A DNA stretch of 64,000 nucleotides from an uncultured bacterium. GTDB lineage: Bacteria > Bacillota_I > Bacilli_A > RFN20 > CAG-826. The stretch spans positions 19,833 to 83,832 of the forward strand of contig CASFSG010000068.1 in assembly GCA_949297305.1 (NCBI GenBank), in the 5' to 3' direction. Of this stretch, positions 1 through 64,000 are shown in pieces (the first letter of the stretch is position 1; every line of letters begins with the position of its first letter). Position numbers and translations under genes: made by a program. The notes below the pieces were generated by a model. That model searched no databases. It had not been told where the DNA came from and saw nothing but the letters and a program-made list of their open reading frames with translations.

Positions 1-1769
1 TTAATAACATCATCAGGTGAAACGACATTTCCACGCGATTTTGACATTTTTTCACGATTTTCACCTAATACCAAACCTTGATGAAATAACTTTTTAAAAG
101 GTTCTGGGGTGAAAACGTAGCCTTGATCATAAAGAAATTTATGCCAAAAGCGCGCATATAATAAATGCAAAACTGCATGTTCACTACCACCAATATATAA
201 ATCGACTGGCAACCAATGTTTAATTAATTTAGGATCGGCAAAAGCATTTTGATTATGAGGATCTAAATAACGAATATAATACCAGCACGAACCCGCCCAT
301 TGCGGCATCGTATTAGTTTCTCGTTTACCATGTTTACCAGCGAGATTAACATTTAACCATTCTTTTGCATGAATTAAAGGAGATTCACCAGTTAAAGATG
401 GTTTATATTCATCTAATAAAGGCAAAACAAGTGGTAGTTCTTCATTCTTTAAAGGGATGATTTTTCCATCATCCATATTGATAACAGGAATAGGTTCTCC
501 CCAATATCGTTGACGAGAAAATAACCAATCTCGCAATTTGTAATTCACTTTTTCTTTTCCTAGTCCAAGTTCAACAAGCTTATTTCTAATAGCGATAGAT
601 GCTTCCTTAATATTTAAGCCGTTAGCAAAATCGGAGTTAATATGCTCGCCATCTAAAACCATCGCTTCCGATGAAATATCGCCCGCGAGTACTTGTTTTA
701 TTTTTAAGTTGTGTTTTTTTGCAAATTCATAGTCGCGACTATCGTGCGCTGGCACAGCCATAACCGCTCCCTCGCCATAACCATATAAAACATAATCAGC
801 GATGAAAATAGGAACTTCTTCGTTGTTGATTGGGTTAATCGCATAACTACCTAAAAAGACACCACTTTTGTCTTTATTCAATTCGGTTCTTTCTAAATCT
901 GATTTTGATTTAATTTTCTCAATATAAGCGTTAACAGCATCTTCTTGCTCTTTTTTAACAAGTTTTTTAACGAGTGGATGTTCGGGCGCTAAACAACAAT
1001 AAGTACAGCCGAACAAAGTATCGACGCGAGTAGTAAAAACTTTAAAAGATAAATCGGTGCCCTTAACTTTAAAAGTTATTTCCGTTCCAACCGATTTACC
1101 TATCCAATTAATTTGCATTTCGCGCGTCGATTTTGGCCAATCGATACTAGCGAGTCCTTCAAGCAATTTTTCAGCGTATTTAGTGATGCGCAATACCCAT
1201 TGACGCATCGGCTTTTTAATGACTGGAAAACCTCCTCTTTCGCTTTTTCCATCAATGACTTCTTCGTTGGCTAAAACGGTACCTAATTCAGGACAAAAAT
1301 TCACTGGAACATAATCGACATAAGCTAAATCGTTTTTTAATAATTGCAAGAAAATCCATTGTGTCCATTTATAATATTGCGGATCAATTGTTGCGATTTC
1401 TTTACTCCAATCATAAGAAAGACCAATTGAGTTTATTTGATCTTTGAAATGGGCAATATTTTGTCTAGTAAAACCTTCGGGATGAACGTTGTTTTTTAAA
1501 GCATATTGCTCGGCAGGTAAACCAAAAGCATCCCAACCCATCGGATGAAGAACATTAAACCCTTGCATTCTTTTCATTCTCGAGACGATATCGGTTGCCG
1601 TATAACCTAAAGGATGCCCAACATGTAATCCTTGTCCACTAGGATAAGGGAACATATCTAAACAATAATATTTAGGTCTACTAAAGTCATAAACATCGGT
1701 GTAATAAGTTTGATTTTTTAAATGGAATTCCTTCCACTTTTTTTCAACTGAAAGATGATCGTAACTCAT
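1..1769 (-). CDS. leuS: leucyl-tRNA synthetase, N-terminal ~590 codons (rest lies beyond the window start)
   Basis: Absent from the ORF track because it is open to position 1. My reverse-strand translation from ATG 1769..1767 gives [23 protein letters not shown]...[26 protein letters not shown] (class I HIGH motif as HVGH)...[16 protein letters not shown], typical of LeuRS. The ATG overlaps the glgA stop (ATGA). Confidence 0.9.
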
Positions 1770-3211
1770 TTTGCTAAAGCCTTTTTATATAATTCAACAT
1801 ATGCACTAGCGCACTTAACATACCCATTATCTTCGCGCATGCCGTTTTTTATCATTTCTTTAATTAAATCTTTGCGATCAAAATACAAATCGATTGCCAA
1901 AGTGAGGGCGTAAAGCAATCCTTGGTCATTAAAATCAACAAATGAAAAACCAGTTGCTTTTTGCGTTACACCAGGTTTAAAACCTTCAACAGTATCCTTT
2001 AAACCACCTGTTTCTCTAACGATAGGTAATGAGCCATAACGCATAGCGATCATCTGCCCTAAACCACAAGGTTCAAATAGTGATGGCATGATGAAGAAAT
2101 CGCTTCCAGCATAAATTAAATGGGCTAAATCTTCATTATAGCCAATATAAATACCAACATTATTTTGATAAATAGCCCGTAGATTTTCTAATCCCTGTTC
2201 AAGTTCTTTTTCGCCGCTACCTAAAACGATTAAATAGGCACCACGATCAAGAATGTGCTTCGCAACATGAAGAACTAATTCAATTCCTTTTTGCCACGTT
2301 AAACGCGTCACCATCGCAAAAACTGGTTTGTCTTTGTTATAGGGTAAATGCATTTTTTTAAGCAAGGCTTTCTTGTTGGATGATTTGCCGCCAATAAGCG
2401 AACGATCGGTGTAATTAGTGACTAAAATCGGATCAGTTTCAGGGCTAAAAAAATCAGTATCAATGCCATTTAAAATTCCGACAAAATCTTGTTCGCGAAG
2501 CTTAAGAATATAATTTAAACCATGCGAAGAGGAATATTCCAATAATTCATTGCGATGAGTAGGTGAAACAGTTGAAATCACATCCGCATAAGTAATAGCC
2601 GATTTTAGCGTTGAGACTTGACCATCAAAGCGAACATTGCCATTATCAAATAAAGTATCGCTTAAACCGAAGAAATTATTTAAAAAATATTTGTCTAAAT
2701 AACCTTTGAAGGCAGGATTATGAATCGTCAAGCAAAAACGTGTGTGAATGAAGAAATCGCTTTCACGATTAAATCTTTCTTTAATTAAGCAAGGAATCAT
2801 TCCAGCTTGCCAATCATGGACATGAATGATATCAGGAATAAATTCTATGCGCATCAAAGCGTAAATAGAAGCCAAAGAGAAGAAAGCAAAACGCTCGCCA
2901 TCATCGTTATAACCATATAAATTATCTCTTTTAAAATAATATTCATTATCGATTAAATAATATTGAGTGTTACCGATTTTTAAACGATAGACGCCGGCAT
3001 ATTGCTTTCGCCAGCTCATAAAGACATCAAATTTTGTCACTTCTTTTAAAGAAGCGAAATGTTCTTCTTTTATTTTCTTATATAAAGGTAAAATGATGAT
3101 GGCATCATGACCCATTTTATTTAATTCTTTTGTTAAAGAATAAGTGACATCAGCTAAGCCGCCGGTTTTACTAAGAGGGTTAGCCTCACTACAAATCATT
3201 GCTATTTTCAT
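1766..3211 (-). CDS. glgA: glycogen synthase (ADP-glucose type)
   Basis: 481-aa ORF with N-terminal SKTGGLADV motif and C-terminal [12 protein letters not shown] block. It follows glgC-glgD as in Bacillus/Clostridia. Confidence 0.9.
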
Positions 3212-4332
3212 CGAATATTTTTTCCTTGTTCTATATATATCGGCTTACGTTTTGTGCCTCGAATTTCTTTATTAGCCGATATATGAGCGTATTTATCAAT
3301 TAAGGCGTTTTCTATGATAACATTTTCGCCAACAAAAGTCGCTGTTAAAATGATGGAATTTTTAATTGTTGCTCCTTTAGAAATCTTTACTCGTCGCGAG
3401 ATGATGCTATTTTCTACATTGCCTTCAACAATTGCCCCATTAGCGACAAAAGAATTTTTTACATCGCTATTTAAACCATACATGGTAGGAATTGTATCAT
3501 GCGATAAGGTATAAATTGGAGTCTCTTCGGCAAATAATTTATGAGCGTTTTTAAAATCCAATAATTCGAAAGATATATCCATAAATGATTTGAGATTATC
3601 AAACATGCGAATAAAACCTTTCACTTCAATTGGATGAATAATGCCACCATCATTTAAATAAGCTTTAAAAGCATCTTTTAAACTCAAAGGTTTAGCGACA
3701 TCTTTTACAAAGCGATTAATAAATGTTTTCAAAACATCAATATTTACGATATAAGTATAAAGAGAAACATTCACATGTTTTAATTTGCCGTTATTTGGTT
3801 CGCTATTAAGAACGACACCATTTTCAATCGTCAAAATATTACCGTTTTTAAACTTCGCGTTACCATCATGAATTTTAGTATAAATAACTGAAACTTTCTC
3901 ACCGCTATTTATGTGTTCCTCTAAACACTTATTAAAATCAATGTTAGCTAAAACGTAAGAAGGCGTAATGATGACAATATCAGCTTTTGCCTCATAAAAA
4001 ACCCAATCGTTTTGTGATAAAGAGGCTAAATCAGTGTTAAAAGAAGGATCTTTGATGCCTTTTTCATTAATCAAAATATTTTGTCGACCAATCTTGGTAT
4101 TAGTAACCCACGATTTTAAATTGCCGACATGTTTAGCGACGCTACGGAAATTCTTTTCAACTAAAATATTAAAATCGTCAATGGAGGCATTTGTGAAATT
4201 AGAAAGAGCAAAATCCATCACCGCAAAGCGTCCTAAAAAAGATGTCGAGCCAAGAGTGCGAGAACTAGTTAAGGGGCCTAAAGATGGCTCGCCATACATA
4301 TTTAAAATACCAACTACTTTTTCTTTAATCAT
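3208..4332 (-). CDS. glgD: glucose-1-phosphate adenylyltransferase regulatory subunit GlgD
   Basis: GlgC paralogue lacking the GGxGxRL loop (GILNMYGEPSLGPLTS instead), with a beta-helix-like C-terminus, sited between glgC and glgA. I moved the start to MIKEKVV (ATG at 4332), giving an ATGATTAA overlap with the glgC stop; the track ORF extends to 4356. Confidence 0.8.
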   Translation of the reverse strand: MIKEKVVGILNMYGEPSLGPLTSSRTLGSTSFLGRFAVMDFALSNFTNASIDDFNILVEKNFRSVAKHVGNLKSWVTNTKIGRQNILINEKGIKDPSFNTDLASLSQNDWVFYEAKADIVIITPSYVLANIDFNKCLEEHINSGEKVSVIYTKIHDGNAKFKNGNILTIENGVVLNSEPNNGKLKHVNVSLYTYIVNIDVLKTFINRFVKDVAKPLSLKDAFKAYLNDGGIIHPIEVKGFIRMFDNLKSFMDISFELLDFKNAHKLFAEETPIYTLSHDTIPTMYGLNSDVKNSFVANGAIVEGNVENSIISRRVKISKGATIKNSIILTATFVGENVIIENALIDKYAHISANKEIRGTKRKPIYIEQGKNIR

Positions 4333-5461
4333 TGATACGCACCTTTCTATTTGCAATTAAAATGATTTCATCTTGTCCGACTTGACGGTCGTTTTCTTCA
4401 ACAACACTATCGGGAGCAATAACAGCGTTTTTAACTACTGCGCCTTTTTTAATATGCGCGCCAGTCATCACGACGCTATTTTCTACAACTGCACCTGCCT
4501 CAACACTAACTTCATTAGAAACGACAGAATGGATAACGCTTCCCAAAATAATCGCCCCTTGATTAATAATTGAATCTTTAACGGCAGCTTTCTTTCCAAT
4601 ATATTGCGGATGAGAACGAGTATCAGCCGAATAAATATGATTCTCTCCGATGATACGATTCAAATTCATGCCTTTGGTTGAAAGCAATAAATCCATATTT
4701 GCTTCGTGAAGCGAGGCAATCGTCCCGACATCTTTCCAATAACCTTTATAAGTGTATGCCATCATCTTTTTGCCTTCACTTAACATTGACGGAATTATAT
4801 CTTTTCCAAAATCATGAGTCGAATCAATTCTCTTATGATCTTCAATCAAAGCCTTTCTTAAAACTTTGTAAGAGAAAATATAAATCCCCATGCTTGCAAG
4901 ATTGCTTTTAGGAACGGCAGGCTTTTCTTCGAAACCAATAATATTTTTATTTTCATCGGCGATGATAATACCAAAACGTGAAGCCTCTTTTAAGGGTACT
5001 TCGTAAGTTGCGATAGTACAATCTGCGTTGTTCGTAATATGCATATTGAGCATTGCGCTATAAGTAGTTGAATAGATATGATCACCCGAAAGTATCAAAA
5101 CATATTCAGGATTACGACCATCGAGAAATTCTAAATTTTCATAGATGGCATCAGCAGTTCCTTTATACCAATTTAAACCAGATTCGGTTTGGCGAGGCGG
5201 TAAGGCAACCGTAAAAGAATGCACGCCATTTAAGCCCCACTTTTCACCGTTACCGATGTATTGGTCTAACACAACTGATTCGTATTGAGTTAGCACTCCT
5301 ACCGTGTTAATACCAGAATTCGCACAATTGCTTAAAGGGAAGTCGATAATGCGATATTTAGCCCCAAAACTAACAGCAGGCTTCGCAATTTTCTTAGTTA
5401 AGGCTTCTAGACGTGTCCCTTTGCCACCGGCTAGAATCATTGCCACAATTTTCTCTGACAT
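4325..5461 (-). CDS. glgC: glucose-1-phosphate adenylyltransferase
   Basis: N-terminal ILAGGKGTRLEALTKKIAKPAVSFGAKYRIIDFPLSN motif of ADP-glucose pyrophosphorylase; 378 aa. Confidence 0.9.
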   Translation of the reverse strand: MSEKIVAMILAGGKGTRLEALTKKIAKPAVSFGAKYRIIDFPLSNCANSGINTVGVLTQYESVVLDQYIGNGEKWGLNGVHSFTVALPPRQTESGLNWYKGTADAIYENLEFLDGRNPEYVLILSGDHIYSTTYSAMLNMHITNNADCTIATYEVPLKEASRFGIIIADENKNIIGFEEKPAVPKSNLASMGIYIFSYKVLRKALIEDHKRIDSTHDFGKDIIPSMLSEGKKMMAYTYKGYWKDVGTIASLHEANMDLLLSTKGMNLNRIIGENHIYSADTRSHPQYIGKKAAVKDSIINQGAIILGSVIHSVVSNEVSVEAGAVVENSVVMTGAHIKKGAVVKNAVIAPDSVVEENDRQVGQDEIILIANRKVRIND

Positions 5462-5684
5462 TTTTTCCTTCTCTTTCCATATAATATTCTAGCAAAAAAT
5501 AAAACATAGTTTTATAACATATTTTTTACTTATATTTTTTTCGATATAATCGAAGATTTTTTTCTAAAGTTTATAAAAATATATGTTTTGAAAAAAAGAA
5601 AAACATCGAATAATTAATATCTATGTTCGGAAACATTTAAATAAAAAATATATTACTTATCAAACATATTGTTATAATTATCAT

Positions 5685-7166
5685 ATGAGCAACTTTCTAG
5701 AAAAAATATTTAAAATCAAGGCAAAAGGTTCATCGATTAAAAACGAAGTAATTGGTGGGTTAATTGTCTTTATCTCTTTATGTTATGTTTTGCCTTTAAA
5801 TGCTGCAATTTTATCAGATATGGGAATGTCGAAAGCGGGCGTCTTTGCTATGACTGCTTTTGTTTCTGCTTTCGTTACAATTATTATGGCTTTAATAGCT
5901 AATTATCCCGTTGTTTTATCTAGCGGCATGGGATTAAATGCGTATATAGCTTACACGATTGCTAATTCGAATGGTTATACTTGGCAACAAGCAATGATTA
6001 TCCTAACAATATCAGGAATTATCTTTTTTATCTTTTCATTAACACCAATTAGAAAATGGATAATTAATGCTATACCTAATGGTGTAAAATATGTTATCAG
6101 CGCAGCATTAGGCGCTTTTATCTGTTTTGTAGGTTTAAAAAATTCGGGCGTAATTGTTATGAACGAATCGACTTTTGTCTCCTTGGGCAATTTCGCAAAT
6201 CCAGCCACATTAATATCTATTTTTACCGCATTATTATGTTTTGGACTAATGTTTTCTAAAAGGAAAATACTAGCTAATTTAGCCATTCCCATTTGCGTCT
6301 TAGTCGCAGCAATTGTTGGCTTAATTACATCGATAATTATGAATAGCACCGGCATGCTTTATCTAAACGAAGGGACGTGGACTTATGGTGGATATTTAGC
6401 TAATGAAAGTGTTGCTTTGCCAATTATTCCATGGCTTGATCCTAATGTCAGTTTTGGTTTAAGTGGCATTCAAGATGTCTTTTTATATGGCATCTTTTCT
6501 ACTAACGGTTATTCCGGTGAAATGTTTATAAGCGATCTGAGGTCAGTTTTTACAAATCCCGTTTCTTATATCGCTATTTTTTCCTTAATGTTTGTCAATT
6601 TATTTGATACGACCGCTACTCTACTTGCTGTTGGTCGCAATGTTGGCATCATCGATCAAAATGGCCAGATGTTAAAATATCGTGAAGCGGTAATCGCCGA
6701 TGCTTCGGGTGCTCTAATTTGTGGTCCCTTAGGCACTTCTACCGTCACTTCTTTTGCCGAATCAAATATCGGGGTCGAGATGGGTGCTCGAACTGGCTTA
6801 TGTGCTTTTGTTGCTAGTTTGTTATTTTTATTAAGTGCCTTCATTTATCCAATATTTTCAGTTTTTACAGCAGGTTGTGTCTCTGCCCCGGCTTTAATAT
6901 GTGTTGGAGCATTAATATTTGTAAATAATTTTAAAGAAATAGATTTTAAAGATAATATCTTAGTTTTTACTGGTTTTGTAACTGTCATATTTACGCTATT
7001 AACATATTCGATAGCTAACGGCATTGGGATGGGTTTAATAACGCTAATTATCATGCTGCTATTTAATGGTCGCAAAAAAGAAATTAATATAACAGTTATT
7101 ATCATAGCAATTTTATTCTTAGTGTCGTTTGTGCTGACAGCGGTATTGCCTTTAATGAGTTCATGA
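5685..7166 (+). CDS. NCS2-family nucleobase (purine) permease, AzgA/PbuG-like
   Basis: 493 aa and polytopic (about 12 hydrophobic helices). The N-terminus FKIKAKGSSIKNEVIGGLIVFISLCYVLPLN resembles AzgA/PbuG-type permeases. Confidence 0.75.
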   Translation: MSNFLEKIFKIKAKGSSIKNEVIGGLIVFISLCYVLPLNAAILSDMGMSKAGVFAMTAFVSAFVTIIMALIANYPVVLSSGMGLNAYIAYTIANSNGYTWQQAMIILTISGIIFFIFSLTPIRKWIINAIPNGVKYVISAALGAFICFVGLKNSGVIVMNESTFVSLGNFANPATLISIFTALLCFGLMFSKRKILANLAIPICVLVAAIVGLITSIIMNSTGMLYLNEGTWTYGGYLANESVALPIIPWLDPNVSFGLSGIQDVFLYGIFSTNGYSGEMFISDLRSVFTNPVSYIAIFSLMFVNLFDTTATLLAVGRNVGIIDQNGQMLKYREAVIADASGALICGPLGTSTVTSFAESNIGVEMGARTGLCAFVASLLFLLSAFIYPIFSVFTAGCVSAPALICVGALIFVNNFKEIDFKDNILVFTGFVTVIFTLLTYSIANGIGMGLITLIIMLLFNGRKKEINITVIIIAILFLVSFVLTAVLPLMSS

Positions 7167-7642
7167 AGAAATTAAAGGAGAAGAAAACGAATAAATATTA
7201 TTTGCCTAAAACGCGCATCATTTTAATCTATCTTGCACTTTTTTTAGTGATGGAAATTATCTTTTACATCTCGTTTCAATTGTCTAATGGTGTCTTTTAT
7301 CCTTTTCACATCTCTTTTTATATCTACACACCAATTTTACTAGGCTTGGCGATTATGTTTACTGTCATGTCTTTAACTCAAACTTATTATGTCTTAGAAA
7401 AGACGCGATTTGTCCATGTTAAATTGGGAAAGGTTTACGCTTATAATTTTAAAGACATAATCTATGTTGATGAAAGGTGGTCATCTAAGCATAAAATGAT
7501 TGCTTTCATCACAAAAGATAGTTCTAAAATCAAATATTTAGCTTTTGACAAAAAACATGTTATATATGATAAAATTCTCGAAAAATCGCCTTTGATGAGT
7601 GAAGAAGAATTTAAAATTAGATATCCTAATATCAAATTCTAA
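7163..7642 (+). CDS. small membrane protein, possible bacterial PH-like (DUF304-type) domain
   Basis: 159 aa with two N-terminal hydrophobic helices followed by a soluble domain. ATGA overlap with the permease stop. Confidence 0.45.
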   Translation: MKKLKEKKTNKYYLPKTRIILIYLALFLVMEIIFYISFQLSNGVFYPFHISFYIYTPILLGLAIMFTVMSLTQTYYVLEKTRFVHVKLGKVYAYNFKDIIYVDERWSSKHKMIAFITKDSSKIKYLAFDKKHVIYDKILEKSPLMSEEEFKIRYPNIKF

Positions 7643-7713
7643 AATTTTTTGTTTTACAAAATTGTCTTTATGTGTTATGTTTTTTATTGCTAATTTCAAG
7701 CGAGGTGAAGTTT

Positions 7714-7908
7714 ATGTCAAGAGTATGTCAAGTTACTGGTGTTGGTCCATTAAGTGGTAATAATCGTTCCCACTCTTTAAGAGCGACTCGCCGTGTTTAT
7801 AATCCTAATTTACAAACTTATCGTTTAAAAGACTCAAAAGGACGCGTTTTTAAAGTTAAGATGACGGCACGTGCACATCGCGCTTTATTAAAAGACCAAG
7901 TTCAATAA
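7714..7908 (+). CDS. rpmB: 50S ribosomal protein L28
   Basis: MSRVCQVTGVGPLSGNNRSHSLRATRRVYNPNLQ is the L28 signature. Start set at the internal ATG preceded by GAGGTGAAG; the track ORF starts earlier at 7672. Confidence 0.88.
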   Translation: MSRVCQVTGVGPLSGNNRSHSLRATRRVYNPNLQTYRLKDSKGRVFKVKMTARAHRALLKDQVQ

Positions 7909-7936
7909 TAGGTTGTTTAATAAGAATTATTGAAAC

Positions 7937-7957
7937 GCCACGAAAGTGGCTTTTTTT
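7937..7957 (+). terminator. rho-independent terminator between convergent rpmB and the 229-aa membrane-protein gene
   Basis: GCCAC-GAAA-GTGGC hairpin followed by T7. Confidence 0.7.
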
Positions 7958-8645
7958 ATATCGATAAAAAAGTTAAGAAAGTCATTACGACATTGAATAA
8001 ACTAATCAAATAAAAAAGCCACTCGCTATAGGCTAAGGGAAAGAATTTTGGTCTAACAATACTAGTCTCACCTTTTTCATTAGTTTCCTTGTTTAATTTA
8101 GCCCATTCTTTTAATTTTGGATTAAGAATAACGATAATTCCAATAATAGTTAATAGAATACTAAAGCAAGCAAAGATTAGATGAGGGAGAGATGTATTAT
8201 ATGTAAAATATAATAAAAAACCTAAAAGCGACACTAAAGCACTGATTAAAATATTAAAGACAAAGTAAAGAGTTGCTAACAAAGTGTGTTGCCGAATAAA
8301 TTTAGCTGGTAAAAAAGCGATACCTAAATAAAATAAGGCGTTTATAAAAATTAAAATAGCGATGAAAGTAACTAAATAGATTAAATTGCCCCAACTTGAA
8401 AAAGAAGTAAAAATTAAAATCAATGGAGAAATAGCAAAGCCACTATAAATTAACAAAATAATACGATAAGGTAACGATAACTTTTGATCAACATTATCTA
8501 AAATTTCATAAGGGAAGGTATTGAAATAAGAGAATTTCTTTTTGTTGACAAATTGATAAATGATATTTCCAAAAATTGTTAGTGTTAAAAAAAGGAGCAA
8601 GTAAATGGCAAATAGCGAGATATAAATAAGATTAAACTCAATCAT
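7956..8645 (-). CDS. polytopic membrane protein, unknown function
   Basis: 229 aa with about 6 hydrophobic helices. The start overlaps the rpe stop by 8 nt (ATGATTGA). Confidence 0.5.
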   Translation of the reverse strand: MIEFNLIYISLFAIYLLLFLTLTIFGNIIYQFVNKKKFSYFNTFPYEILDNVDQKLSLPYRIILLIYSGFAISPLILIFTSFSSWGNLIYLVTFIAILIFINALFYLGIAFLPAKFIRQHTLLATLYFVFNILISALVSLLGFLLYFTYNTSLPHLIFACFSILLTIIGIIVILNPKLKEWAKLNKETNEKGETSIVRPKFFPLAYSEWLFYLISLFNVVMTFLTFLSI

Positions 8646-10032
8646 TTTTTAAAACCTCAATTTGTCTATGATAAGAGGAATGATTAACGATAAAAGTCCC
8701 GGCTACCAAAATGTCCACTCCCGCCGCTTTGGCGATTTTTGATGTCCATTCATTAATCCCGCCATCAACTTCGATTAAATATGAAAGATGGTTTTCCTTG
8801 CGATATTGATCGAGAAAATAGATTTTATCAGTCGCACTATCTAAGTAAGATTGTCCGCCTTTTCCTGGTTCTACTGACATAATTAAAATGACATCGATTT
8901 TATCAAGATAAGGAAGAAGAACTCTTACATCGGTATCAGGTTTAATAGAAACACCCACTCTAACATCGTGAGAACAAATTTTAGCGATGAGATTAAGAAG
9001 ATGATTTTCGTTATTAACAGCTTCATAATGAAAAGTTAAAATATCGACACCAGCACGCAAATATTCGTCAACAAAATTATCGACATTTTGCACCATTAAA
9101 TGCACATCGTTAATAAGTAATGAGCTCTTTTTAATTTCTTTATAATCATCGATAGAATAAGTTTTATTGCTAACAAATATGCCATCCATCACATCGAAGT
9201 GTAAGTAATCAGCACCACCCCGATATAATTTTTTTAAAGCTCCCTTAATTTTATTTTTAGGGAGAGTCAAAATCGATGGTGATATTAAAATGTTTTTTTC
9301 TCCTATTAAAAAATAGTAATTATAAAGGTCAATAAAACTATTAATCTTATTAAATTTTGAACTATCTTTAAAAAACGACCAATCGATTAAAAAGTCATCG
9401 TTAGATTGTTTTAAAGTTTTTTCCTTAGTTTCAAAATAACAAATATTTAACAAATTTAATTCTAAACTATTAATATTACTTTCGACTTCATTATCACCAT
9501 TTAAATAATATAAATATTTAAGAAAAATATTGCCTTTTTGCGACAAATTTAATTTAAAAGTCTCATTTTTATCTAAAAAAGATGTAAAAAATAAACAGTG
9601 ATTTTGACTTAATCTAGCGATATTATTTATTAAATTATCATCGAAAATATCATAGTATGAGATATTTAAATCTATTAAAGGTCGTTTGATAAACTCGCTT
9701 AAATAACTCAAAAAGAGAAAAGATAATTTAAGATGATGTTTATTAGCTAAAAACGCTAGGTTAATAAGATAAGAAAAATATCTAAGAAAAGTTGAGCTTG
9801 TTAATAATAAAAAAATTTCATCATTATTTCCAATATTTAGCGAAGAAAATGATTGCCCTTTAGTACAATTAACTAATTTAAAATTATCGTCGAAAACATC
9901 TCCGATTTCTAATGATTTATAGCGGGATGACGATGGTCTAAAATTATCGAGCAAAATCTGCTCAAAAATTTGATTTTTATCAATAAACAATAAACGATTA
10001 TGATTCTTTGCAATTAATCTTTTAAACATCAT
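8638..10032 (-). CDS. rpe: ribulose-phosphate 3-epimerase with a ~235-aa N-terminal extension of unknown function
   Basis: The C-terminal ~220 aa carry Rpe blocks: GADYLHFDVMDGIFVSN, DVHLMV, ILIMSVEPGKGGQ, EVDGGIN, VAGT. The N-terminal half has no recognisable motif. Confidence 0.8.
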   Translation of the reverse strand: MMFKRLIAKNHNRLLFIDKNQIFEQILLDNFRPSSSRYKSLEIGDVFDDNFKLVNCTKGQSFSSLNIGNNDEIFLLLTSSTFLRYFSYLINLAFLANKHHLKLSFLFLSYLSEFIKRPLIDLNISYYDIFDDNLINNIARLSQNHCLFFTSFLDKNETFKLNLSQKGNIFLKYLYYLNGDNEVESNINSLELNLLNICYFETKEKTLKQSNDDFLIDWSFFKDSSKFNKINSFIDLYNYYFLIGEKNILISPSILTLPKNKIKGALKKLYRGGADYLHFDVMDGIFVSNKTYSIDDYKEIKKSSLLINDVHLMVQNVDNFVDEYLRAGVDILTFHYEAVNNENHLLNLIAKICSHDVRVGVSIKPDTDVRVLLPYLDKIDVILIMSVEPGKGGQSYLDSATDKIYFLDQYRKENHLSYLIEVDGGINEWTSKIAKAAGVDILVAGTFIVNHSSYHRQIEVLKND

Positions 10033-10907
10033 TTAAAACCAAATAATTTTCGTAAAAATCCTTTCTTTTCAACATAATTATCATGAGCGTCCATCGCGCG
10101 CTTAATGGCATGATACATTTCTAAAGCGTTAGCATATCGGTCGCGAGGATTTTTCTTACAAGCTTTTAAGATGATTCGATCGATTTCTTTTGGTACATTA
10201 GGGCTAAATTTAGTAACGCTAGGAAAGGGTTTTTTAATTTGCGACAAAGCAATATCAACCGCGCGACCCTCCTCAAAAGGAAGTCGGCCAGTTATTAATT
10301 CAAAGAAAGTTATTCCCAAAGAATAAATATCCGATTGAATTGTTGGGGGTTTTCCTTGGCAAATTTCAGGCGCTAAATAAAAGACGCTTCCCATGATACC
10401 TTTTTCCGAAATTGTCTGAGAGATATTGGCGTCTACTGAAATTCCAAAATCCGCCAATTTAATCGAACCGTCAGGCAAATAAAAAATATTTTGTGGTTTA
10501 ATATCGCGATGAATGATGCCGTGATTATGAATATAGCTCACTGCATCAAGTAGCTGAAGCATGATTTGGCAAGATTCATGGATAGTCAAATGAGTATTAA
10601 ATTCAATTTTCTCATATAAAGTTTGTCCGCGAATATATTCATAAACCATATAAGGACGATCATCGATAATACCTTGATAGTAAACTTTGATGATGTTTGG
10701 GTGATCCATTGAAGCACAAGCGCTAGCCTCATGTTTAAAACGTATTACATTTTCGTGATCATCGAGTAGTTCGCTGCGCATGATTTTTACTGCGACGCGT
10801 TTTTTAGCAACGACATCATTCGCTTCAAAAACTTCGGCCATACCACCAGTCCCGATGCGCCCAGTAATTCGGTAACGATTATCGATGCGGTCACCAATTT
10901 TAATCAT
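10029..10907 (-). CDS. prkC: Hanks-type Ser/Thr protein kinase, kinase domain only
   Basis: Kinase motifs GTGGMAEVF...VAVKIM, HRDIKPQN, DFGIS, APE. Start set at MIKIGD (ATG 10907, ATGATTAA overlap with the phosphatase stop); the track ORF starts at 10970. No TM helix or PASTA repeats follow the kinase domain. Confidence 0.85.
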   Translation of the reverse strand: MIKIGDRIDNRYRITGRIGTGGMAEVFEANDVVAKKRVAVKIMRSELLDDHENVIRFKHEASACASMDHPNIIKVYYQGIIDDRPYMVYEYIRGQTLYEKIEFNTHLTIHESCQIMLQLLDAVSYIHNHGIIHRDIKPQNIFYLPDGSIKLADFGISVDANISQTISEKGIMGSVFYLAPEICQGKPPTIQSDIYSLGITFFELITGRLPFEEGRAVDIALSQIKKPFPSVTKFSPNVPKEIDRIILKACKKNPRDRYANALEMYHAIKRAMDAHDNYVEKKGFLRKLFGFK

Positions 10908-11655
10908 TATCGATTCTCTCCCAATAACTAATAGCAATGTTGTCGCTACCGCCATTGCTATTAGCAACATTAATTAAAGTTTCAACTTTGCTTTCAATGC
11001 GATCATCGCTTTTTAAAATCATTAAAATTTCACGTTCAGAGATGTTGTTATATAAACCATCAGAGCATAGTAAAACGGGATTACCGATATTAGGATAAAC
11101 GCGAATATCGGCATCGACATGCGGGCAGATTCCTATCGCATTCATTAAGACATGACGGTCGATTCTAGTTTTAATTTCATCTATGCTAATTTGTCCTGTA
11201 CGATATAAATAATTAACATAAGTTTGATCTTCGCTAAGTCTTTTTAAAGAATCATAACGAACATTATAGGCTCGCGAATCACCAACATTAGCAACAATAA
11301 GAGATTCTTTTATCAATAAGCAACAAATTAAAGTTGTTCCCATATCTTTATAATCTTCGTTATTAAACCCTTCACTATAAATGGTCTTATTTATTTCATT
11401 AATAACATTTTTAAGCCAAATTTTTGCTAAAAAAATGAATTTAAAGGACTTTTTATTGCGAAACGCTTCTTGCAACATATTGATAGCTAATCTAGAGGCA
11501 TAATCACCCTTTTGATGTCCGCCCATCCCATCGCAGACCGCTAATAAAATATCGCCATTACTATTGGTGAGGGCAGCTGCCTGGTCTTCGTTAGTAACTC
11601 TGACGCGACCACGGTCAATCTTAGCAAAAAATAGTCCTTTAGAGTTTTTCTTCAT
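10900..11655 (-). CDS. prpC: PP2C-family Ser/Thr phosphatase
   Basis: RVTNEDQ, AVCDGMGGH and GGSDNIA motifs, immediately upstream of the kinase. Confidence 0.85.
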   Translation of the reverse strand: MKKNSKGLFFAKIDRGRVRVTNEDQAAALTNSNGDILLAVCDGMGGHQKGDYASRLAINMLQEAFRNKKSFKFIFLAKIWLKNVINEINKTIYSEGFNNEDYKDMGTTLICCLLIKESLIVANVGDSRAYNVRYDSLKRLSEDQTYVNYLYRTGQISIDEIKTRIDRHVLMNAIGICPHVDADIRVYPNIGNPVLLCSDGLYNNISEREILMILKSDDRIESKVETLINVANSNGGSDNIAISYWERIDND

Positions 11656-12688
11656 TTTTAATCATTTCTTTTGCGCGCAGTTGACCGCAACTGGCGTTAA
11701 TATCCTTACCGAATTCCTTTCTAACGGTCGGTCGAACATGGTGTTTTAATAAATATTCATAAAAAGCATGGATGGTTTTTTCATCGCTGCGTTCATAAGG
11801 CATTTCCTTAATTTTATTATAGGGAATGAGATTAACAAACCCTAGCGAACCTTTAACAAGATTAACTAATTCTTCAGCACATTTTAAAGAATCGTTTATA
11901 TCTTTAATCATAATGTATTCATAAGTTACACGTCGATTAGTTGTTTTTTCATAATATTTGACTGCATCCATTAATTCATTCAAAGGATAAGCATGAGAAA
12001 TTTTCATAATTTGATGGCGTATTTCATCGTTAGGTGCATGCAAAGAAATAGCTAAATTAGTTTGTAATCCTTCTAAAGCATAACGTCGAATTTTACTAGG
12101 AATGCCACAAGTCGAAACCGAAATATGTCTAGCCCCAATCGCTAGGGCAAATGGCGAATTAATAATCCGAATAAAATCCATCACATTTTCATAATTGTCG
12201 AATGGTTCGCCTGTCCCCATCACAACAACATGACTAATGCGTCGATTTTCTTTTTTTAATAACTCATTCATTACTATAACTTCCGCAACCATCTCGCCAC
12301 TAGTGAGATTTCTTTCTTTTCTTAAAAGTCCAGAAGCACAAAAGGAACAACCCATATTGCACCCTACTTGACTCGATACACAAAGTGCATCGCCATAATT
12401 ATAAGGCATCAAGGCAGTTTCAATTTTAGCCCCATCAGAATATTCTAATAGCAGCTTTCTTGTGCCATCTTTAGAGATTTCATCAACGATAATTTTTGGC
12501 TTGATGATGAGAAAATCATTCTTTAAAATCTCTCGAAAATCTTTCGAAATGTCGCTCATCTTATCAAAGTCTGTCACTTCTTTTTGGTAAATCCAACTAA
12601 AAAGCTGACGTGCTCGAAAAGGCTTTTGATGATATTCGTTCATCAAAGAGGTTAATTTATCAAGGGTAAAATCGTATAAATTAAACAT
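11639..12688 (-). CDS. rlmN: 23S rRNA/tRNA A2503 C2-methyltransferase, radical SAM
   Basis: Radical SAM cluster CNMGCSFCASG, MGTGEP, and C-terminal CGQL. Confidence 0.9.
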   Translation of the reverse strand: MFNLYDFTLDKLTSLMNEYHQKPFRARQLFSWIYQKEVTDFDKMSDISKDFREILKNDFLIIKPKIIVDEISKDGTRKLLLEYSDGAKIETALMPYNYGDALCVSSQVGCNMGCSFCASGLLRKERNLTSGEMVAEVIVMNELLKKENRRISHVVVMGTGEPFDNYENVMDFIRIINSPFALAIGARHISVSTCGIPSKIRRYALEGLQTNLAISLHAPNDEIRHQIMKISHAYPLNELMDAVKYYEKTTNRRVTYEYIMIKDINDSLKCAEELVNLVKGSLGFVNLIPYNKIKEMPYERSDEKTIHAFYEYLLKHHVRPTVRKEFGKDINASCGQLRAKEMIKNEEKL

Positions 12689-13940
12689 TCTCCTCGTTCT
12701 TTTTTAAGACGCAATAATAAAAGCATGCCCCTTCGTTTTCATAAGGATATATTTGTTTTGATTCGACATATGAATAAAAAGGATGCTTACTTAAGAAAGT
12801 TCCAATAACATTTGAACTTTCTTTTTTACTAAGCGTATTAATCATATAGACTAAATAGCCGCCATTTTCTAAGTAGCTATCAAGATTATTTAGTACTTCT
12901 TCTTGATGAGAGATACATTTATCAATTGTTTTAGAATCAAAATTAACAAAGAAATCGGGGTTAGCTTTAATCAAGTCGAAAGAAGATGACTCTGGCATCG
13001 CAAAAATTAAATCCTGTTTGCTCGTTACATAAGCGTGAAGTGAATCGCTTGTAGAATTAAAGAAATTGACATTTTTTAATTTATTAACTCTAATTAATCT
13101 TAAAATTCTAGCGTTATCATCTTTGTTACTTAAGCAAGCATTAAGACCGAAAGTGCCGTTCGTTTGTAAAATTGCTTCCATTAGTAAGTGTTGATCTTTT
13201 TCACTATAGACAAAAAATTCGTTAGTTTGACCAAAATTCTTCATCAACTTATCAAATAGAGATTTATAAATATATTTTGTCGTAAAAACTTTATTTTCTT
13301 CTATTAGTTTTTTAATTGGTGCAAATGAATTATTTTTTGATTTTAATAAATTTTCAATATCGGTTGCTTCTAAATTATTATTACTTTCAGCAATAGCTTG
13401 CGCACTATTAATAAGTAAGTTATTGACTCTTAAATAATTATTCTCCCCTTTCGAAAGTGCCTTTAATATGCGAAAAGTTCGGCCTTCATGAAAGTTTTTT
13501 TGCCACATCTTAACAATATTTATCGGTGTGTTAAAACGATAGGAAACAAATTCGAGCGAATCGTTGTTTGGAGCGACGAGATGGAGTAAATCATAAGCGC
13601 TTGTTTGACTTAATAAAACACTATAATCTGCAATAATGTCTTGTCTTTTTAAAAAAGTCAGTACCTCTTCGCTATTTAGGCGATGCGAAAAATGATGGTT
13701 TGCCATCGCTAGATAAAGTAAATATTTATTATCGCGGGAATTATCGCTTGCATATGCATCAACCAATTCAACGAATAAAAGATGATGTCTTAACTCCGAA
13801 CCAACAAGTGACGAAACTAAATTCATTAAATGATGATCACTCGCGTTATAAGGTATTCGCTTTTTAATCGCTTTATGAAATGTAAATTTGTTTTCATATA
13901 TATCTTTCAAAACGTCTCGACTAATTAAAAGTGCATCCAT
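12681..13940 (-). CDS. RsmB/Sun-like protein, apparently catalytically degenerate
   Basis: Occupies the rsmB slot of the priA...rlmN cluster. Alignable blocks are SYRFNTPINIVKMW, YLRVNN and GGYLVY. The SAM loop (CAAPGGK) is absent. PCS is replaced by PES and TCS by NTLS. Confidence 0.6.
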   Translation of the reverse strand: MDALLISRDVLKDIYENKFTFHKAIKKRIPYNASDHHLMNLVSSLVGSELRHHLLFVELVDAYASDNSRDNKYLLYLAMANHHFSHRLNSEEVLTFLKRQDIIADYSVLLSQTSAYDLLHLVAPNNDSLEFVSYRFNTPINIVKMWQKNFHEGRTFRILKALSKGENNYLRVNNLLINSAQAIAESNNNLEATDIENLLKSKNNSFAPIKKLIEENKVFTTKYIYKSLFDKLMKNFGQTNEFFVYSEKDQHLLMEAILQTNGTFGLNACLSNKDDNARILRLIRVNKLKNVNFFNSTSDSLHAYVTSKQDLIFAMPESSSFDLIKANPDFFVNFDSKTIDKCISHQEEVLNNLDSYLENGGYLVYMINTLSKKESSNVIGTFLSKHPFYSYVESKQIYPYENEGACFYYCVLKKNEENV

Positions 13941-13964
13941 GTTATCGCCCTCCTATCTTCTAAA

Positions 13965-14441
13965 TTAGTTTTCTTTTTCATTTTTATTTCGTCGGATAAT
14001 TTCTTCTTCAATCTTTTCATCAAGATTTTCAAAAACATTTCCGTGATATATTTCTTCTTCGTCAATCTCTTCATGTTCGACATTGACAATATTTTCTTCA
14101 CTTAAAAAACGAGGGTATTCTTTATTAATAAATTCATAACGATTCTTCTCTTCGTAATAATAGAATTCAACACTAGCATTAATACAATAAACAACAATCG
14201 TTTTCAAAATATATTCGGCAACCTTTGTTTCTAAAGCCGCAAATTTTTTAGGAGCATTTATTCTAACAATAGAATTCCAAGATGTTTGATCCATCCCGTA
14301 ATGTAATAAATAGGCGTTAGGGGCATAAAATAAAATATTATCTTCATTAGTTTCAAATAATTGTGCGAGATTTTTGGTATTCTCTTTCGAATAGTGACCG
14401 ACGGCATATTGGTCAAGACCATAGATAGAAATAGTAATCAT
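13965..14441 (-). CDS. hypothetical protein with an acidic C-terminal tail
   Basis: 158-aa ORF between priA and the rsmB-like gene; no motif recognised. Confidence 0.4.
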   Translation of the reverse strand: MITISIYGLDQYAVGHYSKENTKNLAQLFETNEDNILFYAPNAYLLHYGMDQTSWNSIVRINAPKKFAALETKVAEYILKTIVVYCINASVEFYYYEEKNRYEFINKEYPRFLSEENIVNVEHEEIDEEEIYHGNVFENLDEKIEEEIIRRNKNEKEN

Positions 14442-14455
14442 TTTAATTCACCTCT

Positions 14456-16651
14456 TTAAAAGTCTAGCGTATCTACATCAAATTGTATATCAATTTGCGA
14501 ATTTTTTTGCATTTCGACGACCATCTTGCTTAAAAAAGAAAATATATTATCTTTTTTACGATATTTAATAATTATTTCACGATGATATTTTCCACCAAAG
14601 AAAGGAATGAAAGGCGTTATCGGTCCAACTAAATAAGTGTCTAGAAAATTTTGATGAGATAAAATATTAAACAATTGATAAGCAAAATCAATGACAAGAC
14701 TTTCATTTTTAGACGCTAATTTAATAGCAATTAAATAAGTGAAGGGAGGATATTTTTGAACTTGTCTCATCCGCATTTCCTGATGGTAAAAAGCTTCATA
14801 ATCTTGTCTAGCAGCATAAACTAATGCATAGTGTCTGCTATTATAAGTTTGGATAATAGCTTGACCTTCTTTTTCGCTGCGTCCTGCCCGACCAATAGCT
14901 TGAGTAATTAATTCAAAAGTTCTTTCAGCACTTTTAAAAGATGGTAAAGCTAATCCGATATCTGCTAAAACAATCCCAACTAAAGTAACATTTGGAAAAT
15001 CGTGGCCTTTAGCAACCATTTGGGTACCAACCAAACAATCAAATTTACCTTTAGAAAATTCACTCAACGATCGATTTAAGACATTGACATTCATTTTTAC
15101 ATCGCTATCGAGGCGAAGAACTTTAATTGAGGGAAATAACTTCATAATTTCATCGACTATTCTTTCGGTGCCAAAGCCAATTTTACTAAGATATTTAGAC
15201 CCGCATTTAGGACAAACATCACTAACCATTTCAACGTGGCCACAATGATGACATTTCAACAAATTATTCGAGCGATGATATGTTAAACCTATACCACAAT
15301 TTGGACATTTAAAGATATGTCCGCAATTTCGGCAACTTAAATAGGAGGAATAACCACGACGATTGATTAATAAAATAGTTTGCTCCCCTTTTGAAAATGT
15401 TTCCTTTAGTGCTTCAATTAAAGGAAGAGAAAAAATTGCTGACTCATTTGATAAATTATTTGTATTAGTTAGGTCAATTATAGATGTTTTAGGCAGGGAT
15501 TTTTGATTAATTCTTTTTGTTAAATGTACGAAATTATAGACACCCTTTTGAGCTCTAGCTCGCGATTCTAATGACGGCGTAGCGCTTCCTAAAACAACTT
15601 TTGCTCCAAAATGTTTGGCGCGCATTAATGCCACTTCTCTAGCGTGATAAAAAGGCAAGGAATCTTGCTTATAAGATTCAACATGTTCTTCATCTAAAAT
15701 AAATAATCCAACATTGTTTAAAGGAGCAAAAATTGCACTTCTAGCCCCAATGACAACTCGACATTCGCCGCGAGCAATCCGCCGATATTCATCATATCGT
15801 TCAGCGTTTGTTAAATCGCTATGAAAGATGGCGACATTTTCTTTAAAACGCGCAGCAAATAAATTAATCATCATTGGAGTTAAAGAAATTTCTGGAACGA
15901 GCATGATGACATTTTTATTCATTTTTAACATTTCTTTTACAAGCGAGAGATAGATTTCGGTTTTTCCAGAGCCAGTCACGCCTTCTAATAATGTGACATT
16001 CTTATCCGTCTCTATAATTGATTTAATTGCAGAATTTTGGTCGGGGGTTAGAATATTTTCATGTGCAGAAGTTTCATATTTTATTTCTAATCTTGTTTTT
16101 TCAATTTGAATTATTTCAATTCGACCTTTTTTAACTAAATTTTTAATTATTGTAGGAGATTTGATGTCTTTTACTCGCAAATCACCATTATTTTTCAAGT
16201 TTCTGACTATCTCAATCTGTTTAGGGGTTAAATCTTCTTCTAAACTAGAAAGGAGATGAATGTATTTTTCATAGTAGATTTTAGGACCTTTTAAAGAAGA
16301 AGAGGAAGGTTTTAAAGAGGGAGGAAGCATCGTTTGAAAAATTGCAATGAGAGGACATAAATAATATTCAGCCATCTCCTTAGCTAAAAGGGTCAACTCA
16401 TCATTTAACAATGGTTCTTCGTTTAATATGTCGACAATATAGGTATATTTAAATCCAGATTTTTTTTCTAATAAATCTATAGTTAAATCTGTTTCGCTTA
16501 TTTTAATAACATAGCCAATTAGCAAGCGATGATTAAAAATAACTTTGACGCGTGAACCAATTGAAATATTCTTTTTTCCGTCATATAGATATGAAAAAGG
16601 TCGATTTAATGAATTAGCTTTCCTTTCAATTAAAACTTCAATTATTTTCAT
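14456..16651 (-). CDS. priA: primosomal replication-restart helicase PriA
   Basis: Walker A GVTGSGKTE, DEEH box, and Cys-rich zinc region CRNCGHIFKCPNCG...CHHCGH...CPKCGS. Confidence 0.92.
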   Translation of the reverse strand: MKIIEVLIERKANSLNRPFSYLYDGKKNISIGSRVKVIFNHRLLIGYVIKISETDLTIDLLEKKSGFKYTYIVDILNEEPLLNDELTLLAKEMAEYYLCPLIAIFQTMLPPSLKPSSSSLKGPKIYYEKYIHLLSSLEEDLTPKQIEIVRNLKNNGDLRVKDIKSPTIIKNLVKKGRIEIIQIEKTRLEIKYETSAHENILTPDQNSAIKSIIETDKNVTLLEGVTGSGKTEIYLSLVKEMLKMNKNVIMLVPEISLTPMMINLFAARFKENVAIFHSDLTNAERYDEYRRIARGECRVVIGARSAIFAPLNNVGLFILDEEHVESYKQDSLPFYHAREVALMRAKHFGAKVVLGSATPSLESRARAQKGVYNFVHLTKRINQKSLPKTSIIDLTNTNNLSNESAIFSLPLIEALKETFSKGEQTILLINRRGYSSYLSCRNCGHIFKCPNCGIGLTYHRSNNLLKCHHCGHVEMVSDVCPKCGSKYLSKIGFGTERIVDEIMKLFPSIKVLRLDSDVKMNVNVLNRSLSEFSKGKFDCLVGTQMVAKGHDFPNVTLVGIVLADIGLALPSFKSAERTFELITQAIGRAGRSEKEGQAIIQTYNSRHYALVYAARQDYEAFYHQEMRMRQVQKYPPFTYLIAIKLASKNESLVIDFAYQLFNILSHQNFLDTYLVGPITPFIPFFGGKYHREIIIKYRKKDNIFSFLSKMVVEMQKNSQIDIQFDVDTLDF

Positions 16652-16704
16652 AAGAAAATATTAACAAAATTTTTCCTTCTTTGCACCGACCAAGAAAAAA
16701 TTAA

Positions 16705-17277
16705 TTAATGATTTTTAATGATATTTGCAATTTCTAATGCAGCCCGATTCGGATCGTCGTTTAAAACGATATATTGATAATATTTTTTAAGTTTCATTTC
16801 ATTGCGGGCTTTATTTAAACGTTTTTCAATAACATCATCACTTTCGGTAGAACGAGAACGAATGCGATTTTCAAGTTCTTCTAAAGAAGGAGGAACGATG
16901 AAGATAGTGATTAATTTTTGATCATCTTTAAATTTATCAATAACTTGTTTAGCCCCATTAACTTCTATCTCTAAAATAACATTTTTTCCTAAAGCGCGTA
17001 GTCGCCTTACCTCATCGGCAGGTGTTCCATATTTATTGCCTACAAATTCAGCCCATTCAAGAAGTTTGTCGTCCTTAATATTTTGTTCGAACACTTTATT
17101 AGTGACAAAATAATAATCGACACCATTTATCTCGCCGTTTCTTATCGGGCGGGTCGTCATCGATATTGAATAGGCAAGATTCAAAGTGTTATCATTCATC
17201 AAAACTTTTCTAATAGTCCCCTTACCTACTCCGCTAGGACCAGACATAATAATTAAATTACCTTCAAGCGTTTTCAT
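16705..17277 (-). CDS. gmk: guanylate kinase
   Basis: GPSGVGKGT P-loop, SMTTRPIRNGEINGVDYYF, EIEVNGA. Confidence 0.9.
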   Translation of the reverse strand: MKTLEGNLIIMSGPSGVGKGTIRKVLMNDNTLNLAYSISMTTRPIRNGEINGVDYYFVTNKVFEQNIKDDKLLEWAEFVGNKYGTPADEVRRLRALGKNVILEIEVNGAKQVIDKFKDDQKLITIFIVPPSLEELENRIRSRSTESDDVIEKRLNKARNEMKLKKYYQYIVLNDDPNRAALEIANIIKNH

Positions 17278-17361
17278 TTCTTTAAATATAAGACATATTC
17301 GGTTTTTTTACAAATAAAAATACTATTTAATGATATTAAAACGTTATCTATAATATAAATA

Positions 17362-18708
17362 ATGGAATTGATTAATTATTTATTAAAAAGTGAAAAGCTC
17401 TATCTAAATAAGCAAATTAAAGATATATCATTATTTTCAAAAAATACTTTATTGTTGACGTTAGATAAAGATGTTGGTTTATATATATCTTTAAACAAAA
17501 CCAAACAAGGGATTTTCTTTTATCATTTTGAAAACGAATTAAAAAATGTAGAAAATTCTTTTATTCAACGCATCTATCGTCGCTTAAAAAATGGCTATAT
17601 TACAAAAATTACCAAAGATAATTTAGATAATATCTATTTTATAGAAGTAAAGAGTAATGGGCCTTTTATCTTACAAAAATTAACTAAAATTATCATTCAC
17701 TTTTTTGCCTTAACACCAAACATTTATGTCGTCGATGAAGAAAATAAAATAATAGATCGCTTGTTGGCCTATCATAAAGACAGCAATAAAATTAATCAAA
17801 CTTATGATTTTCTTCCTTCCTTTCATCACGATATTGATATTCCTGAAATTAATTATGAAAACATTTATTATTACACAATAAAGGAAATTAGAAAAAAAGA
17901 GAGAAGAGAAAAACTATACAAATACTTAACCAATCGCTTAAAACAATTAAATAATAAAAAGGCTAAAATAGAAGATGAACATGCAAAATATTTAACTTAT
18001 ATCAAAACTAGCGAAATATTAAATAACATCTTTTATTCCGGTTTTAATTTAAAGGAGAAATATCCAGAAATTAATGTTGCTGATCAAAGGATAAAATTAG
18101 ATGAAAAGTTAACTTTATTAGAAAACATTAATGAGATTTATAAAAAGGCTAAAAAGGCTAAAAATGAAGTCAATTTATATAATAGCAAATTGACTAAAAT
18201 AGATGAAGATTATAAAGCGATAAAAAACGACTTAGATCAATTAGATAAAATTTCCGAAAACGAAGTCTTTATTTTAGAAAAAAGATATGGTCTCATCAAA
18301 AATTACATCGAAAAAAATATAACTAATAAAAATGCACCATACTTTATTAATGTTGATGGGACAATTTATTTATTTGGTAAAAATATCGAACAAAACGACT
18401 ATTTATCTTTCGAATATAAAACTAATCGTAATTTTATTTGGCTGCATGTAAAAAACTACCCTAGCGGCCATGTTTTAATCAAAAAAGAAAAACCTACCGA
18501 AAGAGAAATTACAATCGGAGCGACAATTGCCCTATTAACAAAAAAATTGAAGCGAGGCGACATTATTTATACCTCTAAAAAGAATCTAAAACGAACAAAA
18601 AATAAAGGGGAAGCTATAGTAAAAAATTATAATAGCATTTTTCTAAATAATATCGATGAAAGAATAGAAAAATTATTTATCGAGGCAAAAAGAGATAATC
18701 TTCATTAG
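17362..18708 (+). CDS. short NFACT-family protein (RqcH/FbpA-like ribosome quality control factor)
   Basis: Central coiled coil and a C-terminal NFACT-R/DUF814-like block IWLHVKNYPSGHVLIK. At 448 aa it is shorter than B. subtilis RqcH. Confidence 0.6.
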   Translation: MELINYLLKSEKLYLNKQIKDISLFSKNTLLLTLDKDVGLYISLNKTKQGIFFYHFENELKNVENSFIQRIYRRLKNGYITKITKDNLDNIYFIEVKSNGPFILQKLTKIIIHFFALTPNIYVVDEENKIIDRLLAYHKDSNKINQTYDFLPSFHHDIDIPEINYENIYYYTIKEIRKKERREKLYKYLTNRLKQLNNKKAKIEDEHAKYLTYIKTSEILNNIFYSGFNLKEKYPEINVADQRIKLDEKLTLLENINEIYKKAKKAKNEVNLYNSKLTKIDEDYKAIKNDLDQLDKISENEVFILEKRYGLIKNYIEKNITNKNAPYFINVDGTIYLFGKNIEQNDYLSFEYKTNRNFIWLHVKNYPSGHVLIKKEKPTEREITIGATIALLTKKLKRGDIIYTSKKNLKRTKNKGEAIVKNYNSIFLNNIDERIEKLFIEAKRDNLH

Positions 18709-19208
18709 TCGATGACATTTTTTCGCATTTGTTCTTGATACGCTAATGAGGGGAAATTTTGTTGTCTTAAGACTTCATAAACAACAATTGCTACGCAATT
18801 TGAAAGATTTAATGATCGCGCTGAACTTAAAATCGGAATTCGTAAAGTTTTATCTAAATTATTTCGCAATATCTCCTTATCAATTCCAGTTGATTCCTTA
18901 CCAAACATCAGGTATATATCTTCATTAGAATTAGTAAAATTTATATCAGAATAAAGATGTTGTCCAAATCTCGTAATATAAAAAATCTTTATTTGACGAT
19001 TCAAATTACAAAAATGTTCGTAATTTTCATATATTTCATAATCAGCGTCCATTAAATAATCCATTCCAGCTCTTAAAAAAGCATGATCATCAAGTTTAAA
19101 GGATAATGGTCCTATAATATGAACCTTGGCATCAATCGCCATTGCTAAACGCAAAATGTTTCCAGTATTAGCAGGCTTTTCCGGTTGAAATAAAACGATA
19201 TGTATCAT
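18705..19208 (-). CDS. trmL: SpoU/TrmL-type tRNA 2'-O-methyltransferase
   Basis: MIHIVLFQPEKPANTGNILRL start is typical of TrmL; C-terminal SLNLSNCVAIVVYE knot motif. The track ORF extends to 19268. Confidence 0.75.
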   Translation of the reverse strand: MIHIVLFQPEKPANTGNILRLAMAIDAKVHIIGPLSFKLDDHAFLRAGMDYLMDADYEIYENYEHFCNLNRQIKIFYITRFGQHLYSDINFTNSNEDIYLMFGKESTGIDKEILRNNLDKTLRIPILSSARSLNLSNCVAIVVYEVLRQQNFPSLAYQEQMRKNVID

Positions 19209-19220
19209 ATAAATAATATT

Positions 19221-20018
19221 ATGCTTAAGGAAAGTTTTAGCAAAGATAAAATTCTTAAAAAGTTTCAAAACGGAATTTCTAATGATACTTACCTATTAGA
19301 AAATAATATCGTTTATCGCCATAAAGTTATCTATCGAGACGGCTTAATGAACGATTTAAAGAACGAAGCGACTTTTTTAAAAATGACACCAACTTTCCCC
19401 TACCATGAAAAGATTATTTCTTTAGATGATTATGCGAACGAAAAATATTCTGTTTATATTCCTTACACTCGTTCATTTAAAAAGGAGGAAAAGGATTATA
19501 AAATAATTATTCAGTACATCAAAGATTTGCATAATTTAAAAATAGCATTTTCCTATAAATTTCCCCTATTTGCCTATTTAGAAAAAAATCAATTAGCAAT
19601 CGCGCAGTTTATCGAAATTAAGCAATACGAAAAGATTCTTCATCAGGTAAAAAAATTATATAAAAAATACCCTTTGGTAATTTCTCATAATGACTTAGTA
19701 AACAATAATATCTTGTTTGAGAATAATTACCTATATGTCATTGATTATGAGTATGTCGCTTTGAACATTGAATTATTTGATATCGCATCTTTTTTAAGCG
19801 AAAATAATCTAGATGACGAGAAAACAAAATTATATTTTCTTATGATGTTTGAGAATAAATATCAATTAGAGGAACTAAGTACAATGATTTTGATTGAAGA
19901 TATCTTATGGGCTATATGGGCAAAAAAACGTTACGATGATACAAAAAAAGATATTTATCGAATAATTTATCAAGAAAAGGTCAAAAGGGTGAAGAAGAAT
20001 GAACATATTATTAGTTAA
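19221..20018 (+). CDS. choline/ethanolamine kinase-like phosphotransferase (APH fold)
   Basis: Brenner-type motif ISHNDLVNNNILF and IDYEY. The start is uncertain (19200 or 19221). Confidence 0.6.
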   Translation: MLKESFSKDKILKKFQNGISNDTYLLENNIVYRHKVIYRDGLMNDLKNEATFLKMTPTFPYHEKIISLDDYANEKYSVYIPYTRSFKKEEKDYKIIIQYIKDLHNLKIAFSYKFPLFAYLEKNQLAIAQFIEIKQYEKILHQVKKLYKKYPLVISHNDLVNNNILFENNYLYVIDYEYVALNIELFDIASFLSENNLDDEKTKLYFLMMFENKYQLEELSTMILIEDILWAIWAKKRYDDTKKDIYRIIYQEKVKRVKKNEHIIS

Positions 20019-20703
20019 TGATGATGGTTATTTTGCAAAAGGAATTCTAGAACTTAGGGATTTTTTAGTTAAAAAGGGGCATGATGTAATTATCTTCGCG
20101 CCTTTACTTCACCAATCTGGAACTTCTTCTAGCATCACAATCGATCGACCCTTGACATTAAAAAGAATTGAAGAAAAAATTTTCGCTATCGACGGACGAC
20201 CTAGCGATGTCGTATCTTTTGCGTTATCTTCTTTTAAAAAATATCAATTTGATTTAGTCATTTCAGGCATCAATATAGGATACAATATTTCATTCGATAC
20301 AATGTATAGCGGCACTCTTGGTGCTGCGAATGAAGCTTTAAATTTAGGTAAAAAGGTTATCGCTATCTCAGCTAACACTTCGTTAAAGAACGTTTCAGAA
20401 TCTTTAGAAATAATTTGGAATTATCTCAACGAAAAAGATATTATTTCTAATCAATATATTTTAAATATCAACATACCAGCTACCGATAAAATAAAAGGTG
20501 TCAAAATAACTACACTTGCAAACGCCATCGAAAAGCCATACTATTTAGAAAAAAATGGTGAATTTTATCGCCATCGTGAAATAGAATATCAGTTTGATTC
20601 GAATAGTGATTATCAAGCTCTAAAAGATGGTTATATTTCAATTACACCATTAAACAATAATACATTTAGCCAAAAATATTATAATAAATTAAGTGAAATT
20701 TAA
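19999..20703 (+). CDS. surE: 5'/3'-nucleotidase SurE
   Basis: MNILLVNDDGYFAKGI N-terminus and SGINIGYN, YSGTLGAA blocks. Confidence 0.85.
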   Translation: MNILLVNDDGYFAKGILELRDFLVKKGHDVIIFAPLLHQSGTSSSITIDRPLTLKRIEEKIFAIDGRPSDVVSFALSSFKKYQFDLVISGINIGYNISFDTMYSGTLGAANEALNLGKKVIAISANTSLKNVSESLEIIWNYLNEKDIISNQYILNINIPATDKIKGVKITTLANAIEKPYYLEKNGEFYRHREIEYQFDSNSDYQALKDGYISITPLNNNTFSQKYYNKLSEI

Positions 20704-21242
20704 TATTTATTATTATCAGGGAATGCCTGTTCATAGGCTTTAATTGCGTCCGAAATTACTTCCATTGCTTTTTGACGACCGCGCATTTGGTTGACGGATG
20801 TTACTTTGCCTTCTAACTCTTTATATACTTTAAAAAAATGACGAATTTCTTGAAAAATATGTTCAGGAATATCTTTAATATCTTTAAAAGAATTAAAAAG
20901 TGGATCGTGTTTAAAAATGGCAATAATTTTCATATCGGTAAAACCCGAATCTACCATCTCTAAAACACCGATTGGATAGCATTCACATAACGCCATCGGA
21001 ACAATAGCTTCCGAGCAAAGAACTAAGACATCCAAGGCGTCGCCATCGTCGCCAAGGGTTCGTGGAATAAAACCATAATTTTGAGGATAATGAGTCGAGG
21101 TAAATAACACGCGATCAAGCATTAAAGATCCACTATATTTATCAAGTTCATATTTATTTTTCGACCCCTTAGAAATTTCAATACACGCCAAAAATGAGTC
21201 GGGTTTAATACGATTAGGGTCAACTCTATGCCAAATATTCAT
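20700..21242 (-). CDS. ppa: family I inorganic pyrophosphatase
   Basis: KNKYELDK, YPQNYGFIP and DGDALDVLVL motifs. Confidence 0.9.
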   Translation of the reverse strand: MNIWHRVDPNRIKPDSFLACIEISKGSKNKYELDKYSGSLMLDRVLFTSTHYPQNYGFIPRTLGDDGDALDVLVLCSEAIVPMALCECYPIGVLEMVDSGFTDMKIIAIFKHDPLFNSFKDIKDIPEHIFQEIRHFFKVYKELEGKVTSVNQMRGRQKAMEVISDAIKAYEQAFPDNNKY

Positions 21243-21316
21243 GTTTATTTCCTCCTCTTATTATTATTTTACTAAAAATTAAAGCATTTAAAAAGATAAT
21301 CATTATAATAAAGACG

Positions 21317-22132
21317 ATGAGTAAACTAAAAAGAATATTATTATTAATACCATTCATCTTAACTAGCTGTTCATTTAGGGGTGATTTACCTTTAATCAAA
21401 AATGGCGACCTATTATATTCCACTAGCGATGATTTTTTAAACAATGTTCGTCTTGTAGAAAAAATCGAAACAATTGATACATTGATCAAAGCAGACGAAA
21501 AATTCATCTTTTATATTAGTAGTTCGAAATGTCATTCCTGCACATCATTTAATCCAATATTAAATGAGACAATCATTAATTATGAGATGGAAGTTTATTA
21601 TATCGATGTCTTTGAAAAACCAAATATTTACTTAACGCTTTGTCAAATGTATCCGAGCTATTTTTTAACAATTGTTGCAACTCCTCACATCTATTTAGTT
21701 GAAGGGAGAAATGGATCTATAGATATCGAAAATCGTTTTTATGAAACGAAGATACTTTTTGAAAATTCTTTAAAGAAACACTTCTATGAAACAAATTTGT
21801 ATAATTTTCGCGATATTAATAATTTAAAATCATTTATTAATGACAATAAAGAATTATTAGTAATCTATTATGATAAAACAAATAGTGATGCGATAGATTT
21901 TTACCAAGAGGAAGTCTTCCCTATCATTAATCAAACTAAGAAAAATATCGCGATTATTGATTACGCAATGATGGATGAAAATTCTCAAAATGAAACGAGT
22001 GCTTTATATCATATTAATGACAGTTCATCATTATCCTTTTATTTATATAACGAAGGCAAATTAAATAAATCACTTACATATAATTTAGATAAGATAGAAG
22101 ATATTAAAATAATGCTTAAAGAGTATAGCTAA
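21317..22132 (+). CDS. lipoprotein with thioredoxin-like CxxC motif
   Basis: Signal peptide with lipobox ILTSC, and a CHSC motif in a Trx-like context (YISSSKCHSCTSFNP). Confidence 0.5.
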   Translation: MSKLKRILLLIPFILTSCSFRGDLPLIKNGDLLYSTSDDFLNNVRLVEKIETIDTLIKADEKFIFYISSSKCHSCTSFNPILNETIINYEMEVYYIDVFEKPNIYLTLCQMYPSYFLTIVATPHIYLVEGRNGSIDIENRFYETKILFENSLKKHFYETNLYNFRDINNLKSFINDNKELLVIYYDKTNSDAIDFYQEEVFPIINQTKKNIAIIDYAMMDENSQNETSALYHINDSSSLSFYLYNEGKLNKSLTYNLDKIEDIKIMLKEYS

Positions 22133-22207
22133 TAAAAAATAGAGTTTATACTCTATTAAAAAACTTATTATAAATAATGTGTTTTGGTAAAGTTTTTTAA
22201 GCAAAAA

Positions 22208-23999
<1,792 letters not shown>

Positions 24000-24845
24000 C
24001 TATCTAAATGTCGACAAAGTCACATCATTAAGTTCATTAGTAATTTCTTCTTGTCGCTTTTTATTATAGGTTAAATCGAGATTTTCAATAATTTCATCTG
24101 CGTTATCTTTCGCTTGTTTCATCGCCATTTTTTGTTTCGCATCTAAAGCGACTTCTGCCTCCAAAAGTGCTTCTTCTAATAAAGAGTGAATGTATAAAGG
24201 CAAAAGCTGCTCAAAAATATCTTTGACGCTAGGATCATAAAGAGGTTCATAGCCAATCGATGTATTATCCTCTTTATTTTCAACTAAAGGAAAAACTTGT
24301 TTAATGGTTGGGGTTAAAGTTAAAGCGTTAATATATTTGGTATAAATAACAGAAATAGAACGATAATTTTTATCTAAAAAATAATTTGTTAAAGTTGCAG
24401 CTAATTTTAATAAATCATTTTTATGAACATAATCGATATTGACAAAAGTGCCATCGATAATGCGATAACTTTTATTTTTAAAAAGATTTAAACCTTTTTT
24501 CCCTAAAATAATTAAATCCGCATTTAAGTATGATATATTATTTTCAACATACTTCAAAATGTCGTTATTGTAAGAACCGCATAGACCCATTTGACTAGTT
24601 AAAATTAAATAGAGATCTTTTTCGCCTTCATTGAATGTGTAGTATGGCTCATATTCTTCGCCATGAAGATATTTAGCTAAAAAGCGCATTAAAGCAATTG
24701 CTTCATTAGTGAATCCTTGACCAGACAATAATTTATTTTGATATTTTGAATATTTACTTGAAGCAATTAGTTCCATCGCGTTTAAAACTTTTCGCGTTTT
24801 AACGATAGAATTTTTTCGACTTTTGATGCGGATGAGATTTGACAT
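24000..24845 (-). CDS. atpG: F1 ATP synthase gamma subunit
   Basis: Operon position between alpha and beta; conserved N- and C-terminal helices (...ITNELNDV...). Confidence 0.88.
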   Translation of the reverse strand: MSNLIRIKSRKNSIVKTRKVLNAMELIASSKYSKYQNKLLSGQGFTNEAIALMRFLAKYLHGEEYEPYYTFNEGEKDLYLILTSQMGLCGSYNNDILKYVENNISYLNADLIILGKKGLNLFKNKSYRIIDGTFVNIDYVHKNDLLKLAATLTNYFLDKNYRSISVIYTKYINALTLTPTIKQVFPLVENKEDNTSIGYEPLYDPSVKDIFEQLLPLYIHSLLEEALLEAEVALDAKQKMAMKQAKDNADEIIENLDLTYNKKRQEEITNELNDVTLSTFR

Positions 24846-24847
24846 AT

Positions 24848-26356
24848 TTATTTACGATAAGAAGCGATGAATTCATCAATTAGACAATTTAATTTCTTCT
24901 TATTTTCCTCAGTTAAAATTTTTGTCGATAAAATATCATTAATGAGTTTATCATCTAAAGATTTGATATACTGATATAAATTGTTTAGAAATGGTTTAAT
25001 TTCTTTAGTTGCCATTTTATCTAGATATTTATTTCGCGCGACATAAAGTTCAATAACTTCACGGTCTAATGAATAAATATCACCTTCGTCTTGCTTTAAG
25101 ACTTCTAAAAGAACCTCGCCATGTTTAATAATCTCTTTCGTGCGTTTATCAATATCGCTGCCAAATTGGGTAAATGAAACAAGTTCATTATATGAAGCAA
25201 GTTCTGTTCTTAAAGAAGCACTGACATCTTTCATCGCTTTATACTGGGCTGCACTACCAACACGGCTAACGGAAAAACCACTATCGATGGCAGGGCGAAT
25301 ACCCGCGTTAAATAAATCGGTGATTAAATAAATTTGTCCATCCGTAATCGAAATCACGTTCGTTGGAATATAGGCGCTAATATCACCAGATAAAGTTTCT
25401 ATAATCGGTAAAGCGGTGATGGAGCCACCACCATTTTCTTTATTTAATTTGCACGCCCTTTCTAATAGACGTGAATGCAAATAGAAGACATCGCCAGGAT
25501 AAGCTTCTCGACCACTAGGCCGCTTTAAGAGTAAAGATAAGGTACGATAACTAACTGCATGTTTACTTAAATCATCAAAAACAATTAATGCGTCTTCTCC
25601 TTGATTTAAAAATTCTTCAGCCATCGCCATTGCGCTATAAGGGGCAATATATTGTAAAGGGGCAATATCAGAAGCACTACTTGCGACAACAATTGTATAA
25701 CTAAGAGCATCATTTTTATTTAAAATATCAATTATCGATGCGATCGATGAGTTCTTTTGCCCAATTGCGACATAAATGCATTTCACATTTTGATCTTTTT
25801 GTGCAACAATCGTATCAATAGCTAAAGTAGTTTTGCCAGTTTGGCGATCGCCAATAATCAATTCTCTTTGGCCCCGTCCTATCGGTATCATAGCGTCAAT
25901 AGCTTTAATGCCAGTTAACAAAGGGCTTTTAACACTCTCGCGCATTATGACCCTAGGTGCAATCTTTTCAATTGGGGCAAATTTATCCGCCATAATTTTA
26001 CCTTTATTATCGAGCGGCTCTCCTAAAGCGTTTACGACGCGACCTAATAAAGCCTTACCAACCGGCACTTCGATGACGCGTTTAGTTCTTTTTACTTCAT
26101 CGCCTTCTTTAATTTCGTTCGTATTACTAAGTAAAATAACACCAACAACATCTTCTTCTAAAGAGAGAACTAAACCATAATATTTATCTTTAAAGATGAC
26201 TAATTCATTAAGCATGACATCTTCTAAACCATAGACGCTTGCAACCCCATCCCCTAACGAGATGACAACACCAACATTATGAGCTTTTTTGTCGCTATTA
26301 AATTCTTTGATTTGTTTTTTTATTACTGAAGATATTTGATCTAAACTAATTTTCAT
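24848..26356 (-). CDS. atpA: F1 ATP synthase alpha subunit
   Basis: GDRQTGKT P-loop, DDLSKHA, EAYPGDVFYLHSRLLER. Confidence 0.95.
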   Translation of the reverse strand: MKISLDQISSVIKKQIKEFNSDKKAHNVGVVISLGDGVASVYGLEDVMLNELVIFKDKYYGLVLSLEEDVVGVILLSNTNEIKEGDEVKRTKRVIEVPVGKALLGRVVNALGEPLDNKGKIMADKFAPIEKIAPRVIMRESVKSPLLTGIKAIDAMIPIGRGQRELIIGDRQTGKTTLAIDTIVAQKDQNVKCIYVAIGQKNSSIASIIDILNKNDALSYTIVVASSASDIAPLQYIAPYSAMAMAEEFLNQGEDALIVFDDLSKHAVSYRTLSLLLKRPSGREAYPGDVFYLHSRLLERACKLNKENGGGSITALPIIETLSGDISAYIPTNVISITDGQIYLITDLFNAGIRPAIDSGFSVSRVGSAAQYKAMKDVSASLRTELASYNELVSFTQFGSDIDKRTKEIIKHGEVLLEVLKQDEGDIYSLDREVIELYVARNKYLDKMATKEIKPFLNNLYQYIKSLDDKLINDILSTKILTEENKKKLNCLIDEFIASYRK

Positions 26357-26359
26357 AAA

Positions 26360-26914
26360 TCATCTTCCTTTCATCGATAAAAGATTATTTTTAAGTGACT
26401 CAAGTTGATATTTAAGCGAATCGTCATAAATTTCCCCATCTAAATAAACTTTAACGCCACCAATTAAACTCGCGTCAACTTTATTTAAAAACGAAACTTT
26501 TGCTTGACTTTTTGCACTAAAAACCTTTTCAAACTCAACTATTTTTTCTTTTGTTAAAGGAATAGTAGAGTAAATAATTCCCTCTAAAACTCCTAGATTT
26601 TTATTGGCTAATTTTTTAAATTCACGATAAATCTGTTCGATATTTTTAATAAGATGCTTTTTGATTAATAATTTTAAAAAAGAGGTAAAATACGTTCGCT
26701 TAACACTCGATAAAATTTCATCGATAAATAGATATTTATCTATAAGTTGAACAAAATAAGACTCTAGAAAGGGCAAAATTTCTTTATCGTTATTAAGCAA
26801 GTCGACAAAGTCAGTAAAAATTTCTAAACACTTTTCTAAGTCTTTCTGCTCGTTTGCTAAAAGGATTAAAGCGTAAGCGTAATTGTAATTTAATTCATTA
26901 GCACTATTAATCAT
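26360..26914 (-). CDS. atpH: F1 ATP synthase delta subunit (OSCP)
   Basis: Operon position, 184 aa, C-terminal LIGGVKVYLDGEIYD block. Confidence 0.8.
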   Translation of the reverse strand: MINSANELNYNYAYALILLANEQKDLEKCLEIFTDFVDLLNNDKEILPFLESYFVQLIDKYLFIDEILSSVKRTYFTSFLKLLIKKHLIKNIEQIYREFKKLANKNLGVLEGIIYSTIPLTKEKIVEFEKVFSAKSQAKVSFLNKVDASLIGGVKVYLDGEIYDDSLKYQLESLKNNLLSMKGR

Positions 26915-27452
26915 TCTTTACTTTCTTTAAAAAATCGTCAACGAGACTTTCCTCATCTTTTTTAGAGATTTCTCTTTTTAAAATTTCTTCGCTCATCAAA
27001 TAAGCGTTTTCGACGATAAGAGAGTGAATTTCGTCCTCTTTTTGTTTAAGATCTTCGGTTATTTTTTTCTGTTTACTAAAATATTCCTTATCTGCTTCTA
27101 CTTTGGCCTTATTTTTAGCTTCTAAAATTATTTCTTGTTCTTTCCTATTAGCGTTAGAAATGATCGTTAAAGCTTCGTTTTTAGCATTAGAAACTTCTTC
27201 TTGAGCTTTAAAAAGATTTTCTTTAGCCTTTTGGTTATCGATTTGACTTTGACGAATATTATTTTCAACATATTCCGCTCTGGTTTTTAAAATCTTTTTG
27301 ACCGGTTTATAAGCTAAATAAAAAACGACAATAAGCAAAACAACAAAAGCCAAAAGCGTCGCTAAAAAATCGTAAGGATTAGGAAAAAGTTTTTCTAGGA
27401 ACGCTTCATTAGTGACAGGATTTTCTAAAGAAGTTAAACAAATAAGCGACAT
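26907..27452 (-). CDS. atpF: Fo ATP synthase b subunit
   Basis: Single N-terminal TM helix, then a long charged helix; operon position. Confidence 0.8.
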   Translation of the reverse strand: MSLICLTSLENPVTNEAFLEKLFPNPYDFLATLLAFVVLLIVVFYLAYKPVKKILKTRAEYVENNIRQSQIDNQKAKENLFKAQEEVSNAKNEALTIISNANRKEQEIILEAKNKAKVEADKEYFSKQKKITEDLKQKEDEIHSLIVENAYLMSEEILKREISKKDEESLVDDFLKKVKND

Positions 27453-27456
27453 CTAA

Positions 27457-27690
27457 TTAACCTCCATAAACAAAAATGAGTAAGATGGAAATAAGTAAGG
27501 CATAAATACCGCATGTTTCTACTAGCGCACAGCCAATAATCATTCCAGTACGTAATTTGCCATACGCTTCAGGATTACGAGCAATTCCTTCAATTGCGTT
27601 GCGGCAAATCCATCCTTCACCAATTGATGAACATCCACTACTAGCAATCGAAATAGCTGCAGCAATAGCAATTAAACCGACATCAGTCAT
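27457..27690 (-). CDS. atpE: Fo ATP synthase c subunit
   Basis: 77-aa hairpin protein MTDVGLIAIAAAISIA...ARNPEA...GCALVETCGIYALL. Start set at the internal ATG 27690; the track ORF extends to 27780 through a basic non-native leader. Confidence 0.85.
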   Translation of the reverse strand: MTDVGLIAIAAAISIASSGCSSIGEGWICRNAIEGIARNPEAYGKLRTGMIIGCALVETCGIYALLISILLIFVYGG

Positions 27691-27704
27691 ATTTTTTCTC
27701 CTTT

Positions 27705-28472
27705 CTAGCTTTTCACCAAAGCTAATTTTTCTTCTATTTCTTCCTCTTCTGGTTTTTCTTGTGCGACTAATAAGCAGCATAAAAACATATAAACCATCGT
27801 TTGGATGGAACCAGAAACAAGGTCAAAATAAGCATGAAACAAAGGCGTAGCAATCGGCACAAACCAAATGGAATTGATACCGCTAGGCATAAAAGAAAAT
27901 AAAGCTGCACTAGCGATTTCAAGAACATAATTTAAGAGCGATAATAACACCCAACCTACCAATGCATTGCCAAACATACGTAATGTCATCGATAATAAAG
28001 GCGCCCACATTGAAATGAGATTAATCGGTAAAAAGAACGGTAATGGTTCAATGAAACGTTTAAAATATTTAAATTTGTTATAACGCATTGCTGTAAAATG
28101 AATCATCGCAAATGCAAACAAAGCAATCGTAAAAGGGATATTTAATGACGCCATCGGAGTTGGTAAACCAGTGATACCAATAATAAAAGATAAAAATAAA
28201 AATGGAACGACACCTAATAATAAACCACCAAAATTTTCAAAACCTTTCCCCATCAAACCATAGGCAAAATCATCAAATTTTTCTACCATCATTTCAACGA
28301 CGAGCAATAATCCTTTCGGTTTTTTTAAAGGATCAGCCCTTTTAGCTAAAATGAAAATAACAATTGATAAAATAATTAAAACACCAATAATGATTAAAGC
28401 AATAAAAGTCTCAGGTGCGATGTCCCAATGAAGCAAATCTTCCTTTGAATAAAAGTCAAAGAATTTATTCAT
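27705..28472 (-). CDS. atpB: Fo ATP synthase a subunit
   Basis: Polytopic; conserved LSMTLRMFGN (essential Arg) and HAYF blocks. Start set at MNKFFDF; the track ORF extends to 28517. Confidence 0.85.
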   Translation of the reverse strand: MNKFFDFYSKEDLLHWDIAPETFIALIIIGVLIILSIVIFILAKRADPLKKPKGLLLVVEMMVEKFDDFAYGLMGKGFENFGGLLLGVVPFLFLSFIIGITGLPTPMASLNIPFTIALFAFAMIHFTAMRYNKFKYFKRFIEPLPFFLPINLISMWAPLLSMTLRMFGNALVGWVLLSLLNYVLEIASAALFSFMPSGINSIWFVPIATPLFHAYFDLVSGSIQTMVYMFLCCLLVAQEKPEEEEIEEKLALVKS

Positions 28473-28920
28473 TTTCTTTCGCTTCCTTTTTATCTTGCTT
28501 TTCGATTGGTTTTTCAATCGATTTAGTTAAATCAAAACGTTCTTTTAACGAAGCGATTATCACAACTATCTGCATCGGGGCATAGCCAATTAAAACGCCG
28601 AAAACATTAATAGCTTTAATTTTAAAATGATAAGTTAATAATGCCGAAACGATAATTCCGCCCGCGTATAAAAGCATTCTTAAAGCAAAAAATAAAGCGA
28701 AAAAAGCATATCCTTTATCCTTCAAAGATAAATCGCTTCCTAAATATAATAAAGCAACGCAGATGATTTCAATGACGCTGCCTATTGCTACGCCAACTAT
28801 CCAATCCCACATATCCCAAATTAAAAAGATGAGGCTTAAAAGCGTCAAAACGATACCGACGATGATTCCAACGATAATCATCCGATATAATAAGGGGATT
28901 TTAGAGAGGGATTTTTTCAT
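28465..28920 (-). CDS. atpI: AtpI-like small membrane protein
   Basis: 151 aa with 4 hydrophobic helices; first gene of the atp operon. Confidence 0.5.
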   Translation of the reverse strand: MKKSLSKIPLLYRMIIVGIIVGIVLTLLSLIFLIWDMWDWIVGVAIGSVIEIICVALLYLGSDLSLKDKGYAFFALFFALRMLLYAGGIIVSALLTYHFKIKAINVFGVLIGYAPMQIVVIIASLKERFDLTKSIEKPIEKQDKKEAKENE

Positions 28921-28922
28921 TT

Positions 28923-30125
28923 TTATAATAAAACTTTTTTAAAACGCGCAGCCTTAATAATACCATCTTCAAATTTAACCGGCACTTCCCCTTGAATTAA
29001 AGGGTATAGATAATCGCGAAAAGATTGGTCCATCATCTTAACGCCTTTCATCATACTAGATGGTATCATTCTTTCCTCGTTTGCAACATTTATAGTATCG
29101 ACTAAAGCAAATTCGCTCCGATATGGTTTCTCCGAAATTCTTTTGATGATGACCATTTCACCACTATGACCCTCGAGAGCTTTTTTCACTCCGAATTCGC
29201 CACAAGCAATCGCTTCTTCTAAGTCGACTTTGCTTAACAAAATATCATAGGCTCTTTGAGCTAAAGATAATTCAATTGAGCGAGTTGGTAAATCGAGACG
29301 TTTTTCAATAATTTTTGTTAATGCATCAGCCGCGCCACCTAATTGAATATGATTGAAAGCATCAACGCGCGCACTAGAAGTATCTCTTTCGAATACGATG
29401 CCTTCACTAATAGCAGCAATCGCATGGCCTTGACGAAGGTAAATTTCTTTAATGTCAACTAAAAATTTCTCTAAATCAAAGACGTTTTCAGGCAAAAAGA
29501 TTAAATCAGGTCGCGCATCAGAAGGCAATAAATCTACCGAAGCAGTTAACCACCCGGCATTTCTCCCCATAATTTCTATGACAAAAACTTTACCTTTTTT
29601 ATAACAAGATGCATCAATGCATATTTCCTTAACGGTATTGATGACATATTTAGCCGCGCTACCATAGCCCAAAGAATGATCGGTGATAGCCAAATCATTA
29701 TCAACGGTTTTTGGGATACCAATGACCTTAATATCTAAATGTAATTCTTCAAATAACATATGTAATTTATGACAGGTATCCATCGAATCATTCCCACCAT
29801 TGACAAATATATAACCAATATTATGGCGATTGAGCGTTTCAATAATTTTAGTGTATTTAGGATCGTGTAAATCCTTCGGCAGTTTATATCTTGTCGTTCC
29901 TAAAATTGCCCCTGGTGTCTGCTTCAATAACTCGATATCTTCTTCTTCTTCCTTTTCTAAATCAATTAAGCGATCATCAAGAAGTCCTTCAATACCGTTC
30001 AACGAACCATAAATTCCTTCAATTAAATCGGGATGTTTTTTTGCTTCTTTAATCGCGCCATAAAGCGAAGAATTAATGACAGCAGTCGGACCACCACTTT
30101 GAATATAAACAAAGGCTTTTTTCAT
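28923..30125 (-). CDS. pfp: 6-phosphofructokinase, probably PPi-dependent
   Basis: PFK family: GGPTAVINSS, GGNDSM, IPKTVDNDL, MGRNAGW. Asp at the position equivalent to E. coli G104 and Lys in PKT (equivalent to G124) are the published signatures of PPi dependence. Confidence 0.8.
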   Translation of the reverse strand: MKKAFVYIQSGGPTAVINSSLYGAIKEAKKHPDLIEGIYGSLNGIEGLLDDRLIDLEKEEEEDIELLKQTPGAILGTTRYKLPKDLHDPKYTKIIETLNRHNIGYIFVNGGNDSMDTCHKLHMLFEELHLDIKVIGIPKTVDNDLAITDHSLGYGSAAKYVINTVKEICIDASCYKKGKVFVIEIMGRNAGWLTASVDLLPSDARPDLIFLPENVFDLEKFLVDIKEIYLRQGHAIAAISEGIVFERDTSSARVDAFNHIQLGGAADALTKIIEKRLDLPTRSIELSLAQRAYDILLSKVDLEEAIACGEFGVKKALEGHSGEMVIIKRISEKPYRSEFALVDTINVANEERMIPSSMMKGVKMMDQSFRDYLYPLIQGEVPVKFEDGIIKAARFKKVLL

Positions 30126-30139
30126 AAATATATAACCTC

Positions 30140-30664
30140 CTATCTAATTTCTACTTGAACATTTTTTAACGCCGAAAGGGCAATTTTTTCATCTTCTTCA
30201 CTCGCGCCGCTTACCCCTTCTTGATAGACGATAACTCGTGCATTTGCATTAAATGTTTTAGCGATAATCGCATTCGATAAAACGCAGATATAAGACACTA
30301 ATCCCACAAGATATATTTCATCATAATTATGGCTAAGGAGATATAGCCCTAATTCTTTTGAACCAAAAGTATCTTTTTCTAACATTAAATGTCCGTTCGC
30401 TAAATCTTTAATTTTGCCATATAACTGATGACCTTCTGTACCTTTTAAACAGTGTTTAATCGGTAAATTAATGCCTTCTAGAGTTTCTAAATAAGAGCTA
30501 TTATGCGTATCGAGAGTAAAGATAACATCATCGTTAGAAGCAACGAACTCTTCAATTTTTTTTGCAATAAAATTTTCGATTGTTTTCGCTTTAGGGAAAC
30601 CTAAAGATCCCACAACAAAATCAACTTGATAATCAATAACTAAAAGTAATCTTTTCTTGTCCAT
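30140..30664 (-). CDS. isochorismatase-family hydrolase (nicotinamidase-like)
   Basis: LLLVIDYQVDF, and a catalytic Cys context GLVSYICVLSNA. Start set at MDKKRLL; the track ORF extends to 30712. Confidence 0.7.
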   Translation of the reverse strand: MDKKRLLLVIDYQVDFVVGSLGFPKAKTIENFIAKKIEEFVASNDDVIFTLDTHNSSYLETLEGINLPIKHCLKGTEGHQLYGKIKDLANGHLMLEKDTFGSKELGLYLLSHNYDEIYLVGLVSYICVLSNAIIAKTFNANARVIVYQEGVSGASEEDEKIALSALKNVQVEIR

Positions 30665-31029
30665 AGTCAATATTATATAAAATATTGAAAATAGAATAAA
30701 TAAAAATCGCAATTAGACAATTAATGATAATTGAATTGGTTATATATCTAATTCAAATTCATAATTTATTTCAAACAATTATCAAACAAAAATATTACTT
30801 GCGATTAAATAATGTTGCTTAGAATAATAAAATATTTCTTAAAAGATAATTTTATTCATCGTCAATTTTCTTTCTTTAGGCGCATCTAATCGAATTAATA
30901 TCGATGGAATCGAACGATTTTAAATCAATCAACACTTAATAAAAATGATTTTAAAAGATATTTTATCTTTGTTATGATATTAATTAGGGCTAAAAATAGC
31001 AAACACTAATAAAAGAAAGGAATATTTAT

Positions 31030-32673
31030 ATGAAATTTAAAGTCACGTATTTTAATAAGACTGAAGAATATGAAAAGAAAGTTAAACTACTAGATTTATT
31101 ATCTCAAGATAATAAAGAATATATTTGCGCGCGTGTTAATAATCGCGTTCGCGAATTAAATTACGAAGTCTATTATGACGCTAATATTGAATTTTTAACG
31201 GTCAAAGATAGCGATGCTACAAAAATTTATGAAGCGTCGTTAAGATATTTAATCGCAATGGTCTTCCACCGTCTTTATCCAGAACTCAATATACGCTTTT
31301 GTTATAATGTTTCGCGTTCAGTATTCATTCAATTTCTCAATAAGAAGGTTAAAGTTGATCAAAAGATGGTAAATGCTATCACCGATGAAGCAAATAAACT
31401 CATCGCTTTAGACTTGCCATTCAAGCGCTTTGTCGTCACCAAAGAAGAAGCAGCGGAAATTTACAAAGAAAGAAAATTAATTGACAAATTAAATATCTTA
31501 CCCTATCGTCCAGAAAAAACTGTTCACCTATATGATTGTGAAGGTTATCTCAATTATATGTTCTCTCATATGGTTCCTTCGACAGGCTATTTAAAAAACT
31601 TTAAACTGCGTTTATATTCTCCGGGTATCTTACTACAATATCCACGCGCTGAATGTGGCGGTATAATACCACCATTTGATGATGCGCCGATATTTGGCCG
31701 CACTTTAAAGGAAGTTCATAAATGGGCAGTTACGACGGGAGCAGATACCGTCAGCGGCATCAACGAACGCATTAAAGAAGATGGCGAAATTGAATTTTTA
31801 AATGTTTGCGAGGCTCGCCATAATAAAATGTTTGTTGAGCTTGGCGATCGTATCTATCACGATATTTCTGATGTCCGCTTAATTTGTATTGCTGGTCCTT
31901 CTAGTTCAGGGAAGACAACATTTGCTAACCGATTGAGAGTTGAATTAATTTCTCGCGGAATTCGTCCGATTCGCATTTCGATTGATGACTATTATTTGCC
32001 GCGACAAGAAGCACCATTAGATGAAGATGGAAAGCCGGATTTAGAATCGATAGAGGCTCTCGACATCGATTTATTTAACCAAAATATTTTAGATTTAATT
32101 TCTGGTGATGAAGTTCAACTTCCTCACTACGATTTTAAACTAGGTAAAAGAGTCCCCGGTCGCATCTTGAAAGTCCAAGAAGATCAGCCGATTATTATTG
32201 AAGGCATTCACGCCTTAAATGAACGTTTAACTAATTTAATTCCAAAACATCAAAAATATAAAATTTATATTGCTCCTTCCGCCCAAATTAATTTAGATAA
32301 TCATAATCCAATTTCTTTGACTGATTTAAGGCTTTTACGCCGCATTGTCCGCGATTATAAATTCCGTAACGCCTCCGCCGAAGAAACAATAGGAATGTGG
32401 CCAAGTGTTCGTCGAGGAGAATTCAAATGGATTTATGACACCCAAGAAGACGCTGATTTCGTCTTTAACTCCATGCTTTCTTATGAACTACCAGTGATGA
32501 AAAAATACGCCTTGCCATTACTAAGTAAAATTGACAAAGAAAGCGAATACTTTCCAACCGCCGAAAGATTAATTCGCATGTTAAAATATTTTATCGATAT
32601 GCAAGATGAATGGGTGCCATGCAACTCACTTATCCGCGAATTTATTGGCGGTTCTTGCTATGAAGGTTCATAA
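31030..32673 (+). CDS. uridine kinase-family nucleoside kinase with N-terminal TGS/ThrRS-like domains
   Basis: P-loop AGPSSSGKTTFANRL in the C-terminal half, with 547-aa architecture as in the clostridial udk-like proteins. Confidence 0.7.
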   Translation: MKFKVTYFNKTEEYEKKVKLLDLLSQDNKEYICARVNNRVRELNYEVYYDANIEFLTVKDSDATKIYEASLRYLIAMVFHRLYPELNIRFCYNVSRSVFIQFLNKKVKVDQKMVNAITDEANKLIALDLPFKRFVVTKEEAAEIYKERKLIDKLNILPYRPEKTVHLYDCEGYLNYMFSHMVPSTGYLKNFKLRLYSPGILLQYPRAECGGIIPPFDDAPIFGRTLKEVHKWAVTTGADTVSGINERIKEDGEIEFLNVCEARHNKMFVELGDRIYHDISDVRLICIAGPSSSGKTTFANRLRVELISRGIRPIRISIDDYYLPRQEAPLDEDGKPDLESIEALDIDLFNQNILDLISGDEVQLPHYDFKLGKRVPGRILKVQEDQPIIIEGIHALNERLTNLIPKHQKYKIYIAPSAQINLDNHNPISLTDLRLLRRIVRDYKFRNASAEETIGMWPSVRRGEFKWIYDTQEDADFVFNSMLSYELPVMKKYALPLLSKIDKESEYFPTAERLIRMLKYFIDMQDEWVPCNSLIREFIGGSCYEGS

Positions 32674-32701
32674 ATCCAAAAATTATTAGCTAATTAAACA
32701 T

Positions 32702-32724
32702 CCCGCTTTAACAGCGGGGTTTTT
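32702..32724 (+). terminator. rho-independent terminator shared by convergent genes
   Basis: CCCGCT-TTAAC-AGCGGG hairpin followed by GTTTTTC. Confidence 0.7.
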
Positions 32725-32734
32725 CTTCTTTTCG

Positions 32735-33853
32735 CTATGATTTCTTTTGGTTTATTTCTTTAAAAACTGCTAATTCTTTTTGGTGGATAAGAATCAATTC
32801 TTGCAAGTATTCTTTTCGCATCAAGGAATAATATTTAATTTCTTCTGATGACGATTTTTTCTGATAAATGCCATAAAACATCTCTTCCATACGGAAAAAA
32901 GTTTCGTAAACATTTAACAATGTAAAATGGTAAAAATAATTTTGTCTAGAATAAAAAAGAATAGGAGAGCTATGGGCGATTTCACTTGCCATTTCATAAG
33001 TTTTCGCATAGTTATTCAGTTTGGCAAACTTTTCCACTCCATCGCGAAAATTCAACTTAATATTTTCATCTAAACCATTATCCTTAATAGCATACAAATA
33101 ACCATATTCGATAAATTTTTTCATGTCTTTGCTCTTTAAATTATGGCTAGACATCTTCGCTTTAATTTCTTGGAAGATTTTATCAGTTTCTTCTTGATTA
33201 GATAGCCCGCCACGAAAAGCAATTGCATATTGCATGTGTCTTAAATATGCTTCAATAACCTCTCCTTGATATGCATATAAAATTTTTAAAATGCATTCGG
33301 TTTCATGGAGGGTTCGCCACGTTGAAAATGCTTCAGTGGCAAAACCATTGATAATTAAGTCTAACATCGCTTTCATCATCAAAAAGCCTTTTTGCATGAT
33401 ATCGATAAGCAAAGTATCTTTAGGGTTTTTTAAAGAGTACTTTTTTAATACGCCTAAAAGAAAATTTAAAAAAAGCGTTAATGTCGATACTTCTGGTAAA
33501 TATTTTGAAACTGCCCCTTCATTTTTAAATGAAAAATATTCATTAGTAAAATACTTATCTAAAGAAGACGAGATTATTTTATTTTTCACTTCTTCACGCT
33601 TGAAAAAATTATCATCATAATTTTTAATTGACTTTAAAAAAGCGTATTCGTGAGTAAGATATAAAATTAACACGACGGGGTTAAGGGGGATATATCGCCC
33701 TAGTAATTTTTGGGCGATGATTTCTTTAGCGGAAGTTGAAGCATCAACATATAAATCATATAAATAATCAATGTTAAACCATTCGCGAAAGCGCAGCTGC
33801 TTTCCTAGATTAATAAATTGCTCTTTACTTAGGATAATAATGTTATTATTCAT
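32735..33853 (-). CDS. hypothetical protein, all-helical, unknown function
   Basis: 372-aa ORF whose ATG directly abuts the glpK stop (TAAATG); no motif recognised. Confidence 0.4.
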   Translation of the reverse strand: MNNNIIILSKEQFINLGKQLRFREWFNIDYLYDLYVDASTSAKEIIAQKLLGRYIPLNPVVLILYLTHEYAFLKSIKNYDDNFFKREEVKNKIISSSLDKYFTNEYFSFKNEGAVSKYLPEVSTLTLFLNFLLGVLKKYSLKNPKDTLLIDIMQKGFLMMKAMLDLIINGFATEAFSTWRTLHETECILKILYAYQGEVIEAYLRHMQYAIAFRGGLSNQEETDKIFQEIKAKMSSHNLKSKDMKKFIEYGYLYAIKDNGLDENIKLNFRDGVEKFAKLNNYAKTYEMASEIAHSSPILFYSRQNYFYHFTLLNVYETFFRMEEMFYGIYQKKSSSEEIKYYSLMRKEYLQELILIHQKELAVFKEINQKKS

Positions 33854-35329
33854 TTACTTAAAAGTTTGTGTAGCTTTAATTGCTAATAACCATAAATCAT
33901 AACGCCTTTTAATTTCCTCCTTAGACATTTTAGGCGTGTACGTTTTAGCAATTTTATTTAGCGAAACTATTTCTTTAATATCGCGATAAAAATGTGAACT
34001 TAATCCCGCTAAATAACTCGCGCCTAAAGAAGTTGTTTCTAAAGAGGTTGGCTTTAGGATTTTTGCCCCTAAAATATCGCTTTGAAATTGCATTAACACA
34101 TCGTTCGCGGTCGCTCCACCGTCAACTCTTAGTTCCTTAATATCAATTCCAGCATCTTTCTTCATCACCTCGATGACATCTTTGCTTTCAAAAGCAATCG
34201 CCTCTAAAGTCGCACGAGCAATGTGGGCTTTTTTTGTCGCTCGCGTTAACCCAAAGATTGCTCCTTTAACATCATCGTCCCAATAAGGTGTCCCTAGTCC
34301 AACAAAAGAAGGAACTACCACAACACCTTCGCTATCATTTACTTCTAACGCTAAAGATTCGCTTTCATAGGCGTGTCGAATGATTTTTAAACCATCTCTT
34401 AGCCATTGAACAGCCGCCCCACCAACAAATACCGATCCTTCTAAAGCGTAGGTAATTTCATCTCCGATTTGCCAAGCAATTGTCGTCAATAAACCATTTT
34501 GCGAAGTAATAGGTGTCTTTCCAGTATTTAAGAGCATAAAACACCCCGTGCCATAAGTATTTTTAAAATCGCCTTTATTGAAACAATGTTGCCCAAATAA
34601 CGCCGCGTGTTGATCACCAGCTAAAGCATGGATATGCGTATAATCATTAAAATAAGAGGCAACGCCATAATCATAACTTGATGGTTTAACTTCAGGTAAA
34701 ATCGCACGCGGAATATCAAATAATTTTAATAAATCATCATCCCAACGGTGTTCATAAATATTATATAAGAGAGTTCTAGAAGCGTTTGTAATGTCAGTAT
34801 TATGAACTTTTCCATTGCTAAGACGATACAAAATCCATGAATCGATCGTTCCAAATAGAATTTCTCCTCGCTTAGCTCTTTCTTTGACTGAGGGAACATT
34901 TTCAAAGATATAAATAATTTTAGAAGCGCTAAAATAGGGGTTAATTAATAGGCCAGTTTTAGCTTGAATATATTCTTTTTTATCTTCATAACGCGCACAG
35001 ATATCAGCAGATTGTCGCGATTGCCAAACAATCGCGTTATAAACGGGCTTACCACTATCTTTTTCCCACATGACAGTCGTTTCCCTTTGATTAGTTAAAG
35101 CAATCGAATCAATTTGAGTAAAATCGATATTCGCCTTAATAAGGACTTCGTTAATAACATCGACGACACTTATCCAAATCTCAATCGCGTTTGATTCAAC
35201 ATAGCCAGATTTAGGAAAGAGGCATTTAACTTCTCTCATCGCTTTAAAAGTAGCCTCGCCTTGGTGGTTATAAAGTAAAGCGCGCGTCGATGTCGTTCCT
35301 TGATCGATTGCTAAAATGTATTTCTCCAT
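33854..35329 (-). CDS. glpK: glycerol kinase
   Basis: AIDQGTTSTR N-terminus, TNQRETT, YGTGCF, DGGA blocks. Confidence 0.95.
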   Translation of the reverse strand: MEKYILAIDQGTTSTRALLYNHQGEATFKAMREVKCLFPKSGYVESNAIEIWISVVDVINEVLIKANIDFTQIDSIALTNQRETTVMWEKDSGKPVYNAIVWQSRQSADICARYEDKKEYIQAKTGLLINPYFSASKIIYIFENVPSVKERAKRGEILFGTIDSWILYRLSNGKVHNTDITNASRTLLYNIYEHRWDDDLLKLFDIPRAILPEVKPSSYDYGVASYFNDYTHIHALAGDQHAALFGQHCFNKGDFKNTYGTGCFMLLNTGKTPITSQNGLLTTIAWQIGDEITYALEGSVFVGGAAVQWLRDGLKIIRHAYESESLALEVNDSEGVVVVPSFVGLGTPYWDDDVKGAIFGLTRATKKAHIARATLEAIAFESKDVIEVMKKDAGIDIKELRVDGGATANDVLMQFQSDILGAKILKPTSLETTSLGASYLAGLSSHFYRDIKEIVSLNKIAKTYTPKMSKEEIKRRYDLWLLAIKATQTFK

Positions 35330-35401
35330 AAATCAATTATACAATAAATACAAAAAAGAGATAAATAGGAAAAAGTGCGATAAAAAAGATAAATAATAAA
35401 C

Positions 35402-36664
35402 TTATTTTGCGAGTAAAAATCTCTCAATATCGTCAACTTCTTTAATGATGTCTTGCGACAAATTTACCGAACCATTATTGGTAATTAAAACATCGTCTTC
35501 GATGCGAATACCTATTCCTAATGAAGCGATATATAAACCTGGCTCGCAGGTAATGACATTACCCTCTTCTAAAGGCATCTCGCGAAAAGAAGCATCATGG
35601 GTATCTAAGCCCAGATGGTGAGAAACATTATGATAATAGATTTGATTAATCTCGTTGATATCGCTAATTAAGCCAAGGGCAAAAGCTTCTTCAGCTAAAT
35701 AGTTTTTAGCAAAATCGTTGACTTCTTTTAAAGTTAACCCGGGACGCATGAATTTAATCGTCGCTTTATTGCATCCTAAAACAATGTTATAAATCTTCTT
35801 TTGTAATTCACTAAATTTTCCACTAATCGGATAGGTGCGAGAGATATCCCCACAATAATATTTATGTGCCGCGCCAACATCAAGTAAGACCAATTCGTTT
35901 GGCTTTAATAAATCATTACAAGCGACATAATGGAGAATTGTTGAATTTTTACCACTCGAAACGATACTAGGAAAAGCTAAAGAGGAATTCAAATCTTCTT
36001 TGACATGGAACTCAAAAACATTACGCATATTATATTCATAGCGACCCTCGCTTAATTCTTTCAACACGTTTTTTAAACCAACTTCGGTCGTTTTAATCGC
36101 TTCGACGATCATCTTAATTTCTTCCTTGCTTTTTTTCATGCGCATTTTAGTAATCAAAGGATAAATATCTAAAACGTTAAAACGCGCGGGATATTTTTCT
36201 AAAAGACGTTTTTTTAATTCGATGGTATCTAAATCTTTAGCAATCTTTAATTCGCTAGAGAGATCTAAATAAATGTTTCTAATTAAACCAAAATGAGAGC
36301 CATTTTCGTCGAAAATAGTTTCAATTTTTCCTTTAAGGGAATTGCGGAATAATACATTTTTAATCCCGGAGATATTTCGCGCTTCGATATCGGATAATTT
36401 AATACCAATCCATTTTTCCACTTTAGGGTCTTTTTCATCAATAAATAAAAATTCTTGCACTTCGAATTCTGTTTTAATGATTAATAAGACAGAATTTTCT
36501 TGGTCAATGCCAGTTAAATAATAAAAGTGGCGATTTATTTCAAAAGGATAAGTCGCATCTTCACTCGACTTTTTTGCCACTCCTCCAAAGATGATTGCAA
36601 CGCTATTATTTTCTAATTTTTTAATGAGGTTTTCTCTTCTAATAAGATATTCTTCTTTTTCCAT
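35402..36664 (-). CDS. pepP: Xaa-Pro aminopeptidase (M24B)
   Basis: Metal-ligand blocks LLDVGAAHKYYCGDISRT, HHLGLDTHD, EPGLY, IRIEDDVLIT. Confidence 0.8.
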   Translation of the reverse strand: MEKEEYLIRRENLIKKLENNSVAIIFGGVAKKSSEDATYPFEINRHFYYLTGIDQENSVLLIIKTEFEVQEFLFIDEKDPKVEKWIGIKLSDIEARNISGIKNVLFRNSLKGKIETIFDENGSHFGLIRNIYLDLSSELKIAKDLDTIELKKRLLEKYPARFNVLDIYPLITKMRMKKSKEEIKMIVEAIKTTEVGLKNVLKELSEGRYEYNMRNVFEFHVKEDLNSSLAFPSIVSSGKNSTILHYVACNDLLKPNELVLLDVGAAHKYYCGDISRTYPISGKFSELQKKIYNIVLGCNKATIKFMRPGLTLKEVNDFAKNYLAEEAFALGLISDINEINQIYYHNVSHHLGLDTHDASFREMPLEEGNVITCEPGLYIASLGIGIRIEDDVLITNNGSVNLSQDIIKEVDDIERFLLAK

Positions 36665-36717
36665 TTTCTTTTTTCCTTTACTAGTGATAATTCTATGCCT
36701 CGTAAATCTAGATGCAA

Positions 36718-37308
36718 CTAATTCCCATAATATTTTTTACCTAAATAAGAAATATTAAGATTAGGAAATTTATTTTTTAAATCAACGAGAAGATCGCTTA
36801 AAGAATAAATTTCAAGATGAATGAGGATGTCGTAACGGATGTTAATTGTAATTATTTGGTTTTTGACCAAGTAATTTTTTAAAACATGATAATCTTCATA
36901 AGTTGAGATGATTTGATAGTGATAATATTCTTGCTTCCTAATGATGGTCGCTAAATGAATTGCCTCTTTTGCAACTGTGCTATAAGTTCTCAATAAACGA
37001 GATGCTCCTAAAAGAATTCCCCCAAAATAGCGCACAACAATTACTAAGATTTCATCTAAGTGATTATTTTCTAATAACGCTAATAAAGGCTTACCAGCTG
37101 TCCCGCTAGGTTCTTTATCATCACTAAATCTTTTCTCTTGATGATAAATATAGGCATAGCAATAATGCTTAGCTTTGGGATAATCTATTTTCGCTTTATT
37201 TAAATAATAATTTACTTCTGATGGATTATTAATCTTAATTAATAAAGCGATGAATTCAGATTTTTCAATAGTTAATCGATGAACGACATTTTCTTTAATG
37301 ACAAACAC
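36718..37308 (-). CDS. yigZ: IMPACT/YigZ-family protein
   Basis: EKSEFIA, DDKEPSGTAGKPLL and VVRYFGGILLG blocks. Confidence 0.75.
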   Translation of the reverse strand: MFVIKENVVHRLTIEKSEFIALLIKINNPSEVNYYLNKAKIDYPKAKHYCYAYIYHQEKRFSDDKEPSGTAGKPLLALLENNHLDEILVIVVRYFGGILLGASRLLRTYSTVAKEAIHLATIIRKQEYYHYQIISTYEDYHVLKNYLVKNQIITINIRYDILIHLEIYSLSDLLVDLKNKFPNLNISYLGKKYYGN

Positions 37309-37327
37309 AATTAATTATAAAAATAAA

Positions 37328-39550
37328 TTAATCTAAAGATAAAGACTTGATTAAATCAGGAATATAATGTAGTTCTAAAATATAGTTTTTATTGACGATA
37401 AATGAACGAAAAATAAAATTATCATTTTCGTCAAAATAACCAACTATAGACTGAGTAACATGATCTAACAAAACATATTCACTTAAAGTATTATTTTCTA
37501 AAGTAACAATGTGATTACGGATGGTGTTTTCGATAGAGAAAGAACCATGTATATCACTATTAGTGTTGACATCACTACTATTAATTTCTTGGCTTGCCCC
37601 ATAACGATTCTCCCAAATCGAAGGGATATTACTATGTAAAACCATTCCAGTTTCTGCGTCATGATCTAATGTGATATCACTACCATATAGCTTTACAAAG
37701 AAGTCCGTGTGGCGATAGACATAAAAACTAAAACTGCCATTTTCATAAATTAATAAAAAGTCGAAGATATGATAATAAAGTTCACTTTTGACCGAAAAGA
37801 AATTTTGGCCATTAATATTAGATAATGAAAAATAATCAGCGTATGGAACAAACTCCTGCGTAGTCGATGAGCCTTGTTCGATTGGGACTAAGATACTATC
37901 AGTAGGTTCATTAAATGAAATACCCGAAATGTAATATTCTCCAAAACGAAGTTGAAATGATTTATTCACATCGTCACTTAAATCAATGTTTCGCACTAAA
38001 TAGGCGTAAGGCATATTAACTAAATTGGTATGGGAAAAATTCGCACTGGAAGGATAAACGCTTTCAATATAATCATTATAATTGCCGCTTGTATCTATTC
38101 CTTCAATAATTTTAATATCGGTGACTTTCTCAAACCCGATAACTAAAGGCGCTCGATTATTTCCCATATGTCCATGACTAGAATGCAAGCCATCACCTGA
38201 ATCACCGTAGGCTTTATTATACTTAATAATGTTTTTAGCACTTATAGAATCAAAATTATTAAAAGATAACTTATTATAAAATTCATCTAAATCGATATTT
38301 CTTTCGCGTACACTACAATTTTGACCATTATAACCAACCGCGATGTAAAAATTATATAACCCTTGGCCATATAGCTTTACAATATCTTCGCTAGGTATTT
38401 CAAATACATTATTATTCCATTCGTTTCCGCTATAATCATCTTTTTTCATCCAGTGGATGCTAATTTTTTTATTACTATCAAGTTGAACATTATACGAAAC
38501 TGCTAAGCTAATATTAGATATTACATGATTTTCATCAAACCAACCACCAGTTGTATAAGTAATATTTTCATGCGTTTCACCTGTAAAAACAAAGCGTTTG
38601 ATGTCTCTATCATCGTTAACTTTTATATTTATACGTGTACTGTCATTATTAGCATAAAAATCATAAGTTCCTTCTCCAACAAAATAAGGATATAAACGAA
38701 TAACGCCATCATCATCCGCATAGTTAGCGGGATTTTCTAAAATATCAAAAATACATTGATTATCACTATTTCTAAACATTGATTGAATGAGGCTATATCC
38801 ATCTTCTTGATCAACTGGCATCTCGCCATTAAGCAACTTATAGGTCCAACCAGCAAAATAATAAACATAATAGTTGCCAGGATCATTCATCGAACATAAT
38901 GGATCGACGATATATTGGTTATATAAATAGGATGATAACTGTTCAACACCTTCAAACTTAATTGGTAAAAAGCGGCCATCGTCAAGATTTTTATTAGGCC
39001 AATAACCGAAACGTTCTTGCCGATACATGTTTCGAGGATATCGACCTTCGCCGTAATTGTTATACTGGCTGTTAATTTTTTCTTCATCTACTACCCCATA
39101 ATCTCGTCCATTAATTTCCCATGATTTACCATAAATTGTATCAGGGTCATTTCTATCATTATAAGAGTTAACATAGTAATTAGGAGCAGTGCTTCTACTA
39201 CCGATAGCAAGCGATCTATCATAATAATCATTATTAGTATTACCGACTCGCGTTAAGCCACCACCATTATTATCCGCTAAAAGGTAGCCGTCATATTCTT
39301 CGGGCTTTTCACCGAATATGCTGGTGTCCATATATAGTAAAGAAGGAAAAAAATAAATATCGTAAGTCGGCATGTCAACTTTTGTTGAACTAGCAAAAGT
39401 ATAATTTTCAGCAATATCATCGATGCGCACATCAGTGTCGATAGTTGTCTCATCTTTCGTCGTTTCAAAATAAAACAAAGAATACGCGCTTAGAGGTAGC
39501 ATCATAAAGATTGGAACAATCAATAAATACTTCAATAATCTTTTCTTCAT
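37328..39550 (-). CDS. large secreted Tyr/Asn/Asp-rich protein with a SipW-class-like signal; fourth gene of the SipW operon
   Basis: 740 aa. N-terminus MKKRLLKYLLIVPIFMMLPLSAYSLFYFETT. Its ATG directly follows the TAG of the upstream gene. No known domain recognised. Confidence 0.6.
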   Translation of the reverse strand: MKKRLLKYLLIVPIFMMLPLSAYSLFYFETTKDETTIDTDVRIDDIAENYTFASSTKVDMPTYDIYFFPSLLYMDTSIFGEKPEEYDGYLLADNNGGGLTRVGNTNNDYYDRSLAIGSRSTAPNYYVNSYNDRNDPDTIYGKSWEINGRDYGVVDEEKINSQYNNYGEGRYPRNMYRQERFGYWPNKNLDDGRFLPIKFEGVEQLSSYLYNQYIVDPLCSMNDPGNYYVYYFAGWTYKLLNGEMPVDQEDGYSLIQSMFRNSDNQCIFDILENPANYADDDGVIRLYPYFVGEGTYDFYANNDSTRINIKVNDDRDIKRFVFTGETHENITYTTGGWFDENHVISNISLAVSYNVQLDSNKKISIHWMKKDDYSGNEWNNNVFEIPSEDIVKLYGQGLYNFYIAVGYNGQNCSVRERNIDLDEFYNKLSFNNFDSISAKNIIKYNKAYGDSGDGLHSSHGHMGNNRAPLVIGFEKVTDIKIIEGIDTSGNYNDYIESVYPSSANFSHTNLVNMPYAYLVRNIDLSDDVNKSFQLRFGEYYISGISFNEPTDSILVPIEQGSSTTQEFVPYADYFSLSNINGQNFFSVKSELYYHIFDFLLIYENGSFSFYVYRHTDFFVKLYGSDITLDHDAETGMVLHSNIPSIWENRYGASQEINSSDVNTNSDIHGSFSIENTIRNHIVTLENNTLSEYVLLDHVTQSIVGYFDENDNFIFRSFIVNKNYILELHYIPDLIKSLSLD

Positions 39551-40207
39551 CTAAATGACCTCAACATAAGCTTCAATAGTCACAAAATGATTTGAAGTAT
39601 TTAAAGAAGCGACCAAAGCTTTATAACTATCTATATCGTGGGGCTTAACTTCCATAGAAGCGTATTGAAAATAATCGAGAAGATTGATTGTTAATGTCAT
39701 TGTATTAGGATCGTATTCTTCGCCAAAACTAGTAAACGATATCGCCTCATTAGGGTCATTTTCATCAACGAGGGAATTATATAAACTAGTCGTAGTGATG
39801 ATTGGTGAACCATCAATTTCAAAACCATTAATAATAAATCTTATTTTTAAATTATATTGGTAAGTGGCAAACTCTTCAGAAGGAAGAAATTGGATGCTGA
39901 ATTGATTTAATAAGGATAAACCAAAATAACCATCCATATCGATGATATTTTCATCATATATTTTTTGATAGAAATTCAAGCCATCGCTTAACGAAGAGGG
40001 GTTATTTCCTTCTTCAAAGATAATAAAATTGGGAGCATCGATAAGAAAATCACCAAAATTACCAAGGCCTTTCAAATCGACATTTACATTAAAAGAAGCT
40101 TCTATGTTATCTGAGGCACCATCGATAAAAAACCAGCTGCTTAAACCAGCGCCTACAAGAGTAATTGTTCCGCCTACCCCAATTAATAATGACGATAATT
40201 TGAACAT
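39551..40207 (-). CDS. TasA/camelysin-sized secreted protein with a SipW-cognate-type signal peptide (minor subunit candidate)
   Basis: 218 aa. N-terminus MFKLSSLLIGVGGTITLVGAGLSSWFFIDGASD. The start shares one base with the sipW stop (TAATG). Confidence 0.6.
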   Translation of the reverse strand: MFKLSSLLIGVGGTITLVGAGLSSWFFIDGASDNIEASFNVNVDLKGLGNFGDFLIDAPNFIIFEEGNNPSSLSDGLNFYQKIYDENIIDMDGYFGLSLLNQFSIQFLPSEEFATYQYNLKIRFIINGFEIDGSPIITTTSLYNSLVDENDPNEAISFTSFGEEYDPNTMTLTINLLDYFQYASMEVKPHDIDSYKALVASLNTSNHFVTIEAYVEVI

Positions 40208-41151
40208 TAATTTATTTGCTCCTTGTCAAGTTTTGTAGCTAAATATTTTAGACGTTTTGAATAATCGCGGTCGATCAATTCTTCCTGCACTTCTAAATTG
40301 ACAAGAAACACCAAGGCAAGTGTCATCGCAATGATGCCAATATTAGATTGTAAATAAGTGATCATCGCACCCCAAAAGAGGCTTTGATAACCATCATAAA
40401 TTCCGATGACATTATCAAACGAGACACCTTTTTCAAAAGAATATGAGCCATTATTCGCATCACCTTTAAAAGTTAAAAGGATTTCGCCATCACTACCTTC
40501 GTTTTTCTCAATCAAACGATGAACATAAATTAAATCATTAGCCTTAAAAGCTACAACATCATAAATATTTAACTCATCAACACTAGTAACGCGCTTAACA
40601 TTAATTAAGGCATATTGTTCAATTTGATTATCTAAATTATTTTCTTGAATGTAAGTATTTTCTTTATGAACAACCGACATCGAAGGTGTTTTGATAGTCA
40701 AATAGGTCGTATCATTAATAAAGAGCATATCGCCATTCACGCGATAAGTAATGGAAGTAATCATCAAAGCGATAATAAAAGCAGCAAAGACACCATAAAG
40801 GGATAAAAATACAATCTTTGATATTTTGGATATTTTCTCCTTTTTAGCGATTAGTTCAAGGTAAGAAGCAGGTTTCTCGCTTTGAATAGTCTCCTTACTT
40901 TCAACTTTAATAGCAGAATTTTTATTCGTTAAATTATTCCACCAAACGCTAAGTTTGATAGGATTATCGACTTTAGAATGTTTTTTGCCAGTTAAATCAT
41001 CGATGAGCTTTTGGTCTTCGTGACCATTTTTAATATGTTCTCTTTTATATTTTGCATAGACAAAATAAAGCAAAGAAAAAGTCACAGTCATCGCAATGAT
41101 GACAGTGATGGAAACAAAGAAAGCAATTCTAATTAAATTCTCATTACTCAT
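40207..41151 (-). CDS. sipW: ER/archaeal-type (S26B) signal peptidase I, SipW-like, with an N-terminal extension
   Basis: Blocks TPSMS (Ser), YDVVAF, VHRLIE (His), TFKGDANN, and a C-terminal TM helix. An extra ~130-aa N-terminal region has a TM helix plus a charged linker. ATG at 41151; the track ORF starts with TTG at 41163. Confidence 0.75.
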   Translation of the reverse strand: MSNENLIRIAFFVSITVIIAMTVTFSLLYFVYAKYKREHIKNGHEDQKLIDDLTGKKHSKVDNPIKLSVWWNNLTNKNSAIKVESKETIQSEKPASYLELIAKKEKISKISKIVFLSLYGVFAAFIIALMITSITYRVNGDMLFINDTTYLTIKTPSMSVVHKENTYIQENNLDNQIEQYALINVKRVTSVDELNIYDVVAFKANDLIYVHRLIEKNEGSDGEILLTFKGDANNGSYSFEKGVSFDNVIGIYDGYQSLFWGAMITYLQSNIGIIAMTLALVFLVNLEVQEELIDRDYSKRLKYLATKLDKEQIN

Positions 41152-41207
41152 CGCACGAAACAATAATTAATTATTAATAATAAATAGAGAGCTTACTTGA
41201 ACACTAA

Positions 41208-41888
41208 TTAGTTATTAGTAGCAAAAGTAGCCGCAAAAGTAATAGTAATGTCACCAACAGTAGCTAAAGCTGTGGACATGGAATTATAAGCTTCCGTATT
41301 AGTAGGCTTTTTACCAGTGACATATTGGAATAATTCGTTAACACCATCAGTTGTATTCATATCAACATTTAAATCAACAACATATTCGTTGCCCGAAGGG
41401 CTTAGAGGGAAACTACTAGTACGAACGAATGTTTTATCACCAGTAGTAGTATCAGCGCCTTTAGTCCAAGTAGCACTATTTTTAACAGTCACATAATTTG
41501 CTAAAGCACTAGGAATGGTAATAGTTGTTGTGATGGTAGGAAGCGTACCAGCTGAATTTAATTCATCATAATCCGATTCAGAAATGGTATAACTAGCTGC
41601 TAAATCACTAACAACAGCGTCATCACTACTAGTATTAACAACCGAGATACCTTTAGTAACATCATCTTTATTAGCAAAGCCACCTTGATCGAGAACTAGC
41701 TTTAATGTTACACCACTATCATTGACGGTGATTTTACCAGTGCCATCAGCTAATTCAGTTAATTCGACGTCCATATTAACAGTGCTATCAACATCGTCAA
41801 CGCCAAAATACCAAGCCGAGAAACCTGCACCAACAACAGCTACTAAGCCAAGAGTTGGGGCTAATAGAGCGGTAAGTTTTCTTAACAT
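41208..41888 (-). CDS. TasA/camelysin-sized secreted protein with a SipW-cognate-type signal peptide (major subunit candidate)
   Basis: 226 aa. N-terminus MLRKLTALLAPTLGLVAVVGAGFSAWYFGVDD. T/S/A/G/V-rich and visibly more GC-rich than its neighbours. Strong SD AAGGAGG 7 nt before the ATG. Confidence 0.65.
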   Translation of the reverse strand: MLRKLTALLAPTLGLVAVVGAGFSAWYFGVDDVDSTVNMDVELTELADGTGKITVNDSGVTLKLVLDQGGFANKDDVTKGISVVNTSSDDAVVSDLAASYTISESDYDELNSAGTLPTITTTITIPSALANYVTVKNSATWTKGADTTTGDKTFVRTSSFPLSPSGNEYVVDLNVDMNTTDGVNELFQYVTGKKPTNTEAYNSMSTALATVGDITITFAATFATNN

Positions 41889-41920
41889 TGTTTTTCCTCC
41901 TTCTTATGTTAAGTATTTAA

Positions 41921-41948
41921 ATAATATAAGAGCCCCCCCCTCTGTCAA
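41921..41948 (-). promoter_or_regulatory. sigma-70-type promoter of the SipW operon with a G8 tract in the -35/-10 spacer
   Basis: The minus strand reads TTGACA GAGGGGGGGGCTCT TATATTAT. -35 is at 41943..41948, G8 at 41933..41940, and the -10 candidates are TATATT and TATTAT (41921..41926). Confidence 0.6.
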
Positions 41949-42344
41949 TATTACGCGTATTTTTTTATTTTTGATTATTTATATAAGTTATATCTTCGAT
42001 GTTATCTACTTAATAGATAAAATGGCTAAAACAAAGCAAAATCAAAAAATTGATTTTTTGTCATTTCATTCGATATTATCGAAATTTTTTTGCTTTTGTA
42101 ATACTTTACCATCTTATAATTACTGCTACTATTAAATCTAGTCATATTAGCGTTATAAGCTACAATAAAAATTTTAAAGATTTTAGAAAAATAAATGCAA
42201 ATTTAATAAATTTCTATCTATCCTCTACTTAATAGTTCTTCATATCATTAAAAACTGCTTGATTTTCTATTTCCAAATGATGAGTTTTAAGTATATTTAT
42301 TATTAACTTTTATAATCTTGTGGTAATATTGTGGTGTTTCAAAA

Positions 42345-43169
42345 ATGTTTATTAAAAATAAAATTTGTGAAAAATGTCAAAAAGGTTACGATAATCATCT
42401 CGATTATTGTCCCCATTGTAAAGAAAATAATCAGACTCGCGATCGCAAAAGATTTGAAGGAGTTACTTATTACGAGTTTTGGCGACAAATAATCATCTTT
42501 GTTATCGGCGCTTTTTTATTGAGTGTCGTCGCAACAATTATTTCCGCAATTTTTTCATCCTTTGATTTAAATGAGTTAAAGGCCACTGCTATCATTAATT
42601 TTCTTACTTATGCGATTGTATTTGTCGCTCTACTTTTATCGCTACTACCTGAATATCGACCTTTATTAAAAAGCTTTAAGGGTTATAAGCCTTATGTTTT
42701 TGCGCTAGCTGGGCTAGGCGCTATTTTAATGTTCAATTATGTCTATCTTACCATCATCGGCTTAATTTACCCAATTAGCGATAATGCGAACGAGTCAGCA
42801 ATTAATTCTATCGTTCCAATGTATCCTATTTTGTCGATTTTAATTTTTGGCATCGTTGGACCACTAGTGGAAGAAATGACTTATCGCTTAGGACTATTTT
42901 CCTTTTTTAAACGCATCAATACAATCTTAGCCTACGCTATTACAATGATTATTTTCGCTTTGATTCATTTCGATTTTTATTCCTTTACTAGCGGCACTTA
43001 CATTAATGAATTAATCAATTTGCCTAGTTATTTAGCTGCCGCTTTTGTTTTAACATTCCTTTATGATAAATTCGGCTTTGCTTCTAGTAGTCTATGCCAT
43101 ATCGCTAATAATATGCTTTCGATAATGATGACAATCATCATGTCTTTACTACCAGAAAATGTTCTTTAA
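42345..43169 (+). CDS. CPBP-family intramembrane glutamic protease with N-terminal double-CxxC zinc ribbon
   Basis: CEKCQ...CPHCK, then a polytopic region with EEMTYRLGLF (EExxxR), FALIHF and HIANN motifs. Confidence 0.8.
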   Translation: MFIKNKICEKCQKGYDNHLDYCPHCKENNQTRDRKRFEGVTYYEFWRQIIIFVIGAFLLSVVATIISAIFSSFDLNELKATAIINFLTYAIVFVALLLSLLPEYRPLLKSFKGYKPYVFALAGLGAILMFNYVYLTIIGLIYPISDNANESAINSIVPMYPILSILIFGIVGPLVEEMTYRLGLFSFFKRINTILAYAITMIIFALIHFDFYSFTSGTYINELINLPSYLAAAFVLTFLYDKFGFASSSLCHIANNMLSIMMTIIMSLLPENVL

Positions 43170-43171
43170 AT

Positions 43172-44059
43172 ATGGAAGTTATCGTCCCAAAATACAAATT
43201 TCAATTTTTAAATGAATTCGCTTTAAAAATCATCGCCATAATCACGATGACAATTGATCATCTAGGCGTAATGTTGTGTTCTTTTAATAGCCAAGATTCC
43301 ACCCAATATTTAATTGGTTATATCTTCCGTGTCATCGGGCGAATTGCCTTACCACTATTTATCTATATGCTCGTGGAAGGAATGATTAAATCAACTCATC
43401 GCGGCAAATATTTATTGCGATTAGCCATCATGGCTATCGCCATCGATATAGCGATGATTTTCATTTATTATTTTATCAATCACGACAATAGCTTAATCCC
43501 TGCTTTCAATGATTTATTGATCAATGGAACAATCTTATATTTTTTATTGCATCAAAAGAAAAGCCTAAGATTTTTAGCAATATTTCCTCTATTAATTTCT
43601 GCTTTATCTTTTGGGGTCGATGTTTATGAAACATTAAACCCTAATATCATCATCGAATGGTTTCCGTTTTATTTAAGAGGTGATTATTCGCTTTTTGCAA
43701 CTTTCCTCACTTTAGGAATCTATTTAGGACATATGCTAGCTAAAAGAAAAACGCAAGAATTTTTAGGAAATGTTCCTTTTGATAATTCCTATCGAAATGG
43801 TTATTATCAAGTTTATGTCAACATTATAAGCATTGTCGTTTTATTAGTAATTAACATCATCGTTTATTTTTTATCTTATTTAAAGATTGATCCATACTAT
43901 TCAAATATTCAAACTTGGTCAATCTTCGCTGGCATTTTCTTTTTCTTTTATAATGGCTATCGTGGTTATAACACAAAATGGTTTAAATATTCCTCCTATT
44001 TGTATTATCCAATGCATATTATTATCATTTATTTAATTTTTTATTTAATATATATGTAG
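43172..44059 (+). CDS. TraX-family membrane protein
   Basis: N-terminal LKIIAIITMTIDHLG block and a polytopic 295 aa. Confidence 0.7.
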   Translation: MEVIVPKYKFQFLNEFALKIIAIITMTIDHLGVMLCSFNSQDSTQYLIGYIFRVIGRIALPLFIYMLVEGMIKSTHRGKYLLRLAIMAIAIDIAMIFIYYFINHDNSLIPAFNDLLINGTILYFLLHQKKSLRFLAIFPLLISALSFGVDVYETLNPNIIIEWFPFYLRGDYSLFATFLTLGIYLGHMLAKRKTQEFLGNVPFDNSYRNGYYQVYVNIISIVVLLVINIIVYFLSYLKIDPYYSNIQTWSIFAGIFFFFYNGYRGYNTKWFKYSSYLYYPMHIIIIYLIFYLIYM

Positions 44060-44074
44060 AAAGGAGTTAGAAAG

Positions 44075-44377
44075 ATGTTGATTCATTTAGAAAATGAAAA
44101 AGATTTTAAAAACTTGATTAAGGAAGGGAGAGTTTTAATAGATTTTTACGCTGATTGGTGTGGACCTTGCCAAATGCTTGCGCCAATCTTAGAACAATTA
44201 GCTAACGAAGACAAAGATTTATCAATCATCAAAATAAATGTCGATGATTTCCCTATGATTGCTAAAGATTATCATATCTCCAGCATTCCTTCATTAATCT
44301 ATTATAAAAATGGTGAAATCGTTAAAAAACAAATTGGTTTCTTGCCTTTAAGAAGCATCAAAGAATTAATTGCTTAA
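44075..44377 (+). CDS. trxA: thioredoxin
   Basis: 100 aa with the WCGPC active site. Confidence 0.9.
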   Translation: MLIHLENEKDFKNLIKEGRVLIDFYADWCGPCQMLAPILEQLANEDKDLSIIKINVDDFPMIAKDYHISSIPSLIYYKNGEIVKKQIGFLPLRSIKELIA

Positions 44378-44429
44378 TTTTTTTAGTGCAACTTTGTAAA
44401 AAATATTATATATTTATTAACGCATCATT

Positions 44430-44503
44430 GCAGGCGTAGTTTAGTGGTAAAACATTAGCCTTCCAAGCTGAATTTGCGAGTTCGATTCTCGTCGCCTGCT
44501 CCA
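44430..44503 (+). tRNA. tRNA-Gly (anticodon UCC), CCA encoded
   Basis: Hand-folded cloverleaf. Acceptor GCAGGCG/CGCCTGC; D arm GTTT-AGTGGTA-AAAC; anticodon arm TTAGC-CTTCCAA-GCTGA; T arm GCGAG-TTCGATT-CTCGT; discriminator T plus CCA. Confidence 0.9.
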
Positions 44504-44510
44504 GAGCGTT

Positions 44511-44538
44511 AAAAACACCGATAAATTCGGTGTTTTTT
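44511..44538 (+). terminator. rho-independent terminator after tRNA-Gly
   Basis: AAAAACACCG-ATAAATT-CGGTGTTTTT stem-loop running into a T-run. Confidence 0.8.
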
Positions 44539-44546
44539 GTTTTCGT

Positions 44547-44577
44547 GAGACACTTATGAGACACTTTTGAGACATTT
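44547..44577 (+). repeat. three direct repeats GAGACA(C/T)TT phased at 11 bp
   Basis: Copies at 44547, 44558 and 44569, lying between the tRNA terminator and the terminator of the phage-side operon. Confidence 0.7.
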
Positions 44578-44650
44578 TTAAAAATTTTGCTAAAATAACT
44601 ATGACCAATATTGTTATAGCAATATTTGGCAACCGACAATTTTTGTTTGC

Positions 44651-44686
44651 AAAAAGAAAACGATATTGTTGTTTTTCGCAATACCG
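44651..44686 (-). terminator. rho-independent terminator of the minus-strand ATPase/vWA operon
   Basis: On the minus strand: CGGTATTG-loop-CAATATCG (one mismatch) followed by TTTTCTTTTT, 20 nt after the stop at 44707. Confidence 0.55.
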
Positions 44687-44706
44687 TTTGTAATTATTCA
44701 TTCGAT

Positions 44707-44970
44707 TTAATCGTTGTTTTTTGCAAAATTATTTGCTTTAATAATTAAGTCTTTAATATAATTTTTTGCGGACTTTTGAGCTTTTAAGATGTCGATAATT
44801 TTTTCTTCGCATTTATCGGCTGGATTTAATTTAATATTTATTTGGTATAATTTAGAGTAGTATCTTTTTTGAGCCGCTTTTCCTTTCGAAGTTTTAAAAT
44901 ATTCATTATTCCTTTTTCTACGAACTTTCAATTTTTCTTCATTAGATAAGATTATTTTCTGCTTAACCAC
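44707..44970 (-). CDS. small basic protein, unknown function
   Basis: 87 aa. GTG start preceded by AAGGAGG at 7 nt. Overlaps the upstream gene by 19 nt. Lys/Arg-rich N-terminus. Confidence 0.5.
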   Translation of the reverse strand: MVKQKIILSNEEKLKVRRKRNNEYFKTSKGKAAQKRYYSKLYQINIKLNPADKCEEKIIDILKAQKSAKNYIKDLIIKANNFAKNND

Positions 44971-45497
44971 TTTTGAGCCTCCTTATCAGATAATCTTCTT
45001 TTCGTTGTTTTTTCGATCTCGCATAAATCAAATCTTTTTCTATCACCATGTGCGTTAATGATGAGCCAATTTCCTTTCTTTATAGCATTCGCGAAATATT
45101 CTACTTTAATATCCATTTTTTTATGTCTTGCGTAAGGGTGAAAAATCTTAATTTCATACGAGCCATGATAGTAAGTATTTTTTTCAGCTTCTAATTTAGA
45201 TTTTTTATTTTCAAAAATCGTTATATTGTCTAAATCGATATCTTCGATTATCTCATAAAAATCGGTTTCATTACAATACTTGCTGGTATGATGCCAACTA
45301 GAATATTTTAAACAATTATTTCTTAAAGTTTCTAAATTAAATTTCTTGAGTTTTTCGGCAATTTCTTCAGGATACGCTTCAAGAATTGCTTGTTTAGACC
45401 AATTGCTCACCGGCTTTTCGCCTTTATCGTAAGCTTCAACCGCACGATTACTCATAGAATATCCGGAATATCCAGAATTTTTATTTTTTGTAAACAT
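44952..45497 (-). CDS. hypothetical protein
   Basis: 181 aa with SD AGAGGAAA. N-terminal MSNRAVEAYDKGEKPVSNWSK and SWHHTSKYCNETDFY blocks that I recall seeing in Firmicutes mobile elements, but cannot name. Confidence 0.5.
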   Translation of the reverse strand: MFTKNKNSGYSGYSMSNRAVEAYDKGEKPVSNWSKQAILEAYPEEIAEKLKKFNLETLRNNCLKYSSWHHTSKYCNETDFYEIIEDIDLDNITIFENKKSKLEAEKNTYYHGSYEIKIFHPYARHKKMDIKVEYFANAIKKGNWLIINAHGDRKRFDLCEIEKTTKRRLSDKEAQKWLSRK

Positions 45498-45524
45498 TTT
45501 TATTTTCCTCTTTGTGAGAGTTCT

Positions 45525-47021
45525 CTAAAAGAGAACCCTCATGCTTTCTAAAATATTTTCTTTTAAACGCAAAGCGTAATTGACATTTTCGCAAATAATG
45601 CGTTTGACTTGTTTGAGGCTTTTTGTTAAAGGCTCAACATTGCTTTTTTCAACAATCATTATCGTTTGATTGTTGTTAAAATATGGCTTTAAAATTGATA
45701 CAGGAGTTTTATGGAGGAGGTTTGTTCGTGCGTAAACTTCTTGACCGTCAAATAATACGATATCAATAATTTTAGCATTCTTGTCTTGATGAGTTTTTTT
45801 GTAAACCGTTTTAAGATTTTCAAGAGTTTCTTCAAATTGGCCGATGGCATAGTTTCCGAAAACAGAATTAGAACGCTTGTCAGATGCGATACTCAAGCGA
45901 CCATTCTTCATTCTAATTACATTAAATGTAAAAGATGGTATTTCTTTTTCAATATGCTTGAGCGCTTCGCTAATACAATTAAAGGCGAAATCGTTATGCT
46001 CAAACGACCCAGAATTGTCGAGCCAGATATTTAGTATTTTTCCGTTAAGCATAGATTTTTGAGCTTGAGCATTCGAACTATTTCTTTCGAAAACGCGCCC
46101 CTCGTTGTTGAAATCTTTTAATAATTTCTTGACCGACAATTTACCAGAATAGCCATAGGCTATATTTTTGGAAGCCGGTTTTTGCCCGCCAATTTTTGAA
46201 AATATGATTGAGCGAGCTTTTAATTCGAAATCGAAATTCGCAGGAATAACGCCCGTCTCTTGATAGTATTTATTATCGATAATATGCTTAATAATTTCTT
46301 CTTGCTCTTCGCGGTTGTTCTCTGGTTGAGCTTCTGGTTGAGCTTCTGGTTGAGACGCGGCAATATATTGCGTCCATAATCCATATAAGCCATAAATAAC
46401 GCGAGCATGTAATTGAGCATTCTTTCGTTTCTGATACGCTCTAATAAACAAGTCTAATAGCTTGAGCCCTGCATCTAATATTATTATATTGTCTAAATCG
46501 TGAGTTCTTACGATGTAGAAAAAGAAATTTTCGAAACTATTCAATGCTCTTTTTTTGTCAAACGGAGAAATATTTCGCGAGAATTTCGTAAACGAAAACC
46601 CCATGAAATAACCGTTGAGAATGGTTTCAATGAACTCGTCTTCGAGAACATTTAATAAATATTTAATATTTATACTCGATGATGTGCAAGAGCGTAAAGT
46701 GCTGGCGACCTGATTGATATACTTTGGAGTTAGTGTGTTTATATCGGTGAGTATTGCGTGGCTGACCTCGTGATATACGAGCATTCTTATTGTTTCTTCG
46801 AATTCGAATTGGGTGTTTAAGATTTTGTAAAAATCATAAACATTTTTAACAGCGATTGTAATTTGAGAATTTCCGTTTTTATCAAACGAGATATAACTCG
46901 TTTCGGCGATATTGTCTACATTGACTTTAAGAGTTTTAACTCTTAAATAATAGGCGATTGGCAAGGTCGGAGCGATTGCCGCGACCTTGTCCTTAACTTC
47001 TTCAAAAGTAAACTTTTGCAT
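45525..47021 (-). CDS. putative Zn-metallopeptidase (HExxH) fused to a vWA domain, DUF2201-like
   Basis: YHEVSHAIL (HExxH) and LEDEF in the N-terminal half, a QPEAQPEAQPE linker, and a C-terminal vWA with MIDAS LDNSGS. SD AAAGGAGG. Confidence 0.7.
   Translation of the reverse strand: MQKFTFEEVKDKVAAIAPTLPIAYYLRVKTLKVNVDNIAETSYISFDKNGNSQITIAVKNVYDFYKILNTQFEFEETIRMLVYHEVSHAILTDINTLTPKYINQVASTLRSCTSSSINIKYLLNVLEDEFIETILNGYFMGFSFTKFSRNISPFDKKRALNSFENFFFYIVRTHDLDNIIILDAGLKLLDLFIRAYQKRKNAQLHARVIYGLYGLWTQYIAASQPEAQPEAQPENNREEQEEIIKHIIDNKYYQETGVIPANFDFELKARSIIFSKIGGQKPASKNIAYGYSGKLSVKKLLKDFNNEGRVFERNSSNAQAQKSMLNGKILNIWLDNSGSFEHNDFAFNCISEALKHIEKEIPSFTFNVIRMKNGRLSIASDKRSNSVFGNYAIGQFEETLENLKTVYKKTHQDKNAKIIDIVLFDGQEVYARTNLLHKTPVSILKPYFNNNQTIMIVEKSNVEPLTKSLKQVKRIICENVNYALRLKENILESMRVLF
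46319..46354 (-). repeat. 12-nt in-frame tandem repeat (about 3 copies) encoding the (QPEA)n linker
   Basis: Plus strand: tctctggttgag cttctggttgag cttctggttgag. Confidence 0.8.
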
Positions 47022-47048
47022 TCTAATTTTCCTCCTTTAAATAACTTG

Positions 47049-48257
47049 TTATTTAACCTCGACATTATTGAAGCCGACCCATTCAGGCGTGAAATCTTTA
47101 TTAAAGTTAATAACTTTAAACGCTCTTGAAATTAACGCATCAGGGAGCGTAAATCTGCCGTCATTAGTTTTTTCATTCATGGTAAATATTACCATGAAGC
47201 CTTCTTTAATTTCGATATCGCCGAAACCATGATTGTCGTTGAGCGTCTTGCTATTATCTAGCAAGGTTTGGAGCACTCTTAAACAATCGGGGTTTAAATT
47301 ATTGACTTCGTCAATAATAACGCATCGCCCTTCTTTGGCAGCAATGCCGATTGCAGTTAGTTCGTATCTTTTAGATACGGGGTTGTAAGCACTAAATAAA
47401 TCTTCAGCCATTAAGCCCATGCTTGCTTGAAATGTTAATACATTTCTAGCATCGGCTAGTTTATCGTGCATCACCGCGATACGATGAGCCTCGGTAGTCT
47501 TACCTAATCCAGGTTTACCAAAAAAGATTTGCAATCTTTTATTAACGGCTTTTGTAAAGTTTAAATTTCGCCATTCAATAATTCTATTATTGAGGTTTTC
47601 CCACTCGATTGATTTAGATTTATTATCTAAATCAGCCACAATGTTCTCGTCAACGCCCGATAAAATCATGCATGATTTTATATAATTGATGCAATCAGGA
47701 GCGTCTTGCGATAGCAAGACATTTATTTGACGATTGTCTAACTCGTAGTAAAAATCTTTCATAAAAGATTTTAAATCTTGAGTTAGTTTCGAAAATTGTT
47801 TACAATATGCATTGTAATCGGTTTTAGTTAATTTAACTAAACCCGTGTTGGACGCTTGCTTTGCGGTTGAGGCTGGCGTCTTTTTTTCTTCAGTATCAAT
47901 AGATACTGGTTTCTTGACTTTTGGCGATTTTTGATTACTACTATTAAAAATAGTAGTATCAACGCTTTCGTCTTTGGGACTATTAGAAGAGTTTTTGGCT
48001 AAATATTTTGAAAAATATTTATTGCCGTTAGTTCGAGCCCCTTGAATAAAAGATGCGGCTCCAGATAATGATTTAAAAGAAATATCTTCTTTTAAAGTAA
48101 TCTTATCGTCTTCGCAATATTTATCTCTTAGAGATAACATATCTTTGCCGCTGGACTTAATTCTATCTACGATAGAACCTTTCTTGATGGTTATATTATA
48201 ACCATTAGCTGTTTGCTCAATTGTTAATTGAGACTTCTTAATTGTTAATTCTTTCAT
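47049..48257 (-). CDS. AAA+ ATPase (AAA_5/MoxR/CobS-like) with an N-terminal DUF4357-like domain
   Basis: Walker A GKPGLGKT and Walker B VIIDEVNN. N-terminal ISFKSLSGAASFIQGARTNGNKYF. Start set at MKELTIKK (GGAGG-N7-ATG); the track ORF extends to 48320 across the predicted promoter. Confidence 0.7.
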   Translation of the reverse strand: MKELTIKKSQLTIEQTANGYNITIKKGSIVDRIKSSGKDMLSLRDKYCEDDKITLKEDISFKSLSGAASFIQGARTNGNKYFSKYLAKNSSNSPKDESVDTTIFNSSNQKSPKVKKPVSIDTEEKKTPASTAKQASNTGLVKLTKTDYNAYCKQFSKLTQDLKSFMKDFYYELDNRQINVLLSQDAPDCINYIKSCMILSGVDENIVADLDNKSKSIEWENLNNRIIEWRNLNFTKAVNKRLQIFFGKPGLGKTTEAHRIAVMHDKLADARNVLTFQASMGLMAEDLFSAYNPVSKRYELTAIGIAAKEGRCVIIDEVNNLNPDCLRVLQTLLDNSKTLNDNHGFGDIEIKEGFMVIFTMNEKTNDGRFTLPDALISRAFKVINFNKDFTPEWVGFNNVEVK

Positions 48258-48303
48258 ACATTTTCCTCCATAAATCAACAACGCGATTTCGTTTCGCAAT
48301 CTT

Positions 48304-48333
48304 ATAATATAATAAAGCAATTAATCTTGTCAA
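48304..48333 (-). promoter_or_regulatory. sigma-70-type promoter for the ATPase/vWA operon
   Basis: The minus strand reads TTGACA-N16-TATATT, about 45 nt upstream of the ATG at 48257. Confidence 0.45.
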
Positions 48334-49130
48334 GAAAATTTTTATTTTTGTAAAGATTTCTTGCTCGTTTATAAATATTTTATAAAAAAATTTAAACTTT
48401 TTTTGTCAAATTTATGTATTTTTTCGAGTTAACTATGGTTAACAATAGATGGAGTAAACTATCATTATTGAAGATATCTTCTTTAATTTTTAAAAAGCGA
48501 TTTCATCATTTTTCAAAGAACGACATAAGATATATTTAATAATATCTTAAATTTTTTCTCATAAAATTCTCACGCATTTAGAATATATCGATTTTATCGA
48601 TATTTTTAAGTCATCGGAGCAGTTCATAGGGTTTGAATTAGAAAAAATACTCGATTTTTTCTCGCCTTATTGGTGGAAACACCCCTCCCCTAGTCCCCTC
48701 TTTTGATATGGGGTATATTCATATTTAATCTTTCATTCTCCCCACAAACCTAAATTTTTGACTTCATTTCGCCAAATTACTCAAGTATTTATACTACAAA
48801 TTAAGTCCTTATAATGCTTTATTTAAAATATTTTTTATGAACAATTTACATATTTTTAAGTGCTCACACGCATACACGCATGCGGTCTAACTAATTCCAG
48901 GTATTTTATATAAAAATTAGATTATTCATAGATAGAAATATCTAGCATATATATAACGAGTGAGTATATATAAGATTAATTCTTCAATTAAGAAAGAGTT
49001 AATAAAATAAAATAATTAGGGAAAACATTAAACCTTTCTTATTAAGAAATTCAAACAACTTTCTTGAACCACAACTTTTTTTGTGCTACTATTTAGTCGA
49101 AATTGATAATTATAAATATTTTTAGTGTTC

Positions 49131-49562
49131 ATGAAAAAGAAAAATACTGCAAAAGAAGTAATCGACCAACTAACAAATTCCACCACTTTAAGCGACGAAA
49201 ATAAAAAACTCTGCACGAAAATATTTTTGGAACTTATGCCAGATGAAACTAGAAAAGTATTATCTGGAACTAACTATTACGAAAATGGTCGAGAACTTAA
49301 AATCGAAGATGCTAAAAAAGCTTTAGCGAAAATGTTGTGTGGTTCATTCACATATAAAGATGGTAAACAATTATCGCCAAAGCAATTGATTGATATGTCT
49401 GTCATTGGCTATACTTTAGCAAATCCAACCCCTCAGAATGTTAAAGCTCTTTATGAAACCGCAGGGTTGATAACGAAAAATGTCGATATCACCACCAACG
49501 GAAATTCTATTGATGCTTTTTTGCATTCTTTAGATTTATCTAACAACACGGAAAATAAATAG
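49131..49562 (+). CDS. small phage protein, possible small terminase subunit (by position only)
   Basis: 143 aa, immediately upstream of the large terminase. No motif recognised and no obvious SD. Confidence 0.3.
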   Translation: MKKKNTAKEVIDQLTNSTTLSDENKKLCTKIFLELMPDETRKVLSGTNYYENGRELKIEDAKKALAKMLCGSFTYKDGKQLSPKQLIDMSVIGYTLANPTPQNVKALYETAGLITKNVDITTNGNSIDAFLHSLDLSNNTENK

Positions 49563-49564
49563 AA

Positions 49565-51361
49565 ATGGCGAATAAAACAAGAAACTTCTCAATTTTTGTC
49601 CCCGATAGTAAAGGACTAAAACACGAAATACGCGTTTTAGATTTTATTGAGAACTTCTTATATATCCGACCAAAACCAATCAATTTATTAGAAGAAATTA
49701 GTGAAGGGGAAAATGAAAACTCTTCTTTAATCAAGTTTAAATTAAATCCACAACAAATGCGTTTCTATCTTCAAATTGAAGACGACTGGAAAAATTATCG
49801 CCCGATACGATACGCAATTTTAAAAGCTCGCCAAATTGGTTTTTCTACTTTAATAGCAGCAATTATTTTTACTGTGACGATTTATTCTCCGTATCGCGAA
49901 AGTCTAATCATCAGTGATAAAGACGACCACACTTCGAGAATATTTCAAATGTATCAACGCTTTTACGACCATTTGCCTGAACAAATTAAACCAAAACTCG
50001 ACTCAAACAAAAGAGGGACAATTATTTCGACTTCGTATGAGGCGACAATCAGCGTAGAAACCGTTAGTGACGATTTAGCTAGAGGTGCTACTTTAAAGTG
50101 CGCGCACGCCAGCGAATACGCAATGTGGCGAAAACAACAAGAGGCGATGGCATCTTTAAACTCAGCTGTTGCTTTATCGCCTGACACAATGTTATTTATT
50201 GAAACCACCGCTAAAGGAATGAATTTTTTTCGCGATTTATTTATCAACGCCTACGAAAACAATAATTCCAATCTAAAGGCTTGGTTTGAACCTTGGTATA
50301 AAAACAAAGACTATCGCAATCCGTATTACGGTCAAGAACTTTATCATAGCGGAACTTATGGAGATGAAATAAAACTTTTAGACGAATATCAAGACAAAGG
50401 AATGACTAAAGAAAGTCTAATGTGGCGAAGAGCACAAATTGATGCGATGGGTTTAGATTTGTTCCATCAAGAAAATCCTACTTATCCTGAAGAAGCGTTT
50501 TTATCAACTGGAGTAAGCGTATTTAATTCAATGATGGTAAATAAACGCATTCAAGAATTAAGAAATTCGCATCAAAAAATAATTAAAGGCAATTTTGAAT
50601 ATGACGCGACTTGGAGTGAAAATGGTCAAAGAATAAAGATTGATAATATCCGTTTTGCTGAAAATCCTAATGGTGATGTTTCAATTTTTGAAAAACCAAT
50701 TGAGGGCTATCCTTATGTAATTGGTGCAGACCCTGCTGGATTGAATGGCAAAGATTATTTTGTAGCACAAGTAATCCGCCACGATGGCAATAATCGCAAA
50801 CAAGTCGCGGTCTTTAGAAAACAAAAATTAGACCCTGATGAATTCGGAATGCTGCTTTATTGTTTGGGTTCATACTACAACAACGCTTTAATCGGTGTTG
50901 AAATCAATATGGGGCAAAACCCTAATAAAAGACTGGCACAAGCAGGATATCGAAAAATATACGTTCGCCAAAACATACAAGCATACGACGAACCCACATT
51001 AAATCAATACGGTATTTCTACTCAAGGCTCTAATAAATGGGATATGGTCAACACACTTAAAGAAAGATTTAGAGAGCACGAAGAAGAATTTAACGATTTA
51101 ACAACTTTAAATGAAATGCTAACTTTTGTTGTTTTAGATATTGGCTCAAGAGGAAATTATATCGTAGGCGCGGCAACTCAAAGCGACCACGACGACACAG
51201 TTATGGCGCTTGCAATTGCTCATACTATCGCTTTAACTAACCAACAAACAACAAGTGTTAATGTAGCAATACAAAAGCAAAAAGATATTCCCTTTGCGCT
51301 TAAAAATAATAAACAATCGAAAGGACACGGTTTATGGAAATCAGCAACTATATCATATTGA
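49565..51361 (+). CDS. terL: phage terminase large subunit
   Basis: ATPase block ILKARQIGFST (Walker A-like) and LIISDKDD. C-terminal RNase H-like nuclease with VIGADPAG and SDHDDTVMALAIA. Confidence 0.85.
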   Translation: MANKTRNFSIFVPDSKGLKHEIRVLDFIENFLYIRPKPINLLEEISEGENENSSLIKFKLNPQQMRFYLQIEDDWKNYRPIRYAILKARQIGFSTLIAAIIFTVTIYSPYRESLIISDKDDHTSRIFQMYQRFYDHLPEQIKPKLDSNKRGTIISTSYEATISVETVSDDLARGATLKCAHASEYAMWRKQQEAMASLNSAVALSPDTMLFIETTAKGMNFFRDLFINAYENNNSNLKAWFEPWYKNKDYRNPYYGQELYHSGTYGDEIKLLDEYQDKGMTKESLMWRRAQIDAMGLDLFHQENPTYPEEAFLSTGVSVFNSMMVNKRIQELRNSHQKIIKGNFEYDATWSENGQRIKIDNIRFAENPNGDVSIFEKPIEGYPYVIGADPAGLNGKDYFVAQVIRHDGNNRKQVAVFRKQKLDPDEFGMLLYCLGSYYNNALIGVEINMGQNPNKRLAQAGYRKIYVRQNIQAYDEPTLNQYGISTQGSNKWDMVNTLKERFREHEEEFNDLTTLNEMLTFVVLDIGSRGNYIVGAATQSDHDDTVMALAIAHTIALTNQQTTSVNVAIQKQKDIPFALKNNKQSKGHGLWKSATISY

Positions 51362-51663
51362 CAAGAAAAGAGCATAAAAAATTCCATGATTTTAAAAAAT
51401 TTTTAGAAATCATTGGATTAAACGAAAATGATTTATTAAGCCGTTTAAATAATTTAGAAAAAGAAAACAAAGAGCTGAAACAAAAAGTTCTCGTTTTGGA
51501 AAAAGCATTAAATTCACAAGAGGAATATTACAAAAATTACATCAACGAAAGACTTGACACTCTCGTGCTTAATATCCGCAAGAATTTACAAGAAACAACC
51601 AAAAACACTTTGTCTGTAATGCAAGCATCTTTTAAAGGAAACAAGATAAATGAAAACATCTAA
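51334..51663 (+). CDS. small coiled-coil phage protein
   Basis: 109 aa. Overlaps both the terL 3' end and the portal start. Heptad-like LNNLEKENKELKQKVLVLEKAL. Confidence 0.45.
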   Translation: MEISNYIILTRKEHKKFHDFKKFLEIIGLNENDLLSRLNNLEKENKELKQKVLVLEKALNSQEEYYKNYINERLDTLVLNIRKNLQETTKNTLSVMQASFKGNKINENI

Positions 51664-53821
51664 TCAAAGAAAAGATAATTTTAATAAAGAAATAAATACA
51701 TTACCGTATGAGTGTTTTAGACTTCATGAACAATATATGGAACAAAAAGGTTTTTCTTCTTGCATTCCTGAATGGTGGGCAATGTATGAAGGCAAACAAT
51801 TACCAGACGATTATAGCGATGATTTACCTAGAGCAATGGAAAATATCTGTTCCTGGGTTGTCGATAGTAAACACGCGACAATTTTAGGGACTACAACAAC
51901 ATTAAACTTTACTTGCTTTGATAAAACTATATCGACTGATGCTTTAAAGAAATTTGATGAATATCAACAAAAAGCAATTAAAATGGAAGCATTTAAAGAT
52001 AAGGTTGTTTTAGATAGTTTAGTTGGAGCATCTGGCTTCTTATATCATTATTGGAATGAAAACGCTAACTTTATTCGTGGTAAATCAAAAGGCTCCTTAT
52101 GTTTAGACACCATTCAATTTGAGGACTTCTTTTGTTCTAACCCTCGTTTAGACAATTTGCAAAAGCAAAAATATGTTGGTTTTCGTCGACGCGAAGAAGT
52201 AAAGGCTGTTCGCGAACTCATTGATAAAAATATTGAGAATTATGAAGAAATTATATCAAATATAGTCCCAGACGATTATTTAGAAAAACGCTCAAAATAT
52301 GATAACGATATCACAGCTCTTAACAGCGGTTTAGTCACAACTTATACAAGATTTTTTAGAATAGATGGCGAAGTATATTGGGAAAGGTCGACTAAAAGTG
52401 TCAATTTAGTAAACCCTACTGCTTTAAATCCTGATATAACTGAAAAAGAACTAAAAAATAAATTAAAAAAGAAAAGAAATGATGATGGCTATGAATATAG
52501 CCCAGACGATATGGAAATTTATGAAATTGACCCTGAAATACCATCGTTTCAAGATAATGAATTAGAAAAATCAAATAGTAAAGAATACGCAGACGAAAAA
52601 GAAAAAATGTCGCTTTACCCAATTTGCATTTTATCGCTAAAGCCGCGAAGAAATTGTCTATATGGTCGTAGTGAAATCGAAGATGTTGAAGACAATCAAC
52701 GCATCATCAACTTTAATATTGCAATGATTGCCAAAGAAGTTCAAGACACTGCTTGGGCAACCATTATTATGAAAGACGGCGCCGCTAATGGACAAACTTG
52801 GACTGGTTCCCCTGGTGGCGTATTTATCGATTATACACCAGGAAATTCTTTTGGTATTAAGCGCCTTGAAGGGAACCAACTTAACAGCGGCGTGATGCAA
52901 TATGTTATCAACTTAATTGATATTACTAAAATGATTACTGGCACAAACGAGCTTGTATCTAGCGAGAGTGGATTAAAAGATGTCACGGCTTACGCTTTGC
53001 AAATTTTAGAAGAACAACGAAATAAAAAAATTGAAATACTCCAAAATAGATATTGGCGTTTCCTTGTTGAGTGCGCAGAAATTCGTTTACAATTTTATAA
53101 ACACTACTATCCCGAAAGTTATTATTTAATCAATTTAACAGATGCAGAATACCAGGAAGAAAAACAAATTTATGACGACTTCTTAAAGCACCCTGAACAA
53201 ATAATAAATTTTGATAATCGCAATATAACAAAGGGCGAAGCGGCACAAATTAAAGGCGAGCCACTTCGTTATCAAAGAAAGAGTGTAAACCCCAAGGAGG
53301 AATGGAAAGGTCATATTTTTGATATTGTTTGCGAAAGCGGCAAAGGCACAAAATATAGCGAAATTATTGATGCCGACTTAATCAATACACTTTTCTTAAA
53401 TGGCGGCTATGACAAAATGACCACTGACGCTTTTGAAATGTGGCTTACACTTAATCCACTATTGTCTGAAAGTAGAAAAGTAGATATTAAAATTTTATTA
53501 GAAAAACAAAAAGCAAGCGAAAATAGCCAACTCAAACAAATGAATGCTCAACTTGAGCAAATGCTACAAACAGCCTTGTCGAGAGTTAAACAACTTGAGG
53601 CAATTTATAAACAACAAGGCCTATATGCAAAAGGCTTAGAAGAAAACTTTGCTCGTTCAATGAATGCCGCTAAAGAGCAAGTTGATATAAGAGAAAGAGA
53701 ACTTAATGAAATTCGAAAATCAATGAATACTCAACCAAACACCAACAATTCTTCACAAAATAGTAATAGGCAAACGATAACAAAAATGCCAAGCGTCGAA
53801 GAAATGATAAGAAATGGTTAA
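51650..53821 (+). CDS. phage portal protein (by position and size)
   Basis: 723 aa, directly after terL and before scaffold and capsid. C-terminal coiled coil and an Asn/Ser/Gln-rich tail. Confidence 0.6.
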   Translation: MKTSNQRKDNFNKEINTLPYECFRLHEQYMEQKGFSSCIPEWWAMYEGKQLPDDYSDDLPRAMENICSWVVDSKHATILGTTTTLNFTCFDKTISTDALKKFDEYQQKAIKMEAFKDKVVLDSLVGASGFLYHYWNENANFIRGKSKGSLCLDTIQFEDFFCSNPRLDNLQKQKYVGFRRREEVKAVRELIDKNIENYEEIISNIVPDDYLEKRSKYDNDITALNSGLVTTYTRFFRIDGEVYWERSTKSVNLVNPTALNPDITEKELKNKLKKKRNDDGYEYSPDDMEIYEIDPEIPSFQDNELEKSNSKEYADEKEKMSLYPICILSLKPRRNCLYGRSEIEDVEDNQRIINFNIAMIAKEVQDTAWATIIMKDGAANGQTWTGSPGGVFIDYTPGNSFGIKRLEGNQLNSGVMQYVINLIDITKMITGTNELVSSESGLKDVTAYALQILEEQRNKKIEILQNRYWRFLVECAEIRLQFYKHYYPESYYLINLTDAEYQEEKQIYDDFLKHPEQIINFDNRNITKGEAAQIKGEPLRYQRKSVNPKEEWKGHIFDIVCESGKGTKYSEIIDADLINTLFLNGGYDKMTTDAFEMWLTLNPLLSESRKVDIKILLEKQKASENSQLKQMNAQLEQMLQTALSRVKQLEAIYKQQGLYAKGLEENFARSMNAAKEQVDIRERELNEIRKSMNTQPNTNNSSQNSNRQTITKMPSVEEMIRNG

Positions 53822-53907
53822 AGCATACTTAGTATGTTTTGATAAATCGCAGGTGCGCAGCGTAAATGCACATTCACTACCCTTGTAGTGTTCAAGAAAG
53901 GGGGAAT

Positions 53908-54750
53908 ATGGAAAACCAAACCATAAATGCTGAGAAAGTGAAACAAGAAAACACTAATCAGGCGACAACACAAACGGAAACACCATCTTCCGAGGCTGAA
54001 ACTAATACTCAAAACGCTGAAGGCAAGGACGCTGAAACAACACAAAAAAATTCCGCTAACGAAGGCGATGACAAAAAAGTTGTTGATGAAGAGCAGAAGC
54101 AAAGTAAAGAATTAGACGCTAAATACGCAAAATTACGACACGAAAGAGATGTTGCAAAAGCCAAAGAGGCGGGCGACAAAGAAGGTTATAAGCGTGCAAG
54201 AATTAAAAGCGTAGGTGGTAAAAATCCTTACTCTGATAATTCACCTATAGAGACAGATGAAGATTATGAGTTTTACGAGCTTCAAGACGAAGTTAAAAAT
54301 CGTGGTCTTGACCCAAAAAACCCTTTAGATTGTGAGAAAGTTCGCCGCGAAATTGCTAAAAAGGCAAGAGAAGATTATGAAAAATCTTTAAGCGAAGAGC
54401 AAAAAGCACAAAACAAAGCCGACAAAGAAGTAAGAGATTATCTTGCTAAAGGTCATACCACCAAAGAACTTAATTACTATTTGAACAATCCACAATTTCA
54501 AGAGTTTAGCAACGACTTGCTCGGTGTTCTCCCCTTAGAAAATGTTATTAACAAATTTAATAAGATTTATGGAGAAATGCACAAAGAGATTGAAGAACAA
54601 ATTAGTAAAGAAGCTCGAAACAAATCTAATCCAGGTTCTTCAAGTTCGATAGAAAGTAATCCGATCAAAAAATCTATTCAACAAATGAGCGACGAAGAAT
54701 TCAAAACCTATATTGAAGAAATTAAGAGTGGGAAGCGAAAAATCAATTAA
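53908..54750 (+). CDS. phage scaffolding protein
   Basis: 280 aa, highly charged Lys/Glu-rich helical protein directly upstream of the capsid gene. Start set at MENQ with SD AAAGGGGG. Confidence 0.6.
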   Translation: MENQTINAEKVKQENTNQATTQTETPSSEAETNTQNAEGKDAETTQKNSANEGDDKKVVDEEQKQSKELDAKYAKLRHERDVAKAKEAGDKEGYKRARIKSVGGKNPYSDNSPIETDEDYEFYELQDEVKNRGLDPKNPLDCEKVRREIAKKAREDYEKSLSEEQKAQNKADKEVRDYLAKGHTTKELNYYLNNPQFQEFSNDLLGVLPLENVINKFNKIYGEMHKEIEEQISKEARNKSNPGSSSSIESNPIKKSIQQMSDEEFKTYIEEIKSGKRKIN

Positions 54751-54766
54751 CAGGAGGAATTTATAA

Positions 54767-55789
54767 ATGGCTAATTTAGGAACCAACATGACTAAAACTA
54801 CCGATTTAACCGCTTCACAAAAAGAAGTTGCTGCTAGAACTTTTATGCTAGAAGTCAACAAATTACACGACGATGTCTTTTATCGTTATGCTCTAAAAAC
54901 TAATTTTAGACCAGATAGTGACACTTATACATGGCGTCGCTATAACCAATTACCAAAAACCACTGCTTCTTTAACAGAAGGTGTTTCACCAACCGCATTA
55001 AAGACCACAATGGTTGAATTTAAAACCAAAGTTAATATGGAAGGCGCTTATGTTGAAATTAGCGATAAATTATTAACTTATGGGTTAGACGATCAATTAG
55101 TTGTTAATAGCGAATTACTCGGTGAAAACGCTTTTAATCGCCTTAATGATATTATTTATACCAAACTTCAAAGTGGTTGTAATGTTATGTATGCCGATGG
55201 CACGACCAGCAACGAAACTGCTGCTGCCAAAACTTTCACATTGGCTGATTTAGTTAAGATTAAAGCAATGTTTAAACGCTATGGTGTAAAACCTGTTGAA
55301 GGTGGCAAATATATTTTAGTTGCAGCACCTGAAGTCATTGCTGACTTTTTAAAGTCTAATGCTAGTAATGCGTCTTTCATCGATATTTCTAAATATACCA
55401 ATCCAAAAGAAGTTATTGATGGCGAAGTAGGAACTATTATGGGCTTTAGAATTGTTGAAAGTAATTTAATTCAACCAGTATCAGGAACCCCATCAGCGGG
55501 CAGCGGCACATATACTTATTACCCGTGTTTAGCCTTTGGCCGTGACGCTTTTGGCACTTTAAGTATTGACGGAACATCTGCTGACGCTAATGGTGTTGAA
55601 ATTATCTATCACGGGTTAAACGAAGCAGGAGGCGCTTTAAATCAATTCGCTACTCTTGGTTGGAAACATAATGGTTTCGGTGCGCGTATTTTACGCGATG
55701 AAGCACTTTGCCGCTATGTTGTTGGCGCATCAACCGCTACAGCTCCCGACTTAGAGGAAGACGATTTAACCGATGTCGTCTCAGGCTAA
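54767..55789 (+). CDS. phage major capsid protein (HK97 fold; resembles the N4 gp56-type family from memory)
   Basis: 340 aa with strong SD AGGAGG. Blocks WRRYNQLP...LTEGVSP...EGAYVEISDKLL...GENAFNRLNDIIY. Position after the scaffold gene. Confidence 0.8.
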   Translation: MANLGTNMTKTTDLTASQKEVAARTFMLEVNKLHDDVFYRYALKTNFRPDSDTYTWRRYNQLPKTTASLTEGVSPTALKTTMVEFKTKVNMEGAYVEISDKLLTYGLDDQLVVNSELLGENAFNRLNDIIYTKLQSGCNVMYADGTTSNETAAAKTFTLADLVKIKAMFKRYGVKPVEGGKYILVAAPEVIADFLKSNASNASFIDISKYTNPKEVIDGEVGTIMGFRIVESNLIQPVSGTPSAGSGTYTYYPCLAFGRDAFGTLSIDGTSADANGVEIIYHGLNEAGGALNQFATLGWKHNGFGARILRDEALCRYVVGASTATAPDLEEDDLTDVVSG

Positions 55790-55816
55790 TAGATAAGATT
55801 TTTAATACGAAGTTTT

Positions 55817-55839
55817 GAGTGTTCTTCTTAAAAACACTC
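55817..55839 (+). terminator. hairpin after the capsid gene (possible attenuating terminator)
   Basis: GAGTGTT-CTTCTTAAA-AACACTC; the T-run is only weak. Confidence 0.3.
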
Positions 55840-55858
55840 TTAAAAGGAGAATAAGACA

Positions 55859-56107
55859 ATGGCAGAAAAAGGACAAAATACTAGAAACAAGAAGGAAAGA
55901 ATTCCTTACTTTGTTCCAGTAGACCCATTAAATGAATGGGACAAAGACAAAAAAGTTATCGTTAATGGCAAACTGTATGCAATTAAACGCGGCAGGCAAG
56001 TTTTAATACCTCAAGAAGTTTATGAAGTATTAAAGCAAGAGGAAGAAAACGAAAATAAAATTCGTGAAACTTACGAAGAAAGAAAAAACGAATTTGCGAA
56101 AATGTAA
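55859..56107 (+). CDS. small phage structural-module protein
   Basis: 82 aa with SD AAAGGAG; charged C-terminus. Confidence 0.45.
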   Translation: MAEKGQNTRNKKERIPYFVPVDPLNEWDKDKKVIVNGKLYAIKRGRQVLIPQEVYEVLKQEEENENKIRETYEERKNEFAKM

Positions 56108-56123
56108 ATAAAGGAGATTGTAT

Positions 56124-56795
56124 ATGCGGTTAATCGATTTAGTCGTTAATTGTTTGAAAGAAACTTTTCATAATGATGATAAGACTGTTAATGCAGAAAA
56201 TATTAGAAGTGGTGAATTAGCACTTAATCCAATTTATTCTAATGAGCTTAACAATGTTTTATTGTCAATCAATAAGGCTATTTCTAGACTAATAACCGCT
56301 CATAAAATCCCTTTAAAGCGCGCTACCGTTGAGCCAAAAATCAGCGAAGAAGAGCCAAACGAAAAAAATGGTCGCATTTATGATATATCTTCCATCAAAG
56401 ATATACGGACAATAAAATCAATTTTCTATGTTGACCAAAACCAAGAAATTGTTTGGCTCTCTTGGCTCAATTTTAGTTCAAACGATATTGTTTACATTAA
56501 GTGTGAAAGAGATTTCAACAAACCTTTTAATATCATTTATGAACGGAAAATAAAAAATTTCACCGAGGAAGATATTTTGACTAACGATGACGATTTAGAA
56601 GAGGTTTATGGTTTAAGTGATGAACTTTGCAATTATATTAACTATTTTGCAAAAAGTGAACTTTTTGAAGATAGAGACCCTGATAGATGTAAGCGCTATT
56701 TGAATTATTTTGAAGCGTTTATTAGTGAGGTTAATAATGGCGAAACTTTCCCACACCAAGACCAGGTTAGACCGAAATATAGAATTAGAAGATAA
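56124..56795 (+). CDS. phage structural-module protein (adaptor/connector candidate by position)
   Basis: 223 aa. ATG at 56124 with GGAG 7 nt upstream; the track ORF begins at TTG 56118. Confidence 0.45.
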   Translation: MRLIDLVVNCLKETFHNDDKTVNAENIRSGELALNPIYSNELNNVLLSINKAISRLITAHKIPLKRATVEPKISEEEPNEKNGRIYDISSIKDIRTIKSIFYVDQNQEIVWLSWLNFSSNDIVYIKCERDFNKPFNIIYERKIKNFTEEDILTNDDDLEEVYGLSDELCNYINYFAKSELFEDRDPDRCKRYLNYFEAFISEVNNGETFPHQDQVRPKYRIRR

Positions 56796-56806
56796 CAGGT
56801 ATAGCA

Positions 56807-57634
56807 ATGGCATTTATTGATAAATTCAAAATTACATTAGCAAATAGCGAGCTCAATAGCAGACGATCTTTTAATGTTCAACAATTTTTTGGCGTTGATT
56901 ATACAGAAGCACAATCGCAAATTGCTAGCAACCACGCCACAGAGATCAGAAATATAATTTATAAAGATAAAGTTAATCAAAAAAGAACCGGCTTTGAAGA
57001 ACTAATAAAAGCAACTAACATACCTTATAAATTAAGCGCAACCGACACTGAAGAAAAAATAAATCAATCAAACATCAATGCTGTTTGGTCATTTGTTGGT
57101 GAAGATGAAAAAGAATATGTAATTGCTCATATTGGCTCTTTGCTTTTCTTTGTTAAAGGTATTGGTGAAGATAAATCATTTTTAGAAATGCGCCTAGAGC
57201 CTATGGCTGAAGTTATAGACAGCAAATATATTGTTCCTGGTGAATTAGAAAACTATAAATCAACTGCTTTTGTTGGCTTGCATAGACTTTACATACTTGG
57301 CGGAAATAAATTTTATGTTTTGCGAATAAATAACGGTGATTACTCGCTTAAGGCTGTTGAAAATGATGAAAATACATATATTCCGACCACTACTATTGGA
57401 ATTACATATAAAGATAGTTTGGTATCAAGCCAAAAACTGTTAGATGATGTAAATTTATTGTCCAAATATCGTAAAAATAAACTCGTTAGCGGCACCTATG
57501 TCGATGATGGTATTAGTGTTCGCACTACACAATTTTGGGACTATGAATTAGATACTTCAATTTTAGAAGAATTTAAGACCGATTTGAATAACATTAAAAT
57601 AACGATTTCTTCGTTAAGAAAGGTTGAAAATTAA
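56807..57634 (+). CDS. phage tail-associated protein, in frame with and directly abutting the giant ORF
   Basis: 275 aa. Blade-like motifs LLFFVKGIG and LYILGGNKFYVLRINNGDY resemble those in the C-terminal part of the next ORF. Confidence 0.5.
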   Translation: MAFIDKFKITLANSELNSRRSFNVQQFFGVDYTEAQSQIASNHATEIRNIIYKDKVNQKRTGFEELIKATNIPYKLSATDTEEKINQSNINAVWSFVGEDEKEYVIAHIGSLLFFVKGIGEDKSFLEMRLEPMAEVIDSKYIVPGELENYKSTAFVGLHRLYILGGNKFYVLRINNGDYSLKAVENDENTYIPTTTIGITYKDSLVSSQKLLDDVNLLSKYRKNKLVSGTYVDDGISVRTTQFWDYELDTSILEEFKTDLNNIKITISSLRKVEN

Positions 57635-60600
57635 ATGGGTTCACCATATTTAAATTTAAAATTAAATTACTATACATCGTCTTATGATGTCTATAATTCT
57701 TCTTATCCAATTCGCTCGCAATACGACACAGCCGACTTAAATGGTGCGTCTTTAATAATTGAAGCGGTAAATTCTACCGTTCAAGTGGAAAGAATTACAA
57801 TTTTTATTGATGATTTACCCATTAAGGTTTTATATTTTACTCAAAAAGGTATTTTCTTCTCTGATGATTTTGTCACTTTTTCATCACTCGATACTGGAAT
57901 TGCAAAAAGCGGAACTCTCACTTTAGGAACCGATGGTGTGTTTGATGAAAGCGACAAGACAAGAAGCGTATCAACTGTGTCCAGCAATGTTTTCACATCT
58001 TATTACGGTGTTTCTTTTAATATTACTGCAAATGTTTCGTTTAAATATACCACTGCTTCTTCAGGGAGATACTACGAAGCAAACAATGTAATCTTTAATC
58101 TTGGAACTGTCAGATTTTATTTACCAACCATCAAAAAATTATCTTTAAACACTAAAAATATTAGAACAAGTTATTATGTTGGAGCTTATTTAGATCCCTT
58201 AGATAAATTAAAAGTAATTGGCCATTATAACTATTATTTAGATGACACAATAGAATGCTATACTACCACTATTACTAATTTCACGGCAGACTATTATGAT
58301 TACGCGACCGAAGATGAAAATGGTTGGTATGTTAGAACATACAACAATTATGGTTATATAAGCATAAAATACAGCAATGTTTCAACTCCATTTAAATACC
58401 AAATATTTAGTTATTCTCTATATAACACACCAAAGATTTTAAGTCCTAGAAACGACAATAACTTCAGAATTGGAGAAGAGTGTTTAACACAAAGGATTTT
58501 AATACAATATAACGGTATTGCAGATGGTTATACTAGTCAATCTGAATATATAAACGCAGAGATTACAGGCTTTGATACTAACTCAGTAGGTGAAAGAGTT
58601 GCCACAATAAAAGTTGCTCCTACGCGAACGCCAAAGAAGATTACAACAATAACAGCCACATATAAAGTTTATGATATTTATAATGTAATTATCGATGCAA
58701 GTAATGTCCAAAAGAACTTTGATTTCGACGAAGAATTTAATCACAATAATCTTGTTGTTAAAGCAAACTATGGTAATGGTCAAGAAGGAACTGTTGCTGG
58801 AAGTGAAAATATTACTGATTACAATATCGCATTACCAATTTGGTCAGTGGGTTCAAATAAATTTGTTCAAATAAATTATCGCAATTTTCAAAGCGGTTAT
58901 TATATCAATATCAATGGTTTATATAGTGTTGAGTTAGATTACAGCAATAACATATATTACGACACCTTAACAAACGGCTTGAGATTTTTAAACAGTAAAA
59001 CTTTAGATTTAACTGTTAATACGGTTTTTGCTAGATATTACGAAAACGGAATTTTAAGTTCTAACAAACAATTTAGCGGAACGATCACTTACCCAACAAA
59101 CCAAGATTATGCTTTAGGCTACAACAATGTGCAAATTAGTTTTGCTGAAAATGGCGTATCAATTAACAAAACCATCGAAGTAATTAAATATGATTTTACT
59201 TCTCTTGCTTTGGAAAATGTTCCAACTACCTATTTCGCAGGAGATGAATTTCAAATCGACAATCTGCTAGTTAAGGCAGACACTACCGACAATCGAGTGG
59301 AAATATTAACCGCTAACCAATACACCATTACTCCAGGACTTGGAACAATATTAACAGCTGGATTAAAAAACATTGTCATTACAAGCGTTGATAATCCAAA
59401 TGTCAGTAAACAATTTACAATCAATGTCTTAACTAATCAAATTGACCCAAATAGTGAAATTATTGTTGCTGGTTCAATTAAGAACAAATATGTGAAAATT
59501 AACAATCAAGTCGATGTATCAGGATTGAGCGTCTCCTGCTATATGTTAAACGGAGATTTAATCAATAATGTCTCATTCACGGCAACAATTGCCAATCATA
59601 GCGGGTTATCGTTTAATGATGATGATATTTTAGGATCGTCTTATGACATTATTATTAAAGTCAATGGTGTTAATAATTCTTATACAATCAAAGATGCAGT
59701 TATTTTTGATGGTGTTAAAGATATTAGAAATGTTAAAACAAACAAAACAACCTATGAAGTCGGCGAATATTTTGATCCAAATTCTATTCTTTATGATGTT
59801 GAAGAGTATAATGGAACTATTTTAACAGCTCAATCAGGAAATATTACCGACTATCAAGCAGAAGAATTTTCATATTCACAAGCAGGGAACATTTCGTTTT
59901 CATTTAAAATTTATAGCAAAGCTCACACTGTCAATTTGTTTATTAAAAAGATAACATCGTTAAATATCACTAATGCCAATAGTAATCCTAAAACTAAATA
60001 TAAAATCTTCGAGGCCTTTAACACCAACGATTACATATTTACTTTTAAATATAATGATAATAGTGAAAGAAATCTTACATCTAGTGAAATCTCTGACTTG
60101 AATATTACATTTTATGATAGTGATAATCAAGAAATCACGGATTGTTTATTGACTAGCTTAAAGCCAAGTAGAGACAGAAATAATGAAAAAGTAATTGTTT
60201 ATTTCACTTATAATTATGCTAATAATATTAACATTACAAGCAACATTCAAATAGATGTTATCGCCTTAAAAACTATAACATTATATAACGCAACCGCTGA
60301 ACAAATTACGAAATTATCATTTGAAGAAAACACCAATTTTAACCTTGATGGGTGTGTTTTAAATGTTGTTTTTAACAATGGGGAAAACACTGTTTTGGCA
60401 ATTGATAATTCGATGACTATTAGTCCAGGTTTGAATTCAATATTAACTTCCCATAATCAAATTCAAGGAAGCATAACCTATATGTATGTTCTTGGAGATA
60501 GTCTAACATATAATTTCACCATTCATATACACTATCTAGATCAAATAACGGTCAATTTTACTGGTGTCCAAGATAGTTATTTTGTCAATGATATCTTAGA

Positions 60601-63600
60601 TTTAAGTGCTGTTAGTGGCACCAGCAAAATTGTATCGACCGACACGAGTGAGAATGAATACCCTAAAACCAATGATATTTCTAACGACCTTGATTTTGTT
60701 TTTGGAAACACAAATATATCTCATGAATACGCTTTAAATCAAGCAGGTTCATTTATTTTAGTAGCATCGTATTGCGGATTAAGTCAATCAAAAACCATTA
60801 GTGTTAATTCTATTTCGTTAACAAGCTTAGAATGCATCAAAGCAAGTAATTTTAAAGAACTAAACTCTTATGTTGATACTCAACAACTAACTCTTGCTGG
60901 ATTAAGCATCAAATTAAATTATAATAACGGAACTTCAACCACCATTCCTTATACAAGTAGCGATGTATCTATTGTCGATGAAGACGGCGATATTTTTAGC
61001 AAAACAACCGTTTTGAATAAGTTAATACATAACGGTAAAAATCTTTATGTTGTTTATCAAGAAAAGTCAGTTTTGTTAGGGACACTACAAATTGCCGATA
61101 AGATTTTAAGCAGCATTGTTATAAACAACGAACCAAGTAAAAAGAACTTTACCTATGGTGATAAGTTCAACGCCAATAATATCAGCGTTATTGCATATTT
61201 CAATGATGGCTCAAGCGATTACGCCTTACCTACTAACATCACCTATAGTCCATACAATATTGGATATGTATTTAACAAAGAAAATGACACTACTTTCGGA
61301 CAAAAAACAATAACGGTTTCATATCAAGTAGGTTCTATAACTAAAACCGCCACTTATAATATTGAATTATCAAAACCATCGCTTGCAAGCATCACCACCA
61401 ATTATGAAAGCGATGCTTTTAAGAAAAGTTATATTAACGGCGATTTATTCTCTTTAGAGGGTTTGGTTGTCAAAGCAAATTATGCTAATGGATACCAGGA
61501 AACAATAACTAATTACACCACAAACGCTCAAATCGTTTTATCTTTGCAGGAAAACATCATTTCTCTCGCTCCCAATAACTATGGTTCAAAAAATATCACA
61601 ATTACAGTTGTAAACCCTTATGAAACAACGGATATTTTAACAACCGATATAATCATTACCGTTGCCACTAATGGTGCTGTTCAAAGCGCAATATTACAAT
61701 TCGACGAAAATATTGATTACATAAATTATTTTGTGGGAGAAACCTATGATGCGCGCGGTGTTTATTTCCTGGTGACCGACATTGATGGCAACACTTTCCA
61801 GGAAAGAAACTTTTTATCTTCTTTAACAAAAGGAACGACATTAAGAAGTGCACAAAAAATAGAAATTAGATTAACATACACTAAAGGTTCGTTCGCTACT
61901 ACTCAATCTTACACAATATCGGTTAATATTAAATATCAAACAAGTTATACAGAAACCAAAGATTATAAAATTGCCTTTGGACTAATTGATGGAACTTTAA
62001 TCAAGCAAATTAAACACAAGGATAACACTATCGAATTAGGCGAGATTTATGATGAAAGCGGCACAAATATTATTACGAAATATTATCCAATATTTGAAGC
62101 GAATTTAGTGCAGATAGATAATAACAATACCCACGCTAATACTTATGGTTTAAATATTTATGTTGGTTCAAATGCTGATGAAGATTGCATAGGTTATGTG
62201 GATTTAGGCTTAAACGATGAATACGGCAACATAATAAGAAACGCTCATATAATATTTTTTGAAGATACTGACAATCCAATCGAAGGAAACGGAAATATTG
62301 TTGTTCAATTTCCGCACTATGTTGCAGGGAATGCCGATAAGATAAATAAATCGCATTTTGGTATTGTTTATAATAACCGTTTATTTGTTAGTGGTAATTC
62401 AGAATTTAAAAATATGGACTTCCATAGCTCGGCCGTTAATGTATCTCAAGTCGATAATTATGACAATAATATTAAATACGATTACACCTATTTTAGTGAT
62501 TTAGATTACTGCTCTTATGGGACAGACGAAACAGCGATTGTCGGTTATGACATATATCGAGACGGTGATTTGATTGTTGTTAAAGAAAGTTCAAAAAATC
62601 AAGCTACTTTATATAGACGATCATATCAACTAATAAATGCCACTAATTATGCTGGAACTGTTATCAGTGAAAACGGTGAGTTGGTAGAAGATGTTTTCCC
62701 AATGTTTGACATTAACCTTAACGGTGGCGAAGGAGGTTTAAACAGCCGAACAATTGTTAATTTTGTTGGCGAAACCTTAATTTTAACTAAAAACGGCCTT
62801 AAAGCTGTAGTTGCTAAAGATGGTGTTTACGCTTCTTTAAAATATCTTTATGATGTTTCTACCTATATAAATCCTAGAATTGTAAATGAAGATTTAAGCA
62901 ACGCTTTCATTTTTGTTTTTAAAGAAAAACTATATCTCAAAACAAATAGAGGCTTATATATAGGTTATAATGAATTAAGGAACACTAATAGTGAATATGA
63001 ATGGTATTTTGTCGATGGCGTCGATGCCAATATGTTCTTTGAATATCATAATGAATTATATTTTGCTAACGACAACGGCTCTATATATCGTTTCCCCAAT
63101 ATGAACGCAACCTATTTAGATAAAAATAGATATGCGCTGCCAATAGGTTCTACTTTGTTTTTAGAAGGAACCTCTTATGCCTCTTTAAGCGAAAGCGATA
63201 ATACTATCATTGTAAGCAAAAATTATGCTGATTTAATTGAAAATGGGAGAAAATTCTATCTAATTGCTGACGATAGTGAATATAAAGACCCATCGTTTAG
63301 TTTAATCCATTATGCTATAGGCAATTTTGTTCACGAAAATACAATTAAAAACAACCCAGCAAGTGTTGATTTCGCTTCAATACAAGGCGTTATAAAAAGT
63401 GATAATACCTTTGAAATAAAGTGTTTTAATTCCGATGGGAGTGTCAATGAAATCGAAACAACAAAAGCCTTAACTAATTTTATTGATAATGCAGTTGTTT
63501 ATGTAGATAATGTTGACAACAATGTATCAAATCTCGCTGTTCATTTACCTTACAAATTAAAATTATCAATCAGCGAAAATGGACTAAATTATTCTTATTG

Positions 63601-64000
63601 TTTGATTGATGAAAATGAACAAATTGCTGAAATATCAACTAATTCACAAATGCGGCTATCAAGGCTAATCGATAGTCAAACAAAAGCCTATATTTGCAAT
63701 ACTGAACCATATAACGATAACGGGGCTAAAATCTTTAAATTAGAAAATGGTCTTGGTGTAATATATGACATTATCGCATACAACAACGAATTAAGAACAT
63801 ATTCGGGCATAGTTTCTATTGAAAATAATGTTGTAGCAGAATATATTACAGCACCATTTAATCTTGGAACAAGCGTAATTTTAAAAACAATATGGCTGTG
63901 GACAATTATCAACGACACATCTTTAGCAAGTGAAATAGAAATTGGCTATATTGCAAGTCGCTCACAAGCTGATTATTTATTAGCAACCAAAGCGAGCAGG
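57635..64000 (+). CDS. giant phage tail/adhesin-like protein with Ig-like repeat array, at least 2122 codons, 3' end beyond the window
   Basis: Absent from the ORF track because no stop occurs before the window end. I translated this frame in full from ATG 57635 and met no stop codon; I then re-read about half of it (60002-60061 and 61622-64000) codon by codon as a frame check. Begins MGSPYLNLKLNYY. Confidence 0.8.
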   Translation, partial: MGSPYLNLKLNYYTSSYDVYNSSYPIRSQYDTADLNGASLIIEAVNSTVQVERITIFIDDLPIKVLYFTQKGIFFSDDFVTFSSLDTGIAKSGTLTLGTDGVFDESDKTRSVSTVSSNVFTSYYGVSFNITANVSFKYTTASSGRYYEANNVIFNLGTVRFYLPTIKKLSLNTKNIRTSYYVGAYLDPLDKLKVIGHYNYYLDDTIECYTTTITNFTADYYDYATEDENGWYVRTYNNYGYISIKYSNVSTPFKYQIFSYSLYNTPKILSPRNDNNFRIGEECLTQRILIQYNGIADGYTSQSEYINAEITGFDTNSVGERVATIKVAPTRTPKKITTITATYKVYDIYNVIIDASNVQKNFDFDEEFNHNNLVVKANYGNGQEGTVAGSENITDYNIALPIWSVGSNKFVQINYRNFQSGYYININGLYSVELDYSNNIYYDTLTNGLRFLNSKTLDLTVNTVFARYYENGILSSNKQFSGTITYPTNQDYALGYNNVQISFAENGVSINKTIEVIKYDFTSLALENVPTTYFAGDEFQIDNLLVKADTTDNRVEILTANQYTITPGLGTILTAGLKNIVITSVDNPNVSKQFTINVLTNQIDPNSEIIVAGSIKNKYVKINNQVDVSGLSVSCYMLNGDLINNVSFTATIANHSGLSFNDDDILGSSYDIIIKVNGVNNSYTIKDAVIFDGVKDIRNVKTNKTTYEVGEYFDPNSILYDVEEYNGTILTAQSGNITDYQAEEFSYSQAGNISFSFKIYSKAHTVNLFIKKITSLNITNANSNPKTKYKIFEAFNTNDYIFTFKYNDNSERNLTSSEISDLNITFYDSDNQEITDCLLTSLKPSRDRNNEKVIVYFTYNYANNINITSNIQIDVIALKTITLYNATAEQITKLSFEENTNFNLDGCVLNVVFNNGENTVLAIDNSMTISPGLNSILTSHNQIQGSITYMYVLGDSLTYNFTIHIHYLDQITVNFTGVQDSYFVNDILDLSAVSGTSKIVSTDTSENEYPKTNDISNDLDFVFGNTNISHEYALNQAGSFILVASYCGLSQSKTISVNSISLTSLECIKASNFKELNSYVDTQQLTLAGLSIKLNYNNGTSTTIPYTSSDVSIVDEDGDIFSKTTVLNKLIHNGKNLYVVYQEKSVLLGTLQIADKILSSIVINNEPSKKNFTYGDKFNANNISVIAYFNDGSSDYALPTNITYSPYNIGYVFNKENDTTFGQKTITVSYQVGSITKTATYNIELSKPSLASITTNYESDAFKKSYINGDLFSLEGLVVKANYANGYQETITNYTTNAQIVLSLQENIISLAPNNYGSKNITITVVNPYETTDILTTDIIITVATNGAVQSAILQFDENIDYINYFVGETYDARGVYFLVTDIDGNTFQERNFLSSLTKGTTLRSAQKIEIRLTYTKGSFATTQSYTISVNIKYQTSYTETKDYKIAFGLIDGTLIKQIKHKDNTIELGEIYDESGTNIITKYYPIFEANLVQIDNNNTHANTYGLNIYVGSNADEDCIGYVDLGLNDEYGNIIRNAHIIFFEDTDNPIEGNGNIVVQFPHYVAGNADKINKSHFGIVYNNRLFVSGNSEFKNMDFHSSAVNVSQVDNYDNNIKYDYTYFSDLDYCSYGTDETAIVGYDIYRDGDLIVVKESSKNQATLYRRSYQLINATNYAGTVISENGELVEDVFPMFDINLNGGEGGLNSRTIVNFVGETLILTKNGLKAVVAKDGVYASLKYLYDVSTYINPRIVNEDLSNAFIFVFKEKLYLKTNRGLYIGYNELRNTNSEYEWYFVDGVDANMFFEYHNELYFANDNGSIYRFPNMNATYLDKNRYALPIGSTLFLEGTSYASLSESDNTIIVSKNYADLIENGRKFYLIADDSEYKDPSFSLIHYAIGNFVHENTIKNNPASVDFASIQGVIKSDNTFEIKCFNSDGSVNEIETTKALTNFIDNAVVYVDNVDNNVSNLAVHLPYKLKLSISENGLNYSYCLIDENEQIAEISTNSQMRLSRLIDSQTKAYICNTEPYNDNGAKIFKLENGLGVIYDIIAYNNELRTYSGIVSIENNVVAEYITAPFNLGTSVILKTIWLWTIINDTSLASEIEIGYIASRSQADYLLATKASR
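58690..61930 (+). repeat. protein-level array of at least 11 divergent ~85-100-aa Ig-like repeats inside the giant ORF
   Basis: Recurrent motif aromatic-x-x-G-[DE]-x-[FL]-x(3-5)-[LIV]-x-V-x-A-x-Y-x-[ND]-G. Examples: NFDFDEEFNHNNLVVKANYGNGQ, TYFAGDEFQIDNLLVKAD, TYEVGEYFDPNSILYDVEEYNGT, NFTYGDKFNANNISVIAYFNDGS, SYINGDLFSLEGLVVKANYANGY, NYFVGETYDARGVYFLVTDIDGN. Confidence 0.7.

Follow-up and report, generated by a model that had tools for sequence, protein, structure and literature searches.

The window (the whole 64-kb stretch of DNA that was analyzed), from an uncultured gut bacterium, carries on its minus strand a conserved four-gene cassette, in which a signal peptidase of the ER/archaeal class is encoded among three secreted proteins that bear one aromatic signal motif. 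We tentatively read it as a dedicated-peptidase secretion cassette whose products may form a surface polymer, working like tapA-sipW-tasA of Bacillus subtilis or sipW-bsaABC of Clostridium perfringens, with homology to these systems not demonstrable. The suggestion of a polymer draws on analogy and on an N-terminus that is disordered in the structure model, because searches with the three partners revealed neither the fold nor the family of TasA, camelysin, a pilin or another filament protein.

Gene layout and conservation

The cassette and its putative expression signals comprise the following features:

41921..41948, minus strand: sigma-70-like promoter, TTGACA-16 nt-TATTAT, 11/12 matches, ending about 33 nt 5' of the first gene
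41889..41906, minus strand: strong Shine-Dalgarno region (AAGAAGGAGGAAAAACA; AAGGAGG), directly 5' of the ATG of the 226-aa gene
41208..41888, minus strand: 226-aa secreted protein, proposed major subunit (ORF), from an unannotated family of beta-sandwich proteins of about 200-300 aa
40207..41163, minus strand: S26B (Sec11/SipW-type) signal peptidase, 318 aa from TTG 41163 or 314 aa from ATG 41151
39551..40207, minus strand: 218-aa secreted paralogue of the 226-aa protein, proposed minor subunit, whose start overlaps the peptidase stop
37328..39550, minus strand: 740-aa secreted protein of the same signal class (LPLSAYS, then LFYF), proposed nucleator, tip or adhesin, abutting the TAG of the 218-aa gene

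The original prediction described these genes as nearly without spacers, and the junction letters bear this out: the peptidase stop and the 218-aa gene start overlap in TAATG, the TAG of the 218-aa gene is followed at once by the ATG of the 740-aa gene, and 44-56 nt lie between the 226-aa gene and the peptidase. With these junctions, the predicted promoter and the Shine-Dalgarno pattern, the four genes look like the single operon that had been claimed, and they are probably read as one transcript from the promoter at 41948-41921. Promoter-like sites occur across the region at chance level (33 found versus 33.2 expected), and the function of this one is therefore judged from its position and match quality only. 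The strongest Shine-Dalgarno of the cassette (AAGGAGG) precedes the 226-aa gene, and none is recognizable before the peptidase gene. The first gene is also richer in GC than the window (0.377 versus 0.323), again as anticipated, because of its amino-acid composition (T 15.5%, V 10.6%, A 9.3%) and not because of GC3 (0.22).

On the question of conserved or patchy occurrence, the genomes show a conserved unit: about 24 loci (species-level genomes) retain the order small-peptidase-small-giant, with changing flanking genes that only the two closest relatives have in common with the window. In about 25 loci a 218-aa-type gene follows the peptidase gene, and the 740-aa protein, with only 9 homologues in 5.8 billion proteins and 27 in the fetched loci, is always encoded by the last gene. 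All carriers found are metagenome-assembled genomes, and the taxon labels among the relatives are Mollicutes, Bacilli, Anaeroplasmataceae, Onthovivens and Enterosoma. Related loci differ in their accessory genes: some have a membrane AAA ATPase with an ABC transporter, and others lie among sporulation sigma-factor genes. The wider family occurs in Clostridia loci carrying spoIIGA, sigE and sigG, and in five Clostridia loci a remote version of the cassette sits between spoIIGA-sigE and sigG, as would suit envelope or appendage proteins associated with sporulation, that is, a spore or forespore surface layer and not a vegetative fiber. We consider such a role very unlikely: housekeeping genes, with no sporulation genes nearby, surround the cassette both in the window (where those downstream follow after short gaps) and in close relatives, the predicted promoter is of the vegetative sigma-70 type, and many carriers bear the label Mollicutes or belong to Anaeroplasmataceae-like Bacilli by label, groups where loss of sporulation is common (PMC10868615).

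A divergent S26B peptidase

Two features of the peptidase are needed here:

40459..40683, minus strand: catalytic core, with Ser161 at 40681-40683 (TPSMS), His215 at 40519-40521 (VHRL) and Asp235 at 40459-40461 (GDANN), codons checked
40996..41142, minus strand: N-terminal extension, with a predicted extra membrane helix at 41050-41142 and then the cytoplasmic motif NGHEDQKL at 40996-41031, from hydropathy and charge flanks

The enzyme had been assigned to the ER/archaeal S26B type and not to P-type LepB, and this assignment holds, a Ser-Lys LepB being excluded. It contains the blocks IKTPSMSVV, YDVVAF, YVHRLIE and TFKGDANNG, and S161, H215 and D235 are invariant among 20 homologues (alignment A2). 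The family profile matches human SEC11C (E = 1.8e-6) and SEC11A (E = 7.3e-6), with the His and Asp blocks lining up with the SEC11 blocks VHRV and GDNN. The SipW model NF046067 is its sole NCBIfam match (E = 2.3e-9), and to that extent the expected SipW relationship was recovered, although the score of 37 bits lies far below the cut-off of 190. Pfam S24/S26 models do not cover the peptidase, and none of its 24 homologues is named or has a Pfam domain. Compared with Sec11 and archaeal signal peptidase I (MEROPS S26B; PDB 7P2P, 7P2Q), the catalytic Ser, His (VHR) and Asp (GD.N) blocks are common to both (profile E ~1e-6), whereas the present enzyme is bacterial, has three helices and carries an insertion of about 50 residues between the Ser and His blocks. 

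Hydropathy reveals three hydrophobic segments and thus an extra N-terminal helix in addition to the usual N- and C-terminal anchors, in agreement with the original prediction. Within the extension, F29, Y36, G47, E49 and D50 are conserved at 90% or above (at least), and the NGHEDQKL-region motif recurs in Clostridia versions of the peptidase; ATG 41151 is the start used by a 96% identical homologue (P0026). By its sequence, the enzyme represents a divergent S26B subfamily, marked by the additional membrane helix at its N-terminus.

In reduced Bacilli the set of signal peptidases is often small, and the 64-kb window yielded no LepB-type motif, a weak point since it covers little of the genome; both would agree with the enzyme being the general signal peptidase of the organism, its adjacency to three secreted proteins then being meaningless. 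This is extremely improbable given that the peptidase adjoins 134 full-length members of the small-protein family, in 79 of 82 sources and in two classes (Clostridia included), that the special motif occurs on its neighbors only among the 76 window ORFs, and that peptidase-substrate fusions exist among the homologues.

Three partners with a common N-terminus

The N-terminus of the 226-aa protein divides into two parts:

41817..41888, minus strand: predicted signal peptide (MLRKLTALLAPTLGLVAVVGAGFS), residues 1-24, with one N-terminal hydrophobic segment
41745..41816, minus strand: conserved N-terminal segment of the mature protein (AWYFGVDDVDSTVNMDVELTELAD), candidate donor strand

The claim of one aromatic signal class on all three partners stands. 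The pattern [FLY]S[ASL][WF][YF]F, picked after seeing the data and replicated in dozens of other genomes, has 3 matches in the 76 window ORFs versus 0.04 in shuffled proteins, all at residue 22-23 and one in each of the 226-, 218- and 740-aa proteins, and the partner signal lines up in register with that of TasA. In the small-protein family, position 22 is G, A or V, only small residues occur at position 24 and only W or F at position 26; the small residue 24 and aromatic residue 26 hold in every subgroup, giants included. Cleavage of the 226-aa protein is predicted between S24 and A25 or, alternatively, between A25 and W26, an ambiguity of one residue. According to a passage in one report, SipW exists because LepB copes poorly with an aromatic P2' residue (PMC10269814).

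The 226-aa protein had 25 homologues in one search and, in another, 694 clusters (50% identity) at E<=1e-3 among 1.84 billion representatives, with no Pfam, NCBIfam, PDB or Foldseek match. Its AF2 model (pLDDT 73.9, pTM 0.70) is ordered and beta-rich over residues 50-226 and disordered over 1-48. The 218-aa protein scores 119.7 bits against the iterated family HMM and aligns with the small-protein family by hhalign over residues 4-81 (probability 95.7%, E = 1e-8); judged from these alignments, the two are paralogues in an undescribed, unannotated family. The 740-aa protein is, as described before, rich in Asn, Tyr and Asp (N 10%, Y 8.8%, S 8.8%, D 8.5%) and devoid of recognizable domains, with no Pfam, NCBIfam or PHROG match and no fold or sequence match. 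It has only residues 1-47 in common with the small-protein family (hhalign probability 89%), and its AF2 model (pLDDT 58) has a beta-rich C-terminal half (pLDDT 60-89).

The original prediction also took the 226- and 218-aa proteins for TasA/camelysin proteins, naming beforehand the absence of that fold as what would speak against it, and here it failed: direct tests found no such fold. Peptidase_M73 matched none of the window proteins and none of the 148 family members scanned (25 + 123), PDB sequence searches with the family profiles gave zero TasA matches at E<=10, and Foldseek with the 226-aa model (pTM 0.70) placed no TasA chain (5OF1, 8AUR) in the top 50, the best match having E = 0.05 and TM ~0.25. 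In profile-profile comparison with TasA, little aligned beyond the signal peptide (probability 34-46%). The sole counterweight is the hhalign comparison with the TasA-family alignment (probability 34%), which pairs columns 1-94 with 1-75, the N-terminal third, and passes beyond the signal into G-T-L and the following strands; against TasA alone, only the signal aligned. That the partners are very remote members of the TasA/camelysin (AbpA, BsaA) superfamily, with the same jelly-roll donor-strand architecture diverged past ordinary detection, would agree with this alignment, with the shared signal class and SipW-type peptidase association, and with the archaeal AbpA-TasA relation being itself detectable with the most sensitive methods only (PMC9245690). 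Set against the negative searches, we regard it as unlikely.

Beyond the signal, the segment following the predicted cut is common to the 226-, 218- and 740-aa proteins (hhalign). All 123 sequences (cluster representatives) have W26 and F28, residues 39-44 of the 226-aa family alternate as [VI]-x-[VI]-x-[VI]-T, and the monomer model has a pLDDT of 27-39 here. Residues 26-48 are thus disordered in the monomer model yet have a conserved beta-strand periodicity, in support of a polymer. The conserved residues also fall exactly on the predicted P' side of the cut, as would be expected if the aromatic N-terminus were a recognition element only and the cassette exported mono- or oligomeric adhesins, binding proteins or a loose coat. 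This reading, which we find doubtful, gains from the lack of any structural or sequence link to known filament subunits and from the model of the 740-aa protein, in which several beta-sandwich-like domains are seen, an arrangement found in many adhesins. However, the strand-like segment runs about 20 residues past the cut in three otherwise different proteins, a small abundant subunit with a low-copy paralogue and a large partner is typical fiber or pilus design, and no anchor of any kind would keep monomers on the cell.

Proposed assembly and known systems

In the surface-polymer reading, the 226-, 218- and 740-aa precursors would be exported via Sec, each held by an N-terminal hydrophobic helix ending in G-x-G-[FLY]-S and followed by x-[WF]-[YF]-F. 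The cassette peptidase (S26B, Ser161/His215/Asp235, three-helix anchor) would cut them on the outer face, most likely after the always-small residue 24 to leave an aromatic P2' as in TasA, and release proteins that have no C-terminal anchor and no LPXTG or sortase motif. The 226-aa beta-sandwich protein, presumably abundant in view of its strong ribosome-binding site, may then polymerize through its conserved N-terminal segment, with the 218-aa paralogue as a minor or adaptor subunit and the 740-aa protein, which combines that segment with an unrelated large beta-rich body, as nucleator, tip, adhesin or cell-proximal end.

Several known systems offer parallels. As in tapA-sipW-tasA (TasA fiber; PDB 8AUR, 5OF1), a dedicated ER/archaeal-type peptidase is encoded among its substrates and overlaps a neighboring gene, signals end in small residues before an aromatic P2', and a subunit of about 230 aa, abundant there and proposed to be so here, is joined by a low-abundance accessory with the subunit's N-terminal segment. 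In TasA, the 11 residues that directly follow the SipW site form the donor strand, which TapA mimics (PMC9674648); TapA and SipW are much scarcer than TasA in B. subtilis (PMC10151520), to which we count the strong Shine-Dalgarno before the 226-aa gene and none before the peptidase as a parallel. In contrast, the present substrates have no detectable TasA/camelysin sequence or fold, the order is subunit-peptidase-paralogue-giant with a third, 740-aa partner, and the peptidase differs from SipW in its extra N-terminal helix, cytoplasmic G-x-E-D motif and score far below the SipW cut-off.

The layout had been called novel, which holds for gene order and protein families but not for composition, since C. 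perfringens sipW-bsaA-bsaB-bsaC likewise combines a peptidase of the SipW type with a pair of small matrix proteins that are paralogues and one large secreted protein (~70-85 kDa), signal peptides being present on all (PMC11580942). There, however, the peptidase comes first instead of second, BsaA and BsaB are homologous to TasA, and BsaC contains a von Willebrand A domain (PMC11580942), whereas no known domain occurs in any partner here, nor can the isopeptide triad (Asn-Glu-Lys) of BsaA be recognized. In the archaeal bundling pili of Pyrobaculum calidifontis, the small beta-rich subunit AbpA, whose N-terminus provides a donor strand (here a candidate), is similarly paired with a larger secreted neighbor, AbpB, the proposed filament starter and adhesin (PMC9245690). 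AbpA has a TasA-like jelly roll and relies on a general signal peptidase, unlike the present proteins with no fold match and a dedicated enzyme. Operons for sortase pili of Gram-positive bacteria, e.g., Corynebacterium diphtheriae spaA-srtA-spaB-spaC, encode a major subunit, a processing enzyme, a minor subunit and a large tip protein in turn. The gene-order logic is identical, but sortase, LPXTG and C-terminal anchor are lacking here, and processing would fall to a signal peptidase that works at the N-terminus.

Given the differing accessory genes in related loci, the role of the system may differ between lineages. The cassette itself resembles known dedicated-peptidase systems, and its substrates form an undescribed family of their own, set apart from the TasA fiber family.

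Layout of the cassette and its signal peptidase

The cassette consists of four open reading frames on the minus strand, located where the original prediction had placed them and preceded by a sigma-70-like promoter:

41948-41921, minus strand, sigma-70-like promoter TTGACA-16-TATTAT (11/12 match), upstream of the first gene
41208-41888, minus strand, open reading frame of the 226-aa partner
40207-41163, minus strand, S26B peptidase gene (318 aa from a TTG start; 314 aa from the ATG at 41151)
39551-40207, minus strand, open reading frame of the 218-aa partner
37328-39550, minus strand, open reading frame of the 740-aa partner

The junctions were also as first described: the peptidase stop codon overlaps the start of the 218-aa gene in a TAATG, and the ATG of the 740-aa gene directly follows the TAG of the 218-aa gene. 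The ATG at 41151 is the start found in P0026, a peptidase homologue that is 96% identical. The gap between the 226-aa gene and the peptidase gene is 44-56 nt, and no terminator-like hairpin was detected in this spacer. Promoter-like sites occurred at chance frequency across the whole region (33 found vs 33.2 expected), so that the operon reading rests on gene spacing and the one high-quality site. The expression design favours the first gene, which has the strongest ribosome-binding site among the four (AAGGAGG); ahead of the peptidase gene, no Shine-Dalgarno sequence could be recognised. As anticipated, the 226-aa gene is also more GC-rich (0.377 vs 0.323), with a low GC3 of 0.22, and its raised GC content is due to its Thr/Val/Ala/Gly-rich composition.

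The second gene encodes a signal peptidase of the ER/archaeal (S26B) type. Three elements were invariant in 20 homologues, namely S161-M162 (TPSMS block, with the nucleophilic Ser, whose codon was checked), H215-R216 (general base, aligned with the VHRV block of SEC11A/SEC11C), and G234-D235-(A)-N237 (aligned with the GDNN block of SEC11), and the profile of these homologues matched human SEC11C and SEC11A (PDB 7P2Q and 7P2P) at E = 1.8e-6 and 7.3e-6, respectively. Judged from these residues, the catalytic arrangement is the Ser/His/Asp one of S26B enzymes (Ser161, His215, and Asp235) and not the Ser/Lys dyad of P-type LepB, as had been proposed. The sole NCBIfam match was the SipW equivalog NF046067 (E = 2.3e-9), at 37.1 bits and thus below the cut-off of 190. 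This weak match was the only one that Pfam, NCBIfam, and PHROG gave for any of the four cassette proteins. Pfam S24/S26 did not match the cassette peptidase, and the Pfam peptidase domain was likewise absent from 24 homologues and from nine longer homologues of related loci, some of them with C-terminal extensions. By its catalytic features, the enzyme therefore falls in the S26B class, as a divergent branch outside the curated models. LepB-type motifs were absent from the window, a result that is uninformative on the whole genome.

Hydropathy analysis revealed three hydrophobic segments in the peptidase, comprising N- and C-terminal anchors as in SipW-like enzymes and the extra N-terminal transmembrane helix that had been noticed before. 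The Lys/Arg-rich stretch that follows the extra helix is presumably cytoplasmic and contains a conserved G-x-E-D-x-x-L motif, which persists in distant Clostridia homologues. Some peptidase homologues (P0037 and P0040-P0045; columns about 400-478 of the peptidase alignment) have ~100 further residues with a second hydrophobic helix ending in VGTGFCSWRF, which points to a fusion of the peptidase with a protein carrying the cognate signal, or to read-through into one. No fused cognate signals were found by a regex search in the long peptidases of related loci, and a Pfam scan of the longer homologues from such loci returned no informative fused domains.

A shared signal class and the identity of the secreted partners

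The three partners are neighbours that carry one private signal class. The pattern [FLY]S[ASL][WF][YF]F, which was defined after the fact and recurs independently in dozens of other genomes, occurred three times among the 76 window open reading frames of at least 70 aa (0.04 expected from shuffling), and each match sits at residue 22-23 of one of the partners, in support of the common aromatic signal originally predicted. In a cleavage-site comparison of close small proteins, Clostridia small proteins, and giants (the family of the 740-aa protein), signal position 24 was always small (S/A/G/C), position 22 was G, A, or V, and position 26 was always W or F across all subgroups, with Tyr, Leu, or Ile at position 25 in most giants. 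The -3/-1 rule was satisfied everywhere only by a cut after residue 24, which gives the following predicted sites (slash at the cut):

226-aa protein, GFS/AWYF
218-aa protein, GLS/SWFF
740-aa protein, AYS/LFYF

A cut at this position yields an aromatic P2' residue like that of TasA (A/AF), and one study (PMC10269814) indicates that the aromatic P2' makes TasA a poor LepB substrate and dependent on SipW. The hhalign register with the TasA signal would put the cut one residue later, so the cleavage site is uncertain by one residue. A SipW-class signal peptide (G-G-x-aromatic, small P1, aromatic P2') is present and is in register with the TasA signal. Local HMM searches found 134 full-length members of the small-protein family (that of the 226-aa and 218-aa proteins) adjoining a peptidase, in 79 of 82 sources. 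Given this synteny and the shared signal, the peptidase probably cleaves the signal peptides of its neighbours, and it seems highly implausible that it is a housekeeping enzyme whose neighbours are incidental.

The small-protein family is large and has gone without a name. A word-indexed search of 5.8 billion proteins returned 25 relatives of the 226-aa protein, none of which was named or had a Pfam domain, and an exhaustive HMM search of 1.84 billion representatives recovered 694 clusters at E<=1e-3, of which 343 passed E<=1e-10 and 100 passed E<=1e-30. A cluster look-up likewise turned up no names. Among the 150 matches listed, most were 180-350 aa long and covered nearly the whole profile, with a few short fragments. 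Residues W26, F28, Q68, K194, and P195 were invariant in 123 cluster representatives, in which the V-G-[SAT]-G-F-[SA]-[AS]-W-x-F and L-D-Q-G-G...K-G-I blocks were nearly invariant. The invariant Gln and Lys-Pro pair of the 226-aa protein (Q68, K194, and P195; also D67, G69, Y132, and Y189) could have a cross-link or interface role. Two of the three partners are paralogous: the 218-aa protein scored 119.7 bits against the iterated family HMM and aligned with the family by hhalign (probability 95.7%, E = 1e-8, residues 4-81), and is on this basis a paralogue of the 226-aa protein. An AlphaFold2 model of the 226-aa protein, built from a 25-sequence alignment (pLDDT 73.9, pTM 0.70), is ordered over residues 50-226, mostly beta with two helices, and disordered over residues 1-48.

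For the 740-aa partner, the large database yielded nine relatives and the fetched loci 27, and sequence searches of Pfam, NCBIfam, PHROG, and PDB were empty, in agreement with the earlier remark that it has no recognisable domain. Confidence in its AlphaFold2 model is low to moderate (pLDDT 58; 60-89 in the C-terminal half, which is beta-rich), and a Foldseek search of PDB with this model gave no match at E<=0.001 (top, SusF; E = 0.04, probability 0.25). The part common to the 740-aa family and the small-protein family is limited to residues 1-47 (hhalign probability 89%), that is, the signal and ~20 residues. This protein thus resembles TapA in having a major-subunit-like N-terminus on a different body, a functional resemblance and not homology; TapA itself was not matched in NCBIfam or Pfam.

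The original prediction had also identified the 226-aa and 218-aa proteins as TasA/camelysin members, and here it was not supported, since HMM, PDB profile, and Foldseek searches all failed to return TasA. Peptidase_M73 (PF12389)/TasA gave no match at E<=1 for either protein, and none among the 25 and 123 family members. Nothing was found for the partners when the PDB sequences were queried with single proteins or with the family profiles A1, A3, and A4, and the only PDB chain reached by family profiles at E<=10 was a chance nanobody match. When the 226-aa model was compared with 350,542 PDB chains by Foldseek, nothing was found at E<=0.001 and TasA (5OF1, 8AUR) was not in the top 50, a fold result that comes from a monomer model based on 25 sequences and not from direct superposition on 5OF1/8AUR. 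Both entries were confirmed by sequence in the PDB sequence copy, and the B. subtilis TasA query was identical to 8AUR. The top match of the 226-aa model was the p53 core domain (E = 0.05, TM about 0.25), and the BFVD viral library gave no match to it at E<=0.001; the p53, SusF, and phage tail protein matches were dismissed as generic beta-sandwich noise (TM <= 0.26). By hhalign, the small-protein family aligned with B. subtilis TasA alone over signal residues 1-25 only (probability 46%), and with a seven-member TasA-family alignment (built from "TasA family proteins" encoded on plasmids in the B. cereus group) over the N-terminal third (probability 34%). This profile-profile likeness is at best weakly suggestive, and with the Peptidase_M73, PDB profile, and Foldseek tests negative, we consider it quite improbable that the two proteins are very remote members of the TasA superfamily.

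Conservation and genomic context

A pattern-plus-tblastn survey of 185,579 species, with one genome per species, detected peptidase relatives in 132 loci (species-level genomes), and the best 80 of the 132 were retrieved. All 80 retrieved carriers were metagenome-assembled genomes, most of them labelled gut or faecal; the close carriers were labelled Mollicutes, Bacilli, Anaeroplasmataceae, Candidatus Onthovivens, Enterosoma, or Caccosoma, and the distant ones Christensenellaceae, Candidatus Scatosoma, or other Clostridia. The small-peptidase-small-giant order was kept in about 24 loci (L001-L032). The cassette flanks (Rce1-like protease, TraX, and thioredoxin; IMPACT-family protein and Xaa-Pro peptidase) were common to the two closest relatives only, and because the flanks change beyond these, the four genes behave as a self-contained cassette, which is conserved as a unit. 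Divergently upstream of it lie the following genes:

42345-44377, plus strand, Rce1-like (CPBP) intramembrane protease with an N-terminal zinc-ribbon-like CxxC...CxxC, TraX-family membrane protein, and thioredoxin

Only the closest relative, L001, keeps these genes beside the cassette, and they are thus probably unrelated to it; a functional link was rejected because the flanks are common to the two closest relatives only.

Other lineages showed other arrangements, some with up to six tandem small paralogues. In several Bacilli loci (L044, 7247-12902; also L042, L043, L048, L051, L053, L055, and L059), the peptidase has no giant after it and is followed by a membrane-anchored AAA_5 ATPase (~605 aa), a ~477-aa protein, and an ABC transporter (ATPase and ~537-aa permease), none of which was found in the window. 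Five Clostridia loci from Christensenellaceae/Clostridiales metagenome-assembled genomes (L050, 5522-10267; also L058, L065, L068, and L071) have a remote version of the cassette, small-peptidase-small, between spoIIGA-sigE and sigG. This placement points to a possible connection with sporulation in the lineages concerned. As an account of the partners, sporulation-linked envelope proteins seem very unlikely to us. A viral contig collection contained no relatives of the small-protein family, and a phage origin of the family was therefore rejected.

Full Bacilli-type cassettes were also present in "cleanbin" assemblies of foreign label (L010, L012, L014, L016, L018, L020, L022, and L032), the labels being Oscillospiraceae, Bacteroides uniformis, Bacteroidales, Sodaliphilus, Lachnospiraceae, Alistipes onderdonkii, Prevotellaceae, and Prevotella. 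These contigs are probably mis-binned and not real occurrences in those taxa.

Window positions 44430-58000 hold a tRNA gene followed by a prophage-like block:

44430-44503, tRNA-Gly(tcc)
45525-48320, minus strand, AAA_5/DUF4357 protein (47049-48320, 423 aa) next to a 498-aa domainless protein, both located after the tRNA and before the phage structural genes
49565-51361, terminase large subunit
51650-53821, portal
54767-55789, capsid

Since L001 has other genes beyond thioredoxin, this block looks like a strain-specific insertion beside the surroundings of the cassette. The AAA_5/DUF4357 and 498-aa proteins could represent a defence pair, McrBC-like or of another kind, on the prophage.

A possible surface polymer and its significance

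We propose that the peptidase would process the three precursors on the external side of the membrane and that the released partners, without any anchor, would assemble into a surface polymer, with the 226-aa protein as the major subunit, the 218-aa protein as a minor one, and the 740-aa protein as nucleator, tip, or adhesin. The model is the TasA fibre, in which the donor strand is formed by the 11 residues straight after the SipW site (PMC9674648), and TapA mimics this strand and starts the fibre (PMC9674648; PMC10151520). Besides this analogy, the proposal draws on the post-cleavage segment, which is conserved with beta-strand periodicity in the 226-aa protein, is disordered in its monomer model, and is the sole part common to the three partners. 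The full statement, in which the peptidase-substrate relation is combined with partners forming a surface polymer, seems to us somewhat short of an even chance. Set beside these features of the post-cleavage segment, the alternative that the partners are secreted or surface proteins that do not polymerize appears unlikely.

Known pilus classes did not fit the partners. All three lack both an LPXTG-like motif and a hydrophobic segment at the C-terminus, and the cassette is without a sortase, which argues against sortase-dependent pilins. Type IV pilins were rejected as well, because the hydrophobic helix precedes G-x-G-F-S, there is no Glu at +5, and the peptidase is a Ser/His enzyme.

To our knowledge, the TasA superfamily (Bacillus TasA, Clostridium BsaA) is the only one for which operons have so far been described that combine subunits of a fibre with a dedicated signal peptidase of archaeal type. 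As a type of system, a SipW-type peptidase dedicated to cognate secreted proteins is already known. The C. perfringens sipW-bsaA-bsaB-bsaC operon equals the cassette in composition, with one peptidase, a pair of small paralogues, and a single large secreted protein (PMC11580942), so the layout is less novel than first thought. New are the substrate family, the three-helix peptidase branch with its conserved cytoplasmic motif, and the giant partner, for which we found no annotation in the databases searched and no mention in the literature searched; queries on the signal class of the cassette or on SipW in Mollicutes-like lineages also found nothing relevant.

The small-protein family is without annotation in Pfam, NCBIfam, and PDB, and comprises at least 694 clusters at 50% identity, with carriers in at least 132 species-level genomes. 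It is conceivable, though we regard it as doubtful, that these operons represent an unrecognised filament class, namely a signal-peptidase-dependent pilus with ~200-aa beta-sandwich subunits and a 740-950-aa nucleator or tip, processed by a three-helix SipW-like branch. Such a pilus would have a subunit fold unrelated to TasA, chaperone-usher, type IV, type V, or sortase pilins, and would be widespread in uncultured gut Bacilli (Mollicutes-like) and Clostridia. Among related uncultured orders, walls vary from thin to absent, and some of these orders are reported to be without sortases (PMC10868615). If the partners do form a surface polymer, they would constitute a new adhesion or matrix building block in abundant, poorly known gut Bacilli and Christensenellaceae-like Clostridia, and their peptidase would represent a new branch of SipW, with a conserved cytoplasmic motif suggestive of regulation or coupling.

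Follow-up and report, generated by a model that had tools for sequence, protein, structure and literature searches.

The promoter region of one operon in an uncultured low-GC gut bacterium carries an uninterrupted run of eight G's, which raises the question of whether the run is a fixed part of the promoter, a site at which transcription begins, an accident, or a switch whose length sets the level of expression. Within the window (the whole stretch of 64,000 nucleotides that was analyzed), the run falls between a -35 hexamer and two overlapping -10 candidates, and four co-oriented, tightly packed genes lie downstream of it (Table 1). The reading that we favor, with a probability of about 60%, is that this is a contingency promoter, driven by slippage of the G tract and controlling the operon.

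A G8 tract lies in the spacer of a candidate operon promoter

Read on the minus strand, the promoter motif as a whole is TTGACA-GA-G8-CTCT-TATATTAT, at a distance of about 18-20 nt from the Shine-Dalgarno sequence. An earlier note on this DNA had described a perfect TTGACA at 41943..41948, a G8 run (C8 on the plus strand) at 41933..41940, and the overlapping -10 candidates TATATT and TATTAT with spacers of 14 and 16 nt, respectively, and direct reading of the minus strand bears out all three. The Shine-Dalgarno sequence AAGGAGG that it had reported is likewise present, but one base away from where it had been placed (41896-41902 instead of 41897..41903). That the tract would be the longest G/C homopolymer in the window also holds, as a homopolymer census found the C8 to be the sole G/C run longer than 5 in the 64,000 bases; the next longest are four G5 and one C5. 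Under Markov models of order 1-3, 0.04-0.12 G/C runs of at least 8 are expected per 64-kb window; the G8 run is uncommon, yet possible by chance.

A consensus scan ranked TTGACA-16-TATTAT, which matches the consensus at 11 of 12 positions, as the top promoter-like site of a 7.1-kb stretch that includes the operon. In the window as a whole, three sigma-70-type matches of at least 11/12 were found versus 4.3 expected, which is no enrichment. The consensus match taken alone is at chance level, and calling this motif a promoter therefore needs more than consensus; it is the position of the tract and its conservation in relatives that raise the finding above chance. A search of the window with Rfam returned one tRNA only and no known leader or riboswitch at the promoter.

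Table 1. Coordinates of the promoter elements, the operon genes and the genes of the adjacent prophage-like block in the window
Feature	Position	Strand	Basis or remark
-35 hexamer TTGACA	41943..41948	minus	direct reading and consensus scoring
2-nt GA between -35 box and G8	41942-41941	minus	direct reading
Unbroken G8 tract (C8 on plus strand), proposed slippage site	41933..41940	minus	direct reading and homopolymer census
CTCT just 3' of G8	41932-41929	minus	direct reading
TATATTAT, overlapping -10 candidates offset by 2 nt	41921..41928	minus	direct reading
-10 candidate TATATT	41928-41923	minus	14-nt spacer from TTGACA
-10 candidate TATTAT	41926-41921	minus	16-nt spacer from TTGACA
Shine-Dalgarno AAGGAGG, 7 nt ahead of ATG	41896..41902	minus	direct reading
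Gene 1 ATG	starts 41888	minus	direct reading
Inverted repeat AAATCAATTTTTTGATTT, ~100 nt upstream of -35 box	42039..42056	minus	invariant alignment block
Anchor sequences either side of the G tract, AATATTGACAGA ... CTCTTATATTAT			equivalents in other lineages
Gene 1, 226-aa secreted protein	41208..41888	minus	hydrophobic N-terminus ending VGAGFSAWYF
Gene 2, 318 aa, divergent ER/SipW-type signal peptidase I homologue	40207..41163	minus	N-terminal membrane extension
Gene 3, 218-aa paralogue of gene 1	39551..40207	minus	similar N-terminus (VGAGLSSWFF)
Gene 4, 740 aa	37328..39550	minus	N-terminal hydrophobic segment (LSAYSLFYF)
Prophage-like block: ATPase	47049-48320
Prophage-like block: terminase large subunit	49565-51361
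Prophage-like block: portal	51650-53821
Prophage-like block: major head protein	54767-55789

The operon encodes secreted proteins and a divergent signal peptidase

In the orthologous operons, the order of the genes is a secreted protein, a SipW/Sec11-type signal peptidase, a paralogous secreted protein and a 740-aa protein. The peptidase, gene 2, matches the SipW model NF046067 with an E-value of 2.3e-9 and 37 bits, below the equivalog cut-off of 190, and a Pfam search for the S26 family gave no match above threshold. Three blocks are invariant among nine orthologues of gene 2, namely S161-M162, H215-R216 (including V-H-R) and G234-D235-x-N237, and a profile of the orthologues matches human SEC11C and SEC11A (E = 7e-4 to 1.4e-3) on the HR and GDxN boxes. 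These invariant residues and the SEC11 match identify gene 2 as a divergent signal peptidase of the ER/SipW type, and its sequence has the Ser-His catalytic pair of ER/archaeal-type signal peptidase I. Terminator-like hairpins inside gene 2 were disregarded because they lie within coding sequence.

Genes 1, 3 and 4 matched no family in Pfam or NCBIfam, even at an E-value of 10. Gene 3 is 20% identical to the gene 1 family in an alignment and occupies the same slot of the operon in L001, L002, L003, L006, L008, L009 and L023 (L numbers denote related loci), and gene 4 is the fourth gene in relatives too. The resemblance of VGAGFSAWYF to a SipW-cognate signal peptide is one seen by eye alone; TIGR04088, which we take to be the model of that peptide, was not among the NCBIfam matches of genes 1, 3 or 4 or of the isolated N-terminus. 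Processing of the secreted proteins by a dedicated signal peptidase is supported.

Gene 1 was also considered as a TasA-type fiber subunit, and this candidate found no support, with no TasA match by family, profile or solved fold. Searching PDB sequences with a profile of 26 gene 1 homologues returned no TasA. In its AlphaFold model (pLDDT 74), gene 1 has a beta-sandwich from about residue 50, with residues 1-47 disordered, and Foldseek with this model returned nothing from the PDB at E <= 1e-3. Of the earlier proposal of a secreted-fiber operon, the secretion of the proteins is supported, but the fiber identity is not, as neither sequence nor fold matches TasA. Gene 1 may instead represent an undescribed family of secreted proteins with about 25 detectable members, for which Pfam and NCBIfam hold no model.

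The genes of the operon differ in their rates of protein change. Between the window and the 96%-identical L002, where dS is about 0.07 in all genes, dN/dS is 0.80 for gene 1 and for the first 443 codons of gene 4 (38209-39550), 0.22-0.23 for genes 2 and 3, and 0.08-0.10 for the flanking Rce1-like and TraX genes. This pattern suggests diversifying or relaxed selection on exposed proteins in gene 1 and the N-terminal part of gene 4, and from their sequences the genes under this promoter look like exposed antigens.

The G tract recurs at the homologous promoter position in related lineages

Exact-protein look-ups and one metagenome scan yielded 30 loci of the orthologous operon from gut metagenomes, including human gut and bird caecum, and a protein search found 25 homologues of gene 1. 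The operon lineage is rare. Species-representative genomes were searched for the exact promoter pattern with a variable gap and for gene 1 peptides, and nothing was found; in viral contigs, the promoter pattern gave two chance matches, neither with a G run, and protein alignment gave none. A look-up of the window's thioredoxin as an exact protein returned no record.

The tract occurs at the homologous promoter position in eight lineages. It is G8 in L001, which has 99.9% nucleotide identity to the window, and G9 in L002, where TTGACA-GA-G9-CTCT-TATATTAT places TATTAT behind a 17-nt spacer. The sister species (L003-L005; 82% nucleotide identity, dS 0.75-0.93) reads TTGACG-CT-G8-CTCT-TATAATAT. 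At 44% protein identity, L006 has the same four genes in a different neighborhood and reads TTGACT-AC-G10-...TATTAT, with a 19-nt spacer; L023, at 40%, reads TTGAC-G9-TCGTTATA-TATAAT, with a 16-nt spacer; and L018, at 30%, reads TTGCAA-TTTTCGC-G10-T-TACAAT, with an 18-nt spacer. In L024 and L025 (32% protein identity), the run is G9 and the assignment of the promoter is ambiguous, as L024 has a better promoter, TTGACT-N18-CATAAT, upstream of its run. Across lineages the spacers come to 16, 17, 16, 19, 16 and 18 nt.

In a neighbor-joining tree of gene 1 proteins, the window, L002, L003, L005, L006 and L023 form one clade that extends down to 40% identity, and all members of this clade have an unbroken G8-G10 right behind TTGAC and ahead of a -10-like box. 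Outside the clade, L018 (G10) and L024 (G9) are isolated carriers, and the run is absent from eleven other lineages. TTGAC directly upstream of the run is kept in clades A, B and C and in L023. G/C runs of at least 7 number 11 in the 104 kb of related loci, and each of them is this promoter tract, with the G's always on the sense strand of the operon. In the alignment of the window with its relatives, AAGGAG is also conserved, and the TATAAT and TAATAT of the sister clade occupy the same two -10 positions as TATATT and TATTAT.

Some relatives without the run retain the surrounding promoter. The homologous promoter of L015 reads AATATTGACA-N18-TATATT. In L021 and L022, A7 and A5, respectively, stand in the place of the L018 G10, following the TTGAAA/TTGCAA box that these loci share. 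As these relatives keep the same promoter frame, the G run appears to be an add-on to an ordinary spacer, and for the same reason we take the motif to be the probable promoter of the operon.

Other simple repeats were observed upstream of the operon in lineages that lack the G run. In L009, L010 and L011 (36% protein identity), (TTA)n lies 165 nt upstream of the gene 1 orthologue in 5, 7 and 5 copies, with flanks that are otherwise identical, and is a second kind of variable simple repeat in this operon family. In the one assembly of L008, (TA)8 lies 95-110 nt upstream of the gene 1 orthologue and about 12 nt downstream of the promoter-like TTGACT-N17-TAATAT.

The tract is retained across deep divergence and differs in length among lineages

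Comparison of the window with L003 shows how the run has fared relative to its surroundings. The -35 to -10 core is identical at 28 of 32 positions, versus 92 of 147 (63%) in the DNA upstream, and the run is intact, while a dS of 0.75-0.93 means that synonymous sites are near saturation. In L006 and L023, alignment is limited to the run and short promoter motifs. That eight G's would persist by neutral evolution in a genome of 32% GC, where a pure run of 8-10 G's should erode fast, seems very unlikely; an unbroken run at near-saturated synonymous divergence and such a GC content argues that the run itself is maintained by selection.

The earlier note had proposed comparing tract length in related assemblies and had held that invariance would count against a switch. 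The tract is not invariant: G8, G9 and G10 all occur, and the tract is kept at 30-44% protein identity. Its prediction that one more G would give the optimal 17-nt spacer describes a state that exists, as the 96%-identical L002, a strain at the conspecific level, has G9.

At close range, the signal is weak, with a length difference in one of five same-lineage comparisons (G8 in the window and L001 versus G9 in L002). Lengths are equal within the pairs L006/L007 (both G10) and L024/L025 (both G9), and five of the six assemblies in the two closest clades (A and B) have G8 despite their deep divergence. Of the 14 gap openings that separate the window from L002 over 6.3 kb, the G8/G9 difference accounts for a single indel; L002 is a single-run Logan assembly, and by itself this difference is not compelling.

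Two observations bear on the length calls themselves. Positions 1-31 of L007 differ from L006 by changes to C only, beside the G10 run, in a pattern typical of low-quality read ends, and the contig of L026 begins one base after its G9 run. Since assemblies break or degrade at the tract, single length calls from low-coverage assemblies are to be read as plus or minus 1. These disturbed contig ends of L007 and L026 are also the only hints at frequent, reversible changes of length inside a population.

A slippage-driven contingency promoter is the probable explanation of the tract

In the reading that we favor, a housekeeping promoter of the sigma-70/sigma-A type would drive the four-gene operon across a spacer made up mostly of poly-G. 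Tracts of G8-G10 are intrinsically prone to slipped-strand mispairing during replication, and each G gained or lost would shift the spacer by 1 nt, giving 15 nt at G7, 16 nt at G8 (to TATTAT) and 17 nt at G9, with the overlapping TATATT reaching register only at G10-G11. Promoter strength would then move in heritable, reversible steps, such that a population would always hold cells with high, low and no expression of the peptidase and its fast-evolving secreted substrates. The rate of slippage is set by mismatch-repair status.

The paired -10 boxes, which are present in both close clades, would let different tract lengths engage different boxes. Depending on the box used, the G8 state could be one with a 16-nt spacer (active) or one with a 14-nt spacer (inactive). 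The sister clade has a perfect TATAAT at the 14-nt spacing, and the promoter of L015 suggests that TATATT is the ancestral -10 box. Overlapping boxes would fit a rheostat with multiple levels better than a plain on/off switch. Here we infer the identity of the active promoter, frequent slippage and an effect of tract length on transcription from the sequences compared.

Several features expected of a contingency promoter are found in these sequences. Slippage calls for an unbroken homopolymer of about 7-8 nt or more, and the tract has such a length, at G8-G10. The placement of the tract between -35 and -10 holds at the level of sequence for TTGACA-N16-TATTAT in the window, TTGACG-N16-TATAAT in L023, TTGCAA-N18-TACAAT in L018 and TTGACT-N19-TATTAT in L006, with L024 ambiguous. 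The length differs between strains, being G8 in the window and L001 versus G9 in L002.

The strongest competing explanation is that the run is a static promoter element, selected not for its mutability but as a rigid spacer (affecting promoter opening or the response to supercoiling) or as a G/C-run site for a regulator. Lengths of 8, 9 and 10 would then reflect slow evolutionary drift, with the remainder of the spacer compensating, and all cells of a population would express the operon alike. This explanation accounts for the G8 consensus shared by clades A and B at a dS of about 0.8, for identical lengths within three same-lineage sample pairs, for inferred spacers that all fall within the ordinary functional range of 16-19 nt, and for the constant orientation of the run on the sense strand. 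Conventional regulation is also suggested by further conserved elements in the vicinity, among them the inverted repeat at 42039-42056. However, the run lies 0, 2 or 7 nt from the -35 box depending on the lineage, and its flanking sequences have nothing in common, which argues against a site recognized by a sequence-specific protein. The homologous promoters of L015, L021 and L022 do without the run, and a strain with 96% identity already differs by one G. Moreover, runs of G8-G10 are mutationally unstable wherever this has been measured (PMC7864442), so that even a static element would yield spacer-length variants. On balance, we consider a static role less likely than the switch, though it is the main rival.

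The inverted repeat may be a regulator site, either for the operon or for the divergent Rce1-like gene; the AAATCAATTTTTTGATTT block is invariant between clades whose surrounding intergenic DNA is 63% identical. TTGACA as half of an operator palindrome was rejected, as the window has just the trivial AATATT and a palindrome was found in L024 alone. The L024 palindrome, TTGACTATATAGTCAA, spans 16 bp without a mismatch at about 1380-1395, some 25 nt upstream of G9, and overlaps a TTGACT -35-like box in an operator-like arrangement.

Alternatively, the G run could be initially transcribed sequence, with transcription starting at or in the run from a promoter just upstream and with control by reiterative G addition or GTP sensing, at the level of RNA and initiation. 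Reiterative transcription at GGGCTC is the mechanism of B. subtilis pyrG. Two arrangements would suit such a start: in L024, TTGACT-N18-CATAAT ends 4 nt before G9, which would put the start inside the run, and in the window the run, which CTCT follows, has a weak -10-like TAATAT 7 nt ahead of it. However, TAATAT has no -35 partner, and in the window, L003, L006, L023 and L018 no -35/-10 pair puts a start in the run, leaving L024 as the only locus that allows it. The element shared directly upstream of the run is the -35-like TTGAC/TTGCAA and not a -10 box, and what comes directly after the run varies among lineages (CTCT, TATT, TCGT, TTAC and TTCT). We regard this explanation as very improbable.

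Finally, sequencing or assembly error (for example, two-color poly-G) or a meaningless intergenic coincidence, to which the Markov expectation and the disturbed assemblies at the run (false C's garbling the end of L007, the break in L026) might point, is effectively refuted by the recurrence of the run in independent projects and assemblers (ENA, Logan, JGI), at one homologous promoter position in eight lineages and well within long contigs, where unique sequence flanks it at either end, and we give this explanation next to no weight.

Comparison with known promoter-spacer repeats

The mechanism proposed here is that of the classical promoter-spacer homopolymer switch, as in porA, tp0126 and vlp, and at the level of sequence its defining features are found at this locus. 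In N. meningitidis porA, a G tract in the promoter spacer gives graded "volume control" of expression according to its length (PMC7864442). The slippage-switch reading shares with porA a homopolymeric G tract between the -35 and -10 of a surface-protein promoter whose length sets the length of the spacer, and the opc poly-C is a related case. Unlike porA, which belongs to a Gram-negative pathogen with many such loci and for which switching and expression levels have been measured, the present locus comes from an uncultured low-GC gut bacterium and is known from sequence, and its unit is a four-gene operon that includes a signal peptidase.

In T. pallidum, tp0126 has poly-G between -35 and -10 with an optimum at 17-nt spacing, and the tprL poly-G ranges from 7 to 11 in vivo with one length dominant (PMC7864442). 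The placement of the tract and the 17-nt optimum of tp0126 are points of likeness, and the poly-G range of 7-11 in tp0126 and tpr (E, G, J and L) matches the lengths found here. In the treponemal tracts, strains agree in modal length even though minor lengths are also present in vivo (PMC7864442), which matches the mostly-G8 consensus of our loci. The treponemal case differs in that fragment-length analysis and GFP reporters have confirmed the tracts, that those of the tpr genes closely precede the transcription start instead of occupying the spacer, and that the targets are outer-membrane proteins, unrelated to the products of this operon.

The present tract also differs in kind from other spacer repeats, those of vlp and hif being poly-A and the TA dinucleotide, respectively, rather than poly-G. 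Spacer repeats switch surface lipoproteins and fimbriae on and off in M. hyorhinis vlp (poly-A) and H. influenzae hifA/hifB ((TA)n), and such switching extends to AT-rich, genome-reduced bacteria derived from Gram-positives. A single hif repeat acts on two divergent promoters at once; at our locus, the start of the divergent Rce1-like gene is some 400 nt away.

In gene content, the nearest comparison is the tapA-sipW-tasA operon of B. subtilis, which likewise combines an ER-type signal peptidase with secreted proteins that have matching N-terminal signal peptides. Expression of tapA-sipW-tasA is heterogeneous in a population owing to SinI/SinR/SlrR bistability. Here, the heterogeneity would arise from a DNA repeat tract and not from a regulatory network. 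Genes 1 and 3 match no TasA/camelysin family, PDB sequence or solved fold, in contrast to the subunits of the TasA fiber (for its biology, see PMC9674648), and the score of the peptidase falls well short of the SipW equivalog cut-off. The likeness to tapA-sipW-tasA is confined to the logic of the operon.

Implications for phase variation in gut bacteria

Repeat-driven phase variation is documented almost entirely in pathogens, and a 2025 review treats it as an open question whether this reflects a real restriction or database bias (PMC11868660). The locus described here is a candidate for repeat-driven phase variation in uncultured gut commensals, and a literature search found no paper linking SipW operons to phase variation. 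If the slippage-switch reading is true, the operon would be a case of bet-hedging on a surface or matrix structure by DNA slippage rather than by regulatory bistability, and the structure would be flagged as a target of host immunity or phage.

A broader reading, which we hold only tentatively and with odds somewhat against it, is that the poly-G spacer is a contingency promoter that spans lineages. It would travel with a single family of secreted-protein operons with a SipW peptidase in uncultured low-GC gut bacteria, a family that would have gained it repeatedly, and it would render a fast-evolving surface or matrix structure stochastic yet heritable in its expression. Its scope is one deep clade and at least two isolated lineages, with variable (TTA)n or (TA)n upstream of the operon in other relatives. 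Retention or re-acquisition of the tract across a whole operon family of uncultured gut bacteria adds to the interest of the locus. If true, the system would be a DNA-encoded counterpart of the regulatory bistability of Bacillus tapA-sipW-tasA, and would indicate that phase variation driven by repeats is common among non-pathogenic Bacillota of the gut.

Neighborhood of the operon

Some 2.5 kb from the poly-G promoter, a tRNA gene (44430-44500) is followed directly by a prophage-like block (44430-57634), which includes the genes listed in Table 1; in L002, the genes at the prophage junction are different. Sigma-70 matches of at least 11/12 occur at just one other place in the window, 48306-48333 on the minus strand, which reads TTGACA-N16-TATATT or N18-TATTAT with the same TATATTAT box and lies just upstream of the phage-region ORF at 47049-48320. 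The TraX-family gene encodes 270 aa in the 99.9%-identical L001 (829-1641) versus 295 aa in the window (43172-44059) and in L002, which could be a difference in start site or a frameshift between near-identical strains.
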